From contig JANTGJ010000005.1 of NCBI GenBank assembly GCA_024762975.1, positions 1-55,365 on the forward strand: a stretch of 55,365 nt of DNA, in the 5' to 3' direction. The translations under genes were made by a program, and so were the position numbers. The notes below the pieces were generated by a model. It did not search any database. It worked only from the letters and a program-made list of their open reading frames with translations, and was not told the DNA's origin. Position 1 is the stretch's first letter. Each line of letters starts with the position of its first letter. The DNA comes from Candidatus Krumholzibacteriia bacterium (GTDB lineage: Bacteria; Krumholzibacteriota; Krumholzibacteriia; LZORAL124-64-63). Below are positions 1 to 55,365 of this stretch, piece by piece.

Positions 1-790
1 GTTCTCCGGTGAGGGGTGCGGTTGGTTCCGTGCCCTCCTGAGCGTCCGTGTCGGTCTTGTCGTTTTCGGCCGCTTTCTCGGCAGCGCGCTCCTTCTCGGC
101 ACTTGCGATCGCTTTCTGCTCGACCGAACGGGTCAGAATCAGGAACGTGCAGATCAGGGCGACGGCCGTGATGCCCGTGTAGACCCAGAAGGCACCGGTG
201 ATTCCGACCGCGTGCCGGATGGGGCTGAAGAACGAGGGGAGCCAGCCGCCCAGGTTCATCAGGGCGTAGAGCATGGCGTAGCCCATGGCAGCCGTTTTTC
301 CACTGGTAAACTGCCGCACACCGGCATAGGCCGCCGGTTGATACATGCCATAGCCGATCACGACCAGAACGATTCCCACCAGGGTCATCAGGTGCAAATT
401 GCTCCACAAACCGGGTTCGGGAAAGATCAAGGGGGCAGCGGACCAGACGATACGGCCAGCCAACAGGAAGAGGAAGGCGGTCAGCAGTGTGTTGCGTACT
501 CCTCGCTTATCCGCCACCGACCCCAGGAAGAACATCGAGATGGTAATTCCGGCGGTCAGGACCATGACCATATGGTGTGAATTCACGTCAGGATTCGGAA
601 TGCCGGCAAATATGTAATCCGAGAAGTGCATGGCCAGATAGCCCAGCATGCCGAAGTAGACCCAGCCTTCCAAAAAATAGGCCAGGTTGATGCCCCACAA
701 CGCGCGAGGTGCGTGTACCAGGTCGATAAACGGTTGGATGATCTCCTGGAGGGGACTCTGCTGTTTGTCCGGAGGGGCTGCTTGGGCCAT
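1..790 (-). CDS. MFS transporter (POT/peptide-transporter-like), 3' end outside window
   Basis: Not in the ORF track; translated by hand from ATG 790: MAQAAPPDKQQ...LWGINLAYFLEGWVYFGMLGYL...FFLGSVADKRGVRNT (MFS motif A-like GxxADxxGxR)...YALMNLGGWL. Several hydrophobic helices, and the frame stays open to the window edge. Confidence 0.85.
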   Translation of the reverse strand, partial: MAQAAPPDKQQSPLQEIIQPFIDLVHAPRALWGINLAYFLEGWVYFGMLGYLAMHFSDYIFAGIPNPDVNSHHMVMVLTAGITISMFFLGSVADKRGVRNTLLTAFLFLLAGRIVWSAAPLIFPEPGLWSNLHLMTLVGIVLVVIGYGMYQPAAYAGVRQFTSGKTAAMGYAMLYALMNLGGWLPSFFSPIRHAVGITGAFWVYTGITAVALICTFLILTRSVEQKAIASAEKERAAEKAAENDKTDTDAQEGTEPTAPLTGE

Positions 791-932
791 GGTCGTGCCT
801 TTCGATTGCGGTTTGTATTCGGTCCGGCCGGACCGGGCCTGGCGATGGAACCGAGTCGGGGACCATAGCAGATCCCCGGCCCCGATACATCTGGATTTCA
901 CACCGCGGTAGGGAACCGCGATGACACGAACA

Positions 933-2654
933 TCAACGGTCGAGAGCGTCCTCGAGCTGTCCACGGATCCGTTTCCGGTGACGGGCCGCCGTCTCTTCGC
1001 AAATCGTCATCGTTTCCCGTGCCGAAGACAATGTCCGGTCCAGGAAATCCGGTTGGGCGCTCTGGTCCAGTTCCTTGAGGCCCTCGAGATTGATCAGGAC
1101 ATTGTAGTAGGCACCCTCGGCCGCCGTCAGCGCGGTCAGGATCGCCACGCCGGCGTCCGACAGGGAGGCCGCATTGCCGATTCGGGCAATCTCGCCGGCG
1201 AGTTCCAGCAACTCCGGGATTTTCTCCAAAACGGACGCCGGGACGCGGGTCGCACCGCGGGTGGCCTCGGCTATCGCCAGATTGCGGGCCTTCAGTTGCG
1301 CCTCGGTATTCTTGGGCAGGGCAAAGCAGTCCATGACAGCGTTGAAGCTGTTCGTATCGTCGTCGATGGCCTGCAGGAAGAAGTCCTTCAACTCCTGGCC
1401 GCGCTCGGCGATTTCCTTCACCCGGTTTTGGACTTCTGCGTACTTTTTCTTGCCGACGGACAGGTTGCCGACCATGGCCGTCAGTGCGGCCGCCTGGGCT
1501 GCGCACAGGGCGGCGACCGAACCACCGCCGGGCGCAGGCGAGTCGGTGGACAATTCGTCGGCGAATTCTCGATTGGTCATCGATACCAGGGGACCGTCGA
1601 CCAGCCCGGCGCGGTACTCGATGATCTTGTCGTCGGCATCGAAGGGACCCAGTTCCCGCAGACCGAGACTCTGGATCGCGGTCTCGATGATCATCTGGCG
1701 GGGAATGCCGGCCGACATTCCGGCCTGGCGCAGGTAGTGCTTGCCGGCTTCGAGCAGATCGCCCTCGGGAATCAATCCGACCAGTTCGCTGCCGGTGACT
1801 CGCACCCCGCGGTCCGTGGCGCTCTTGCTGCAGGCGTCGAATGCCTGGTGAGGCTTGGTGATCGCGGTGTTGACCAGATTAATGGAGACCTGGGCCCGGT
1901 CGTACTCCTCGATGGTCCAGCCAACGGCCTTGCAGGCGGCCAGCCGGTAGGGGCCGGGCACGAGGATGTTCTTACCCTTCTCGTCCTTGACCAGTTTCCC
2001 GGTGTCGTCGCGCTGGGCGCGGCCTGCTTCCTTGATATCGAGGGCGATCTGCGATGCGATCTTCTTGTAGCGGGTGTTCAGGTTCACGTTGTAGGCAACC
2101 AGAAAACCACGCGCGGAAACATTGGTTGCCCCGGTCCTGCTCGATCGGTCATTCCAAACGTTCGGGCCGTAGTCGGGTTTCCACTCGTCGGTACCCAGTT
2201 TTTCGGGCAGGGCCTCGTATTCGCCTTTGCGCACATAGGCCAGATTGCGGCGCTCTGGGAGAGTGGCTGCCTCCTCGTACAGGTAGACCGGGATCTCCAG
2301 CTCGTTGCCGATGCGATCGCCCACCTGGCGCGCGATCTCGACACACTCTTCCATGGTCACGCCCGCAACAGGAACGAAGGGGCAGACATCCGTGGCACCG
2401 TGCCGCGGATGGGCGCCCTTCTGCTTGCTCATGTCGATCAATTCGGCAGCACGTTTCACGACACGGAACGCGGCCTCGCCGACCGAATCCGGAGAACCAA
2501 TGAAGGTGATCACGGTGCGATTCGTATCAGCGCCGGGATCCACGTCGAGCAGATGGACGCCGTCCACTTCCTCGATGACCGAAGTCACGGAATCGATGAT
2601 GGCCTGATCGCGGCCTTCGCTGATATTGGGAACACATTCGACGAGCTTCTTCAT
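933..2654 (-). CDS. ftcd: Bifunctional glutamate formiminotransferase / formiminotetrahydrofolate cyclodeaminase
   Basis: N-terminus MKKLVECVPNISEGRD, DTNRTVIT, GAHPRHGATDVCPFVP; C-terminal cyclodeaminase domain SPAPGGGSVAAL...SDAGVA...GAYYNVLINL. Start set at ATG 2654 rather than the ORF-track 2795. Confidence 0.95.
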   Translation of the reverse strand: MKKLVECVPNISEGRDQAIIDSVTSVIEEVDGVHLLDVDPGADTNRTVITFIGSPDSVGEAAFRVVKRAAELIDMSKQKGAHPRHGATDVCPFVPVAGVTMEECVEIARQVGDRIGNELEIPVYLYEEAATLPERRNLAYVRKGEYEALPEKLGTDEWKPDYGPNVWNDRSSRTGATNVSARGFLVAYNVNLNTRYKKIASQIALDIKEAGRAQRDDTGKLVKDEKGKNILVPGPYRLAACKAVGWTIEEYDRAQVSINLVNTAITKPHQAFDACSKSATDRGVRVTGSELVGLIPEGDLLEAGKHYLRQAGMSAGIPRQMIIETAIQSLGLRELGPFDADDKIIEYRAGLVDGPLVSMTNREFADELSTDSPAPGGGSVAALCAAQAAALTAMVGNLSVGKKKYAEVQNRVKEIAERGQELKDFFLQAIDDDTNSFNAVMDCFALPKNTEAQLKARNLAIAEATRGATRVPASVLEKIPELLELAGEIARIGNAASLSDAGVAILTALTAAEGAYYNVLINLEGLKELDQSAQPDFLDRTLSSARETMTICEETAARHRKRIRGQLEDALDR

Positions 2655-3017
2655 GGGAGCGAACCCTTCGGATTGGAACGGCCCGGGCGGGCCGAGCTCT
2701 ATGCCTGGCATTGCATGGTACCGGCACCACGACGGGCGGTCCGGCGAAGTCCGTAGGGGAAAATAGCCCGACCGCCCCGGATTTTCCAGCGACATCGATT
2801 CGCCGTCAGGTGCCGGGACTTATTCTCTACCACGATGGAATCGGCAGTACCATCATGTCTCCTTTGTAACCGTACCGAAAACTCGCGCGATTGCCGGGGA
2901 TCGTACATCTCCCGGCCCCTCTCGAATCATGGCTTCGCGAGGGGGAGGAGCGGCGATTCCGCTCGTATCTGATTCTGGAATGAAGCGTTGTGAAAAGGGG
3001 AAAGAACACAAATCAAA

Positions 3018-3046
3018 TTGCAAGGCTCCCACTACGAGAGTATATT
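3018..3046 (+). promoter_or_regulatory. Sigma70-type promoter for the NYN gene
   Basis: TTGCAA (3018-3023), 17 nt spacer, TATATT (3041-3046), preceded by an A-rich UP-like tract. Confidence 0.6.
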
Positions 3047-3157
3047 TTCGATATTCAGCGCTCCGAGTTGCTCTCCCAGCGGGCAGTCTTGGTTCGTTCC
3101 CTCGCCCAGCCGGCCGGCTGACCGGTCCGTGATTGATGAACTCGAAGGTGGACGGTG

Positions 3158-3766
3158 ATGTACACTCCAAATTCGCATGACCGCGTAGCAATCTTTATTG
3201 ATGGTGAGAATATTCATTATAGCGCCAAGCATATGAACATGCGTTTGGACTATTTGAAGCTGTGCCGAAAGCTGGCGGGTCCTCGCCGCCTGGTGCGCTC
3301 CTATTTCTACACGGCCATCAGTAACCAGTCCGAGGGCAAGATCGACTTTGTGAATTTCCTGAAGCTGAATGGTTTCAAGGTGGTCACCAAGGAGATCCGG
3401 GCCTACAACGAAGGCGAAGGTTCGAGCCGCAGTGTGCGCTCCAGCCTGGATATGGAACTGGCTATCGATGCACTCGAATTATTGCCGAGCCTCGATTCGG
3501 TGATTCTTTGCACGGGCGATGGAGACTTCCGGGCGCTGGTCGATGCGATCGGCCGTCACGGTGTGCACGTCGAGGTCTGTGCTCTGCGCGAAATGACCAG
3601 CACCGATCTGATCGCCGCAGCGGACGTCTATACCGATTTGGCCTCGCTGAAGGACGAGATCGCGTTGGCGGGTTTGCCGCCCCGCGAGATCAAGAACGAC
3701 TTGCCGCCGGCCGACCAGGACGACTTCAATTCCTTCAAAAGCCAGGACACGAGTTTCGATTTCTAA
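3158..3766 (+). CDS. NYN domain protein (LabA/DUF88 family, PIN-like fold)
   Basis: VAIFIDGENI, LDMELAIDA, TGDGDFRALV, G.HVEV, LIAAADVYTDL motifs. Confidence 0.92.
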   Translation: MYTPNSHDRVAIFIDGENIHYSAKHMNMRLDYLKLCRKLAGPRRLVRSYFYTAISNQSEGKIDFVNFLKLNGFKVVTKEIRAYNEGEGSSRSVRSSLDMELAIDALELLPSLDSVILCTGDGDFRALVDAIGRHGVHVEVCALREMTSTDLIAAADVYTDLASLKDEIALAGLPPREIKNDLPPADQDDFNSFKSQDTSFDF

Positions 3767-3809
3767 CCGGTGAGATTTTCCGATGAGACCGTCCCGCGGG
3801 TCCGGTGCC

Positions 3810-4697
3810 TCAGGCGCCGGATCCGTGTTCGTACAGCAGGCGCTCGATCAGAGCACGGTAGCCACGCTGGATGCGCCGAGTCAGGGGGCCGGGGGTGCCG
3901 TCGCCGACGATGTGCCCGTCCGTGCGGATCACCGGGACGACTTCCCGAACGCTGCCGACGACAAAAACCTCGTCGGCGGCAGCCAGGTCGGCGCGGTCGA
4001 GGTCCGATTCAACGGCATCGATTCCCAGCTCTCCAGCCAGTCTTAGGATCTTTTCCCGCGTCAGTCCGGCCAAAAAACCGGCGCCTACCGCGGGCGTGGC
4101 CAGCGCGCCGTCTCGTACCAGGAAGATGTTGCTGGTCGCTCCCTCGAGTAGGCGTCCATCCGTCGCAGTCAACAGTGCTTCGGAGCAACCGGCTCGGGCC
4201 GCCTCGCGTAGGGCCAGGATTGCGGGCAGCGTATTGAGAGTCTTCAATTCGGGAATATTTCCGCGGGAGAAGCCAGCATCCAGGGTGATCGCCGCAATGC
4301 CGTCGCGGTGCCATTCGGGCAATACGGCCGGGACCGGTACGAGAGTGATCAGCAGCACCGACTCGATCGCAGCGAGATGGGCCAGCGGCAGGGGATTGTC
4401 GGGTGTACCGCCCCGGGCGATCGTGATCCGCATCCTGCCGTCGGTGTCGGTCATGGAGTTGGCGCGGGACAGTTCCCGGATGGTGTCCTGCAGGCGTTCC
4501 GGATTCGTGGGCAGGGGGAGCGCCAAGGCTGCGGCCTGGGTGCTTAAGCGGTCCCAATGTGCTTCCAGATCCAGGGGAATGCCGCGATACAGTCGCAACG
4601 TGGTATAGACACCGTCTCCGTAGAGGAAACCGCCATTCCATACGGAAATCGAGGCGGTGTTTGCGTCCTGGATCCGGTGGTTCAGGGATACGAACAT
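3810..4697 (-). CDS. Class IV PLP-dependent aminotransferase (IlvE/Dat/PabC-like)
   Basis: GFLYGDGVYTTLR, ELKTLN (PLP lysine), LLEGATSNIF, LAGLTR, ADEVFV, G.GTPGPLT. Confidence 0.92.
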   Translation of the reverse strand: MFVSLNHRIQDANTASISVWNGGFLYGDGVYTTLRLYRGIPLDLEAHWDRLSTQAAALALPLPTNPERLQDTIRELSRANSMTDTDGRMRITIARGGTPDNPLPLAHLAAIESVLLITLVPVPAVLPEWHRDGIAAITLDAGFSRGNIPELKTLNTLPAILALREAARAGCSEALLTATDGRLLEGATSNIFLVRDGALATPAVGAGFLAGLTREKILRLAGELGIDAVESDLDRADLAAADEVFVVGSVREVVPVIRTDGHIVGDGTPGPLTRRIQRGYRALIERLLYEHGSGA

Positions 4698-4844
4698 GGG
4701 CAATCCGTCCGTCCGGGGCCTTGCGATCCTGTGGCGAAGTCGCGGTGCGCGGCGTCTCCAGAATCGTACAAGCCGGCGGCGGAAGCAAGGGGCACGCGCA
4801 GGCTCCGGCGCGGCGGTTCGGAGCCCGGGCGGAATCGACGAAGT

Positions 4845-5606
4845 CTAGGCGTGAGCCTGATCCTCGGCGGCGGTCAAAGCGTTGCGCGCCTGGATCAGGC
4901 GCCCGAGTTCGAGCCTTGCTGCCTGGTTCTGGCCATCGGACTGCAGCAGAACCTCGGCTTCACGGCTGGCGCGTTCCAGTGCGCTGCGGCATCCGCTGCT
5001 GAGAAGATTCAGCAAGCGGCGCCGGACTTCCAGGCTGTTGTGCTGCGCGAGAAAGCCCTCGCAGTGATCGATCGCCTGGGAATGTCTGCCCTCGGCTTCC
5101 TCGACGTCGCAAAGATTCAATACGACGTTGCAGTGCGCCGGATCGAATTTTCTCGCCTTGAGGAAGTGCTTGCGGGCCTGCTTCAGGCGACCCTGCGCGA
5201 ATTCGAGAACCCCCAGATTATTGTGGATATCGGCATCCCGGGGGCTGGCTTTCAATGCGTGCTGGAAATCATCCCGTGCTTCGATGAACTTTTCCTGACG
5301 GGAGCGCACGACGCCACGGTTGTACAGGATATTGGGGTTTCCCGGTAGAATCGCCAGGACCCGGTCGAACGCCGTTTCGGCCTTTTGGAATTCACCCAGT
5401 GAAGAATACAGTGCGCCCAGATTATTGTGCCCTTCGGGATGTTCGGGAAAGGCATCAATGACCTGCTCGAAGCATTCCAGGGCAGCGCGCAGGTCGCCGG
5501 CCTCGAGAGCATCGGCACCTTGCTGGACCATGGCGGTCAGATCATTCCCAGGAGTGGCGGTGGGCGCCGCGTTCGATTCGGTGGCTTCGCAAGTGGCGTG
5601 GGTCAT
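4845..5606 (-). CDS. Tetratricopeptide repeat protein
   Basis: Repeated HNNLGAL, LYNRGVV, HNNLGVL, VLNLCDV TPR helices; GGAGA RBS before ATG 5606. Confidence 0.85.
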   Translation of the reverse strand: MTHATCEATESNAAPTATPGNDLTAMVQQGADALEAGDLRAALECFEQVIDAFPEHPEGHNNLGALYSSLGEFQKAETAFDRVLAILPGNPNILYNRGVVRSRQEKFIEARDDFQHALKASPRDADIHNNLGVLEFAQGRLKQARKHFLKARKFDPAHCNVVLNLCDVEEAEGRHSQAIDHCEGFLAQHNSLEVRRRLLNLLSSGCRSALERASREAEVLLQSDGQNQAARLELGRLIQARNALTAAEDQAHA

Positions 5607-5687
5607 GGATCTCTCCGATTTCTCTGCTGTGTCGACGACGAAAACAGCCCCGGAGGGCGTTCTCGGACTCTCTGGGGATTGGGAGAG

Positions 5688-5703
5688 GCAATGAGCGTGC
5701 CAG
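5688..5703 (-). promoter_or_regulatory. Sigma-54 (RpoN) -24/-12 promoter of the TPR gene
   Basis: Minus strand CTGGCACGCTCATTGC matches YTGGCACG-N4-TTGC, about 80 nt upstream of ATG 5606. Confidence 0.7.
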
Positions 5704-5933
5704 CGAGCGTGATTGGATCCGGTGACGAGCCTCCGCTTCGGGACCTGCAACGCGTTCAGGGATAAGGACTACCCTCATGCTTGTGGGGGCCTCCGGTTAC
5801 GGCCTGTTGACCTGGGAGCGGCAGGTGGCTGAAAAGTGGCCAGGCAAGGTGGAGAATTGGGCCGCGAACGGCAACTCTCCAAGCCATTGCGGGCATTCGA
5901 ACTTGGGATTTCGGAAGCAGGATAAACCGGCTG

Positions 5934-5961
5934 TTGACACGGCCCCCGGCTCTGTTACTTT
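5934..5961 (+). promoter_or_regulatory. Sigma70-type promoter of the nuo operon
   Basis: TTGACA (5934-5939), 16 nt spacer, TACTTT (5956-5961) with an extended TGn -10 element. Confidence 0.6.
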
Positions 5962-6073
5962 TGCAACAAAACGGCTTCGAAAAATCGCAGATCATTCCGC
6001 AGTACCCACGATCTGTTCTTTCTCGAGCCTTGAATTTGTCGTTCTGAACGTTCAGCCCCCGCAGGGAGCCTGC

Positions 6074-6445
6074 ATGTACGAACAATTCCTCCCCGTGCTG
6101 ATGGTCCTGGCCGTTGCCGCCGTGTTTTCCGCGGCGTTCCTGGGGATCAGTTTCTGGCTCGGCCCCAGCCGGCCGACCGCCCTGAAGAATTCCGCCTACG
6201 AATGTGGGGTCCCGGTCCGGGGGAACACCCAGATCCGCTTCTTCGTGCGCTTCTTTCTCGTGGCGCTGTTCTTTCTGCTGTTTGATCTGGAAGCGGTCTT
6301 TCTCTACCCGTGGGTCCTGCTCTTCAATCACCTGCACGCCGCCGGACACGGCGTCTTCGCGCTGGCCGAGATGGGCTCCTTCGTTGCCGTGTTGCTCGTC
6401 GGATTCGCCTACATCTGGAAGAAGGGAGGGCTGGAATGGCAGTAG
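6074..6445 (+). CDS. nuoA: NADH-quinone oxidoreductase subunit A
   Basis: AYECG, FFLVALFFLLFDLEAVFLYPW, WKKGGLEW; GGAG RBS before ATG 6074. Confidence 0.96.
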   Translation: MYEQFLPVLMVLAVAAVFSAAFLGISFWLGPSRPTALKNSAYECGVPVRGNTQIRFFVRFFLVALFFLLFDLEAVFLYPWVLLFNHLHAAGHGVFALAEMGSFVAVLLVGFAYIWKKGGLEWQ

Positions 6446-6984
6446 ACCTGGAACAGCCCAGTAATTTTCTGACATCCCGTCTGCGCCAGGCCGTCAACTG
6501 GGGACGCAAGTATTCCCTGTGGCCGCTGCCCTTCGGTACCGCCTGCTGTGCGATCGAGTTCATGAGCACGGTTTCATCCTACAACGATATCAGTCGCTTC
6601 GGGGCCGAGCTGGTGCGCTTCTCGCCACGACAAAGTGATCTGATGATCGTCGCCGGTACGATCAGCTACAAGCAGGCGCCCATCCTGAAAACGGTCTATG
6701 CCCAGATGGCCGAGCCCAAGTGGGTCATCGCCATGGGCGCGTGTGCCAGCACCGGTGGATTCTACAAGAACTACGGCACGCTGCAGGGGGCCGATCAGGT
6801 GATTCCGGTCGACGTCTATGTCGCCGGTTGCCCTCCGACGCCGGAGAACCTGCTCAATGCATTGACGCAGATCCAGGACAAGGTGGAGAAGGAGGGCCTC
6901 GTGCCCTCGTCGGTCCGGCACGCGACCCACGAACAGGTAAAGAATCAGATCCGGGACCAGGCCGGGAATCAGGCCCGCGGATGA
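6436..6984 (+). CDS. nuoB: NADH-quinone oxidoreductase subunit B
   Basis: FGTACCAIE, SPRQSDLMIVAGT, MGACASTGG, VAGCPP (cluster N2 ligands). Confidence 0.97.
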   Translation: MAVDLEQPSNFLTSRLRQAVNWGRKYSLWPLPFGTACCAIEFMSTVSSYNDISRFGAELVRFSPRQSDLMIVAGTISYKQAPILKTVYAQMAEPKWVIAMGACASTGGFYKNYGTLQGADQVIPVDVYVAGCPPTPENLLNALTQIQDKVEKEGLVPSSVRHATHEQVKNQIRDQAGNQARG

Positions 6985-7057
6985 GCCGCGCGATGATCCA
7001 GCACGCGTTTGAACCCTCTTCAGCGAACGGAGCCCCGGGGGCCCGCCGCAGGGACGG

Positions 7058-8785
7058 ATGAGTATGAGCGAGAAGCTGGTCGAAAGACTGCAGCAGGAAT
7101 TCGGGGCCGATATCCTGGCCACGAGCAATCGCCTGGGTGATGAGGTGGTTACCGTCGCGCCGGACAAACTGGCGACCGTGGCTGCCCACCTGCGGGATCG
7201 GGAAGGTTGCGAGCAGCTTTCCGATGTGGTGGGTATGGACTTCCCCGATGCCGAGCAACGGTTCGAGGTGAACTACCTCTTCCGTTCCTGGAAGAACAAG
7301 GCCCGGATCCGGGTGAAGGTACGGGTCGATGAGGACGAGTCGGTTCCGACGCTGTCGGATCTGTACCATTCGGCCAACTGGCACGAACGCGAAGTCTACG
7401 ATCTGTTCGGCGTGCCGTTCAGCGGCCACCCGGATCTGCGGCGCATCCTGACGCACCATGAATTCGAGGGACACGCACTGCGCAAGGATTACGATATCGA
7501 GCGCGGACAGGAATGTTCCGAGCCCGAAAAGCTCTTTTCGGATGAGGATATCGCACGCGCTGCCGAGCGCGCCACCAACCTCGTGGTCGAACGGCAGGGT
7601 ACTCTGGACGAAATCCACCCTTCGGATCTGTTGACGGTCAACATGGGGCCGAGTCACCCGGCCACCCACGGTGCGTTGCGAATCGAACTGCTGCTCGACG
7701 GTGAGACCATCGTCGAGGCCCGGCCCGAAATCGGCTACCTGCACCGATGCTTCGAGAAAGAGGCCGAGGATCATACCTGGGCCGAAGTCATGCCCTATAC
7801 CGACCGGCTGAACTACTGCTCCGCGATGCTGAACAACTGCATCTACGCCGGCGCGGTGGAGAAGATGTTGGGGGTCGAGATCACGCCGCGTACCCGCGTG
7901 ATTCGCGTCATCGTCAGCGAGCTGTCGCGGATCATCGACCACCTGGTCTGTGTCTGCACGAATCTCGTGGATATCGGTGCGCTGACGAACTACTGGTACC
8001 TCTACAATGTGCGTGAAAGTATCTACCAGATTCTGGAGCAGCTGTGCGGTTCGCGTCTGACGACCAACTACGCGCGTATCGGCGGCATGAGCCACGATCT
8101 GTACGATGGTTTCGAGGACGAAGTCCGGGTCAAGATGGATCAATTGAAGAAAGCCCATGAGGATGTGCTGCAGTTGATCGCGCGCAACCGGATCTTCCTG
8201 GACCGCACCGTGGGCGTGGCGCCGATGAGTACCGAGGAGGCGCTCAGCTGGGGGTGGACCGGCCCCTGCCTGCGCTCGACCGGAATGGCGGCCGACCTGC
8301 GCAAGGACTCCCCCTACCTGGGCTATGAGGAATTCGACTTCGACGTGCCCACCGGCAGCAATGGTGACACTCACGATCGCATCATGGTGCGTCTGGCGGA
8401 AATCGTGCAGAGTCGCTCGATCGTGCTGCAGGCCCTCGAGCGTCTGCCCGAAGGTCCTTTGATGATCGACAATCCAGCCGTCGTGATGCCTCCGAAGGGC
8501 AGTGTCTACGGCAGCATCGAAGGCGTGATGAATCAGTTCAAGCTGGTGTACGAGGGAATTCATGTCCCTGCCGGCGAAGGCTACGGATTCGGCGAAGGGG
8601 CCAACGGCGAGCTTGGATTTTTCTGTGCCTCGGATGGTTCAGGACGGCCGTACCGGGTCAAGGTACGCCCGCCATGCTTCCCGATCTTTTCCTCGTACCG
8701 GAAATTGATCGAGGGGAAAATGATCCCCGATGCCATCGCTACGCTGGGCAGTATCAACATCATCGCCGGCGAACTGGATCGCTGA
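7058..8785 (+). CDS. nuoCD: NADH-quinone oxidoreductase fused subunit C/D
   Basis: C part: ANWHEREVYDLFG.PF.GHPDLRRIL, GHALRKDY. D part: NMGPSHPATHGALR, GYLHR, YTDRLNY, GELDR end. Confidence 0.96.
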   Translation: MSMSEKLVERLQQEFGADILATSNRLGDEVVTVAPDKLATVAAHLRDREGCEQLSDVVGMDFPDAEQRFEVNYLFRSWKNKARIRVKVRVDEDESVPTLSDLYHSANWHEREVYDLFGVPFSGHPDLRRILTHHEFEGHALRKDYDIERGQECSEPEKLFSDEDIARAAERATNLVVERQGTLDEIHPSDLLTVNMGPSHPATHGALRIELLLDGETIVEARPEIGYLHRCFEKEAEDHTWAEVMPYTDRLNYCSAMLNNCIYAGAVEKMLGVEITPRTRVIRVIVSELSRIIDHLVCVCTNLVDIGALTNYWYLYNVRESIYQILEQLCGSRLTTNYARIGGMSHDLYDGFEDEVRVKMDQLKKAHEDVLQLIARNRIFLDRTVGVAPMSTEEALSWGWTGPCLRSTGMAADLRKDSPYLGYEEFDFDVPTGSNGDTHDRIMVRLAEIVQSRSIVLQALERLPEGPLMIDNPAVVMPPKGSVYGSIEGVMNQFKLVYEGIHVPAGEGYGFGEGANGELGFFCASDGSGRPYRVKVRPPCFPIFSSYRKLIEGKMIPDAIATLGSINIIAGELDR

Positions 8786-8828
8786 TTCGATGGACGGCAG
8801 GCGGGAAAGGTTCGCCAAGGAGAACGCG

Positions 8829-9371
8829 ATGAAGAATTCGCAGCAAGTGAAGCAGGATTTCCAGGCGACCCCGGAGACGGAGTCGCGGATTGAAAAACTG
8901 ATTCAGCAGTACCCGACCAAGGCCAGTGCGCTGATGTCCTGCCTGTGGGCGATCATGGACCAGGAGGGCTGGGTTTCGAGTGACGCGGTCGATTACCTGA
9001 CCGAGCGCCTCGAGGTCACCCGGGCCCGGGTCTACGAGATCCTGACCTTCTATACCATGTACCGCACCGAGCCGCAGGCGGACCACGTGTTGCAGGTCTG
9101 CCACAATATCAGCTGCCACATCATGGGGGCGCGAAACATCATCGCACACCTGGAAAAGCGGCTGGGAGTGCGCCTGGGCGAGACTACGCCTGACGGCAAG
9201 TTCGCCATCGAGGGAGCGGAGTGTCTGGGGGCGTGCGGCCACGGGCCGTGTCTGCAGTTGGGCAAACACCTGTACGAAAATCTGACCGCTGCGAAAGTCG
9301 ACGACCTGTTGGAGAACCTGCGTCGGGACGAGGTGCCGCGCGCGGACACCGACCGGGAACTGGAGGACTAA
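8829..9371 (+). CDS. nuoE: NADH-quinone oxidoreductase subunit E
   Basis: TFYTMY, VCHNISC, ECLGAC (N1a ligands); AAGGAG RBS before ATG 8829. Confidence 0.95.
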   Translation: MKNSQQVKQDFQATPETESRIEKLIQQYPTKASALMSCLWAIMDQEGWVSSDAVDYLTERLEVTRARVYEILTFYTMYRTEPQADHVLQVCHNISCHIMGARNIIAHLEKRLGVRLGETTPDGKFAIEGAECLGACGHGPCLQLGKHLYENLTAAKVDDLLENLRRDEVPRADTDRELED

Positions 9372-9372
9372 G

Positions 9373-10677
9373 TTGAGCCGCAACGATACACGGATCCTCT
9401 CGCAACGCTTCGGACGCAAGGACAGCCACAAGCTGAGCGTTTACGAGGCCGAGGGAGGCTACAAAGCCCTGCGTAAGGTGCTGCAGGAGATGCAGCCGGC
9501 GGAGGTGCGCGAAGAGGTCAAGGCCTCCGGCCTGCGCGGTCGCGGGGGGGCGGGCTTCCCGACCGGAGTCAAATGGGGCTTTGTGCCCCAGGACGCCGAG
9601 GAAATTTACTTCTTCGTCAACGCGGACGAGTCCGAGCCGGGAACCTTCAAGGATCGCTACTGTCTGGACTACGATCCGCACCAGACGATCGAAGGCACGA
9701 TCATCAGTTGCTTTGCCGTGCGGGCCCGAACGGCCTTCATCTACATTCGCGGCGAGTTCGGCTGGCTGGTCGATCGAGTTCAGAAGGCTGTCGACGAAGC
9801 CTACGCCGCAGGGTTCCTGGGCAAGAACATCCTGGGCAGTGGGTACGACCTGGAAATGATCGTCCATAAGGGCGCGGGTGCCTATATCTGCGGCGAAGAG
9901 ACCGGTCTGATCAATTCGGTTACCGGGAAGAAAGGCCAGCCCTCGTTGAAGCCGCCGTTCCCTGCGGTCTCGGGTTTCCTGGGCAAGCCGACCATCGTCA
10001 ACAACGTCGAGTCCGTCGCTACGGTTCCCTGGATCATCAATCACGGCGCTGCCGCCTACCAGGAATTCGGCACCGAGAAATCCCGCGGCACGAAACTGTT
10101 CTCGGTCAGCGGACCGGTCAGGAATCCGGGAGTTTTCGAGATCCCCCTGGGTATGCCCTTCCGCGAGTTTTTCCATGATGTTCTCGGTGGCATGATCGAC
10201 GGTGAAGAGCTCAAGGCGGTCATCGTCGGCGGCAGCTCGGTGCCGGTGCTGCCGGCGGCTGAAGTGATGAATATCAATCTGGACTACGAATCGACTTCAC
10301 AGGCGGGAACGATGCTGGGCTCGGGCGGGATGATCATCATTCCCGAGAGCAGCGACATGGTCGAATTGATCCAGGTATTGATGCACTTCTATTTCGATGA
10401 ATCGTGCGGACAGTGCACGCCGTGTCGAGAGGGAACGGGGTGGTTGCACAAGATCGTCAAGCGGCTGCGCGGGGGGAAGGGTACGCTCGATGACCTCGAG
10501 CTCCTGGAGCATGTCTGCAGCGGCATGGCGGGGCTGACCATCTGTCCACTGGCCGATGCCGCAGTGATGCCGATGCGCAGTTTCCTCGACAAGTTCCGCC
10601 CCGAGTTCGAAGCCCTCATCCAGGAGACCGCGACGGCCGGCGCTACGAGCCGCTGGCCGCGGGGTGAGCAGGAGTGA
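9373..10677 (+). CDS. nuoF: NADH-quinone oxidoreductase subunit F
   Basis: SGLRGRGGAGFPTGVKW, NADESEPGTFKDR, GAGAYICGEETGL, ESCGQCTPCREG; TTG start. Confidence 0.97.
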   Translation: MSRNDTRILSQRFGRKDSHKLSVYEAEGGYKALRKVLQEMQPAEVREEVKASGLRGRGGAGFPTGVKWGFVPQDAEEIYFFVNADESEPGTFKDRYCLDYDPHQTIEGTIISCFAVRARTAFIYIRGEFGWLVDRVQKAVDEAYAAGFLGKNILGSGYDLEMIVHKGAGAYICGEETGLINSVTGKKGQPSLKPPFPAVSGFLGKPTIVNNVESVATVPWIINHGAAAYQEFGTEKSRGTKLFSVSGPVRNPGVFEIPLGMPFREFFHDVLGGMIDGEELKAVIVGGSSVPVLPAAEVMNINLDYESTSQAGTMLGSGGMIIIPESSDMVELIQVLMHFYFDESCGQCTPCREGTGWLHKIVKRLRGGKGTLDDLELLEHVCSGMAGLTICPLADAAVMPMRSFLDKFRPEFEALIQETATAGATSRWPRGEQE

Positions 10678-10682
10678 ACGGA

Positions 10683-12257
10683 ATGGCCAAACTGACCATC
10701 GATGGCAAGGAACTGGAAGTCCCCGACGGGACCCGGTTGTTCGATGCCTGCACCGAGGCGCGCGGCAAACCGCTCCCTCATTTCTGCTACCACCCGGACC
10801 TGTCGGTAGCCGGTGTCTGCCGTCTGTGCCAGGTCGAGATCGAGGGAATGCCAAAACTGGCAATCGCCTGCAACACGATCGTGAACGATGGCATGGTGGT
10901 GCACACGAACAACGAGCGGGTGCGCAAGGCCTCCGAGCAGATCCTGGAGATGCACCTGATCAATCATCCGGTGGACTGCCCGATCTGTGATCAGGCGGGT
11001 GAATGCGGGTTGCAGAATCAGTATATGGAGTACGGGCTGTACGACTCCAAGGTCGAGATGGTCCAGAAGACTCACAAAAAGAAGGCCAAGGTCATCGGAC
11101 CGCAGGTCATCCTCGACCAAGAGCGTTGTGTGCTGTGCAGTCGTTGCGTGCGATTCTGCAACGAGGTCACCGGGACGGGCGAACTGGGGATCTACAACCG
11201 CGGCGATCGGGCGGAGATCGATACCGCACCCGGAGTGGATCTGGACAACAACTACAGTCTCAATACGGTGGATATTTGCCCGGTGGGCGCCTTGACCAGC
11301 CGCGATTTTCGTTTCCAGAAGCGAGTCTGGATGTTGAAGGCCGCCGAAAGTATCTGTCCGGGGTGTTCCACCGGTTGCAACGTCCGCATCGATTACGAAG
11401 GGTCCCGCATCTACCGGTTGAAGCCCCGTTTCAACCCCGATGTCAACCGGCGCTGGATGTGCGACAAGGGGCGCATGCTGTACAAGGCCGTCCACGACGA
11501 AAAGCGGCTGACCGAACCGATGAAGCGCAGCGGCGGTGAATTGCAGACGCTGGGCTGGCAGGAAGCGAGTGAAACCGCGGTAGGCATGCTCAAGCCGGGG
11601 AGAGTGGATCTGGTGCTGGGCAGTCCGCATCTGTCGCTCGAAGAGGCGGTCCTGTTGCGCCGCCTGGGACTCAAGCTGGCGGGCGAGGATCAATTGGTCG
11701 GCGGAGTTGCCGGGGCCGAGGTCCGCCCGGGCGATGATCTGCTGCTGAATTCCGATCGAACGCCCAATCGGGCGGGCCTCCGCATGGCCGGCTGGCAGGA
11801 ATTGCCGGTGGCGGAGCTGGTTGCGAAGCTGCGTGAAGCGCGCGGAACCGTACTTGTGCACGGAGGCAACCCGGCCGCGGACGAGTCCGTGCGCGAAGCG
11901 CTGGCCGGTTGCCAGCATGTCCTGTACATCGGGACCCATCGCAATGAGACGGCCGGGACGGCGGCCTTGGCGCTGCCCGGCGCTGCGTGGGCCGAGAAGG
12001 CCGGCATCTTCGTCAACAAGGATGGGCGCCTGCAGGCTTTCAAGTCGTCCATCGTCCGGCCGGGACAGGCACGCGAGGACTGGCGGGTCTTGTCCGAGTT
12101 GCTGGCTGCGGCGGGCGAAGAAGAGGCTCCCGGCAGTCTGCGCGCGCTGCGAAAATCGGTCGGTGCCGACTTGTTCCCGGACGTCGAATTCAATCTGGTC
12201 GCCCTGCCCGCGCGGGGTGTAAACCCGACGGCTCCGGTCGCCGGAGGAGAGGGCTGA
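10683..12257 (+). CDS. nuoG: NADH-quinone oxidoreductase subunit G (short form)
   Basis: PHFCYHP...CRLCQV...AC, HPVDCPICDQAGEC, RCVLCSRCVRFC...CPVGAL, SICPGCSTGC...MCDKG. Confidence 0.93.
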   Translation: MAKLTIDGKELEVPDGTRLFDACTEARGKPLPHFCYHPDLSVAGVCRLCQVEIEGMPKLAIACNTIVNDGMVVHTNNERVRKASEQILEMHLINHPVDCPICDQAGECGLQNQYMEYGLYDSKVEMVQKTHKKKAKVIGPQVILDQERCVLCSRCVRFCNEVTGTGELGIYNRGDRAEIDTAPGVDLDNNYSLNTVDICPVGALTSRDFRFQKRVWMLKAAESICPGCSTGCNVRIDYEGSRIYRLKPRFNPDVNRRWMCDKGRMLYKAVHDEKRLTEPMKRSGGELQTLGWQEASETAVGMLKPGRVDLVLGSPHLSLEEAVLLRRLGLKLAGEDQLVGGVAGAEVRPGDDLLLNSDRTPNRAGLRMAGWQELPVAELVAKLREARGTVLVHGGNPAADESVREALAGCQHVLYIGTHRNETAGTAALALPGAAWAEKAGIFVNKDGRLQAFKSSIVRPGQAREDWRVLSELLAAAGEEEAPGSLRALRKSVGADLFPDVEFNLVALPARGVNPTAPVAGGEG

Positions 12258-13582
12258 TGGACATCATTCTGGAAACCCTGTCGAAGATCGGCTTCATGTT
12301 TGCCGTGATCATGGGCATGGTCGTGGTGCTGATCTGGATGGAGCGCAAAGGCGCGGCCTTTATCCAGGACCGGACCGGACCGAACCGGGCGGCGATCCTG
12401 GGTGTGCGCCTGGCGGGCCTGGTCCATCCCGTGGCGGATGTGTTCAAGCTCCTGTTCAAGGAAGATATCCAGCCCTCCGGCAGGCACCGGGCCTTCTACA
12501 ACCTGGCCCCGTGGCTGGTGATGACCGTGGCCCTCAGCACGTACGCCGTGATTCCGTTCGGTGACTACCTGACGGTGGCCGGCCGCAAGGTGGCCCTGGT
12601 CACGGCCGACCTGAATGTCGGACTGCTGTACATCCTGGCTGTGGCATCGCTGGGCACCTACGGGGTGGTCATGGCCGGTTGGGCGGCCAACAACAAATAC
12701 ACCTTCCTGGGGGGCGTGCGGGCCACCGCCCAGATGATCTCCTACGAGATCAACATGGGGCTGGCCCTGATGGGCCTGGTGCTGGTGTTTTCGCACACCG
12801 CGACACCCGGGTACCTGCGGGAGTTCCTGGGCACCGACTTCCTGTCCGGCCTGCGTCTGACCCATCTGGTGGCCGGCCAGGGCGAACTGCTCTGGGGCTT
12901 CCTGCCCAAGTGGGGCATCGTCGTGCAGCCACTGGGCTTTCTCCTGTTCATTACCGCGGTCTATGCCGAAACCAACCGCAACCCCTTCGACCTGCCCGAA
13001 GGTGAATCCGAGATCGTGGCGGGATACCATCTGGAATACAGCTCGATGAAGTTTGCTTTGTTTTTCATGGCCGAGTACGCGCACATGGTGATCGGTGCGG
13101 CCCTGATCGCGACATTCTATTTCGGGGGATACCAGATTCCCTGGATGCCGCGTCCGGTTCTCGAGGCGCATGCCGGTATGTTGCTGACCCTCAAACTGAT
13201 CGCGGTGGCGGCGGTCGGTTTTCTGTTCGCCCTGCTTTTCCTGCGCCGCACGCAAAGGGAGAAGGGGAAGTTCGGCGACCTGCGGGACAACGAACCCCGG
13301 TTGGGAGCAGGCTTGTGGCTGATCGTGGCCCTGGCGGCCCTGGGCGGCCTGGCTTTGCGGCCCTGGACCCTCGGACCCGAGGGAGCTTCGCTTTTCGCGA
13401 GCCTGATGCAGGTCGGGGCCTTCCTGGCCAAACTGGTGTTTTTCGCCTGGCTGTTCATCTGGGTCCGCTGGACGCTGCCGCGTTTCCGGTATGACCAGTT
13501 GATGGGCCTGGGCTGGAAGGTCATGCTGCCGCTGGGCGTGGCCAACCTGGTCGTCACGGCCGTGGTTTTGACGATCGTCTAG
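12257..13582 (+). CDS. nuoH: NADH-quinone oxidoreductase subunit H (441 aa, with insertion)
   Basis: ERK.AA.IQDR.GPNR, AQMISYE, AETNRNPFDLPEGESEIVAGYHLEYS, WVRWTLPRFRYDQLM; TGATG overlap with nuoG. Confidence 0.96.
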   Translation: MDIILETLSKIGFMFAVIMGMVVVLIWMERKGAAFIQDRTGPNRAAILGVRLAGLVHPVADVFKLLFKEDIQPSGRHRAFYNLAPWLVMTVALSTYAVIPFGDYLTVAGRKVALVTADLNVGLLYILAVASLGTYGVVMAGWAANNKYTFLGGVRATAQMISYEINMGLALMGLVLVFSHTATPGYLREFLGTDFLSGLRLTHLVAGQGELLWGFLPKWGIVVQPLGFLLFITAVYAETNRNPFDLPEGESEIVAGYHLEYSSMKFALFFMAEYAHMVIGAALIATFYFGGYQIPWMPRPVLEAHAGMLLTLKLIAVAAVGFLFALLFLRRTQREKGKFGDLRDNEPRLGAGLWLIVALAALGGLALRPWTLGPEGASLFASLMQVGAFLAKLVFFAWLFIWVRWTLPRFRYDQLMGLGWKVMLPLGVANLVVTAVVLTIV

Positions 13583-13661
13583 AGGTCCCTGAAGGGATCG
13601 AACCGTTGAGTTTCGTTTCCGGCGTGGCCGGATCCAGATAGCGCTCACACCGAGGAGTGTC

Positions 13662-14168
13662 ATGAGTTTCGAAGGATTGCCCAAGGGAACCGGTGCCAAG
13701 AAGGCCTCGTTCCGCGACGCGATCTACTTCTGGGAGATCCTGCGCGGATTGGGTGTGACCATCAAACACCTGGTGTACAACATCTTCCACACGGCGGAGA
13801 TGCCGACGATGCAGTATCCGGAGGAGAAGCGCGTCTACAGTGACCGCTTCCGCGGGCGCCACCGTCTCATGCAGCGCGAGGACGGTACGCCTCGTTGTGT
13901 TGCCTGCCAGATGTGCTCGACCGTCTGCCCGGCCGACTGCATCGCCATCCAGGGTGCGGAACACCCGGACAGTGAGATCGAAAAGTTTCCTGAAACTTTC
14001 GAGATCGATCTGTTGCGGTGCGTTTTCTGCGGACTGTGCGAGGAGGCCTGTCCCTGCGATGCCATCCGTCTTGATACCGGTATCTACGAGATCGCCGCGG
14101 ACAGCCGCGAAAAATTTATCGTGCAGAAGGACTTCCTGTTGAACAACAAGGAAGACGGCACCTACTAG
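13662..14168 (+). CDS. nuoI: NADH-quinone oxidoreductase subunit I
   Basis: RFRGRH, CVACQMCSTVCP and CVFCGLCEEACP (two 4Fe-4S motifs); GAGGAG RBS. Confidence 0.96.
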   Translation: MSFEGLPKGTGAKKASFRDAIYFWEILRGLGVTIKHLVYNIFHTAEMPTMQYPEEKRVYSDRFRGRHRLMQREDGTPRCVACQMCSTVCPADCIAIQGAEHPDSEIEKFPETFEIDLLRCVFCGLCEEACPCDAIRLDTGIYEIAADSREKFIVQKDFLLNNKEDGTY

Positions 14169-14215
14169 ACCAGGAAATGATCCGGGCCCCGGCCCGGGAA
14201 GGGGACTGATTCGGC

Positions 14216-14731
14216 ATGGAAGGATTTCTGTTCTGGTTCTGCGGCATCCTGATGTTCCTGGGCGGACTGATGATGGTCGTCCAGCGCAGCGCCGTGGTAT
14301 CCGCCGTTTGGCTGGTGTTCAGTTTTCTGTGCACGGCCGGCATTTTCGCCCTGCTCTCGGCTCCGTTTCTTGCCGTGATGCAGGTGCTGGTGTACGCCGG
14401 CGCCATCATGGTCCTGTTCCTGTACGTCATCATGATGCTGCATGGGCCGGTACTGGAGGATGAGCTGATTCCATCGAACAAGGCCCTTTGGCCGCTGATT
14501 GCGATACCGCCCGCTGCGGTCGTGATTTTGCTGGTCGGGTGGGTCAAGGGTGAGGGGCTGCGCACCATGCCTGACTCGATTGCTGCGGACTTCGGTACTG
14601 CGGAACACGTCGCGCAGTTGCTGCTGGGCCGCTATCTGTTGGCCTTCGAGCTGATTTCGATCGTACTGCTGGTTGCCATCATCGGCGCCCTGGCGATCGG
14701 TCAGCGGGAGAGGAAACTGCCGTGGAAATAA
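14216..14731 (+). CDS. nuoJ: NADH-quinone oxidoreductase subunit J
   Basis: APFLAVMQVLVYAGAIMVLFLYVIMML, YLLAFELISIVLLVAIIGA. Confidence 0.95.
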   Translation: MEGFLFWFCGILMFLGGLMMVVQRSAVVSAVWLVFSFLCTAGIFALLSAPFLAVMQVLVYAGAIMVLFLYVIMMLHGPVLEDELIPSNKALWPLIAIPPAAVVILLVGWVKGEGLRTMPDSIAADFGTAEHVAQLLLGRYLLAFELISIVLLVAIIGALAIGQRERKLPWK

Positions 14732-15027
14732 CCCTGAGCCATTACCTGCTGCTGGCGGGCGCCGTCTTTACGACGGGAATGGTGGGCTTCGTCATCCGGC
14801 GCAACGCGATTGTCATGTTGATGTGTGTCGAGTTGATGCTGAGCTCGACCAATATCGTGTTCGCGGCTTTCTCGCGTTTCCACGGCAATGCCGATGGTCA
14901 CGTTTTCGTGCTGATGAACTTCGCCGTCGCCGCCGCCGAGGCGGCCATCGGCCTGGCGATCCTGGTCGAAATCTTCCGCAGACGCCGCACGGTGAACGTG
15001 GATGATTTCAAAACCCTGATGGAGTAG
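14722..15027 (+). CDS. nuoK: NADH-quinone oxidoreductase subunit K
   Basis: RRNAIVMLMCVELML, AVAAAEAAIGLAI; GTG start. Confidence 0.96.
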   Translation: MEITLSHYLLLAGAVFTTGMVGFVIRRNAIVMLMCVELMLSSTNIVFAAFSRFHGNADGHVFVLMNFAVAAAEAAIGLAILVEIFRRRRTVNVDDFKTLME

Positions 15028-15031
15028 ATTC

Positions 15032-17014
15032 GTGGAGAGCCACTCGACCGAAATTCTCCTGCGATGGATCGTGCTGATCCCCCTGTTGGGGGCGGCCGTT
15101 AACGGCCTCTTGAACCGCAAACTGCCTCGGCAGGTGGCGGGACTGCTGGCCTGTACCACAGTGGGTATCAGCTTTGCGTTGTCGATCGTCGTGTTCCTGC
15201 GCCTGCTGGGGATGGAAGCGGAGCATCGTTTCCTGACCGATACGGTGGCCACCTGGATCGGCTATGGCAACCTGAGCGTCGATCTGGGATTTGCCATCGA
15301 CCCGCTGAATGCCGTGATGGCCCTGGTCGTCACCGGGATCGGCTTTTTGATCCACGTCTATTCGCTCGGTTACATGGCACACGACCAGGGCTTCCAGCGC
15401 TTTTTCGCCTACCTGAACCTCTTCATCTTCTCGATGATGACGCTGGTTCTGGGTGAAAATCTGCTCATGCTGTTCGTGGGCTGGGAAGGCGTGGGCCTTT
15501 GCTCGTACCTGCTGATCAGTTTCTGGTTCAACGACGAGGCCAATGCCGCCGCGGGCAAGAAGGCCTTCATCGTCAACCGGATCGGCGACTTCGGATTCCT
15601 GATCGGCATGTTCCTGATCGGTGCAACCCTGCTGCCGCATCTACAGGGGGGCGAGGGCCTCTTCTCGTTCCAGACGCTCCAGCACCACACCGACCTGCTG
15701 GCGCCCGTGGCAACGGTGATCTGTCTGCTGCTGTTCGTCGGCGCCACCGGCAAGAGCGCCCAGATCCCGTTGTATATCTGGTTGCCCGACGCCATGGCCG
15801 GCCCGACGCCCGTCAGTGCGCTGATCCATGCCGCGACAATGGTCACCGCCGGTGTGTACATGATCGCCCGCATGAATTTCCTGTTCGTGATGTCCGATAC
15901 CGCGATGCTGGTCGTGGCGATCGTCGGCGCCGCGACGGCGATTTTTGCGAGCTCGATCGCGCTGGTGCAGAACGACATCAAGAAGGTACTGGCCTATTCG
16001 ACCGTCTCGCAGTTGGGGTACATGATGCTCGCCTGCGGAGTGGGTGCTTTCGGTGTCGGCATTTTCCATGTCATGACGCATGCCTTTTTCAAGGCGCTGC
16101 TGTTTCTGGGTTCCGGTTCGGTGATCCATGCCATGAGTGACGAGCAGGATATGCGCGTCATGGGGGGGCTGAAGAACAAGCTGCCGATCACCTACTGGAC
16201 CTTCCTGATCGGTACCCTGGCCATTGCGGGAGTCTTCCCGGCTGCCGGGTTCTTCTCGAAGGACGAAATCCTCTGGAAGGCGTGGAGCAGCGGCCACCAT
16301 ATCCTGTGGGGCGTGGGATTCCTGGCCGCCGGGATGACGGCGTTCTACATGATGCGCCTGGTCGCGATGACGTTCTATGGGCAGAACCGCGCCAGCGCCG
16401 AGGTCAAGAGCCACATCCACGAATCACCCGCCACGATGACGATCCCGCTGATCGTGCTGGCGGGACTGGCGCTTGTTGGCGGCTGGATCGGCTGGCCCCA
16501 TTTCCTGGGCGGTGGCGCCTGGTTCGAGGCCTGGCTGGAACCGGTATTCAGCGGAGGACACGCCGCCCACGGCGCGGTCGTCCATTCGGCCGGCGAGGCT
16601 CACGTTGCCCACGATGTTGCGATGGAATGGACTTTGGCCGGCGCTTCGCTGGCCTGGGGAATCCTGGGCCTGGGGGTCGGCTGGTTCATCTACACGAAGA
16701 AGCTGGCCACGGCCGACTCGTTCAAGAAATTCGCCGGTGGATTTCCGCACCGCGTACTGCTGAACAAGTACTACGTGGATGAGGGATACGAGGCGGCGTT
16801 TATTCGTCCCGGTTTCCGTCTCAGCAAGACGGTGCTGTGGAAGGTGATCGATGCCGGAGTGATCGACGGGTTGCTGGTCAACGGTGCGGCCCTGGTTGTT
16901 GCCGTCGTCGGTTCGGTGCTGCGGATCTTCCAGAACGGGATGGTTCGATTCTATGCCTGGTCGTTCACCATCGGGGTGACGGTCTTCATCCTGTACCTCA
17001 GTTTCTCGGGCTAG
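15032..17014 (+). CDS. nuoL: NADH-quinone oxidoreductase subunit L
   Basis: GWEGVGLCSYLLI, KAFIVNRIGD, GKSAQIPLY.WLPDAMAGPTPVSALIHAATMVTAG, THAFFKALLF. Confidence 0.97.
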   Translation: MESHSTEILLRWIVLIPLLGAAVNGLLNRKLPRQVAGLLACTTVGISFALSIVVFLRLLGMEAEHRFLTDTVATWIGYGNLSVDLGFAIDPLNAVMALVVTGIGFLIHVYSLGYMAHDQGFQRFFAYLNLFIFSMMTLVLGENLLMLFVGWEGVGLCSYLLISFWFNDEANAAAGKKAFIVNRIGDFGFLIGMFLIGATLLPHLQGGEGLFSFQTLQHHTDLLAPVATVICLLLFVGATGKSAQIPLYIWLPDAMAGPTPVSALIHAATMVTAGVYMIARMNFLFVMSDTAMLVVAIVGAATAIFASSIALVQNDIKKVLAYSTVSQLGYMMLACGVGAFGVGIFHVMTHAFFKALLFLGSGSVIHAMSDEQDMRVMGGLKNKLPITYWTFLIGTLAIAGVFPAAGFFSKDEILWKAWSSGHHILWGVGFLAAGMTAFYMMRLVAMTFYGQNRASAEVKSHIHESPATMTIPLIVLAGLALVGGWIGWPHFLGGGAWFEAWLEPVFSGGHAAHGAVVHSAGEAHVAHDVAMEWTLAGASLAWGILGLGVGWFIYTKKLATADSFKKFAGGFPHRVLLNKYYVDEGYEAAFIRPGFRLSKTVLWKVIDAGVIDGLLVNGAALVVAVVGSVLRIFQNGMVRFYAWSFTIGVTVFILYLSFSG

Positions 17015-17026
17015 GAGGAAGCTGGT

Positions 17027-18616
17027 TTGTCGTTCATCAACGACCATATCCTGACTCTGGTCACTTTCGTTCCGCTGGCCGGTTCGCTGGCGCTGTGGAC
17101 GGTGATCCGACGCGACGGCCTGGCGCGCATCTTCGCTCTCGTCGTCGCGCTGATCGATTTCGTGCTCTCGCTGCACCTGTGGTTCCACTTCGATCCCGGC
17201 CGCGGCGACGATCAATTCGTCGAGCGCTTCGCCTGGCTGCTGTCGGGCGAGGTCACCTACCACCTGGGGATGGACGGGATCAGCCTGGTGCTGGCCCTGC
17301 TGACCACCTTCCTGGGGCCGCTGGTGATCCTGTCGACCTGGTCGGCGATCACCAAGCGCGTGCCGGGTTTCCTGGGTTTCGTTCTGTTCCTGCAGACGGC
17401 CATGCTGGGAACCTTCTTTGCCCGGGACATGCTGCTGTTCTACGTATTCTGGGAAGCCATGCTGATCCCGATGTACTTCATCATCGGGATCTGGGGCGGC
17501 CAGCGACGGATCTATGCCTCGGTGAAGTTCTTCATCTTCACGATGGTTGGTTCGGTGTTCATGCTGGTCGGCATTCTTTGGCTGTTTTTCCAGGCCGGCA
17601 GTATGGCTCTGACGGATTTCCTGAATCTGCAGATCGGGCATGAACAGCAGTTGTGGTTGTTCGCGGCATTCTTCCTGGCCTTTGCGATCAAGGTGCCGGT
17701 ATTTCCGTTGCACACCTGGCTGCCGGACGCTCATGTCGAGGCGCCCACGGCGGGCTCGGTGATCCTGGCCGGTGTCCTGCTGAAGATGGGAACCTACGGC
17801 ATGCTGCGATTCGCGATGCCGCTTTTCCCGGACGGCGTCACCTTTTTCGCACCGGCGATCAGCATTCTCGCGGTCATCGGAATCATCTACGGAGCCCTGG
17901 TTGCCATGGTGCAGCCCGATGTCAAGAAGCTGGTGGCCTACAGTTCGGTCTCGCACCTGGGTTTCGTGGTGCTGGGACTCTTCTCGCTGACGCCGATGGG
18001 CGTGGCCGGCGGGATCTTCCAGATGCTGGCGCACGGCCTGTCCACGGGCGCGTTGTTCCTGCTGGTCGGGGTGATCTATGACCGCCGTCACACGCGCGAG
18101 ATTTCCGAGTTCGGCGGACTGGCCCACCAGATGCCGCTGTACGCGACGTTCTTCATGATCGCCACGCTCGCCTCGGTTGGCTTGCCGATCCTGGCGGGCT
18201 TTATCGGCGAGTTCATGATCCTCTTCGGTACTTTCCACAGTTCGACGCTGGTGCACGCGAAGCTGTTCGCCATCCTGGCTGCGACGGGTGTCGTGCTCGG
18301 CGCCATCTACATGTTCTGGATGTACCAGCGGGTATTCCTGGGCAAGCTGAGCAATGATAAGAACCGGAACCTGCCGGATCTGAACCTGCGCGAGATCGTC
18401 GTTCTGGTGCCGATCCTGGTTTTCATCTTCTGGCTGGGCGTGCAACCCGGTTTCATCCTCGACAAAATCGAGACGAGCGTGGAACACGTGCTGGCTCCCC
18501 TGGGAGTGGAGCAGCACCACGAATCGCAAACCAGCGAAAGTCATCATGCACGGATCCTGCCGGCAGGCGGGACCGGTTCCCCGAACTTCGTTGTTCTTGA
18601 AGCGGAGAGTCACTGA
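17027..18616 (+). CDS. nuoM: NADH-quinone oxidoreductase subunit M
   Basis: FYVFWEAMLIPM, AFAIKVP.FPLHTWLPDAHVEAPTAGSVILAGVLLKMGTYG, KKLVAYSSVSHLG; TTG start after AGGAGG. Confidence 0.97.
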   Translation: MSFINDHILTLVTFVPLAGSLALWTVIRRDGLARIFALVVALIDFVLSLHLWFHFDPGRGDDQFVERFAWLLSGEVTYHLGMDGISLVLALLTTFLGPLVILSTWSAITKRVPGFLGFVLFLQTAMLGTFFARDMLLFYVFWEAMLIPMYFIIGIWGGQRRIYASVKFFIFTMVGSVFMLVGILWLFFQAGSMALTDFLNLQIGHEQQLWLFAAFFLAFAIKVPVFPLHTWLPDAHVEAPTAGSVILAGVLLKMGTYGMLRFAMPLFPDGVTFFAPAISILAVIGIIYGALVAMVQPDVKKLVAYSSVSHLGFVVLGLFSLTPMGVAGGIFQMLAHGLSTGALFLLVGVIYDRRHTREISEFGGLAHQMPLYATFFMIATLASVGLPILAGFIGEFMILFGTFHSSTLVHAKLFAILAATGVVLGAIYMFWMYQRVFLGKLSNDKNRNLPDLNLREIVVLVPILVFIFWLGVQPGFILDKIETSVEHVLAPLGVEQHHESQTSESHHARILPAGGTGSPNFVVLEAESH

Positions 18617-20130
18617 TGAATGAATTTTTCATTCCCGCCGTCGGATCCCAGGCCGGGCCTTTGCTGCCCTACTTGATCGTCGCGGCCGGGGGCCTGCTCG
18701 TGATGCTGGTGGACTCCTTCGTCAAGACCTTGAAGAAGGACCACCTCTCGTATCTGACACTGTTCGTCCTGCTCGGTGCGATCCTGGTACAGATCACGCG
18801 GGTACCGCAGGACGGGCCGGTGCTGGGCGGGATGATGCTGATCGGCGCCTATGCCCGCTTCTTCAATTTCCTGTTCCTCGGCGTCGGCGTGATGACCACC
18901 ATTTTCGCCACCGGCGGCTTTGACCGTGACGGTCTGTATCGTCCGGAGTTCTACCCGCTCCTGTTGTTCTCGATTCTGGGCATGATGGTCCTGGCCGCGG
19001 CGAACGACCTGCTGACCGTGTTTCTCGGGATCGAGACGATGAGTCTGTCGGTGTACGTGCTGGCCGGAGGAGTCCACGGAAATGTCCGCAGCTCCGAGGC
19101 GGGTTTCAAGTACCTGGTTCTCGGCGGGTTCTCGTCCGCATTCCTGCTGATGGGCATGGCCCTGTTGTACGGTTTCGCGGGCGGTACGGGCTTCGCTGAC
19201 CTGACTGCGGCACTGCGCGGTGACAGCCCTGATATCACTCTGCTGACGCTGGGTTCCGGTCTGGTACTGGTCGGAATGGGCTTCAAGGTGGCGATGGTTC
19301 CGTTCCACATGTGGACTCCCGATGTCTACGAAGGGGCTCCGAGTTACATCACCGGTTTCATGGCCACGGCCGTCAAGGCGGCGGGCTTCGCCATCCTCGT
19401 GCGCTTCGTTCTGTTGCTGCAGCCGCAGACTGCCTTTGCCTGGTATCCCGTGTTGACGGCTTTGACGGTGATCACGATGACTCTGGGCAACCTGGTGGCG
19501 CTGGCCCAGAGCAACATCAAACGCATGCTGGCCTGGTCTTCGATTGCTCACGCAGGCTACCTGCTGCTGGGTGTCGTGACGATGATTTCGCCGGCGGCGG
19601 GCGACAGTGAGATGATGCTCCGCTCGAGTGAGATCGGCGGTTCCGCCGGGTCGGCAATCCTGTTCTATCTGATCGCCTACACGTTGATGAATCTGGCCGC
19701 GTTCGGGATCATCAACATCCTGGGCAAGGGTCGGGGTGAAGATGGTGAGGAGATCCACCGGTACGCCGGCCTGTACCACCGCAATCCCGTGGCCGCTGCA
19801 ACGTTGACCGTAGCGTTGCTGTCGCTGGCCGGCATCCCGCCGATGGTCGGCTTCATGGGAAAATTCTACCTCTTCTCGGCGGTTGTCCGTGCGGGCCTGA
19901 TCCCGCTGGCGATCATCGGCGTGGTCAACTCCCTGATCTCGGTCTACTACTACCTGCGCGTCATGGTCATGATGTATATGAAGGACGAAGAAGAGGATAC
20001 CTACTCAGGAACCGAATGGGTGTCGGTGGTCACCTCCGGAATGCTGGCGCTACTGGTAATTTATCTGGGCATTCAGCCCAACGCTTTCCAGAGGGCGGCC
20101 GAAGTGATTTTTCGACAGATCACGTTTTGA
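18616..20130 (+). CDS. nuoN: NADH-quinone oxidoreductase subunit N
   Basis: SSEAGFKYLVLG, FKVAMVPFHMWTPDVYEGAP, LAQSNIKRMLAWSSIAHAGY, SLAGIPP..GF.GK. Confidence 0.97.
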   Translation: MNEFFIPAVGSQAGPLLPYLIVAAGGLLVMLVDSFVKTLKKDHLSYLTLFVLLGAILVQITRVPQDGPVLGGMMLIGAYARFFNFLFLGVGVMTTIFATGGFDRDGLYRPEFYPLLLFSILGMMVLAAANDLLTVFLGIETMSLSVYVLAGGVHGNVRSSEAGFKYLVLGGFSSAFLLMGMALLYGFAGGTGFADLTAALRGDSPDITLLTLGSGLVLVGMGFKVAMVPFHMWTPDVYEGAPSYITGFMATAVKAAGFAILVRFVLLLQPQTAFAWYPVLTALTVITMTLGNLVALAQSNIKRMLAWSSIAHAGYLLLGVVTMISPAAGDSEMMLRSSEIGGSAGSAILFYLIAYTLMNLAAFGIINILGKGRGEDGEEIHRYAGLYHRNPVAAATLTVALLSLAGIPPMVGFMGKFYLFSAVVRAGLIPLAIIGVVNSLISVYYYLRVMVMMYMKDEEEDTYSGTEWVSVVTSGMLALLVIYLGIQPNAFQRAAEVIFRQITF

Positions 20131-20233
20131 TGCGGAATCAAGACGGAACGGGCAGTACAAGTTGAAGCCATCGCACCGGGAGGCAAGACTTGTCCCAAAT
20201 ACAGTTTCCTGGTGACGACCCAGGGGGTAGAAG

Positions 20234-21148
20234 ATGCGTAGAATGATCGTATGGCTGGTGCTGGTCCAACTTGCACTGGGCCTGATGGTCTCCATTGCGA
20301 CGGCCGGCGACGAGGCGGGAATCAAATTCCGCGTCATCGTAGGCGAGTTCGAGGACAAGGCCGAGCACGGCTGGTATCACGGTCCGGGACCCGGGCAGGG
20401 AATGGCCGATATGCTGACCACCGCCCTGATGAAGAGCGGAAAGTTCCGGGTTTTCGAACGGGCGGCCCTGGACGAACTGCTGGCGGAAAAGAATCTGAGT
20501 ATGTCGGATCTGGCCAATCCGGGCGCCAATGCCGGGCAGAAACTGGAAATCGGGGACATCCTGATCAAGGCCGTCATCACCGAATTCGGGTACAAGGAGA
20601 GCAAGACCAAGGGGGGACTGATTTCCGGTGCCCTGAAGAAGGCCTCCGTCGGCTCCTATACCGGGCGCGTGGCGGCCGATATCCGGATGATCGACATCGG
20701 CACGGGCGAAGTCCTCTGGGCCGAATCGGTGAACAAGAGCGAGACGAGCCGCTCCCTGGGCATCACGACCAATGACTTCTCCTTCGGGAACCAGAAATCG
20801 TTCGATGATCATGTGGTCGGCAAGGCGACGCGCAAGGTCATCAACGCGGTAGTCAAGGAACTCTCCAAGCAGGTTCAGAACAAGCCGTGGCAGGGCGTCC
20901 TGATTACGGCCGACGAATTCCTGTTCATCGATGGCGGAACCGAACTGGGGCTGAAACCCGGCATGAAGTTCGAAGTGCTTCGCCAGGGCCGCGTCGTCAA
21001 GCATCCGAAGACCGGAAAGATCCTGAAGGTGATCACCGACAAGATCGGATTGGTAGAGGCCACCGAAGTCGAGGATGGCGTGACCACGGTTATCGCCAAA
21101 GAGGGCCAGGGCTTCGAAACCGGTGATCTGGTTCGAATCCGCAAGTGA
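20234..21148 (+). CDS. Exported CsgG/HfaB-like protein with C-terminal beta domain
   Basis: Signal peptide; GMADMLTTALMKSGKFRVFERAALDELLAE, AVITEFG, VAADIRMIDIGTGEVL are typical of CsgG/TolB_N-like folds; C-terminal FIDGG..LGLKPGMKFEV domain. Confidence 0.75.
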   Translation: MRRMIVWLVLVQLALGLMVSIATAGDEAGIKFRVIVGEFEDKAEHGWYHGPGPGQGMADMLTTALMKSGKFRVFERAALDELLAEKNLSMSDLANPGANAGQKLEIGDILIKAVITEFGYKESKTKGGLISGALKKASVGSYTGRVAADIRMIDIGTGEVLWAESVNKSETSRSLGITTNDFSFGNQKSFDDHVVGKATRKVINAVVKELSKQVQNKPWQGVLITADEFLFIDGGTELGLKPGMKFEVLRQGRVVKHPKTGKILKVITDKIGLVEATEVEDGVTTVIAKEGQGFETGDLVRIRK

Positions 21149-21172
21149 CACTCGCCGGTGCACCGGTGAATG

Positions 21173-21202
21173 AAAGGGACCGGCCGAAAAGCCGGTCCCT
21201 TT
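21173..21202. terminator. Bidirectional intrinsic terminator between convergent genes
   Basis: Perfect 12-bp inverted repeat AAAGGGACCGGC-cgaaaa-GCCGGTCCCTTT. Confidence 0.8.
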
Positions 21203-21220
21203 GCAGGATGGGGAGCGTGG

Positions 21221-22384
21221 CTAGCGGTAGGCCGGCAGGCCGGTGATTTCGGCGCCGATGATCAGGGTGTGGATATCGTGGGTGCCCTCATAGGTGTACA
21301 CCGATTCCAGATTCGCCATGTGCCGCCCGGGCGAGAATTCGTCCGTGATACCGGCGGCTCCCAGGATTTCCCGTGCCTGACGCGCACAATCCAGGGCCAT
21401 CGCCACGTTGTTCCGCTTGGCCAGACTGGTCAGCGGGGTTTCGTGGGTCCCCGAGTCCTTCAGCCGTCCCAATTGCAGAGCCAGGGCCTGGGCCTTGGTG
21501 ATCTCGGTGAGCATCGTGACCAGTTTCTGCTGTACCAGCTGGAATCCGGCGATGGGTTTGCCGAATTGCTCGCGCTGCCTCGCATATTCCAGTGCGACGT
21601 GGTAGCAATCGGAAGCGGCGCCGATCGCACCCCAGGCGATGCCGTAGCGGGCCTCGTTCAGGCAGGACAGGGGAGCTTTCAGGCCCCGGGCACCAGGCAG
21701 CAGCGCCGAGGCGGGCAGGCGCACTTCGTCGAACGCCAACTCGCCCGTGTCGCTCGCGCGCAGGGAAAATTTGCCGCCGATGGGGTGGGCAGTAAATCCC
21801 GGGGTGCCGGCTTCGACCAGAAATCCGGCGACGCCTTCCTCGGTACGGGCCCAGACCACGGCTACGTCCGCCACGTCGGCATTCGTGATCCACATCTTGT
21901 TGCCGGTCAGGATCCATTCGTTGCCGTCGCGTACCGCACGCGTTTTCATCGCCCCGGGATCCGAGCCATGGTCCGGTTCGGTCAGGCCGAAACAGCCAAC
22001 CCGTTTGCCGGCTGCCAGCTCGGGCAACCATTTCTGCTGTTGCTCAACGGTGCCGAAGGTCGCGATCGGCCACATCACGAGGCTGCCCTGCACCGAGACG
22101 AAACTGCGCAGGCCACTGTCGCCGCGTTCCAGCTCGCGGCAGATGAGGCCGTAGATCGTCTGGCTCATCCCGGGGCAGCCGGGTCCATGGACCGCGGCTC
22201 CCAGCAGACCCAGTCCACCCATTTCCGGGGACAATTCCATCGGGAAGGTGCCCTGGCGGAAGTGTTCCCTGATATCAGGCGCAAAGCGATCTTCGACGAA
22301 CCGACGGACCGTCTGCACCACGCCACGTTCCTCGTCGCTGAGGGTTTCATCGAGGCGGTAGAAATCGACTCCGGAATAGGTCAT
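21221..22384 (-). CDS. gcdH: Glutaryl-CoA dehydrogenase-like acyl-CoA dehydrogenase
   Basis: ELERGDSGLRSFVSVQGSLVM, GCFGLTEPDHGSDPG, CLNEARYGIAWGA, NLESVYTYEGTHDIH. Confidence 0.88.
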   Translation of the reverse strand: MTYSGVDFYRLDETLSDEERGVVQTVRRFVEDRFAPDIREHFRQGTFPMELSPEMGGLGLLGAAVHGPGCPGMSQTIYGLICRELERGDSGLRSFVSVQGSLVMWPIATFGTVEQQQKWLPELAAGKRVGCFGLTEPDHGSDPGAMKTRAVRDGNEWILTGNKMWITNADVADVAVVWARTEEGVAGFLVEAGTPGFTAHPIGGKFSLRASDTGELAFDEVRLPASALLPGARGLKAPLSCLNEARYGIAWGAIGAASDCYHVALEYARQREQFGKPIAGFQLVQQKLVTMLTEITKAQALALQLGRLKDSGTHETPLTSLAKRNNVAMALDCARQAREILGAAGITDEFSPGRHMANLESVYTYEGTHDIHTLIIGAEITGLPAYR

Positions 22385-22385
22385 C

Positions 22386-22604
22386 TCAGATCTGCTCGAC
22401 GGAGACGACCTCGGGAATCCGTTCCTTCATGCGCGCTTCGATGCCCTGCTTCAGGGTCATCATGCTCATCGGGCAGTTGCCGCAGGCGCCCTGCATGCGC
22501 ACGAGCACGATTCCGTCCTTGTAGTCGATGAACTCGACGTCGCCGCCGTCGGCCTGCAGTGCGGGGCGGATCTCGTCCAGGACAGCTTCAATCTGATCTT
22601 TCAT
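22386..22604 (-). CDS. NifU C-terminal (Nfu) domain Fe-S carrier protein
   Basis: IRPALQADGGDVE...GACGNCP.S..TLK.GIE (CxxC). Confidence 0.93.
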   Translation of the reverse strand: MKDQIEAVLDEIRPALQADGGDVEFIDYKDGIVLVRMQGACGNCPMSMMTLKQGIEARMKERIPEVVSVEQI

Positions 22605-22649
22605 CGGGATACCTCAGGGTCAGGGAAATTGGACCGTCTCTTCCCCCAC

Positions 22650-22677
22650 AAGCTACCGTACCAATCGGCCGTGTCAA
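22650..22677 (-). promoter_or_regulatory. Sigma70-type promoter for nifU-domain gene and gcdH
   Basis: Minus strand TTGACA, 16 nt spacer, TAGCTT. Confidence 0.5.
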
Positions 22678-22712
22678 CCTCGGTTCAACGGATTCGCGCG
22701 GTGCGATAGCGG

Positions 22713-22741
22713 TTGTCCGCTCCCCGCGCGGCGGGTATCAT
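22713..22741 (+). promoter_or_regulatory. Possible sigma70-type promoter for the suhB operon
   Basis: TTGTCC, 17 nt spacer, TATCAT. Confidence 0.4.
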
Positions 22742-22815
22742 GTCTGCACTGCGGGGGGTCCAGGATCGGCCCGCATTTTTATCATCCCTCACCCTTTGCA
22801 GCGACAGGATACGCG

Positions 22816-23685
22816 ATGAATCCCGAGGCCGGAATCGATGGCGGCGAGCTCTTGAGAAATATTCGCATGTGGGCTCTGGAAGCGGGAGGGATGCTGCTTG
22901 CCGGAATGGAAGATGTCCACGAAATCGACGCGAAGGCCGGTACCGAATTTGTCACCGAGATGGATCGTCAGGTCGAGGACTATCTGCTGGAGCGCATCGG
23001 GACCGCCTACCCGGAGGACCGGATCGCCGCCGAAGAGAGCGGTTGGAGCGGAAAAGCGGGGAAGCGAACCTGGTATGTCGACCCGCTGGACGGCACGACG
23101 AACTACGCTCATGGCTATCCCATTTTCGGAGTCTCGATCGCCTGTGCCGAGGCGGATGCGGTTCTTGCCGGCGGTGTATTTGCTCCCTATCTGGATGAGC
23201 TGTATCTGGCCGAGCGCGGCGCCGGTGCGCGGGTTCAGCGACCGTCTCACGGTACTTCACGCCGGTTGTCGCGGCCCGAGACCAGAACCCTGACCGAATC
23301 GCTGGTGGCCACCGGATTCCCCTACGAACGAGATCAACTGGTGGACAAGAATACGGAATTGGCTGGAGCATTCCTGAAGCAATGCTGTCACGGTCTGCGT
23401 CGGGGGGGCAGTGCGGCCGTGGACCTGTGCCACGTGGCGGCCGGCAAGTTGGATGGTTTCTGGGAATTCAAGCTGCGGCCCTGGGATACGGCAGCCGGCA
23501 CGCTGATCGCACGCGAGGCGGGGATTCGGGTCACCGACTTCGCAGGTCAGGAATCGCCGATCCACACGGCGACGATCCTGGCCGCGGTCCATGGACTGCA
23601 CGGCGAGATGCTCTCGATTCTGGCAGAACATGACGCCCGGGGATGCGCACCTTCGGCCGCCAGCTACCCCGGAGGGATGCCATGA
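22816..23685 (+). CDS. suhB: Inositol monophosphatase family protein
   Basis: AEES, WYVDPLDGTTNYAHG, ATGFPY, RRGGSAAVDLCHVAAG, LRPWDTAAG. Confidence 0.9.
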   Translation: MNPEAGIDGGELLRNIRMWALEAGGMLLAGMEDVHEIDAKAGTEFVTEMDRQVEDYLLERIGTAYPEDRIAAEESGWSGKAGKRTWYVDPLDGTTNYAHGYPIFGVSIACAEADAVLAGGVFAPYLDELYLAERGAGARVQRPSHGTSRRLSRPETRTLTESLVATGFPYERDQLVDKNTELAGAFLKQCCHGLRRGGSAAVDLCHVAAGKLDGFWEFKLRPWDTAAGTLIAREAGIRVTDFAGQESPIHTATILAAVHGLHGEMLSILAEHDARGCAPSAASYPGGMP

Positions 23686-25283
23686 GTTACGACTGGGTTT
23701 CCGTTCTTCCGCCATTGTTGGCAATCGGGTTGGCGCTGTGGACCCGCCAGGTCATCGTTGCGCTCTTCATCGGGGTGTGGGTGGGCGCTTCCCTGGTCAC
23801 GGGCAATCCGGCTTCGGCACTGCTGCGTGTCGGAGACGAGTATCTGGTTGGTGCCCTGGCCGACAACTCCCACGCGGCGATTATTCTGTTCACTTCCATC
23901 CTGGGCGGGATGGTGGGGATCCTCTCGCGCAGCGGCGCCACTGAAGGTGTGGTTCATTGGCTCAGCAAGCGCATCGACAGCCGTCGCAGCGGACAGGTAT
24001 CCACAGCAGGCCTGGGAACGATCATCTTCTTCGATGACTACGCCAATACGCTGCTGGTGGGTTCGACGATGCGCCCGTTGTCGGATCGGTTGCGCATTTC
24101 GCGAGAGAAACTGGCATGGCTGGTCGATTCGACGGCCGCGCCGGTGACCACGGTGGCGGTGATTTCGACCTGGGTCGGATTCGAGATCGGCTTGATCCAG
24201 GATGCGATGGCCCAATTGCAGGACGGTCGCGCTGCCTACACTTTCTTTCTGCAGTCGATTCCCTACAGCTACTACCCGCTGCTGACGTTGCTGATGGTCT
24301 ACCTGGTGGCGATCACCGGCCGGGACTTCGGCCCGATGCGCGCCGCCGAGGAGCGCGCCCTGCGCACGGGCAAGGTCCTGCGCGACGGCGCCCGCCCGGC
24401 CAACGAGTTGCCCGGTAGGGTGGAAGATCCCGAGGATTCCGATCCGGCGCCGCCCTACCTGGCCGGCCTGCCGATTCTGGCGGTCATCCTCACGACGGCG
24501 GCCGGGTTGTATTTTGGGGGCAGGAAAGTCGCTCTGGCGGAAGGAATTTCGTCCCCGGGAATTCGCGAAATCCTGAACCATTCCGATAGCTTCGCCGTGC
24601 TTTCCTGGGCTGCCCTGATCGGTGCTTTGCTGGCCGTCTTCCTGGTGGTGGCGACGCGGCGTCTGAGTCTGGTCGAGGCCCTGGACGGTTTCCTCGAGGG
24701 TGTCAAGGCCATGCTGATCGCAGTGACCATTCTGGTGCTGGCCTGGAGCCTGAGCGCGGTTTGCGAAAAACTGGGCACGGCCGATTTCCTGATCGAGATC
24801 AGCCGTCAGGCGCTTTCGGCGCGGTTGTTGCCGGTGGTGATGTTCACGCTGGCTGGTGCCGTCAGCTTTGCTACGGGTACGAGTTGGGGGACGATGGCGA
24901 TCCTGATGCCGTTGGTCTATCCCCTCGGTGCGGACCTGCCGATCGCAGCCGGTCTGGATGCGACCACGGCGCAGCACATCCATCTGGCGGCGGTCAGCGC
25001 GGTTCTGGCCGGGGCGGTCTTCGGGGACCACTGCTCGCCGATCTCCGATACGACAATCCTCTCGTCGCTGGCCTCGGGCTCGGATCATGTCGATCATGTC
25101 AGGACGCAGCTGCCCTATGCCCTGTCGGTGGCTGGTGTGTCCGGAGTCTGCGGATACCTGCCGGTCGGATTCGGTGTTGCGCCCTGGATCTCGTTGTTGA
25201 TCGGGGCTGCGGCGGTGGTCGGTCTGGTCTTCGGGCTGGGACGGACTGTGAGTGTGGCGCCCGACGAAAGCGATGCGAGATGA
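23682..25283 (+). CDS. Na+/H+ antiporter NhaC family transporter
   Basis: IIFFDDYANTL, SREKLAWLVDSTAAP, FATGTSWGTMAI, GAVFGDHCSPISDTTILSS...HVDHVRTQLPYA; ATGA overlap with suhB. Confidence 0.92.
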   Translation: MSYDWVSVLPPLLAIGLALWTRQVIVALFIGVWVGASLVTGNPASALLRVGDEYLVGALADNSHAAIILFTSILGGMVGILSRSGATEGVVHWLSKRIDSRRSGQVSTAGLGTIIFFDDYANTLLVGSTMRPLSDRLRISREKLAWLVDSTAAPVTTVAVISTWVGFEIGLIQDAMAQLQDGRAAYTFFLQSIPYSYYPLLTLLMVYLVAITGRDFGPMRAAEERALRTGKVLRDGARPANELPGRVEDPEDSDPAPPYLAGLPILAVILTTAAGLYFGGRKVALAEGISSPGIREILNHSDSFAVLSWAALIGALLAVFLVVATRRLSLVEALDGFLEGVKAMLIAVTILVLAWSLSAVCEKLGTADFLIEISRQALSARLLPVVMFTLAGAVSFATGTSWGTMAILMPLVYPLGADLPIAAGLDATTAQHIHLAAVSAVLAGAVFGDHCSPISDTTILSSLASGSDHVDHVRTQLPYALSVAGVSGVCGYLPVGFGVAPWISLLIGAAAVVGLVFGLGRTVSVAPDESDAR

Positions 25284-26119
25284 AACCGATCCTCACCCTG
25301 CTGACGGATTTTGGTCGGACCGACCCTTGGGTCGGTGCCGTACGGGGAGTGCTCTGCACCGAATGGAGCCGCTGGCCCGGCGAGACCCTTCCGCCGCACG
25401 TGGTGGATCTTGGACACGAGGTGCCCCGCGGGGATGTGGAGGCGGCGGCGTGGTTTCTTTCGTACGTCGCTCCCGAGTTTCCGGCCGATACGGTCCACCT
25501 TGCGGTGGTCGATCCGGGGGTGGGCGGAGACCGGTTGCCGGTCGCGCTATCGGCCGGCGGCCAGATCTATGTCGGGCCCGGCAACGGACTGTTTCGGCCG
25601 ATTCTCGACGACGCAAAGCAACGGGGTGAGAACGTGGCCGTGGTACAGCTGGACAACCCGCTCTATCGTCGCGATGTCGAACGGAATTCGGCCACTTTTG
25701 ACGGTCGTGACGTTTTCGCACCCGCGGCAGCGCATCTGGCACTCGGCGTACCGCTGGAACAGGTAGGCTCGCCGTGTGACGATTCGGCGATCGGCCAGGT
25801 GCCGGGACAGGGATTTCCCGCCGGCAGTGGTGCCGGAGGGCGCCGGTTCCGGGTTCGCTGGATCGATCGCTTCGGCAATGCAATCACTGATCTGGAAAGG
25901 GAGTCCGAGGTGGGGGCGGCGCTGACGGCGGGCCGCGAGGTGGAGATCGCCGGCGCCCGGATCCCCGGGCCGCTGCGTTCCTATGTTCACGCCGAGCCGG
26001 AAACCCCATTCTGGTACTGGGGAAGTGGGGGAACTCTGGAAATCGCGGTACGCGATGGGGACGCCGCCGCCCGGCTGGGCCTGGAACGGGGGCTGGCCCT
26101 GTACGTGCCGGGACTGTAG
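25280..26119 (+). CDS. SAM-dependent chlorinase/fluorinase/SAM hydroxide adenosyltransferase (DUF62) family
   Basis: LTLLTDFG, VHLAVVDPGVG..R, GP.NG, TFDGRDVFAPAAA, DRFGNAIT, LEIAV..G.AA; ATGA overlap with the NhaC gene. Confidence 0.9.
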   Translation: MKPILTLLTDFGRTDPWVGAVRGVLCTEWSRWPGETLPPHVVDLGHEVPRGDVEAAAWFLSYVAPEFPADTVHLAVVDPGVGGDRLPVALSAGGQIYVGPGNGLFRPILDDAKQRGENVAVVQLDNPLYRRDVERNSATFDGRDVFAPAAAHLALGVPLEQVGSPCDDSAIGQVPGQGFPAGSGAGGRRFRVRWIDRFGNAITDLERESEVGAALTAGREVEIAGARIPGPLRSYVHAEPETPFWYWGSGGTLEIAVRDGDAAARLGLERGLALYVPGL

Positions 26120-26184
26120 TTTTAGATCAATCGGCGGCTCGACCGCCCTACTGTACTCCCCGGCGTCAGGTGGAGGCGCACCGA

Positions 26185-26955
26185 ATGACACGGATTTCCA
26201 AACGCAACTTGCAACCGGTCGCCCTGCTGATCGCCGGCGCGGCCATCCTGCTGGTGGCCGGTTGTGGCCGCACGGGAAATATCAACATCGACTATCCGGC
26301 CGAGCAGGTCGATTTTCAGATCCAGGGAGGGCGAGTTCCCGGACTGTACATCGAGCGTGTGGTCGATCTGCGACCATTGGCGCAGAAGCGCGGCGGCGGA
26401 TATTTTTTCGAGATCCGCTATCCGAAGGACAAGGACTGGGCGCGGGATCCGGCCGAGTTGTACGCCGAAGCCCTGGCACGGGATCTCGAGCAGACGCACC
26501 TGGTGGAAATGGTCCCGTTGCGCGCCCAGGCGGATTACGTCCTGGAGGCCGATGTCCTGCAGCTGGGGTGCCGCTTTCAAAGATCGCTGAATTCATTCCT
26601 GGTTCCGGGAATCCTGGGCGCCGGGGTTGGAGCTTTCTTCGGTGATGATTTCTCGGGGAGGGCCAAGCGGGGCGCGGTGGGCGCGGTGCTGGGCATCGTG
26701 GCCATTCCCATGCCGTCGAAGAATCACGCAGTGGCCGAAATCCGGCTGACCTTGCGCGACAACACGGGCAACCAGCTGTGGCAGGAGCGGTGCCTCGGCG
26801 AGGTCGATGAGCGACTGTCGGCCACCGCGACCTCGCGCAGCGATCAGAAGTGGCTGAACCGGACCTTGCCCCGGGCGATCAAGAAGGCCAACGGCTGTCT
26901 CGTGGGACAGTTGCGGCGGAAGATGATCGAGCTCGGCGAGAGCGAGCCGCGCTAG
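26185..26955 (+). CDS. Putative lipoprotein (YajG-like fold possible)
   Basis: Signal peptide with lipobox LVAG-C; VVDLRP motif; internal glycine-rich hydrophobic hairpin; GGAGG RBS. Confidence 0.65.
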   Translation: MTRISKRNLQPVALLIAGAAILLVAGCGRTGNINIDYPAEQVDFQIQGGRVPGLYIERVVDLRPLAQKRGGGYFFEIRYPKDKDWARDPAELYAEALARDLEQTHLVEMVPLRAQADYVLEADVLQLGCRFQRSLNSFLVPGILGAGVGAFFGDDFSGRAKRGAVGAVLGIVAIPMPSKNHAVAEIRLTLRDNTGNQLWQERCLGEVDERLSATATSRSDQKWLNRTLPRAIKKANGCLVGQLRRKMIELGESEPR

Positions 26956-27042
26956 CCCGTTCCGAAAACGAGTCGCGAAAACGAGCCGCAGAACGAACAA
27001 GCGCCGCCCCTCCGGACGGCGCCCGTTCCTCGAGGAATTCGT

Positions 27043-28401
27043 CTACAGGAGTTCGGCAGCCAGGCTGGCCAACTCGCTGCGCTCGCTCTTGGCAAGCGTA
27101 ATGTGGCCGTGGATCGCCTGGTTCTGGAAACGTTCAACCACATAGGTCAATCCGTTCGAAGAGGCATCCAGGTAGGGATTGTCGATCTGGTAGGCGTCCC
27201 CCGTCAGCACCACCTTCGCATCCTCGCCCGCCCGCGATACGACGGTCTTGACTTCATGCGGCGTCAGGTTCTGCGCCTCGTCGATGATGATGAATAGTTT
27301 GGGCAGGCTGCGCCCGCGGATATAGGTAACGGCCTCGACTTCGACCACTCCGGTATCGTACAGGTACTGCACCTTGTCCGAGGTGTTCTCCATCTTCGGG
27401 TCGACCAGAAATTGCAGGTTGTCCGATACCGGCTGCATCCAACTCTCGAGTTTCTCGTCCTTGCTGCCCGGCAGGTAGCCGATGTCCTTGCCCAGCGGCA
27501 TGATCGGGCGGGAAACCATGATCCGCCGATACCGTTTCTCCTCGGCGACCAGTTGCAGGCCTGCCGCCAGCGCCAGCAGGGTCTTTCCGGTCCCGGCCTG
27601 TCCCAGCATCGTGACCAGACGGATGTCCGGTCGCAGGAGCAGCTCGAGCGCGAACTGCTGCTGGACATTGCGGGGGCCCAGTCCCCAGGGGCGGGCGTCT
27701 CCATGTTGGAAGGGTTCGACCAGGCCCGAATCGGCACGATAGATTCCCCGGGCGCTGTGCTTCGGGTTGGCGGCATCCTTCAACAGGACTCCCTCGTTGG
27801 GATAGCATTCATCGTCCAGCGTGGTCGGCGTACCCTGATAGAAAGAGTCCACGACATCGCCGGGAACCTCGCGTTCGCTCCACCCGGTATACAGCTCGTC
27901 AAAATTCACCCGGGTGCGCAGAAAATCGTCGGCCTGGATGCCGAGGGCATCCGCCTTCACCCGTGCATTGATATCCTTGGACACGAAGTGTACGTCCGTG
28001 CCGGCCTTCTGCAACGCGCAGGCGACGGCCAGAATGCGGTTGTCGGCCACCGAACGGTCCATGTCCTTGGGCAGGTACTCGGTGTAACTCTTGACGACGA
28101 CATAGAGCTTGCCCCCCGTGGGCATTTCGACACCCTGGCTGAGCGGCCGCCCATCGCGCAACGAGTCGATGGTGCGGATCACACGACGTGCATTCCGGGC
28201 CTTTTCGTCGTTGCCGCGCTTGAATCGGTCGAGCTCCTCAAGCACGTCGACGGTCAGAATGAGGTTGTTCTCTTCGAAGGAAGTCAGCGAATCGGCGTCG
28301 TGCAGAAGCACGTTGGTGTCGAGCAGGAAGGTTCGTCCGGTGGGAGCCGGAACCGTGCTCGCGTCGTCGAGCCAATGGCTGGTGGTGATTTCCATCTCCA
28401 T
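27043..28401 (-). CDS. PhoH family ATPase with N-terminal PIN domain (PhoH2/YlaK-like)
   Basis: LDTNVLLHD, DNRIL, SKDINARVKA (PIN); GQAGTGKT, IGYLPG, RGRSL, DEAQN, GDAYQIDNPY (PhoH); GGAGG before ATG 28401. Confidence 0.93.
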   Translation of the reverse strand: MEMEITTSHWLDDASTVPAPTGRTFLLDTNVLLHDADSLTSFEENNLILTVDVLEELDRFKRGNDEKARNARRVIRTIDSLRDGRPLSQGVEMPTGGKLYVVVKSYTEYLPKDMDRSVADNRILAVACALQKAGTDVHFVSKDINARVKADALGIQADDFLRTRVNFDELYTGWSEREVPGDVVDSFYQGTPTTLDDECYPNEGVLLKDAANPKHSARGIYRADSGLVEPFQHGDARPWGLGPRNVQQQFALELLLRPDIRLVTMLGQAGTGKTLLALAAGLQLVAEEKRYRRIMVSRPIMPLGKDIGYLPGSKDEKLESWMQPVSDNLQFLVDPKMENTSDKVQYLYDTGVVEVEAVTYIRGRSLPKLFIIIDEAQNLTPHEVKTVVSRAGEDAKVVLTGDAYQIDNPYLDASSNGLTYVVERFQNQAIHGHITLAKSERSELASLAAELL

Positions 28402-28569
28402 GACGGCCTCCCGGGGCGCGGCCCTATCCGGTACCAGCGCCGCAGTTGGGGGAATCCTTTCCGGGCTTGTCGGTAGAATCGGCAGTTCCGGCTTGTAGCC
28501 TGAATCCTTTCTCGGTAGTCTGCCCGCAAAACATGGGCTTCCCAACACGATCCAGCGTACGAGGGATTG

Positions 28570-30486
28570 ATGATCCAGCGACTGAACACACCATATGCAG
28601 GGCCGGCTGGCCGGTCAATCGCCGCCTTGGTCGGATTGCTTCTTGTTTTCGGAGGGGCGCCGGGATTGCGGGCCGGAGCGGATCCGGACTCGGCGCAGAC
28701 GCGGGTCTGGCCGCTGGATCTGCCGGAGCACTACCTGACCAGCAACTTCATGGAGTACCGCCCGGGGCGCTACCACGCCGGCCTGGACTTCAAGACCCGT
28801 TCGCTACCCGGTTTCGTCGTGCGTGCGGTGGAAGATGGCTACATCGAGCGGATACGCGCGACTCCGGGGGCGTATGGAAGGGCGATCTATCTGCGAGGTG
28901 ATTCGGGTCGGACCTTCGTGTACGCCCATCTCGGTCGATTCAACGATGTCCTGCGCCGGCGGCTGCAGGCGGTGCGCACGCGGACCGGTCGCTATCGTGC
29001 CCGGCTGGAGTTTCAGCCGGGTGAAATCCCGGTCACGGCCGCAGATGTGCTGGGCCTGTCCGGTCAAAGCGGCACCCTGGGGCCGCACCTGCATTTCGAG
29101 GTGCGAGATGCGGGGCAGCGCCCGATGGACCCGCAAAGCGAGGGCTTTGCCGTGCCGGATCACATCGCGCCGGTTATCCACCATGTGCGAGCGGTGCCGG
29201 CCCAGGCCACCGCAACGGCGGGGGGAATGTCTCTGGCAGTACTGTGCCCGTGCGCAGAGCGCGATACCCTGCCGGCGCTGGCCATCGAGGGGCCTGTGGC
29301 CTTCGCAGCCCGTATCACCGAGCAATCCGACCGGATGGGGCATGTGCTGGAGCCGGCGAAGATCGAAGTCCGATTGGATGGAGCGGTCGTCTACTCCACC
29401 AGGAACGAGCGCTTTGCATTCGACGAGGTAGGTCAACAGCGGCTCGAATGGTTGGAGATACCGGCGCACGACGGTCGGGCGAGGATTCGGGAGCGCTGGC
29501 TGCATCGGCGTCCCGAAAATCATTTGCCGGGACGCAGCGGCGGTTTGTGGTACCTCGGAGCGGAGGGGGAAGGACTCGCCGCAGGGCGGCACGAACTGTC
29601 GGTTACCGCCACGGACCGGGCGGGGAATCGGGATCGGGTGATCGTTCCCTTGATCGTGGGCGCCGCGACGCCAGGTGAGGGTTGGGAAGAGGCTCCGGCC
29701 CTGGCCTGCTTGAGCGATGCAACTGGCATGAATACAAACTGTTTGACGCCATTCTTTCAGGTGAAGAGTGAGGGTGGCCAGGCGGCATCTGTGCGAACCT
29801 TTTCTGCCCAGTTCGATGATCCGGTGCTAGCGCCGGTCCAGGTCCTCTGGGATTGGTTGCCCCAGGATGCGGGACAGCGGACGGCCGCGGCTCAACAGGG
29901 GCTGCTGGGAAGTGGGCCGTGCCTGCGCATTACCGCAGCCGATTGGCCCCTGGACGGTAAGCTGGCTTTCGCCTGGCCGGACTCCGCCCCGGTTCCGGAC
30001 GCGGCGGACTCCGCTCTGGGCGTCTACTCCTGGGATGGCCAGGAGTGGGACTGGGAGGGAAGCCCGCTGCGCCCGGGGCCCGCGAATCTCCAGTTGGGCA
30101 TTGCCCGGCGTCGAGCCCATACATTGTTGGCTGATTTTCGGCCGCCGCGTCTGCCGGAGGCGTCGATCGACACGATCTCGTTCTCTCGTGGACCGGTTTC
30201 GCCGGATCCGGCGGTGACCCTGCCCCGCTGGGAGATTCGGCCCCTTGCCGTGGTGGATGACGGCTCCGGCATTCAGTCCTCGTCGATCCAGCTCGATCTG
30301 GGGGGGCGACGACTGATCCCCGAGCCGGATCTGGTGCGGGACCGGATCCTGATTCAATTGCCGGATTCCTGTCGTGCCGGTTCCACGTACGAACTGGTGC
30401 TGACGGTGGCGGATCGGGCCGGCAACCGGGTCCAGGCTTCCTGGGCCGCCAGTTGCCGGGTGGACTCGGACGGTGGGGCACGCTAG
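28570..30486 (+). CDS. M23 family metallopeptidase with C-terminal Ig-like domains
   Basis: Signal peptide; HAGLD (HxxxD), YAHL, GPHLHFEVRD (HxH); two TDRAGN/ADRAGN Ig-strand motifs. Confidence 0.85.
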   Translation: MIQRLNTPYAGPAGRSIAALVGLLLVFGGAPGLRAGADPDSAQTRVWPLDLPEHYLTSNFMEYRPGRYHAGLDFKTRSLPGFVVRAVEDGYIERIRATPGAYGRAIYLRGDSGRTFVYAHLGRFNDVLRRRLQAVRTRTGRYRARLEFQPGEIPVTAADVLGLSGQSGTLGPHLHFEVRDAGQRPMDPQSEGFAVPDHIAPVIHHVRAVPAQATATAGGMSLAVLCPCAERDTLPALAIEGPVAFAARITEQSDRMGHVLEPAKIEVRLDGAVVYSTRNERFAFDEVGQQRLEWLEIPAHDGRARIRERWLHRRPENHLPGRSGGLWYLGAEGEGLAAGRHELSVTATDRAGNRDRVIVPLIVGAATPGEGWEEAPALACLSDATGMNTNCLTPFFQVKSEGGQAASVRTFSAQFDDPVLAPVQVLWDWLPQDAGQRTAAAQQGLLGSGPCLRITAADWPLDGKLAFAWPDSAPVPDAADSALGVYSWDGQEWDWEGSPLRPGPANLQLGIARRRAHTLLADFRPPRLPEASIDTISFSRGPVSPDPAVTLPRWEIRPLAVVDDGSGIQSSSIQLDLGGRRLIPEPDLVRDRILIQLPDSCRAGSTYELVLTVADRAGNRVQASWAASCRVDSDGGAR

Positions 30487-30574
30487 TCGTTGGAGACCCT
30501 GACTTGGATTCGCGCGGACGATTCCCTACTTTTCGCCCAGACCCCTGCACTGGCGGCCTCGGTACGGAGAACGA

Positions 30575-31342
30575 ATGATGAAATGGTATCAATCGAGATG
30601 GTGGATTCTCTTTCTGGTGACCGTACTGTCGTTGCCGGGCGGCATGGGTGCCCGGGCTGCGGATTCCTATACGGGGTGGTATCTGAGCGCCGGGGCGAAT
30701 CTGCTGCTGATGGACGGGACCGGCAGCTGGGGCGGGGTCGACTTTGACCCGACGGCCGCAAGCTTTGACGGGGGAACCGGTACCCAGGGGTTGAACTGGA
30801 GCGAGAAACTGCTGCTGGGCGGGAAGCCGAATCTGGGCTATCGCTTCAACGAGCGCTTCGCAATGCAGTTCGGATACAGCTATCTGTTTCCCAAACGTTC
30901 CGCACAGTATTTTACCCAGCAGATCGGCACCGCGACCACCCAGGACCGGCTGGACTGGGAGTGGCGTCATTCCACGTTGGATCTGGTCGGGGTCTACTAC
31001 CCCAGCGACGAATGGAATGTCCATTTCTATGCCGGCGCCGAGAGGGTCCTGGCTGAACTGGATGCCGTTCCGTCGCGCAGTGCCACGTTGCCCGACCTTT
31101 TCGGCGGGGCCACCTCGCAGACCGACTCCGAGTTCTGGACCGACACGGTCCGGGCCTGGGGTGCCGTTGTCGGGGCCGGGTTGGAAATGCCGTCCGAGAA
31201 CCTGAATGTCTCGACCGTGGTTACCCTGCAGTATTCCACTTCGCGGGCGCGGCAGCAGCTTTTCGTGACGCCGGACTTCGATCTTGGAGTGGGAGGCTTT
31301 GCCCTGTTTGCCGGCTTGAAATGGTACTTCACGGCGGAATAG
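30575..31342 (+). CDS. Outer membrane beta-barrel protein (OmpA/OmpW-like small barrel)
   Basis: Signal peptide ending ARA; GWYLSAGA, LGYRFNERFAMQFGY, GGFALFAGLKWYF alternating strands. Confidence 0.75.
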   Translation: MMKWYQSRWWILFLVTVLSLPGGMGARAADSYTGWYLSAGANLLLMDGTGSWGGVDFDPTAASFDGGTGTQGLNWSEKLLLGGKPNLGYRFNERFAMQFGYSYLFPKRSAQYFTQQIGTATTQDRLDWEWRHSTLDLVGVYYPSDEWNVHFYAGAERVLAELDAVPSRSATLPDLFGGATSQTDSEFWTDTVRAWGAVVGAGLEMPSENLNVSTVVTLQYSTSRARQQLFVTPDFDLGVGGFALFAGLKWYFTAE

Positions 31343-31472
31343 GTTTCCGGCAGAGCCGTTTCCGTGGCGCCGGTTGTCCCGGCACGGTTTCCCTGCTATC
31401 CTACCTGGGATCCGCCGCGACATCGATTCCGGCCTGACCCGAAACACCAACGCGAAGAACTGCAGACTCCAG

Positions 31473-34400
31473 ATGTCAGTCTCTGTGCCCCCAGACAATT
31501 TCGTGCACCTGCACAATCATTCGCACTATTCGCTCCTGGACGGAGCGATGAAACCCAAGGACATGGCCGCCCGGGCGGCCGAGTTGGGGCAGCCGGCGCT
31601 GGCGCTGACCGATCATGGCAACATGTTCGGCGCGGTGGAGTTCTTTCTCGCCTGCAAGAAGGCGGGGATCAAACCGATCGTCGGATCCGAAGTCTATATT
31701 ACGGCCGACCGGCAGAATCGGGTCGCCGACAAGGTGCACAATCGCAGTTATCACATGGTGCTGCTGGCGGCAAGCGAGACGGGCTACCACAATCTGGTCA
31801 AGCTTTCCTCGTATGGTTACCTGGAGGGATTCTACTACCGCCCGCGCATCGACAAGGAATTGCTGGCGCAGTACAGCGAGGGGCTGATCGGACTGTCGGC
31901 GTGCATGAGTGGCGAGCCGAATTTTCATCTGCGCACCGGAGACGTCGAGAAGGCGACCGCCGCCGCTGCCGAGTACCGTGACATCCTGGGCGCGGAGAAC
32001 TATTTCCTCGAGATCCAGAACCACGGGATCGAGGAAGAAGGCCGAATCCGCCAATTGATGCCGCAGGTCGCCGACGCCGTGGGCTGCGGAATCGTTGCGA
32101 CGAACGACTGCCACTTCCTGGACCGTGCGCACCATGAGGCCCACGACATCCTGCTGGCCATCCAGACGGGCAAGACCCTCAACGATCCGAACCGCTGGCG
32201 CAGCAACACGCCCGAAGTCTACTTCAAATCGACCCAGGAAATGCTGAAGCTTTTCCAGGATTGGCCCGATGCGGTTTCCAATACGTTGCGTATTGCCGAG
32301 CGGGTCGATTTCGAGATGCAGCTGGGTAAACTGCTGCTGCCCGAATTTCCCTTGCCGGACGAGTTCGATACACCCGACGAGTATGTAGCGAGCCTGTCGC
32401 GCAAGGGATTGAAAGAGCGATACGGCACCATCACCGAAGAAATGGAGGAGCGCCTCGCCTACGAACTGGGAATCATCCAGCAGACCGGGTATGCCGGCTA
32501 CTTCCTGATCGTTTGGGATTTCATCGATGCCGCGCGCAGGATGAAGATTCCGGTCGGGCCGGGGCGGGGATCCGCCGCCGGCTCGCTGGTGTGCTACTGC
32601 ATGGGAATCACGGATATCGATCCGTTGCGGCATCAGCTGCTGTTCGAGCGTTTCCTGAATCCAGAACGGATCTCGATGCCGGATATCGATGTGGATTTCT
32701 GTTTTGAGCGGCGTGGCGATGTGATCGAGTACGTGGCGCAGAAATACGGGCGTGAAAACGTCTCCCAGATCATCACTTTCGGCACGATGGCAGCCAAGGC
32801 CGTGCTGAAGGACGTCGCCCGCGTGCTGGACATGCCGTTTTCCGAAAGCAATCGGATCTCCGGTCTGGTGCCCGAGGAAGTCGGCATGACGCTGGGCAAG
32901 GCACTCGATTCGGCGCCGGGTCTGAAAGAGGTCGCTGATCAGTCCGACGAACACGCGATGCTGATGCGCAATGCCCTGGTTCTGGAGGGCCTGAACCGCA
33001 ATACCGGAATTCACGCCGCCGGAGTCCTGATCACGCCATCGCCGCTGATCGAACATGCGCCGCTGTATCGCAATACGAAGGGCGATATCACGGTCCAGTT
33101 CGACATGACCATGAGCGAAACCCTGGGCCTGTTGAAGATGGACTTCCTGGGCCTGCGCACGCTGACGGTCATCGACAAGGCACTGGATCTGGTGGCGGCC
33201 ACCACCGGCAAGAGAATCCTGGCCGAGGAAATTCCGACCGATGATGAGGCAACCTACCAGTTGCTGCAGGACGGACGCACCGTGGGCGTCTTCCAGCTCG
33301 AGAGCAGCGGTATGCAGGAACTGGTGCGCAAGCTGGCTCCGACCTGTTACGACGACATCACAGCCATCTGTGCGCTGTATCGGCCCGGGCCGCTGGGCGC
33401 GGACATGGACAAGGTCTATGTCGAGCGCAAGCACGGCCGCCAGCAGGTCGAGTACAAGGATCCCTGCCTCGAACCCATCCTGAAGGACACCTATGGCGTG
33501 ATCCTGTACCAGGAGCAGGTGATGCAGATCGCCTCGAAGATGGGTGGCTTCACCATGGGCGAGGCCGACACGCTGCGCAAGGCCATGGGTAAAAAGAAGC
33601 TCGACATGATGGCCGAGATGAAGGTCAAGTTCCTGGCCGGCGCCCAGGCCGGCGGATACGACGAGCGCGCGGCCCGCGAAATCTACGAGGAAATGGAGTT
33701 CTTCGCCCAGTACGGATTCAACAAGAGCCATTCGGCGGCGTACGCTCTGTTGTCGATCCAGACGGCCTGGCTGAAGGCGCATCATCCGGCCGAGTTCATG
33801 GCTGCGACCATGACCACCGAGATGCGCAAGTCCGATCGGATCACGCAGCTGATCGACGAGGTGAAAGCGCTTGGACTGGAAATTCGCCTGCCGGACATCA
33901 ACCATCCCAGTTCCCAGTTCGGGGTCAGCGATGGGCAGATCGTTTTCGGCATGGGCGCGGTCAAGGGAGTCGGCGCCGCCGCAATCGACGTGATCGCCGC
34001 GGCACGCGAGGAACTCGGGCGCGATTTCACCGATCTGTTCGATTTGTGTGAGAACGTCGATCTGCAGAAGGTCAACCGCAAGGTGATCGAAGGGTTGATC
34101 AACGCCGGCGCCATGGATCGATTGCCGGGGCACCGGCGCCAGTTGCTGGCGAACCTGGATCGCGCACTGGCCTTCGGGCAGCGGGCGGCCCGGGAGAAGG
34201 CTGGCGGTCAGGCCTCCCTTTTCGGAGGCGGCAGTGATGCGCAGTTGATGCGACCGACACTGGCCGAATGCGGCCCGTTCGACCCCCTGGTCGAGTTGTC
34301 GAAGGAGCGGGCGGCGGTGGGGTTTTTCCTCTCCGGCCATCCCTTCGAGGAGTACCGGGAACTGATGGCCTCGTTGCCGACGGGGTCGACGGCCGCAGCT

Positions 34401-35078
34401 CACCAGCGTGGAGAGGGGACCTGGGTCGATCTGGTCGGAGTGATCACGTCGCATACGAAACATCGCGACCGGCACAAGCGCGTCTACGCCCGGGCCAACT
34501 TCGAGGACAAGAGCGGAGTGATCGGTTTGACGATCTATTCGCAGCAATACGAACTGGCGCAGCATCTGGTCGCCAGCGATCACATTCTGGTCGTCGGCGG
34601 ACGGGTGCAGGTGCGCAGTGACGGCGCCCGCGAGATTGTCGTCGACCGCCTGACGGATATCGATCAGGTCCTCGGTACCTGGACGCGGGATCTCTTCCTG
34701 CAGCTGGATCTCGAGAGTGCAGGTGCCGCTGCCATCGAGAGTCTGGGAGATTTGCTGCGGGATTTCGGCCGTCCCCTGGAGATTCGCGCTCCGCAGGATC
34801 CGGATATCCCGGAGCCCGACGAGCCGGAGGTGGACGAGGCCGTCCTCGAGGCCGGCGGCGAGCCCCCAATGCCATTGATGGCGCAGCCGATTCCGGTGAT
34901 TGTCGAAGTGCAACGCGGAGATCGGACCTGGCTGTTGCAATCCGGAGGAAATAGCCTGGCCCTGACCCTGGATTGTCTACGCCGTTTGCGCCAGGTGCCC
35001 GGCGCTGCCGGATTGCGTCTGCGCGTGGTGTTGCCCGCACCGGTCGAGGCCAAGCGACGCTTCCAGGGACGAGGTTGA
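31473..35078 (+). CDS. dnaE: DNA polymerase III alpha subunit
   Basis: FVHLHNHSHYSLLDG, GPGRGSAAGSLV, FERFLNPER.SMPDIDVDF, KMDFLGLRTL, YGFNKSH, clamp-binding QASLF. Confidence 0.98.
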   Translation: MSVSVPPDNFVHLHNHSHYSLLDGAMKPKDMAARAAELGQPALALTDHGNMFGAVEFFLACKKAGIKPIVGSEVYITADRQNRVADKVHNRSYHMVLLAASETGYHNLVKLSSYGYLEGFYYRPRIDKELLAQYSEGLIGLSACMSGEPNFHLRTGDVEKATAAAAEYRDILGAENYFLEIQNHGIEEEGRIRQLMPQVADAVGCGIVATNDCHFLDRAHHEAHDILLAIQTGKTLNDPNRWRSNTPEVYFKSTQEMLKLFQDWPDAVSNTLRIAERVDFEMQLGKLLLPEFPLPDEFDTPDEYVASLSRKGLKERYGTITEEMEERLAYELGIIQQTGYAGYFLIVWDFIDAARRMKIPVGPGRGSAAGSLVCYCMGITDIDPLRHQLLFERFLNPERISMPDIDVDFCFERRGDVIEYVAQKYGRENVSQIITFGTMAAKAVLKDVARVLDMPFSESNRISGLVPEEVGMTLGKALDSAPGLKEVADQSDEHAMLMRNALVLEGLNRNTGIHAAGVLITPSPLIEHAPLYRNTKGDITVQFDMTMSETLGLLKMDFLGLRTLTVIDKALDLVAATTGKRILAEEIPTDDEATYQLLQDGRTVGVFQLESSGMQELVRKLAPTCYDDITAICALYRPGPLGADMDKVYVERKHGRQQVEYKDPCLEPILKDTYGVILYQEQVMQIASKMGGFTMGEADTLRKAMGKKKLDMMAEMKVKFLAGAQAGGYDERAAREIYEEMEFFAQYGFNKSHSAAYALLSIQTAWLKAHHPAEFMAATMTTEMRKSDRITQLIDEVKALGLEIRLPDINHPSSQFGVSDGQIVFGMGAVKGVGAAAIDVIAAAREELGRDFTDLFDLCENVDLQKVNRKVIEGLINAGAMDRLPGHRRQLLANLDRALAFGQRAAREKAGGQASLFGGGSDAQLMRPTLAECGPFDPLVELSKERAAVGFFLSGHPFEEYRELMASLPTGSTAAAHQRGEGTWVDLVGVITSHTKHRDRHKRVYARANFEDKSGVIGLTIYSQQYELAQHLVASDHILVVGGRVQVRSDGAREIVVDRLTDIDQVLGTWTRDLFLQLDLESAGAAAIESLGDLLRDFGRPLEIRAPQDPDIPEPDEPEVDEAVLEAGGEPPMPLMAQPIPVIVEVQRGDRTWLLQSGGNSLALTLDCLRRLRQVPGAAGLRLRVVLPAPVEAKRRFQGRG

Positions 35079-35225
35079 ACCGCTGTGCCCGGCGCGGCGA
35101 CTTGGGCTTGACACTGGCCCGGTGAGATGACTAAATCCCTTTTTGCGAACCGTTTTCCATGCGGGAGAACGGCTTTTCCGCAGGGACCGGAGGTGCACCG
35201 GCAACCCTGCCATGAGGCGATACCC

Positions 35226-36206
35226 ATGGATTGGAAGAAGAAAGCCCTGTGGCTTGATTTTGAATTGCCCCTGGTCGAACTGGAGGAGCGAATCCAGACC
35301 CTCCAGGATTCGGCCGATGTGCGCGGCATGGATGTACAGGAAGAGGTCGCGCGATTGCGCGCCAAGGCCGAAAAGCTGGGGCGCGAGATTTTCGAGAAGC
35401 TGGAACCGTGGCAGCGCGTGCAACTGGCCCGGCACCCTCGTCGGCCCACCACCGTCGACCTGATCGGCTACATCTTCACGGATTTTCAGGAGTTGCATGG
35501 CGACCGGATGTTCCGCGATGATCCGGCGATCGTGGGGGGCATGGCGACGCTGGGCGAGCGAAAGATCATGCTCATCGGTCACCAGAAGGGGCGAGACACC
35601 AAGAGCAATATCAAACGCAATTTCGGAATGGCCCACCCCGAAGGATACCGCAAGGCACTGCGCCTGATGGAAATGGCAGCCCGCTTTGAGCGCCCCGTGG
35701 TCACCTTCATCGATACGCCCGGCGCCTATCCGGGGCTGGGGGCCGAGGAGCGGGGTCAGGCCGAGGCGATTGCCCGCAATCTGCGGGAGATGGCTGCCCT
35801 GCCGGTTCCGATCGTCGTGGTCGTGACCGGGGAAGGCGGCAGCGGCGGCGCGCTGGCATTGGGAGTCGGGGACCGGATCTACATGCTGGAAAATTCGATC
35901 TACAGTGTGATCAGTCCCGAGGGCTGCGCGGCGATTCTCTGGCGCGACGGCGCCAAGAGCAAGGAAGCCGCCAAGGCCATGAAGCTGACCAGCGCCGATG
36001 CCCGACGTCTGGGTGTGATCGACGGTGTGATCAAGGAACCGATCGGCGGAGCGCACCGGGACCACGAAGGCATGGCTGCAAGCATCCAGGGCCAGATCCA
36101 GGACGCCCTGGCGGAACTGGAGCAACTCCCGGTGAATGACCTGCTGGACCGGCGTCTACAGAAATTCCTGGATATGGGGGACTTCGAGGATGCGGGTCGT
36201 TCGTGA
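35226..36206 (+). CDS. accA: Acetyl-CoA carboxylase carboxyltransferase alpha subunit
   Basis: [50 protein letters not shown]; the dnaE-accA order is also found in E. coli. Confidence 0.97.
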
Positions 36207-36264
36207 CCGTTTGCCAGTTGATGCGACGAGTTTTGGGATTTTGTTCGAAAATGGCAGGATGGGG

Positions 36265-36293
36265 TTGACGAAAGGTTGGTATTGTCGTAATAT
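36265..36293 (+). promoter_or_regulatory. Sigma70-type promoter upstream of the Trm112-porU cluster
   Basis: TTGACG (36265-36270), 17 nt spacer, TAATAT (36288-36293) in an AT-richer intergenic region. Confidence 0.6.
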
Positions 36294-36458
36294 CTTCAAG
36301 CCAACCTCTTCCAGAATCTGGATCCTCTTCCGGCCGCCCCCGATCCATTGTGATCTGTGGGTTATTTCTTTATGGTACCTATTGATCCATCAGGTGGATG
36401 GTGCCGTCGGTTCGCTCCCGTTTTCCCATTGGTTTCGCAAGGTTTGAGGAGGCGATTC

Positions 36459-36647
36459 ATGCTGGATCCGAAGTTGCTCGAAATTCTCGCGTGTCCCGTT
36501 TGCCGGCAGTCGGTCGAAGCCGACGAGAAGCAGGAGTGGCTGTTGTGCCGCAAATGCTCGGTACGGTACCGTGTCGAGGGTGACATCCCCATCATGTTGC
36601 CTGAAGAAGCCGAGAAGATTCCCGGTCCCCATCGTGAGGGAGAGTAG
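36459..36647 (+). CDS. Trm112/YcaR family small protein
   Basis: MLDPKLLEILACPVC...LLCRKC..RY.V..DIPIML.EEA; GAGGAGG RBS. Confidence 0.92.
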   Translation: MLDPKLLEILACPVCRQSVEADEKQEWLLCRKCSVRYRVEGDIPIMLPEEAEKIPGPHREGE

Positions 36648-36653
36648 CGGACC

Positions 36654-39600
36654 ATGTGTCTTTTCACTCATTTTGCCGCGGGAGCGTTGACCGGTGCCGC
36701 GACCGGAAATGTGGGCTGGGCGGCCGTGGCCGGAACCGCGTCGCACGCCGTACTGGATGCGATTCCTCATTACGACCACCCCGATTGGCGGGTCGAATTG
36801 GCGGGGGGAGTTGCCGCACTGCTGTTGCTGCTGCTGATGCCCTTTGTCAGTCCCGCTGCCGTAGTGGGGGGGATCTGCGGCATGCTGCCCGATCTGGAAA
36901 ATTTGTTTCAAAAGTTGGGGTGGATGGACCGGAAACGACGTATTTACCCTTCCCACAACGGTTGGGTCCCGCACGGGCGTTCGTTGGGTCCTCGTGCGAT
37001 TCTGTGGCAGTTCGCAATTTTTGCCGCCTGTTTCCTCGCCCTCGGGCTATTCAACCCGGGAACAGCTCTGGCCGCTGCCGGAACCGATGTCGCGCGGATG
37101 GACCGCCCGCGGGTGACGGTGGTCAGTGGCGACCGGGATCAAACGGTGCTGCGTCTGGATTTCCCCGTACTGCAGATGCCGACGGACTGGGACCGGATTT
37201 CTGTCGAGCAGGTCGACTTTGCGTTGCCGTCCACGATCGAGGAATCCGTGCCGGAGCAGGTCGAGATTCTGCCGCCGCGGATGTTCGTCAGTGTGGCCAT
37301 CCCGTCGAGAAAAGCCCCGCAGGTCGAAGTACTGGGCGCCCGTTGGTGGAAGGAGCCGCTGGCGGAGGTGGCAACCGACGACCTGGTTTCGTTCTCTCTT
37401 CCTTCCGTGTACCGATCCGTTCCCATCAGTGGCGCACGGATTCCTCTGGCCGCCCGGGGTGGTGTTCTGCGATCGCTCACCGTACGCCTGGATCACCAAG
37501 CCGACTCGCGCTGGCTGGCAGAGGAATCGGCAGCCAAATCCTTGACCGAACCCGCCACGAGAACCTGGCGGGAGACGCCGCCCATGGGGCTGGCCAATCG
37601 CTCTCTGTTCGAACAGATGCGGGACACTTCGCGTCGCGCTTCCCTGGCGCGTGTGGCACAGAAATCATCGTTGCCCGAGTTGTTTTTTCTGACCGATCAC
37701 TGGGCGCGGTTGGAGATCGACGAAACCGGGGTCTATTCGGTGTCCGGACAGGACCTGCATCTGGCCGGCGTGACCAATACCTCGGTCCATCCCGCGTCGT
37801 TGCGACTGTATCGGGGGGGCGGATTGTCCCTGATGGCCGACCCGAGTGCCCCGGATTCGTTGCAAGCCGATCGCATCGGCTTGAATGAGGTCGCCATCGA
37901 GGTCCTGGGCGCTGAGGATGGCGAGTGGAACCTGGATGACGAGCTGCATTTCTACGGCGTAGCTACCAGTGCCTGGAGTGATCGCCTGGGCGCCTCGCCC
38001 GACCCGCTCGAACACTATGATCATCCGTACGCCGCGCAGGCAGTCTACTGGTTGACCTGGGATTCTACTGCCGTTTCTCCCTTGCCCGGCAGCCCGCGGC
38101 GCCTGGTAACCGATGCCGCAACGCCCCGCGGGAGCGAGATCCTCTCCACGGCACGGTTGCGTGGGCACCATGAACAACAGTTGCATTCGGACATCGGCCG
38201 GGTCGCGGACGATTTCGTCTGGTACAACGCGATCAACGCCAGCGTGACGGAGAATTTCAATCTTCCGGGAGTCGTGGCCGATTCCAGTGCCTTCTTCGTC
38301 GTGGACTGGCGCGGCGTGACGGACGAGAATTCGAGTCGCTACGACACCGCCGAAGCAGCCGCCTGGGCCAATGGTTCCCTCGCCACGCGGGTGGCGACCG
38401 GGTTTGCGATCACCGCCCAGGAGGATAGCCTGCGCGTCCGCCTGGCAGGACCGTTCACGCCTCTGGCAGACCAGCCCAACAGCATCAGCCTGCAGCGTAC
38501 CGGGGGCGATGGTGACCTCTGCCTGGACAGTTTCGATATCCTGTATTGGGCGGATCTGGACCTGCGGGTGCTCCCGGGCCAAACCGAGATCCCGATCTGG
38601 GCCGAGACCTCGACTGCCGACCAGGCCGATCTGGTCGTGGCCCCGCCGGCGGGGCAGCAGGTCCGGTTGTGGAATGTCACGGATCCCTCGACTCCGCGTG
38701 CATTGACCGGCGCGGCCTCGGGCGCCTACACCGGACGGACTGGATTCGGAATCGACCTGCCGCCCGGGCAGCACACCTATTTTGTCGCCTTCACATCGGA
38801 ACGGATGCTGGATGTCGGGCCGATCCAGGTGAGCAGTCCCGACCCGATCCGGTTGGACCCGAAGGGGGTGGACTATCTGGTCATCTACCCCGGAGAGTTT
38901 GCGCCGGCGGCCCGTGCGCTGGCCGACTTCCGCTCCACGATGCTGCCGGATACCGATTCGCCGGTGGCGGCGAGTTACAACGTGCAGGAGATCTACAACA
39001 ACTTCTCCGGTGGACAGAAGGACTGGCGCGCCATCCGCAACTTCATGCGCTATGTATACCAGAATGGTGGACAGCGTCTGCGGTACGTCTGTCTGATCGG
39101 CAACGCGTGCCGGGACTACCGCAATTACCTGGGGCGTACGCCGCAGGTCGATCTGTACTACGACTTCCTTCCTACTGAAGTACGCACCCCGTTCCCGGAC
39201 AATCCGACCTACGACCTCAGGGAATCGCCCTACGCGACGGACGACGGGCTGGTGTCTTTCGATCCTCCGGCCCTGCTGGATGTCGATTATCCCGATGTCG
39301 CCGTGGGCCGATTGCCGGCCGTGAACCTGGCCGAGGCCGAGTTGATGGTGGCCAACACCATCGCCTACGAGACCGAGACGGAGCCGGGCGCATGGCGCGA
39401 TCGGATCCTGATGGTGGCAGACGACACCCATAAGCGCGGCGTGATCCCCTACTCGGGAGAGCACAAGCATACGGTCGAGGCCGAGATGCTTTGCGAGAAT
39501 CTGGTTCCCACATCGATCGACGCCGTAAAGATCTACGCCGTTGCCTATGATCTGCCGCCCGGTAGTACCAACAAGCCCGAGGTTCGGGCCGATATCAACA

Positions 39601-41078
39601 TCGGTTTGAATGAGGGCACCACGATCTACCACTATATCGGCCATGGATCGCAGGACAGCCTTGCCGATGAGCGGATTTTCGAGATCGAGGACATCCCGGC
39701 ATTGACCAACGGAATGAAACGGGGCCTGTTCGTGGCCTTCAGCTGCGACGTGGGCGTATACGACAGCACGAATCGGCGTTCGATGGGCGAGGTCTTCCTG
39801 ACCAGCGACGCCGGCGGCGCGATCGGGTCGATCACCGCCAGCCAGGTCAGTTACAGCACCGAGAACGATGTGCTGACCAACGCCTTCTACCGGGAGCTGT
39901 TCCCGGACCGTGAAGTGGATCTGACGCAGGGTATCGGACAGGCCCTGCAGCGCGCGAAGGCGGAGATGTACTACTTCAACGCGCGTCGGAATTCCCAGCG
40001 CTACAACCTGATGGGCGACCCGGCCCTGGTGCTGCCGCACCCGCGCAATGATCTGCAATTCGCTTCCGACAGCCTGGATTCCCTGATGACCGGCAGACGG
40101 CACCAGGTGCGTCTGGGAGAGGCCGGCGACCTGCTGATGCCCGAAGCCGGGGACAGTTACGACCTGCGGGTGGAAGAGTCATCGGTCACCCGATACTACG
40201 AATTCGTCTACTATCCGAACCCGGATTCCCTGCTGAGCTACGTCGAACGTGGCGAAGCCGTTTTCCGGGGTACGGGGACCGCCGACGGGGACCAACTGGC
40301 CGTGGATTTCATGGTACCCAAGCAGATGCGCTTTGGTCCGGATGCCCGCGTTCGGATGGTCCTGACGACTCCCGAGGGAGAGCACGCCGCGGAGGTCCGG
40401 GTGCCGGCCGTCCGCTCGCCGCCGACGGCGAATGAAGATGTCCACGGGCCGAGCATCGAACTGGCGTTCGCTGACCACCTGCAGAGTGTCCGCTCCGGGG
40501 CCCTGCTCGAGGCGCAACTGAGCGATCCGAGCGGGATCGCGATTCTCGGGACCAGTCCCATCACGAGCATTCTGCTGGAGTTCGATGAGACGGGATTCAT
40601 GACCGATATCACGCCGTCCTTCCGCTACGATCCGGACAGTTATACGACCGGCCGGATCGGCATGGCCCTGCCCGCGGACATGGAACCCGGAGAACATGTG
40701 GTTTCGTTGTATGCGGCGGATGCGTTGGGAAATGTCGGCAGTGATACGCTGTCCTTCCGGATCCAGGATGAAATCACGACGGGCATCGCTTCGGTGGCGC
40801 TTTTTCCTAATCCGACCCACGGCCCCTGCCGATTGGTATTCGATCTCGGAGAACCGATGCACCTGCGGTGGGACATCTACACACTGGCGGGACATTGCAT
40901 CCGTACGATCGAGGCCGATTTCGAGGAGGCCGGGCGTTCCCAGATCGAGTGGAACGGGCGGGACGACCAGTCGGACGAGATCGCCAATGGTACCTATCTA
41001 TATGTGCTGAGAGGACGAAGCGCGAGCGATCCGGAACACCCATTCCACCATACGGGCAAACTCGTGCTCATGAGATAG
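36654..41078 (+). CDS. porU: PorU-like C25 (gingipain-family) T9SS sortase with N-terminal membrane domain and C-terminal FlgD-Ig-like sorting domain
   Basis: IDETGVY, HPY....VYWL, DYLVIYP, EIYNNFSGG.KD..AIRNF, VGRLP, catalytic YIGHG and FSCDVG, YNLMGDPA; CTD FPNP...DIYTLAG..IRTI...WNGRD...ANGTYLY...GKLVLMR; directly upstream of a PorV-like gene. Confidence 0.85.
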   Translation: MCLFTHFAAGALTGAATGNVGWAAVAGTASHAVLDAIPHYDHPDWRVELAGGVAALLLLLLMPFVSPAAVVGGICGMLPDLENLFQKLGWMDRKRRIYPSHNGWVPHGRSLGPRAILWQFAIFAACFLALGLFNPGTALAAAGTDVARMDRPRVTVVSGDRDQTVLRLDFPVLQMPTDWDRISVEQVDFALPSTIEESVPEQVEILPPRMFVSVAIPSRKAPQVEVLGARWWKEPLAEVATDDLVSFSLPSVYRSVPISGARIPLAARGGVLRSLTVRLDHQADSRWLAEESAAKSLTEPATRTWRETPPMGLANRSLFEQMRDTSRRASLARVAQKSSLPELFFLTDHWARLEIDETGVYSVSGQDLHLAGVTNTSVHPASLRLYRGGGLSLMADPSAPDSLQADRIGLNEVAIEVLGAEDGEWNLDDELHFYGVATSAWSDRLGASPDPLEHYDHPYAAQAVYWLTWDSTAVSPLPGSPRRLVTDAATPRGSEILSTARLRGHHEQQLHSDIGRVADDFVWYNAINASVTENFNLPGVVADSSAFFVVDWRGVTDENSSRYDTAEAAAWANGSLATRVATGFAITAQEDSLRVRLAGPFTPLADQPNSISLQRTGGDGDLCLDSFDILYWADLDLRVLPGQTEIPIWAETSTADQADLVVAPPAGQQVRLWNVTDPSTPRALTGAASGAYTGRTGFGIDLPPGQHTYFVAFTSERMLDVGPIQVSSPDPIRLDPKGVDYLVIYPGEFAPAARALADFRSTMLPDTDSPVAASYNVQEIYNNFSGGQKDWRAIRNFMRYVYQNGGQRLRYVCLIGNACRDYRNYLGRTPQVDLYYDFLPTEVRTPFPDNPTYDLRESPYATDDGLVSFDPPALLDVDYPDVAVGRLPAVNLAEAELMVANTIAYETETEPGAWRDRILMVADDTHKRGVIPYSGEHKHTVEAEMLCENLVPTSIDAVKIYAVAYDLPPGSTNKPEVRADINIGLNEGTTIYHYIGHGSQDSLADERIFEIEDIPALTNGMKRGLFVAFSCDVGVYDSTNRRSMGEVFLTSDAGGAIGSITASQVSYSTENDVLTNAFYRELFPDREVDLTQGIGQALQRAKAEMYYFNARRNSQRYNLMGDPALVLPHPRNDLQFASDSLDSLMTGRRHQVRLGEAGDLLMPEAGDSYDLRVEESSVTRYYEFVYYPNPDSLLSYVERGEAVFRGTGTADGDQLAVDFMVPKQMRFGPDARVRMVLTTPEGEHAAEVRVPAVRSPPTANEDVHGPSIELAFADHLQSVRSGALLEAQLSDPSGIAILGTSPITSILLEFDETGFMTDITPSFRYDPDSYTTGRIGMALPADMEPGEHVVSLYAADALGNVGSDTLSFRIQDEITTGIASVALFPNPTHGPCRLVFDLGEPMHLRWDIYTLAGHCIRTIEADFEEAGRSQIEWNGRDDQSDEIANGTYLYVLRGRSASDPEHPFHHTGKLVLMR

Positions 41079-41138
41079 TCGACAACGAACGGTCCGCCCA
41101 AGGGGCCTGAACGATGGACATAACGGAGGTAGAGCGGA

Positions 41139-42170
41139 ATGAGCAGGAAAATCATGATGGCGGCCCTCGGCGCGCTGATGATCTGCGGTCTGGCACAGGA
41201 GGCCACGGCCGGCGCCGGCGCCGGTGCCATTGATCTGACCTTTCCCGTCGGCGCGCGCTACAACGCCATGGGCGAGGCCGGCGTAGCCCTGTCCCAGGAT
41301 GCGACGGCGCTGTGGTGGAATACGGGGGGGCTGGCTTTCCTGCCGACCCGGGCGCGCAACAAGGACGTGCAGATGATGACGTCGAAACTGGCCGAGGGCC
41401 TGGCCGACGACATCCGTCTGACCTGGTTCGGCGCTGCCCGCCCGCTGGGCGATATCGGTGCGATCGGAGCCAGTATCAACTATCTCGACATGGGCTCCCA
41501 GATGGGCGTGAACGAGGACAATCAGGAAACGGGTGAGTTTGCCTCGTACATGTTCTCGGTCACCGCAGGCTATGGGGTCCGTATTGCGCGGACTTTGGGT
41601 GTCGGTGTCGCGATCAAGTATTTCCGCGACGATCTTGCACCCGATCAGACGATTCAGGACGGTGTTGCGGGCGGTGGCAGCGGTGACAGCTTCGGTGTGG
41701 ATTTCGGCGCCCTGTGGAAGATTCCGCAGCTCAAGTCGATGGTCGGCATCTCCGTGGCCAACCTCGGCCCGGACATTACACACGTCGACGCGGCCCAGAG
41801 CGATCCGATGCCCCGGAAGGTAACCGTGGGCGGGGCGATCAGTCTGGTCAACAGCGAGTACGGCGGAGTCCTGATGGTGGCGGACATGCTCGTGCCGCTC
41901 TACAAGTGGAAAGGCAATGACTACGCGATCGGGTTGGAATTCGACCAGAAGGAATACGGAGCGGGCTTCGAGGCCAACTACGACTACTCGCTCTTCCTGA
42001 GGCTGGGTTACAAGAACGCCAGTTACGGTGACATTGCCGATCTGACCTATGGCATGGGTGTGGATCTGGAGAAGTGGACCGGCCGGGCCTTTGTCTTCGA
42101 TTTCGCCTGGGTTCCCCAGGCCGAGGGACTGCCCCATGTCTCGCGCCTGTCGGCCGGATATCGATTCTAG
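41139..42170 (+). CDS. porV: PorV/PorQ-family outer membrane beta-barrel
   Basis: Signal peptide; PVGARYNAMGEAGVA..DATALWWN.GGL, SINYLD.G, FGVDFG.L, S.ANLGP, LRLGY, C-terminal SAGYRF. Confidence 0.85.
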   Translation: MSRKIMMAALGALMICGLAQEATAGAGAGAIDLTFPVGARYNAMGEAGVALSQDATALWWNTGGLAFLPTRARNKDVQMMTSKLAEGLADDIRLTWFGAARPLGDIGAIGASINYLDMGSQMGVNEDNQETGEFASYMFSVTAGYGVRIARTLGVGVAIKYFRDDLAPDQTIQDGVAGGGSGDSFGVDFGALWKIPQLKSMVGISVANLGPDITHVDAAQSDPMPRKVTVGGAISLVNSEYGGVLMVADMLVPLYKWKGNDYAIGLEFDQKEYGAGFEANYDYSLFLRLGYKNASYGDIADLTYGMGVDLEKWTGRAFVFDFAWVPQAEGLPHVSRLSAGYRF

Positions 42171-42338
42171 CGGACGCGGGTCCGCAACCGTTCCGAGAAC
42201 GGCCCATGAAGCGGTTTCGGGAAAAGACCGCGACGGGACGGGGAAGCCGACGGGAGTTTCCCCGACCCACAGCATCGCCACTGGGCTTCCGGCCCGGCGG
42301 TACCTATCACAAGGCGTCACCCCGGGAAGCCAAGGAGC

Positions 42339-45300
42339 ATGGAATTGATCTCCAGGTCATTGAATTCCGACCGGAAGCAGCGGTCTGCACGGCGCATCAC
42401 GCGCCTGGGCTGGTGGTTTTGGATCGCGGGCGCGCTGGTGCTTGCGTGGACTACTCCCGTCACGGCGCAGCCGGACGGGGACGATCACGGCCACTCCTAT
42501 GAACACGTCCCGGTCTGGGGCCGGGGGCTGGAAGATCTGAAGATCCTTCCGGATGGGCAGGAACGCATCGACGCCGAGCTGCACCGGCAGGGAAAGTATG
42601 CCGAACGCTGGCGTGAGATCCATGAACTGCTCGGAGCGAGCCATGTCTCGCACAAGGGACAGGCGTTGCTGGAACGGCGGGGCCTGGGCAGGGCTTTGCT
42701 TCGGAAAACTCCGGGAGCGCCGGTCGCGGACAAATCGGGGGAACCGGATCGCCTGCGGGTGCTCATCGTCCGTATTTCGTTCGAGGAAAATCGACTGCCG
42801 AATCTGACGACGATTCCCGCCGACGGCGATTTCATGCTCGATCCGTTGGAGGAACCGGGACCGATCGAAGTGGATCCGCCGCCGCATGATCGAGCCTATT
42901 TCCAGGCCCACCTGCAAGGACTTTCCGAGTACTACCAGTACCAGTCCGGCGGCCGTTTGATCATCGAGGGGGACGTGCTGCCGCACGATCCCCATGGCTC
43001 CTACAAGCTGGGCGACATTGCCGACTATGGCCCGGGCGAGGGCCGTAGCTGGGGCGATGGATACCTGGATGATCTCGAGCGCCTGGTTCATGACATGATC
43101 GCCGTGACCGACTCGACGACCCAAGCCAACGGCACGGTCAATCTGGCCGAGTACGATGACGACAATGATTTCACGTACGTGATCTTCGTGCACTCGGGCA
43201 GTGACTGGCAGAGCGACGTGAACGGCGACTCGCCGAACGACATTCCGACCTTCTTCATCACCCTCGGCGAGCCCGTGGAATTGCTGGGTACGGATCCCGA
43301 GACGCAGACACGCGGCCTGTTGGGCGAAGTCTCGGTCATCCCCGAGACCACCAACCAGGATGGCTACCCGGGCAGTATCGCCGCCGCTCTGTATCATGAA
43401 TTCGGCCACGCCCTGGGTCTGGTGGATGTCTACAATACGGAATATGGCACACCCAATGCGGGCATCTGGGATCTGATGGATTCGGGCACGAACCTGCCGG
43501 TGACCCTGGGTGATATTTCCGACACGGGAGATACCACGATCGTTACGGCCGTCGGGGTTCTGCCGCCCTCGCTGGGAGTGTGGAACAAGTGGTTCCTGGG
43601 CTGGCTCGAGATGGGCGAAGTCGACGGCCGGTCCGGAAGCTACTACCTGCCGCCGGTCTGGGTGCCGCGCGAACAATACGGCAATTACGGGCTGAATACG
43701 AGTTGGCCGCAAGCCCTGCGTGCCGGGATCTCGCCGCGTGAATTCTTCCTGTTGGAAAACCGCTGGGTGCCCGATTTGACGACCGAGGAGGTGCCGTTCA
43801 ACCAGGTATTCTTCAGCCGTGATCCGGACACTCAGGTGATCCTCTTCCTGGGGGGCGAGTGGGGCGGTACCGAGGGCAACACCGGCATGTATGACTACTT
43901 CCTGCCGCCGGGTGGGGTCCTTGTCTGGCATGTGAACCAGGATCGCATCGAAGCGGGCCTGGCCGACAATACCATCAACACCGAATGGGACGGACTCCGT
44001 CTGGTCGAAGCGGACGGGATCGAGGATATCGGAGTCCTGGATTCGTTCGTGTTGGGCTGGTATGGAACCTCCAACGATCCCTTCGCCGAGCACAATGGAT
44101 TCCAGAACCTGTATGTCGACGGCTATCCGAACTCGCGCGCGTTTGATCGTTCGTGGACCGGACTGCAGTTGAGCGACGTGCGGCAGAATGGTCTGCGCAG
44201 CGCCAAGACGATGCGCTTCGAAGCGACGATCCACCACGGGGTTCCCGGCTTTCCCTGGGAAGCGGCGCCGATCGATTCGGTCGAAGCCGAGAGCACTGAT
44301 GGTTTCGAGGGACCGCGCGGAATCGATCCGACCTCGTTGACGGTGGCGAGCATCAACGGTAGCGATGTACTGGTCTTTGCCGATCAGGCGCCCGATACAC
44401 TGACCGGCCAGGGTCTGCCTGCCTATGACCACTTCCCGACCGCGCTCTACGCGTTGCGGACCGACGGGCATCCGGCTCTGCCGCTGCTGGCCGATCGTCC
44501 GGTGGGGGCTTTCCTGACCCTGGAGGCGCCGCTGGCCGGACCGCCGACCTTTACCATGCCTGAGGGTGGGCCCTCGTTGCTCCAGTTCGGGACGAAGCAG
44601 GGGATGGCCCATAGCTTCTACCTGTTGTACGGAGCCGCACCGGTCGAGCGTTGGAGTACCTCGGCGGGGGATACCCTGCTGCACGCACTTCTGCCGTTGA
44701 CCGTCAACGAAGGTCAGTTCGGCTGGCTGGCTGCCACCGAGGGGGTGTTGCGGATCCTGGCCGACAGTGACGGTTCGCCACTTCCGGAGTCCTACAACTA
44801 CACCGATGTTGTTTTCGACCCGGCTTTCGCCGGGCCGAACGAGCTCGTGTGTGCTCCGCAGATCCTGTCTTTCGGAGATGGCAGCGACCAGATCGCCGCG
44901 ATCACCCAGGCGGGTTGGCTGCGGATTCGACCCGGTCTCAACACGATTTCGGACGTCCATCCCTTCGCTCGTTTCCCGCTCGAAGCACCGGTCTATGCGG
45001 CGGTGCTTCCCGACGGCGACGATCTGCAGTTGCACGTATTCGATGCGCGCGGCGATGTGGGCGCGTGGGAGTTGGGACCGGACGGTTCGGTGCGCGAAAT
45101 GGAAGACCGGCTCGATTTCTCGGACCCACTCGTGACCGCCCCGGCGGTAGCCGATGTCGATGGCGACGGACGGCACGACCTGGTATTGGCCACGGCGACC
45201 CGCATCAGCGCATTCGGACCGAGCGGTACCGGTGCGGTCGGTTATCCACTGGCCTTGCGCGATCTGTTCCCGTTGGCGGACAGCACTCGCGTCCGCGGCC

Positions 45301-45962
45301 CGTTGATCGTGGCCGATGCGACCGGCGATGGAGTCGGTGAAGTATTTTTCCAAACCAGTGGGGGCCATCTGTTCGGCATTGCGCCAGGTGGGCGACTGCT
45401 GCCCGAAACGCCCCTGCGCTGGGCGGATCGCAAGGATGCCGGATTTGTCGTCGGCAGCAGCGCTGTAGAAGGGGAGCGGGCGCTCTGGATGGCCACGCCG
45501 GGGGGCTATACGGGACCGCCCCTGGACCGTGGCTACGTCAATGGCCGCATCATGGGGTTCGATCTGGGACCGGCGGCGCCGCCGAACGAGAGATCGAGCG
45601 AGTGGTTGGGCCTGTACGGCGGATCCGCTCGCTCGGGTGTCGTCGGAACACCACAGGGAATCGAGGTCGCCGGTCTTCAGCAACCGGAACAGACGGGTGC
45701 CTACTTCTATCCCAATCCCTTGCGGGATGATACCGTGACCTTGCGTTTCTACGGACAGGGAACCGGCCAGGGCCTGTTCACGCTGCACACGCTGGAGGGC
45801 GAAGAGGTCACTCGCCGCGAGTTCCAGGTTGACGAGGGAATCGTCAATGAGCTCGAGATTTCTCTGCCGCGGATTGCCAGCGGCATGTACATCGGCCGGC
45901 TCCTGGCTCCGAGTGGATCCGGCACCGAAACCACGACCTTGACCCTGGCTGTCGAACGGTAG
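42339..45962 (+). CDS. M6 (immune inhibitor A-like) metalloprotease with FG-GAP repeats and T9SS-type C-terminal domain
   Basis: Signal peptide; IFVHSG, HEFGHALGLVD, WDLMD.G, EFFLLENR, GVLVWH; ADVDGDGRHDLV and ADATGDGVGEV repeats; CTD YPNP...IASGMYI. TTG 42345 is an alternative start with better SD spacing. Confidence 0.8.
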   Translation: MELISRSLNSDRKQRSARRITRLGWWFWIAGALVLAWTTPVTAQPDGDDHGHSYEHVPVWGRGLEDLKILPDGQERIDAELHRQGKYAERWREIHELLGASHVSHKGQALLERRGLGRALLRKTPGAPVADKSGEPDRLRVLIVRISFEENRLPNLTTIPADGDFMLDPLEEPGPIEVDPPPHDRAYFQAHLQGLSEYYQYQSGGRLIIEGDVLPHDPHGSYKLGDIADYGPGEGRSWGDGYLDDLERLVHDMIAVTDSTTQANGTVNLAEYDDDNDFTYVIFVHSGSDWQSDVNGDSPNDIPTFFITLGEPVELLGTDPETQTRGLLGEVSVIPETTNQDGYPGSIAAALYHEFGHALGLVDVYNTEYGTPNAGIWDLMDSGTNLPVTLGDISDTGDTTIVTAVGVLPPSLGVWNKWFLGWLEMGEVDGRSGSYYLPPVWVPREQYGNYGLNTSWPQALRAGISPREFFLLENRWVPDLTTEEVPFNQVFFSRDPDTQVILFLGGEWGGTEGNTGMYDYFLPPGGVLVWHVNQDRIEAGLADNTINTEWDGLRLVEADGIEDIGVLDSFVLGWYGTSNDPFAEHNGFQNLYVDGYPNSRAFDRSWTGLQLSDVRQNGLRSAKTMRFEATIHHGVPGFPWEAAPIDSVEAESTDGFEGPRGIDPTSLTVASINGSDVLVFADQAPDTLTGQGLPAYDHFPTALYALRTDGHPALPLLADRPVGAFLTLEAPLAGPPTFTMPEGGPSLLQFGTKQGMAHSFYLLYGAAPVERWSTSAGDTLLHALLPLTVNEGQFGWLAATEGVLRILADSDGSPLPESYNYTDVVFDPAFAGPNELVCAPQILSFGDGSDQIAAITQAGWLRIRPGLNTISDVHPFARFPLEAPVYAAVLPDGDDLQLHVFDARGDVGAWELGPDGSVREMEDRLDFSDPLVTAPAVADVDGDGRHDLVLATATRISAFGPSGTGAVGYPLALRDLFPLADSTRVRGPLIVADATGDGVGEVFFQTSGGHLFGIAPGGRLLPETPLRWADRKDAGFVVGSSAVEGERALWMATPGGYTGPPLDRGYVNGRIMGFDLGPAAPPNERSSEWLGLYGGSARSGVVGTPQGIEVAGLQQPEQTGAYFYPNPLRDDTVTLRFYGQGTGQGLFTLHTLEGEEVTRREFQVDEGIVNELEISLPRIASGMYIGRLLAPSGSGTETTTLTLAVER

Positions 45963-45988
45963 AGACGGTCGTCCGGGAGGGACACGAT

Positions 45989-46972
45989 ATGATTTGTGGA
46001 ACGAACCGAATGATGCTGTGTGGGGTGCTGGTGCTTCTTGCGGCCGTGGCCGCTCCGGCCGCGCGAGCTGACACCGGCGACACCATCCAATCGCGCGCAG
46101 CGTGGATGCTGGACCGCATGGCCGACGGGTCGTTGGATGCGGCCACCGGCCGCGCCCTGCAGCGCGATGAATTCGGCAGCAACATCGCTCCGGTTGTCCC
46201 GCAGGAAGAGGGACCCCGTGGCATCAAGAGTTCTCCCTGGTTGATGCTGGCTTCGGCCATTGTGCCGGGTTCGGGCGAACTGGCGATGGGCCACTGGATT
46301 CGGGGTTCGGCGCTTCTGGCGGCAGATGCCTTCAGCTGGTATCAGTGGAAGGACGCGGGACAGGAAGGCGACGACCTGGAAGATGAATACTACGAGTTCG
46401 CCGATGCCCATTGGTCCGAAGAGAATCTCTTTGAAGGCTATTTCGCCTCGAGTACCGATCTGATGCGCGGCGGAGTCGGCCTGGTCTACTTCGACCTGTC
46501 CGATGAGGACGGAAATCCCATTTCGCAGATGACCAGCGTCGATGATCTGCACTACCTGTCGCTGTGGGTGAGTACCGAGGACGATCGGCGCGAATATTAT
46601 GAGAATCTGGGCAAATGGGACCAGTTCGTCTTCGGTTGGGATGACTTCCGCAACCCGAATGCGCCTCCGGCAGGGATCGAATACACCCCGGACCTGACCC
46701 TGAGCGATCTGCGTCAGCCGTGGACCTCGAAGAATCGTGAGGCCTATCGGGATCTACGCGAAAAGTCGAATGATGCCTTCAAGCGCCAGGACCGCTACCT
46801 GTACGTCAGCCTCGGACTGCGTGTTTTCAGCCTCCTGGAGGTCGCTTATCTGCAGGGATGGCTCGGTGGTGGCGAGAAGGACGCTGTCGAGGTCGCCGGA
46901 CACGAAGTTCGTCTGCTGGCAACGCCCAATACCGGAGGCCAGGGGCTCCTGGGAGCACAACTCTCATTCTGA
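45989..46972 (+). CDS. Exported hypothetical protein (DUF5683-like SxxxPGxG motif), C-terminal Phe
   Basis: Signal peptide; SAIVPGSGEL, EYYENLGKWDQFVFGWDD; ends GAQLSF; GGGAGG RBS. Confidence 0.7.
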   Translation: MICGTNRMMLCGVLVLLAAVAAPAARADTGDTIQSRAAWMLDRMADGSLDAATGRALQRDEFGSNIAPVVPQEEGPRGIKSSPWLMLASAIVPGSGELAMGHWIRGSALLAADAFSWYQWKDAGQEGDDLEDEYYEFADAHWSEENLFEGYFASSTDLMRGGVGLVYFDLSDEDGNPISQMTSVDDLHYLSLWVSTEDDRREYYENLGKWDQFVFGWDDFRNPNAPPAGIEYTPDLTLSDLRQPWTSKNREAYRDLREKSNDAFKRQDRYLYVSLGLRVFSLLEVAYLQGWLGGGEKDAVEVAGHEVRLLATPNTGGQGLLGAQLSF

Positions 46973-47011
46973 TCACAACGGGCCCGGTCGTTACCGGGAC
47001 GGGAGGCTGTT

Positions 47012-47863
47012 TTGAAGATTTCATCGAGTTACGCCGTGGCTGGAGTGGTCGGCGTCCTGGTCGGACTGATGCTGCCGGTGCTGGCTGCCGGCGCGGCGCC
47101 GACGGACTCGTTTCTGCGCAGTGAATACGAGGTGATGGGTGCATCCGCCTCGAACACGGCAGCCGGCGTGTTGGCCGCGGACCGGGAACCTCAACGCGAC
47201 CGCAGCGGCCGCAAGAGCGAGTTCGATGTCGGCGGCGACGAAGACCACGAATCCCAGGGCGGCGATCGCCAACTGGGCCGGAAGGTCAAAGCGACGCTGC
47301 TGTCCGCCGTCCTGCCCGGTGCCGGACAATGGTACAACGGCGACCGCAACAAGGCCTATTGGATGGGCGGCATCGAGGTCGGCATCTGGGGTGCTTTCCT
47401 CGTTTTCGACCATCAGGGCGACAGCTGGAAAGATTCGGCCACGGACTACGCCGGCATCTACGCCGGAACCGAAGGCGAGCACAATGACGCCTACTGGATC
47501 ACCGTCGGATCGTTCTCCGATAGCGATCGCTACGACGACAGTCGGCGCCGTGAGGCCCGGGCGCTGCAGGAACCGTATCCGGACCCGACCAGCGCCGCGG
47601 ATTCTTGGCAATGGGTGAATGATCAGCGTCGCCAGGAGTTCTGGCGTTTGTGGGGTGACGCCCACGATTCCTACGATCGTCGGGACTACATGTACATCGC
47701 TGCGCTGATCAATCGCGTCGTCTCGATGGTGGACGCCGCGCTGGGAGTCGATCGCGTCGACGGTTCGCTGGAAACGAGTGTGCTGGGACTGGACATGCGT
47801 CTGGCCGTCGATCCCGGTCTGCGGGAACCCCGTGCCCGCTGGTCTTTCGCCCGGAGCTTCTGA
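47012..47863 (+). CDS. Exported hypothetical protein (DUF5683-like), apparent paralog of the previous gene
   Basis: TTG start after GGAGG; signal peptide; SAVLPGAGQWYNG, WQW, NRVVSMVDA; ends WSFARSF. Confidence 0.7.
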   Translation: MKISSSYAVAGVVGVLVGLMLPVLAAGAAPTDSFLRSEYEVMGASASNTAAGVLAADREPQRDRSGRKSEFDVGGDEDHESQGGDRQLGRKVKATLLSAVLPGAGQWYNGDRNKAYWMGGIEVGIWGAFLVFDHQGDSWKDSATDYAGIYAGTEGEHNDAYWITVGSFSDSDRYDDSRRREARALQEPYPDPTSAADSWQWVNDQRRQEFWRLWGDAHDSYDRRDYMYIAALINRVVSMVDAALGVDRVDGSLETSVLGLDMRLAVDPGLREPRARWSFARSF

Positions 47864-48882
47864 TGGGGACGGGGCGCCGGCTTCCCCTCCGTCCGCTCCT
47901 GCGGCTGATCGCGTGCGCCCTGCTGATTCCCTGTGTTGCCGGACTCACCGCCTGCGTGGTTCCCGCTCCCGAATCCTCGCGATTGGCGGCGGGGCCTGCG
48001 TTGGCCGGGCGCCACGGCAGTCAGGTCGTGGCTCTCGAGTTCGTGGCCGCCTATGAGAACGACGCCTCCGAACCGTACTACCCTCTCGAACGGCTTGCCG
48101 GTTGCGAATACGCCCCGGACGGAACCCTCATCGTTTGCGATGATTTGCGCGGCAAGGTGCATGGTCAGGATCCGCGAACGCTGCGCTGGTTCGAATTCGA
48201 CACTCCCTATGGCGGTGGATTCCAACCGGTCGATGTGCGCGTCGACGGGTTTCGGGTTCTCGTGCTGGATCAGGGCGGCGGAGCGATTCATCACCTCGAC
48301 CTGTCGGGAGCCTATCGGGACGAATTGGTCGATGTCCGACAGTTGGACCCGGGGGCCGTGGTGCAGCCGACCTCCTTCGATATCGACCGCGACGGGCGCA
48401 TGGTGATCGCCGATGCCGGTCAGCAGGAAGTCCTCTTGCTCGACACCTTCCTGAGCTTGCATACCCGCGTCGGTGGGCCCGGTCCCCTGGATGACCAATT
48501 CCAGTTCCCGGCCGGAATCGTTTTTCGGGACGACGGCAGTTTCGTCGTGGCAGACCGGGGCAACAGTCGCCTGGCCCTGTACGGCCGCAACGGTTTCTTC
48601 GAACGCAGTGTGGGAGGCTCATTCGATCCGGTTGCCATGCTTTCGGCTCCCGGGGGTGTGGACCAGGATCGACATGGCAATCTTTTCGTCGCGGACCCGG
48701 GGTCGAGCCTGATCCACATTTTCGATGCCGCTCTTCGGCCGGTTTTCAGTGCCGGCCGCGAGTTCACTCCCGAAGGCACTCCGCTGGCGCCGGTCGACGT
48801 GGCGGTCGGGCCGGATGGGCAACTGGCGGTCACCGACCGGGCCCGCTCGGCGATCCTGGTGTACCGCATCATCTACCAGTGA
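47863..48882 (+). CDS. NHL-repeat beta-propeller lipoprotein
   Basis: Lipobox LTA-C; repeats QPVDVRVD, PTSFDIDRDG..VIAD, FQFPAGI...VVADRGN.R, P.GV..D..GNLFVAD, PVDVAV; TGATG coupling. Confidence 0.8.
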   Translation: MGTGRRLPLRPLLRLIACALLIPCVAGLTACVVPAPESSRLAAGPALAGRHGSQVVALEFVAAYENDASEPYYPLERLAGCEYAPDGTLIVCDDLRGKVHGQDPRTLRWFEFDTPYGGGFQPVDVRVDGFRVLVLDQGGGAIHHLDLSGAYRDELVDVRQLDPGAVVQPTSFDIDRDGRMVIADAGQQEVLLLDTFLSLHTRVGGPGPLDDQFQFPAGIVFRDDGSFVVADRGNSRLALYGRNGFFERSVGGSFDPVAMLSAPGGVDQDRHGNLFVADPGSSLIHIFDAALRPVFSAGREFTPEGTPLAPVDVAVGPDGQLAVTDRARSAILVYRIIYQ

Positions 48883-51800
48883 GGGCCCCCCCGGCGCTCC
48901 TGTTTCTCCTGGGCGCTGTGGTGCTCACTACCTGTCTGTGCGTGGGGATTCCTGCCCACGCGTCGGATGGTCCTCTGGCCGACGAACGCGAAATCCACCT
49001 CCTGGAAGCTGGTACCCAACCGCTGAAACTCGCTCACGGATTGATCGACCGTACCGATGTGGCGGTGTACGTGGATGGTCGGCGCTGGCTTCTGGATGAG
49101 GATTTCCAGCTCCAAAGCCGCAGCGGAAGGATTCAGCCCCTGCGCGATTGGCACTCCGACCGGGATGCGAAATCTCCGGACGAGTCCGCCCTGGTCATCG
49201 TAATCTACCGATTCCACCCTGTGGCGCTGTTGCCGCGCATCGATTTGCGACCAACGATGTCGCCGCCGAAAGCGGTCAGTGGTTTCATCCATTCGGGCGG
49301 TATCTCGCCGGACCCCGGACCGCTGACGGCCGGGATGTCCGGTGCCTCCGATCTGACGGTTCGCGGCAGCAAGTCGGTGCAGGTCTCGTCCGGCAGTCGG
49401 CGTGAAATGACGGTCGATCAGAATCTGCGTCTGGATATCAGCGGCAGCCTGACGCCCGAAATCGCGGTACGTGCCTTCATGACCGACGACAATTTGCCGG
49501 TGGTGCCGGAAGGAAACACGGAAGAACTGCGTGACATCGACAAAGTGTTGGTGGAGATCCAGGGTCCGGCGTGGCGCGCGACGCTGGGAGATTTCGTGGC
49601 GCGTCGCGAGGGATCGGTGTTCGGCCGCTACCGGCGCAAACTGCAGGGGATCTCGTTGGCAGCGGATCCGGGCGCTGCCCGGCTGGAAGTCCTGGCCGGT
49701 TCGCCTCGCGGTCGCTACCGCAGCCTGCAGGTGCAGGGGCAGGAGTCCAATCAGGGGCCCTACTACCTGGGCGCAGATGCCGGCGCCGAGAACCTGTTCA
49801 TCGTCGCCGGGAGCGAACGGGTCACCCTGGACGGCACGCCACTGGTCCGCGGGGCCGACCGCGACTACGTCATCGACTACCTGCGCGGCTCGGTGACCTT
49901 CACCTACCGCCGCCTGATTACCGCCGAATCCAATATCGTGGTTGAATTCGAACAGGGCGAGGGTGCCTATTCGCGCACGGTCCTGGGAGGGGGCGGCGGC
50001 GCACATGCGGTGGCTTCCCGCTGGAGAATCCCGTTCGACCTCTCCGTCCGGGTCGTTCGCGAGAAGGATGATCCCGGACGCCTGCGAACCGGGGAGTTGA
50101 GTGATCAGGATGAGGCGACCCTGGCGGCCGCGGGCGATGATCCGCGACGCGCCGTAGCTTCGGGAATCACCGAAACGGCAGTCGGCGAGGGGTTGTATTC
50201 CCGCCAGGTTACGGCGGGAGATACGATCTATGTTTTCCAGGAGAACGGAGAATACAATCTCCAGTTCTACTACGCCGGCGGTGGGCTGGGAGACTACGAA
50301 CTGTTGCGGTTGGACGAGTTGGGGCGCCGCGTCTTTGCTTACCGGGGCGAGGGTCTGGGCGCGTATCGCATCGGACGGCCGTTGGAGCGGCCGGAGTCGC
50401 AGAGTCTGGCCACTCTGGTCGGAAGCGTGGGCGACTCGACAGGATCGAATCTGCAAGCCGAATGGAATGTTTCCTCGGTCGACCGGAATCTGCTCTCCTC
50501 TGCGGACGACGGCGACAATTCCGGAGGCGCCGGCCGCCTGAGTGGACACCTCGCTGCGCAGGATCTCGCCGTTGGCGGTCGAAATCTGGGTCGAGTGTCC
50601 TCCGACATTTTTCTGGAGACCCGGCAGAGCCGCTTTCGGCCGTTCGAGTTGCGTCGCAATCGCTTCGACTACGAACGGTGGGGGCTCGGGGATCGCGCCC
50701 GGCGCGATGGGTTTTTGGAGGAATTCGACCGGGAATTGGGCTGGGACGGCCGATGGGAAGCCGGTTCCGATCGACGGCGAGCGTCGCTGACCGGTCGCCT
50801 GGGCAGTCTGGACCACGGTGTTTCGCTCGAGGCCGGGCAGTGGGCCGTCGATAGCGAGTGGCAATGGGGCGGCGCGCGCGGTCGCCACCGCGAACAGCGG
50901 GCCACGGCTTCCGACCGTGTCGAACCGCTGGATATCCGGAGGGAGAATCGTGCGCATGAAATCGCGTGGTCCATCGGACCGGTCGTTCCCTCCGCCCGCT
51001 GGAAGCGCTCCCAGTGGCGCGACGAAGCCCGGTCCCCGGAAACCGCGGCGGGCTATCGCCTCTCCGAATTCGGATATGGAATGAGTTCGGCTGCAAGCGG
51101 AGGTCTGGCCTGGCGTGCGGATTTTGCCCGGGCGCTGGCTGATTCCCTGTACGACGGGACCTGGCGGCGGGAGCGTGACAGCAGAACCCTGCAGGGAGGA
51201 GTGACGACCGGCAGATGGTGGGGTATGCGCTGGGTCGGTGAGGGTACCTGGCGCCGCACGGTGCGCCCGGCAGGCCAGGAGGAATCGACACGCCTGGGCC
51301 GCCTGGATCTTTCCGGAGTCTGGCCTCATCTGCACAGCGACTGGTCCGTCGGCTACCGACTGGATAACAGTCGAGCCCGGGTGCTGGATCGCCAAATCGT
51401 CTACATCGGACTTCAACAGGGCGATTACGATCAGGAAGGGCGCTATCTGGGCATCGATCAGGGAGACTACGATGTCCTCCTGGCCGCTACCGATTCGCTC
51501 GTCGCCACGACGGCGGTACAGACGGACCTGCGCTGGCGACAGGGGTTCGGCTTTCTGGGAAAGGATCGCTGGACCGGCGCCTGGACCGCGGTAACCCGCG
51601 CAACCGTGCAGGGACGCAGTACGACCGAACGGATCCGCGAGCTGTTGCTGCTCCAGCGGGGGGTCCTGTTCGATCGGGATCAGACGGTGCTGACCGAGAT
51701 CCGATTCTCCGAGGAGATGATCGTTCTGCAGCACCTGAAACGTTGGGATCTGCGGGGGCGCTTTGATTACGAGGAAGCTCTGGACCGGCAGTTCTCCCAG

Positions 51801-52302
51801 CATCCGGAGGATCGGGTTCGGCGCGGGTACCTCCTGAATTCCACCTGGACGGCATCGAAGCGCTTCTCCCTGCGTGGGCGGTGGCAGTTGGAAGACGACC
51901 GACGATCTTCGGACGAGAGTCTGGCCAGCGTTCGGCGCAGCTACTCCGTCACGACCCGCACGCACGAACTGGGCGGTGTGTTTCGTGCCTCGGCGGCCAG
52001 TCGAATGTCACTGCAGGGCGAGTATCTGCTACGCGATGATGCCGTTACCGGGGTCGAACAAACCGAATATGCGCTGCGCCCCGAAACCCGTCTGCGTCTT
52101 TCGGGATCGTGGAGCCTGCAGGGCCTGCTGCGAGTCGCGGAGGTGGATTCGCGTGGCGCAAGCGTGTTCGCCCGGCCGTGGTTCTTTCCCGAGCCCGGCC
52201 GCAACGTCGAGTCTTCGCTCCGGCTGAGCTGGGAGCCGACGCGATACCTGACGGTGGCCGGCAACTGGTTTGCCCGCAAACGTGGCGAGGGGAGGTGGGA
52301 GC

Positions 52303-55365
<3,063 letters not shown>

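Follow-up and report, generated by a model that had tools for sequence, protein, structure and literature searches.

Gene content of the locus

The window analyzed here is the whole of a 55,365-nucleotide stretch of a Krumholzibacteria contig. On its forward strand, 36654..41078 is a single frame of 1474 aa, with an ATG at 36654 and no stop until 41076. An earlier reading of the DNA made without database searches (the sequence-only reading) had described a stop-free run from a membrane domain into a C25 protein, and this run is indeed one ORF. The features of the frame and its neighbors are as follows.

36357..36647, + strand: Trm112-like small zinc-ribbon gene, in the same frame as the fusion (NCBIfam Trm112_arch, E 3e-09, under the cut-off)
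36654..37073, + strand: N-terminal membrane domain (ND), aa 1-140, five helices (alignments A1 and A2, AF2 model, dN/dS)
36990..37058, + strand: last ND helix, aa 113-135 (residue counts per column across 30 fusions; alignment to the ND-less PorU signal peptide)
37056..37079, + strand: c-region and predicted signal peptidase I (SPase I) site, P135-G-T-A138-L-A140 / A141-A, with the cut between bases 37073 and 37074
37074..41078, + strand: predicted mature PorU, aa 141-1474 plus stop (Pfam, NCBIfam, AF2)
41139..42170, + strand: PorV/PorQ-family outer-membrane gene, directly downstream of the fusion (NF033709, 171.5 bits; cut-off, 90)
42339..45962, + strand: downstream M6-like metalloprotease gene (TIGR03296, 75 bits, and NF052323, 156 bits, both under their cut-offs)

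Six nucleotides separate the TAG of the Trm112-like gene (36645-36647) from the ATG of the fusion, and 43 of the 45 fused loci have an L[AV]CPxC motif within the 330 nt upstream. The translation of 42339..45962 shows an HEFGH motif, and the M6-like metalloprotease is a probable type IX secretion system (T9SS) cargo. The genome contains two SPase I genes. A scan of it for GldM (TIGR03517) came back empty, as did its control, so the empty result carries no weight.

Judged by its profile matches, the C-terminal part of the long frame is PorU, the T9SS sortase. The NF033707 match on aa 347-1472 (37692-41069) scored 499.9 bits against a cut-off of 420, spans profile positions 4-1094 of 1095, and takes in the C-terminal sorting domain; Pfam C25 (PF01364) matched aa 741-1127 (38874-40034) with 272.6 bits. 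The catalytic residues lie where they had been placed, His997 in GHG (39642-39644) and Cys1031 in SC (39744-39746), and the Y.GHG motif occurs in 56 of 56 PorU rows. The predicted mature protein starts with a short variable linker followed by a beta-rich N-terminal domain at about aa 153-280. The start of the frame is atypical for PorU, as had been claimed: the short Sec signal peptide is missing, and a conserved 112-aa membrane domain precedes a hydrophobic helix.

The frame contains no stop or frameshift between the two domains, either in the ORF or in a Logan contig of sequencing run X1, which over 36400-37400 has 0 differences and 0 gaps. X1 is possibly the source sample, and the agreement is therefore no independent confirmation. 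The contig from run X2 spans only 37269-37400.

Conservation of the membrane domain

The boundaries proposed for ND are correct: aa 140 closes at base 37073, within NPGTALA/AAG after the last helix. All of the motifs listed in the sequence-only reading were found (T5-H6-F7, S30-HAVLDAIPHYD-41, L78-PDLE-82, P99-S-H101, and P106-H-G108). Residues invariant in alignment A1 are H6, S30, H31, D35, P38, H39, D41, E48, P79, D80, E82, N83, H101, H107, and Q119. Homologs of aa 1-140 that conserve the His and Asp residues number in the hundreds. Second, weak ND matches (aa 44-105, E ~1e-3) in the genomes G003, G018, G020, and G023 were set aside; inspection of two of them, from G020 and G023, showed spurious matches to the transmembrane segments of an ORF that resembles a transporter.

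Fused, split, and ND-less forms

The same fusion occurs elsewhere. Public MAGs contain 45 distinct fused N-termini, all in frame, with linkers that vary in length but always by multiples of three, and the 135 aa of ND recur at 55-74% identity in other genera, in frame with PorU. In a sample of the phylum, ND was present in 96 of 201 genomes and absent from 105; within the family of the fused forms (f1) it was found in 50 of 86 genomes, every time inside a longer open frame. Eighty public loci comprised 32 complete fused ORFs, 12 fused ORFs running off the contig, 27 stand-alone ND genes with PorU directly downstream, 6 loci cut by contig ends, and 3 odd ones. All 100 of the proteins longer than ND were ND-C25 fusions or fragments, bar one chimera. 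The organisms carrying the fusion are uncultured Krumholzibacteria of one family.

Adjacent split genes, which the sequence-only reading had suggested looking for, also exist: sister families have ND as a separate gene of 134-140 aa. These split operons (families f3, f7, f8, and f9) encode ND and PorU in the order of the fusion, the split-form ND being 39-46% identical to the fused one with the same invariant residues, and the synteny accA - trm112-like - ND - porU - porV is common to split and fused loci. Unlike in the fusion, ND and porU are separate genes that overlap by 4 nt (or 1 nt), and ND stops just past its last helix. In all 27 loci the ND stop and the porU start share bases, as NTGA or TGATG, and the split-form PorU has its own MKR...A-x-A signal. 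PorU was also present in 10 of 10 ND-less genomes examined, so it does not need ND; there it directly follows the trm112-like gene and opens with an ordinary signal peptide.

In the PorU tree, f1 forms one clade (support, 100), with fused forms throughout and ND-less forms nested inside. In the ND tree, the fused forms fall on one side of a branch after locus L030 was relabelled. From these sequences we conclude that the ND-PorU fusion is real and old.

The last helix and a predicted signal peptidase I site

The last helix closes with an A-x-A site, as the sequence-only reading had pointed out, and the site is kept across 30 aligned fusions. Within the helix, Q119, C126, and P135 are invariant, and the R114-type position is R in 21 and K in 4 of the 30. 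At the site itself, position -6 is P in 30/30, -3 is A in 26 (V in 2, S in 1, G in 1), -1 is A in 29 (G in 1), and +1 is A in 24 (Q in 5, G in 1). This is the pattern of an SPase I substrate, with a positive n-region, a hydrophobic core, a helix breaker at -6, small residues at -3 and -1, and no Pro at +1. Because all 30 fusions have P at -6, a small residue at -3, and A or G at -1, SPase I cleavage is predicted at A140/A141. An AF2 model of 340 aa has pLDDT below 50 at residues 137-142 only. The signal peptide of ND-less PorU aligns with the last helix and c-region of ND, and the last helix appears to be the h-region of the export signal of PorU. We infer that cleavage at A140/A141 takes place, and a polyprotein split by SPase I appears to be the best reading of the gene.

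The invariant Cys126 also raised the possibility of a lipoprotein. The SPase II lipobox has the consensus [LVI][ASTVI][GAS]C, with G, A, or S directly before the Cys. We rejected this reading, since 11 of the 30 fusions carry V, F, I, or C at position 125.

The sequence-only reading had offered two outcomes, a cleaved polyprotein and a membrane-tethered sortase, and we consider the tethered form the less likely one. In it, an uncleaved signal anchor would hold PorU to the inner membrane via ND, and PorU would work in the periplasm. The uncharged stretch A114-F133, at ~20 residues, exceeds the usual signal-peptide core and so favors an anchor, and the invariant Cys126 and Q119 suggest that the last helix is a structural part of ND. 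However, a plain anchor needs none of the three features conserved at -6, -3, and -1, and the equivalent position in ND-less relatives is an ordinary cleavable signal. PorU moreover has a C-terminal sorting domain, and porV adjoins. In the studied system, PorU is a surface protein and works there in a PorV-bound state (PMC8545088), and PorU must therefore leave the inner membrane. Taken together, these observations make the uncleaved anchor unlikely.

Predicted fold, topology, and relatives of ND

The AF2 model of ND alone had a pLDDT of 97.1 and a pTM of 0.90, with helices at 3-17, 20-35, 45-60, 67-87, and 113-130. In the model, the conserved His, Asp, and Glu residues all lie at one face, and the helix ends put this face on the side of the N terminus. 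The K+R content is 5.5-6.9 in the loop 79-113 versus 0-0.2 in the turns on the opposite side. The positive-inside rule and the need to export PorU both place the conserved face in the cytoplasm, and we infer this orientation.

We searched for relatives of known identity by sequence and by structure. Pfam and NCBIfam searches of ND gave no match, in Pfam not even at E<=1; alignment A2, run as a profile against PDB sequences, returned 0 matches at E<=10. Foldseek of the ND model against the PDB (best E, 1.4), VIA-align wide with the same model (best Z, 4.2), and a BFVD search (top viral match SpoIVFB, E 0.76) found nothing significant, and the best 50 VIA-align rows included no entry with the Zn-dependent phospholipase C/P1 nuclease fold. 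Among 38 relatives chosen from 150 listed family representatives, PF04307 (YdjM) matched 23 at E<=0.1, but its best score was 24.0 bits and none reached the gathering cut-off of 29 bits. PF00882 matched 6 of the 38 weakly, and among the relatives neither PAP2 nor a protease nor any other Pfam family recurred. A scan of 21 genomes with PF04307 gave no match at the ND locus. hhalign of A2 against A3, a shallow alignment (Neff 1.8), gave a probability of 7.6% over 25 N-terminal columns only. With P0052 as the query, the closest named clusters in the ESM Atlas were YdjM, at 0.77 and 0.76.

The sequence-only reading had compared ND with YdjM-like membrane hydrolases. The likeness is there below threshold, whereas the identity itself draws little from a best score of 24 bits against the required 29 and from the hhalign probability. 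YdjM/YbcI proteins (DUF457, PF04307), and with them DUF4184 and Zn-dependent phospholipase C of the same clan, are likewise small helical membrane proteins, and ND shares with them an MxxxTHxxxG start and PD(L/I)(D/E) and HxxxD motifs. Unlike in YdjM, the order of the motifs is swapped, ND 61-89 corresponding to YdjM 11-39 and ND 1-38 to YdjM 61-98. The argument that ND is an enzyme draws only on its conserved residues and this sub-threshold similarity; ND could be a metal-binding enzyme, a reading to which we give somewhat less than even weight. Distant ND relatives occur in non-T9SS contexts, for example directly after murJ in spore-former-like contigs. MurJ is the lipid II flippase.

ND might instead be a membrane-embedded metalloprotease that matures PorU, by self-processing when fused and in trans when split. 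Such a role would suit a membrane bundle with clustered, conserved His, Asp, and Glu residues, and also the strict genetic coupling to PorU, whose N terminus has to be processed. We nevertheless consider it improbable: in the AF2 model the cluster lies on the opposite side from the predicted cut, which is itself a canonical SPase I site. ND also matches no protease family or fold, the SpoIVFB match being insignificant, and its distant relatives stand outside T9SS contexts.

Selection on ND and the start of translation

ND dN/dS values were 0.05-0.23 (26 of 42 pairs with computable dS), and by this measure ND is under purifying selection. A Shine-Dalgarno (SD)-like motif stands ahead of M1 in 37 of 45 loci versus 3 of 97 internal start candidates. 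No stop follows ND, so every ribosome that makes ND continues into PorU.

These data bear on the possibility, foreseen for an internal ATG in the sequence-only reading, that translation starts mainly inside ND, at M91 or L111 in its frame, and that the long fusion is rare. Candidate codons do exist (ATG at codon 91, TTG at codons 88 and 111), and a product from TTG-111 would open with a textbook signal peptide. However, ATG-91 is present in just 24 of 45 fusions and comes without a ribosome-binding motif, and in 3 of the 45 the stretch from codon 85 to the helix contains no in-frame start codon. The contrast in SD-like motifs and the purifying selection on ND count further against main internal initiation, which we rate a shade below the protease reading. 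As for a lost stop, frameshift, or misassembly in one assembly, which frameshifts in a few relatives (L059, L061, L071, P0310, and P0311) might suggest, we reject it as extremely improbable in view of the 45 in-frame fusions from many samples and assemblers, the multiple-of-three linkers, and the Logan contig identical across the junction.

A proposed two-in-one precursor

We propose that the gene probably encodes a two-in-one precursor, an inner-membrane ND and an exported PorU, which SPase I cuts and which derives from two coupled genes. ND would insert as a five-helix inner-membrane protein with its N terminus in the cytoplasm. Its last helix would run from inside to outside, and the remaining chain, PorU, would therefore be threaded through the Sec translocon. 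SPase I would then cut after A138-L-A140, leaving ND, including the last helix, in the inner membrane and freeing PorU into the periplasm, from where it would pass to PorV and the cell surface. Two translationally coupled genes, with the ND stop overlapping the porU start, may have given rise to the fusion when the last helix of ND merged with the signal peptide of PorU itself.

The work of ND is presumably tied to PorU. More speculatively, ND may represent an undescribed family of five-helix, cytoplasm-facing metalloenzymes acting on lipid-linked envelope precursors, in Krumholzibacteriia as a dedicated T9SS accessory handling the acceptor of PorU; we regard this specific role as doubtful. 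If it is true, the lipid-linked acceptor that PorU attaches to cargo would be prepared or recycled by ND, the fusion would lock ND and PorU into 1:1 synthesis, and the distant members located directly after murJ would reflect the same theme.

Comparison with known systems

To our knowledge, nearly all work on PorU and on type IX secretion concerns Bacteroidota. Literature searches found no work on type IX secretion in Krumholzibacteriota or on PorU with YdjM and, by title, nothing relevant on PorU fused to transmembrane helices. A search on YdjM as an inner-membrane hydrolase returned nothing biochemical by title. ND is an unannotated family without a solved structural relative but with a very confident predicted fold, and it is strictly coupled to porU in about half of the candidate phylum; it is thus a candidate for a new accessory in the anchoring of cargo. 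The ND-less, split-coupled, and fused forms make up a clean natural series in which the last helix of a polytopic protein would take over the role of a signal peptide.

The protein described here shares with PorU of the Porphyromonas gingivalis type (NF033707) the full-length profile, a C25 domain with the GHG His and SC Cys, the C-terminal sorting domain, and porV next door. It differs in having a 140-aa five-helix membrane protein in place of a short Sec signal peptide, and in a beta-rich domain of ~200 aa ahead of the profile that is common to the split and ND-less Krumholzibacteria PorUs.

A precedent for the arrangement is FbcH of Bradyrhizobium japonicum, the cytochrome b-c1 precursor, in which a polytopic inner-membrane protein is fused upstream of a periplasmic protein and an internal signal sequence is cut by leader peptidase. 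The proteins are unrelated to ND and PorU, and the halves of FbcH stay in one complex, whereas the products of ND-PorU would reach different membranes.

The fusion gene and its neighbors

The sequence-only reading placed a membrane domain in front of PorU, the type IX secretion (T9SS) sortase, an observation confirmed by a single frame and by homologous fusions. ND, the N-terminal membrane domain, comprises aa 1-140 of the fusion (36654..37073). The genes concerned are as follows.

36357..36647, Trm112-like gene, 96 aa, in frame with the fusion ORF
36654..41078, + strand, ND-PorU fusion ORF, single open frame of 1474 aa
41139..42170, PorV/PorQ-family gene, directly after the fusion ORF
42339..45962, M6-like metalloprotease gene, after porV

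The fusion ATG lies six bases past the TAG of the Trm112-like gene, so that in 36645..36656 just this stop and two further codons come before it. NF033707, the NCBIfam PorU model, matches aa 347-1472 at 499.9 bits (cutoff, 420), and Pfam C25 covers aa 741-1127 (272.6 bits). The proposed catalytic residues proved to be H997, within a GHG motif, and C1031, within an SC motif, and every N-terminal motif quoted earlier is present at the place assigned to it. The first 150 residues gave no Pfam or NCBIfam match at an E value of ≤1 except three chance-level rows.

The best model for the 42339..45962 product is “T9SS-dependent M6-like inactivated metalloprotease” (156 bits, far under the 600 cutoff); its HEFGH motif is intact, so the enzyme may be active despite that name. 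Downstream, 45989..54153 contains an unassigned ORF of 327 aa, genes for a DUF5683 protein and an NHL-repeat protein, a 1152-aa ORF in which 49800-49955 is weakly SprA-like (31 bits), and an Omp85-family gene, and may be part of a larger outer-membrane or secretion cluster. The genome also encodes the SprA/Sov translocon and two signal peptidase I (SPase I) genes above the curated cutoff. In sequencing run X1, possibly from the source sample, a second contig (depth, 4.9) aligns with ND (36650..36790) solely in its best-conserved parts and presumably represents another Krumholzibacteria population within the sample.

ND as a conserved protein family

When 41 related genomes were searched in six frames with fusion residues 1-150, strong ND matches appeared in 19, of which 16 belong to the window's own family (f1; 55 to 74% identity, inside open frames of up to 1616 aa) and three lie outside it (∼40% identity, in frames of 142 to 161 aa). 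In an alignment of 18 sequences (A1), H6, S30, H31, D35, P38, H39, D41, E48, P79, D80, E82, N83, H101, H107, and Q119 are invariant. Searched against 1.84 billion representative proteins, the ND profile detected 777 relatives at an E value of ≤0.001 and 178 at ≤1e-10; of the 150 that were listed, those of greater length were PorU-sized or shorter and incomplete, and the others were 130 to 170 aa. When 101 of these were aligned (A2), G10, H31, D35, H39, P79, D80, and H101 are invariant, and H6, E82, and H107 are conserved in at least 90%. Comparison of codons 2-118 of the window ND with 42 other fusions gave dN values of 0.17 to 0.43 with saturated dS, and dN/dS ratios of 0.047 to 0.233 in the 26 pairs with computable dS (15 pairs were not computable). 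Judged by this conservation, ND is a real, conserved protein.

ND found no match to a solved structure in the PDB with Foldseek (best E value, 1.4), no hit at a Z score of 5 or above among 48,161 chains with VIA-align (best, 4.2), no match in BFVD (best E value, 0.76), and none in a PDB sequence search with its profile. The likeness to YdjM proposed from the sequence held for motif content: among 38 distant relatives chosen from the 150 listed, 23 gave subthreshold Pfam YdjM matches (best, 24.0 bits; E value, 3e-05; cutoff, 29), six matched DUF4184 (best, 24.4 bits; cutoff, 25), and six matched Zn-dependent phospholipase C. Membership could not be demonstrated, as no score reached the cutoff, the pieces that align with YdjM occur in swapped order, and hhalign against 19 true YdjM proteins gave a probability of 7.6%. 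The Pfam YdjM model also gave no hit at the ND locus in any of the 21 genomes scanned. The nearest named ESM Atlas clusters are YdjM (0.77 and 0.76), no more than a lead. With motif content alike and matches subthreshold, ND looks like a membrane protein of the YdjM kind, yet it is no demonstrable member.

AlphaFold2 modeled ND alone, from the 101-sequence alignment, with a mean pLDDT of 97.1 and a pTM of 0.90, predicting helices at 3-17, 20-35, 45-60, 67-87, and 113-130 and a short one at 99-102. In the model H6 opens helix 1, H31 and D35 end helix 2, H39 and D41 occupy the following loop, E48 opens helix 3, D80 and E82 fall in the last third of helix 4, and H101 and H107 lie in the loop preceding helix 5, positions that put all the conserved polar residues toward the N-terminus face. 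Loops on this face carry positive charge (loop 79-113 averages 5.5 K+R across 42 fusions and 6.9 across 21 split forms), and the two turns on the opposite face carry 0 to 0.2. Because of this charge and the need to export PorU through helix 5, we infer that the conserved face is cytoplasmic and the topology N-in, C-out.

Beyond type IX secretion, a metagenome scan with an alignment of a distant subfamily (A4) yielded 72 loci. PorU adjoins ND in 27, which are Krumholzibacteria-like. Among the remainder, murJ lies directly upstream in 7, spoIIP and gpr lie nearby in 7 (two shared with the murJ set), and the stop of an alkaline-phosphatase-like gene overlaps the ND-relative start in 4 (loci in these contexts include L127, L130 to L137, L146, L161 to L163, L165, L166, and L174). 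The contexts of these distant relatives look like those of spore-forming Firmicutes, and one family member has a named source, Limnochordia. Given the non-PorU contexts, the wider family shows no tie to type IX secretion; the ND coupled to PorU is therefore a single clade within a wider, envelope-associated family. The position next to murJ hints faintly, and no more than that, at lipid-linked precursors; an enzymatic role for ND, or any link to PorU's anchor, is conjecture.

Fused, split, and ND-less forms

Both the fusion and its split counterpart, which the sequence-only reading proposed to search for, were found in other genomes. A profile search detected ND in 96 of 201 genomes of the phylum.

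Occurrence of ND among families (f1 to f9) of Krumholzibacteriota
f1: 50/86 genomes, every time within a longer open frame
f3: 34/42 genomes, stand-alone, 134-205-aa frames
f7: 7/8 genomes, stand-alone
f8: 3/12 genomes, stand-alone
f9: 1/1 genome, stand-alone
f2, f4, f5, f6: 0/7, 0/23, 0/12, 0/9 genomes

A pattern scan, taking one genome per species, gave 80 ND loci, all from Krumholzibacteriota-type MAGs (some labeled otherwise, some identical to genomes of the other searches). They comprise 32 complete fused ORFs, 12 fused ORFs reaching a contig end, 27 ND genes that stand alone immediately upstream of PorU, 6 loci truncated by a contig end within or just past ND, and 3 odd fused-type loci (L059, L061, and L071) interrupted by a stop or frameshift, in L071 within the linker. 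On long contigs, several of the fused genes are interrupted at ∼aa 140-410 (these three and proteins P0310 and P0311), through either sequencing error or decay. Including the window, there are 45 distinct fused N termini (loci L009 to L106). When the search was limited to proteins longer than ND, all but one of the 100 matches listed were ND-C25 fusions or fragments, the exception being a short-contig chimera; public records name these proteins “hypothetical protein” or “C25 family cysteine peptidase,” with no ND annotation.

At split loci, ND stops just past its last helix and PorU has its own MKR...A-x-A signal peptide. The ND stop overlaps the start codon as NTGA (mostly ATGA) or TGATG in 27/27 junctions, an arrangement by which the two genes are translationally coupled. 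Two downstream ORFs tested against NF033707 scored 557.8 and 562.4 bits, identifying PorU. One metagenome contig (L140) carries tandem full-length PorU-like genes (469..4515 and 5442..9434), with ND preceding the second.

PorU is encoded in all ten ND-less genomes examined (five from f1 and five from f2, f4, f5, and f6), which retain accA - trm112-like - porU synteny; the order accA - trm112-like - (ND) - porU - porV is conserved across the class. Here PorU begins with an ordinary signal peptide immediately after the trm112-like gene, aligned where the last helix of ND plus its c-region sits, and mature fused and ND-less PorUs share the next block, M-x-x-P-x-V-x-V-L...T...FP. In half of the class, PorU functions in the absence of ND.

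We built a FastTree phylogeny of 56 PorU sequences (32 fused, 14 split, and 10 ND-less). Duplicates, fused ORFs that were truncated or shorter than 1400 aa, and any split locus lacking a complete PorU were excluded. All f1 PorUs group in a single clade (support, 100), across which fused forms are spread; four ND-less f1 sequences make a nested clade and the fifth stands apart. Thirteen of the split sequences group in a clade of their own (support, 100), and the remaining row labeled split is L071, a frameshifted fusion. On the ND tree (65 rows), two label changes are required, the additional one due to L030, a contig-end fragment of a fusion that the length rule had mislabeled. The simplest history, from unrooted trees, would be a single ancient fusion in or close to the ancestor of f1, followed by losses of ND.

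The junction and its predicted processing

Junction residues in 30 of the 45 distinct fusions, aligned over 340 aa (A5), in window numbering; positions relative to the predicted cut are in parentheses
Q119: Q 30
C126: C 30
P135 (-6): P 30
A138 (-3): A 26, V 2, S 1, G 1
139 (-2): variable
A140 (-1): A 29, G 1
A141 (+1): A 24, Q 5, G 1

The junction has the (-3,-1) pattern of SPase I substrates with a helix breaker at -6, and the predicted cut is therefore A140|A141 (bases 37073|37074); past it, the linker varies in both length and sequence. A model of the first 340 aa (pLDDT, 89.8; pTM, 0.62) retains the helical bundle and shows, at 153-280, an additional beta-rich domain (pLDDT, 94 to 98); its sole stretch with pLDDT of <50 is 137-142, the predicted cleavage site. 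The beta-rich region (aa 150-346, 37101..37690), which follows the signal and precedes the PorU profile match, is common to split and ND-less Krumholzibacteria PorUs, in which NF033707 begins at aa 225-240. Cys126 (37029..37031), midway along the last helix, is missing from ND proteins that stand alone and, among the five ND-less f1 signal peptides, from three; its candidacy as a lipobox Cys was rejected on aligned column counts.

As first proposed from the sequence, the fusion is probably a precursor that SPase I would cut into an inner-membrane protein and an exported PorU, the reading best supported by comparative evidence and prediction. Passages of PMC8545088 describe PorU as surface located. 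An uncut last helix, by which ND would hold PorU as a tether, is unlikely given the near-uniform -3 and -1 residues. Processing of PorU by ND itself, which could draw on the conserved polar face, we consider improbable.

Initiation of PorU inside the ND frame is likewise improbable: the codon-91 ATG (MDRKRR) occurs in 24 of 45 fusions, a GGAG, GAGG, or AGGA motif lies 5 to 18 nt upstream of M1 at 37 of 45 loci and before only 3 of the 97 in-frame ATG, GTG, or TTG codons found from codon 85 to the last helix, and three of the 45 fusions have no in-frame start codon in that interval. A ribosome making ND continues into PorU, because no stop lies between them.

We found nothing in print on an ND-PorU fusion or on type IX secretion in Krumholzibacteriota. 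Among known systems, an analogy for the ND-PorU fusion is FbcH, the cytochrome b-c1 precursor of Bradyrhizobium japonicum.
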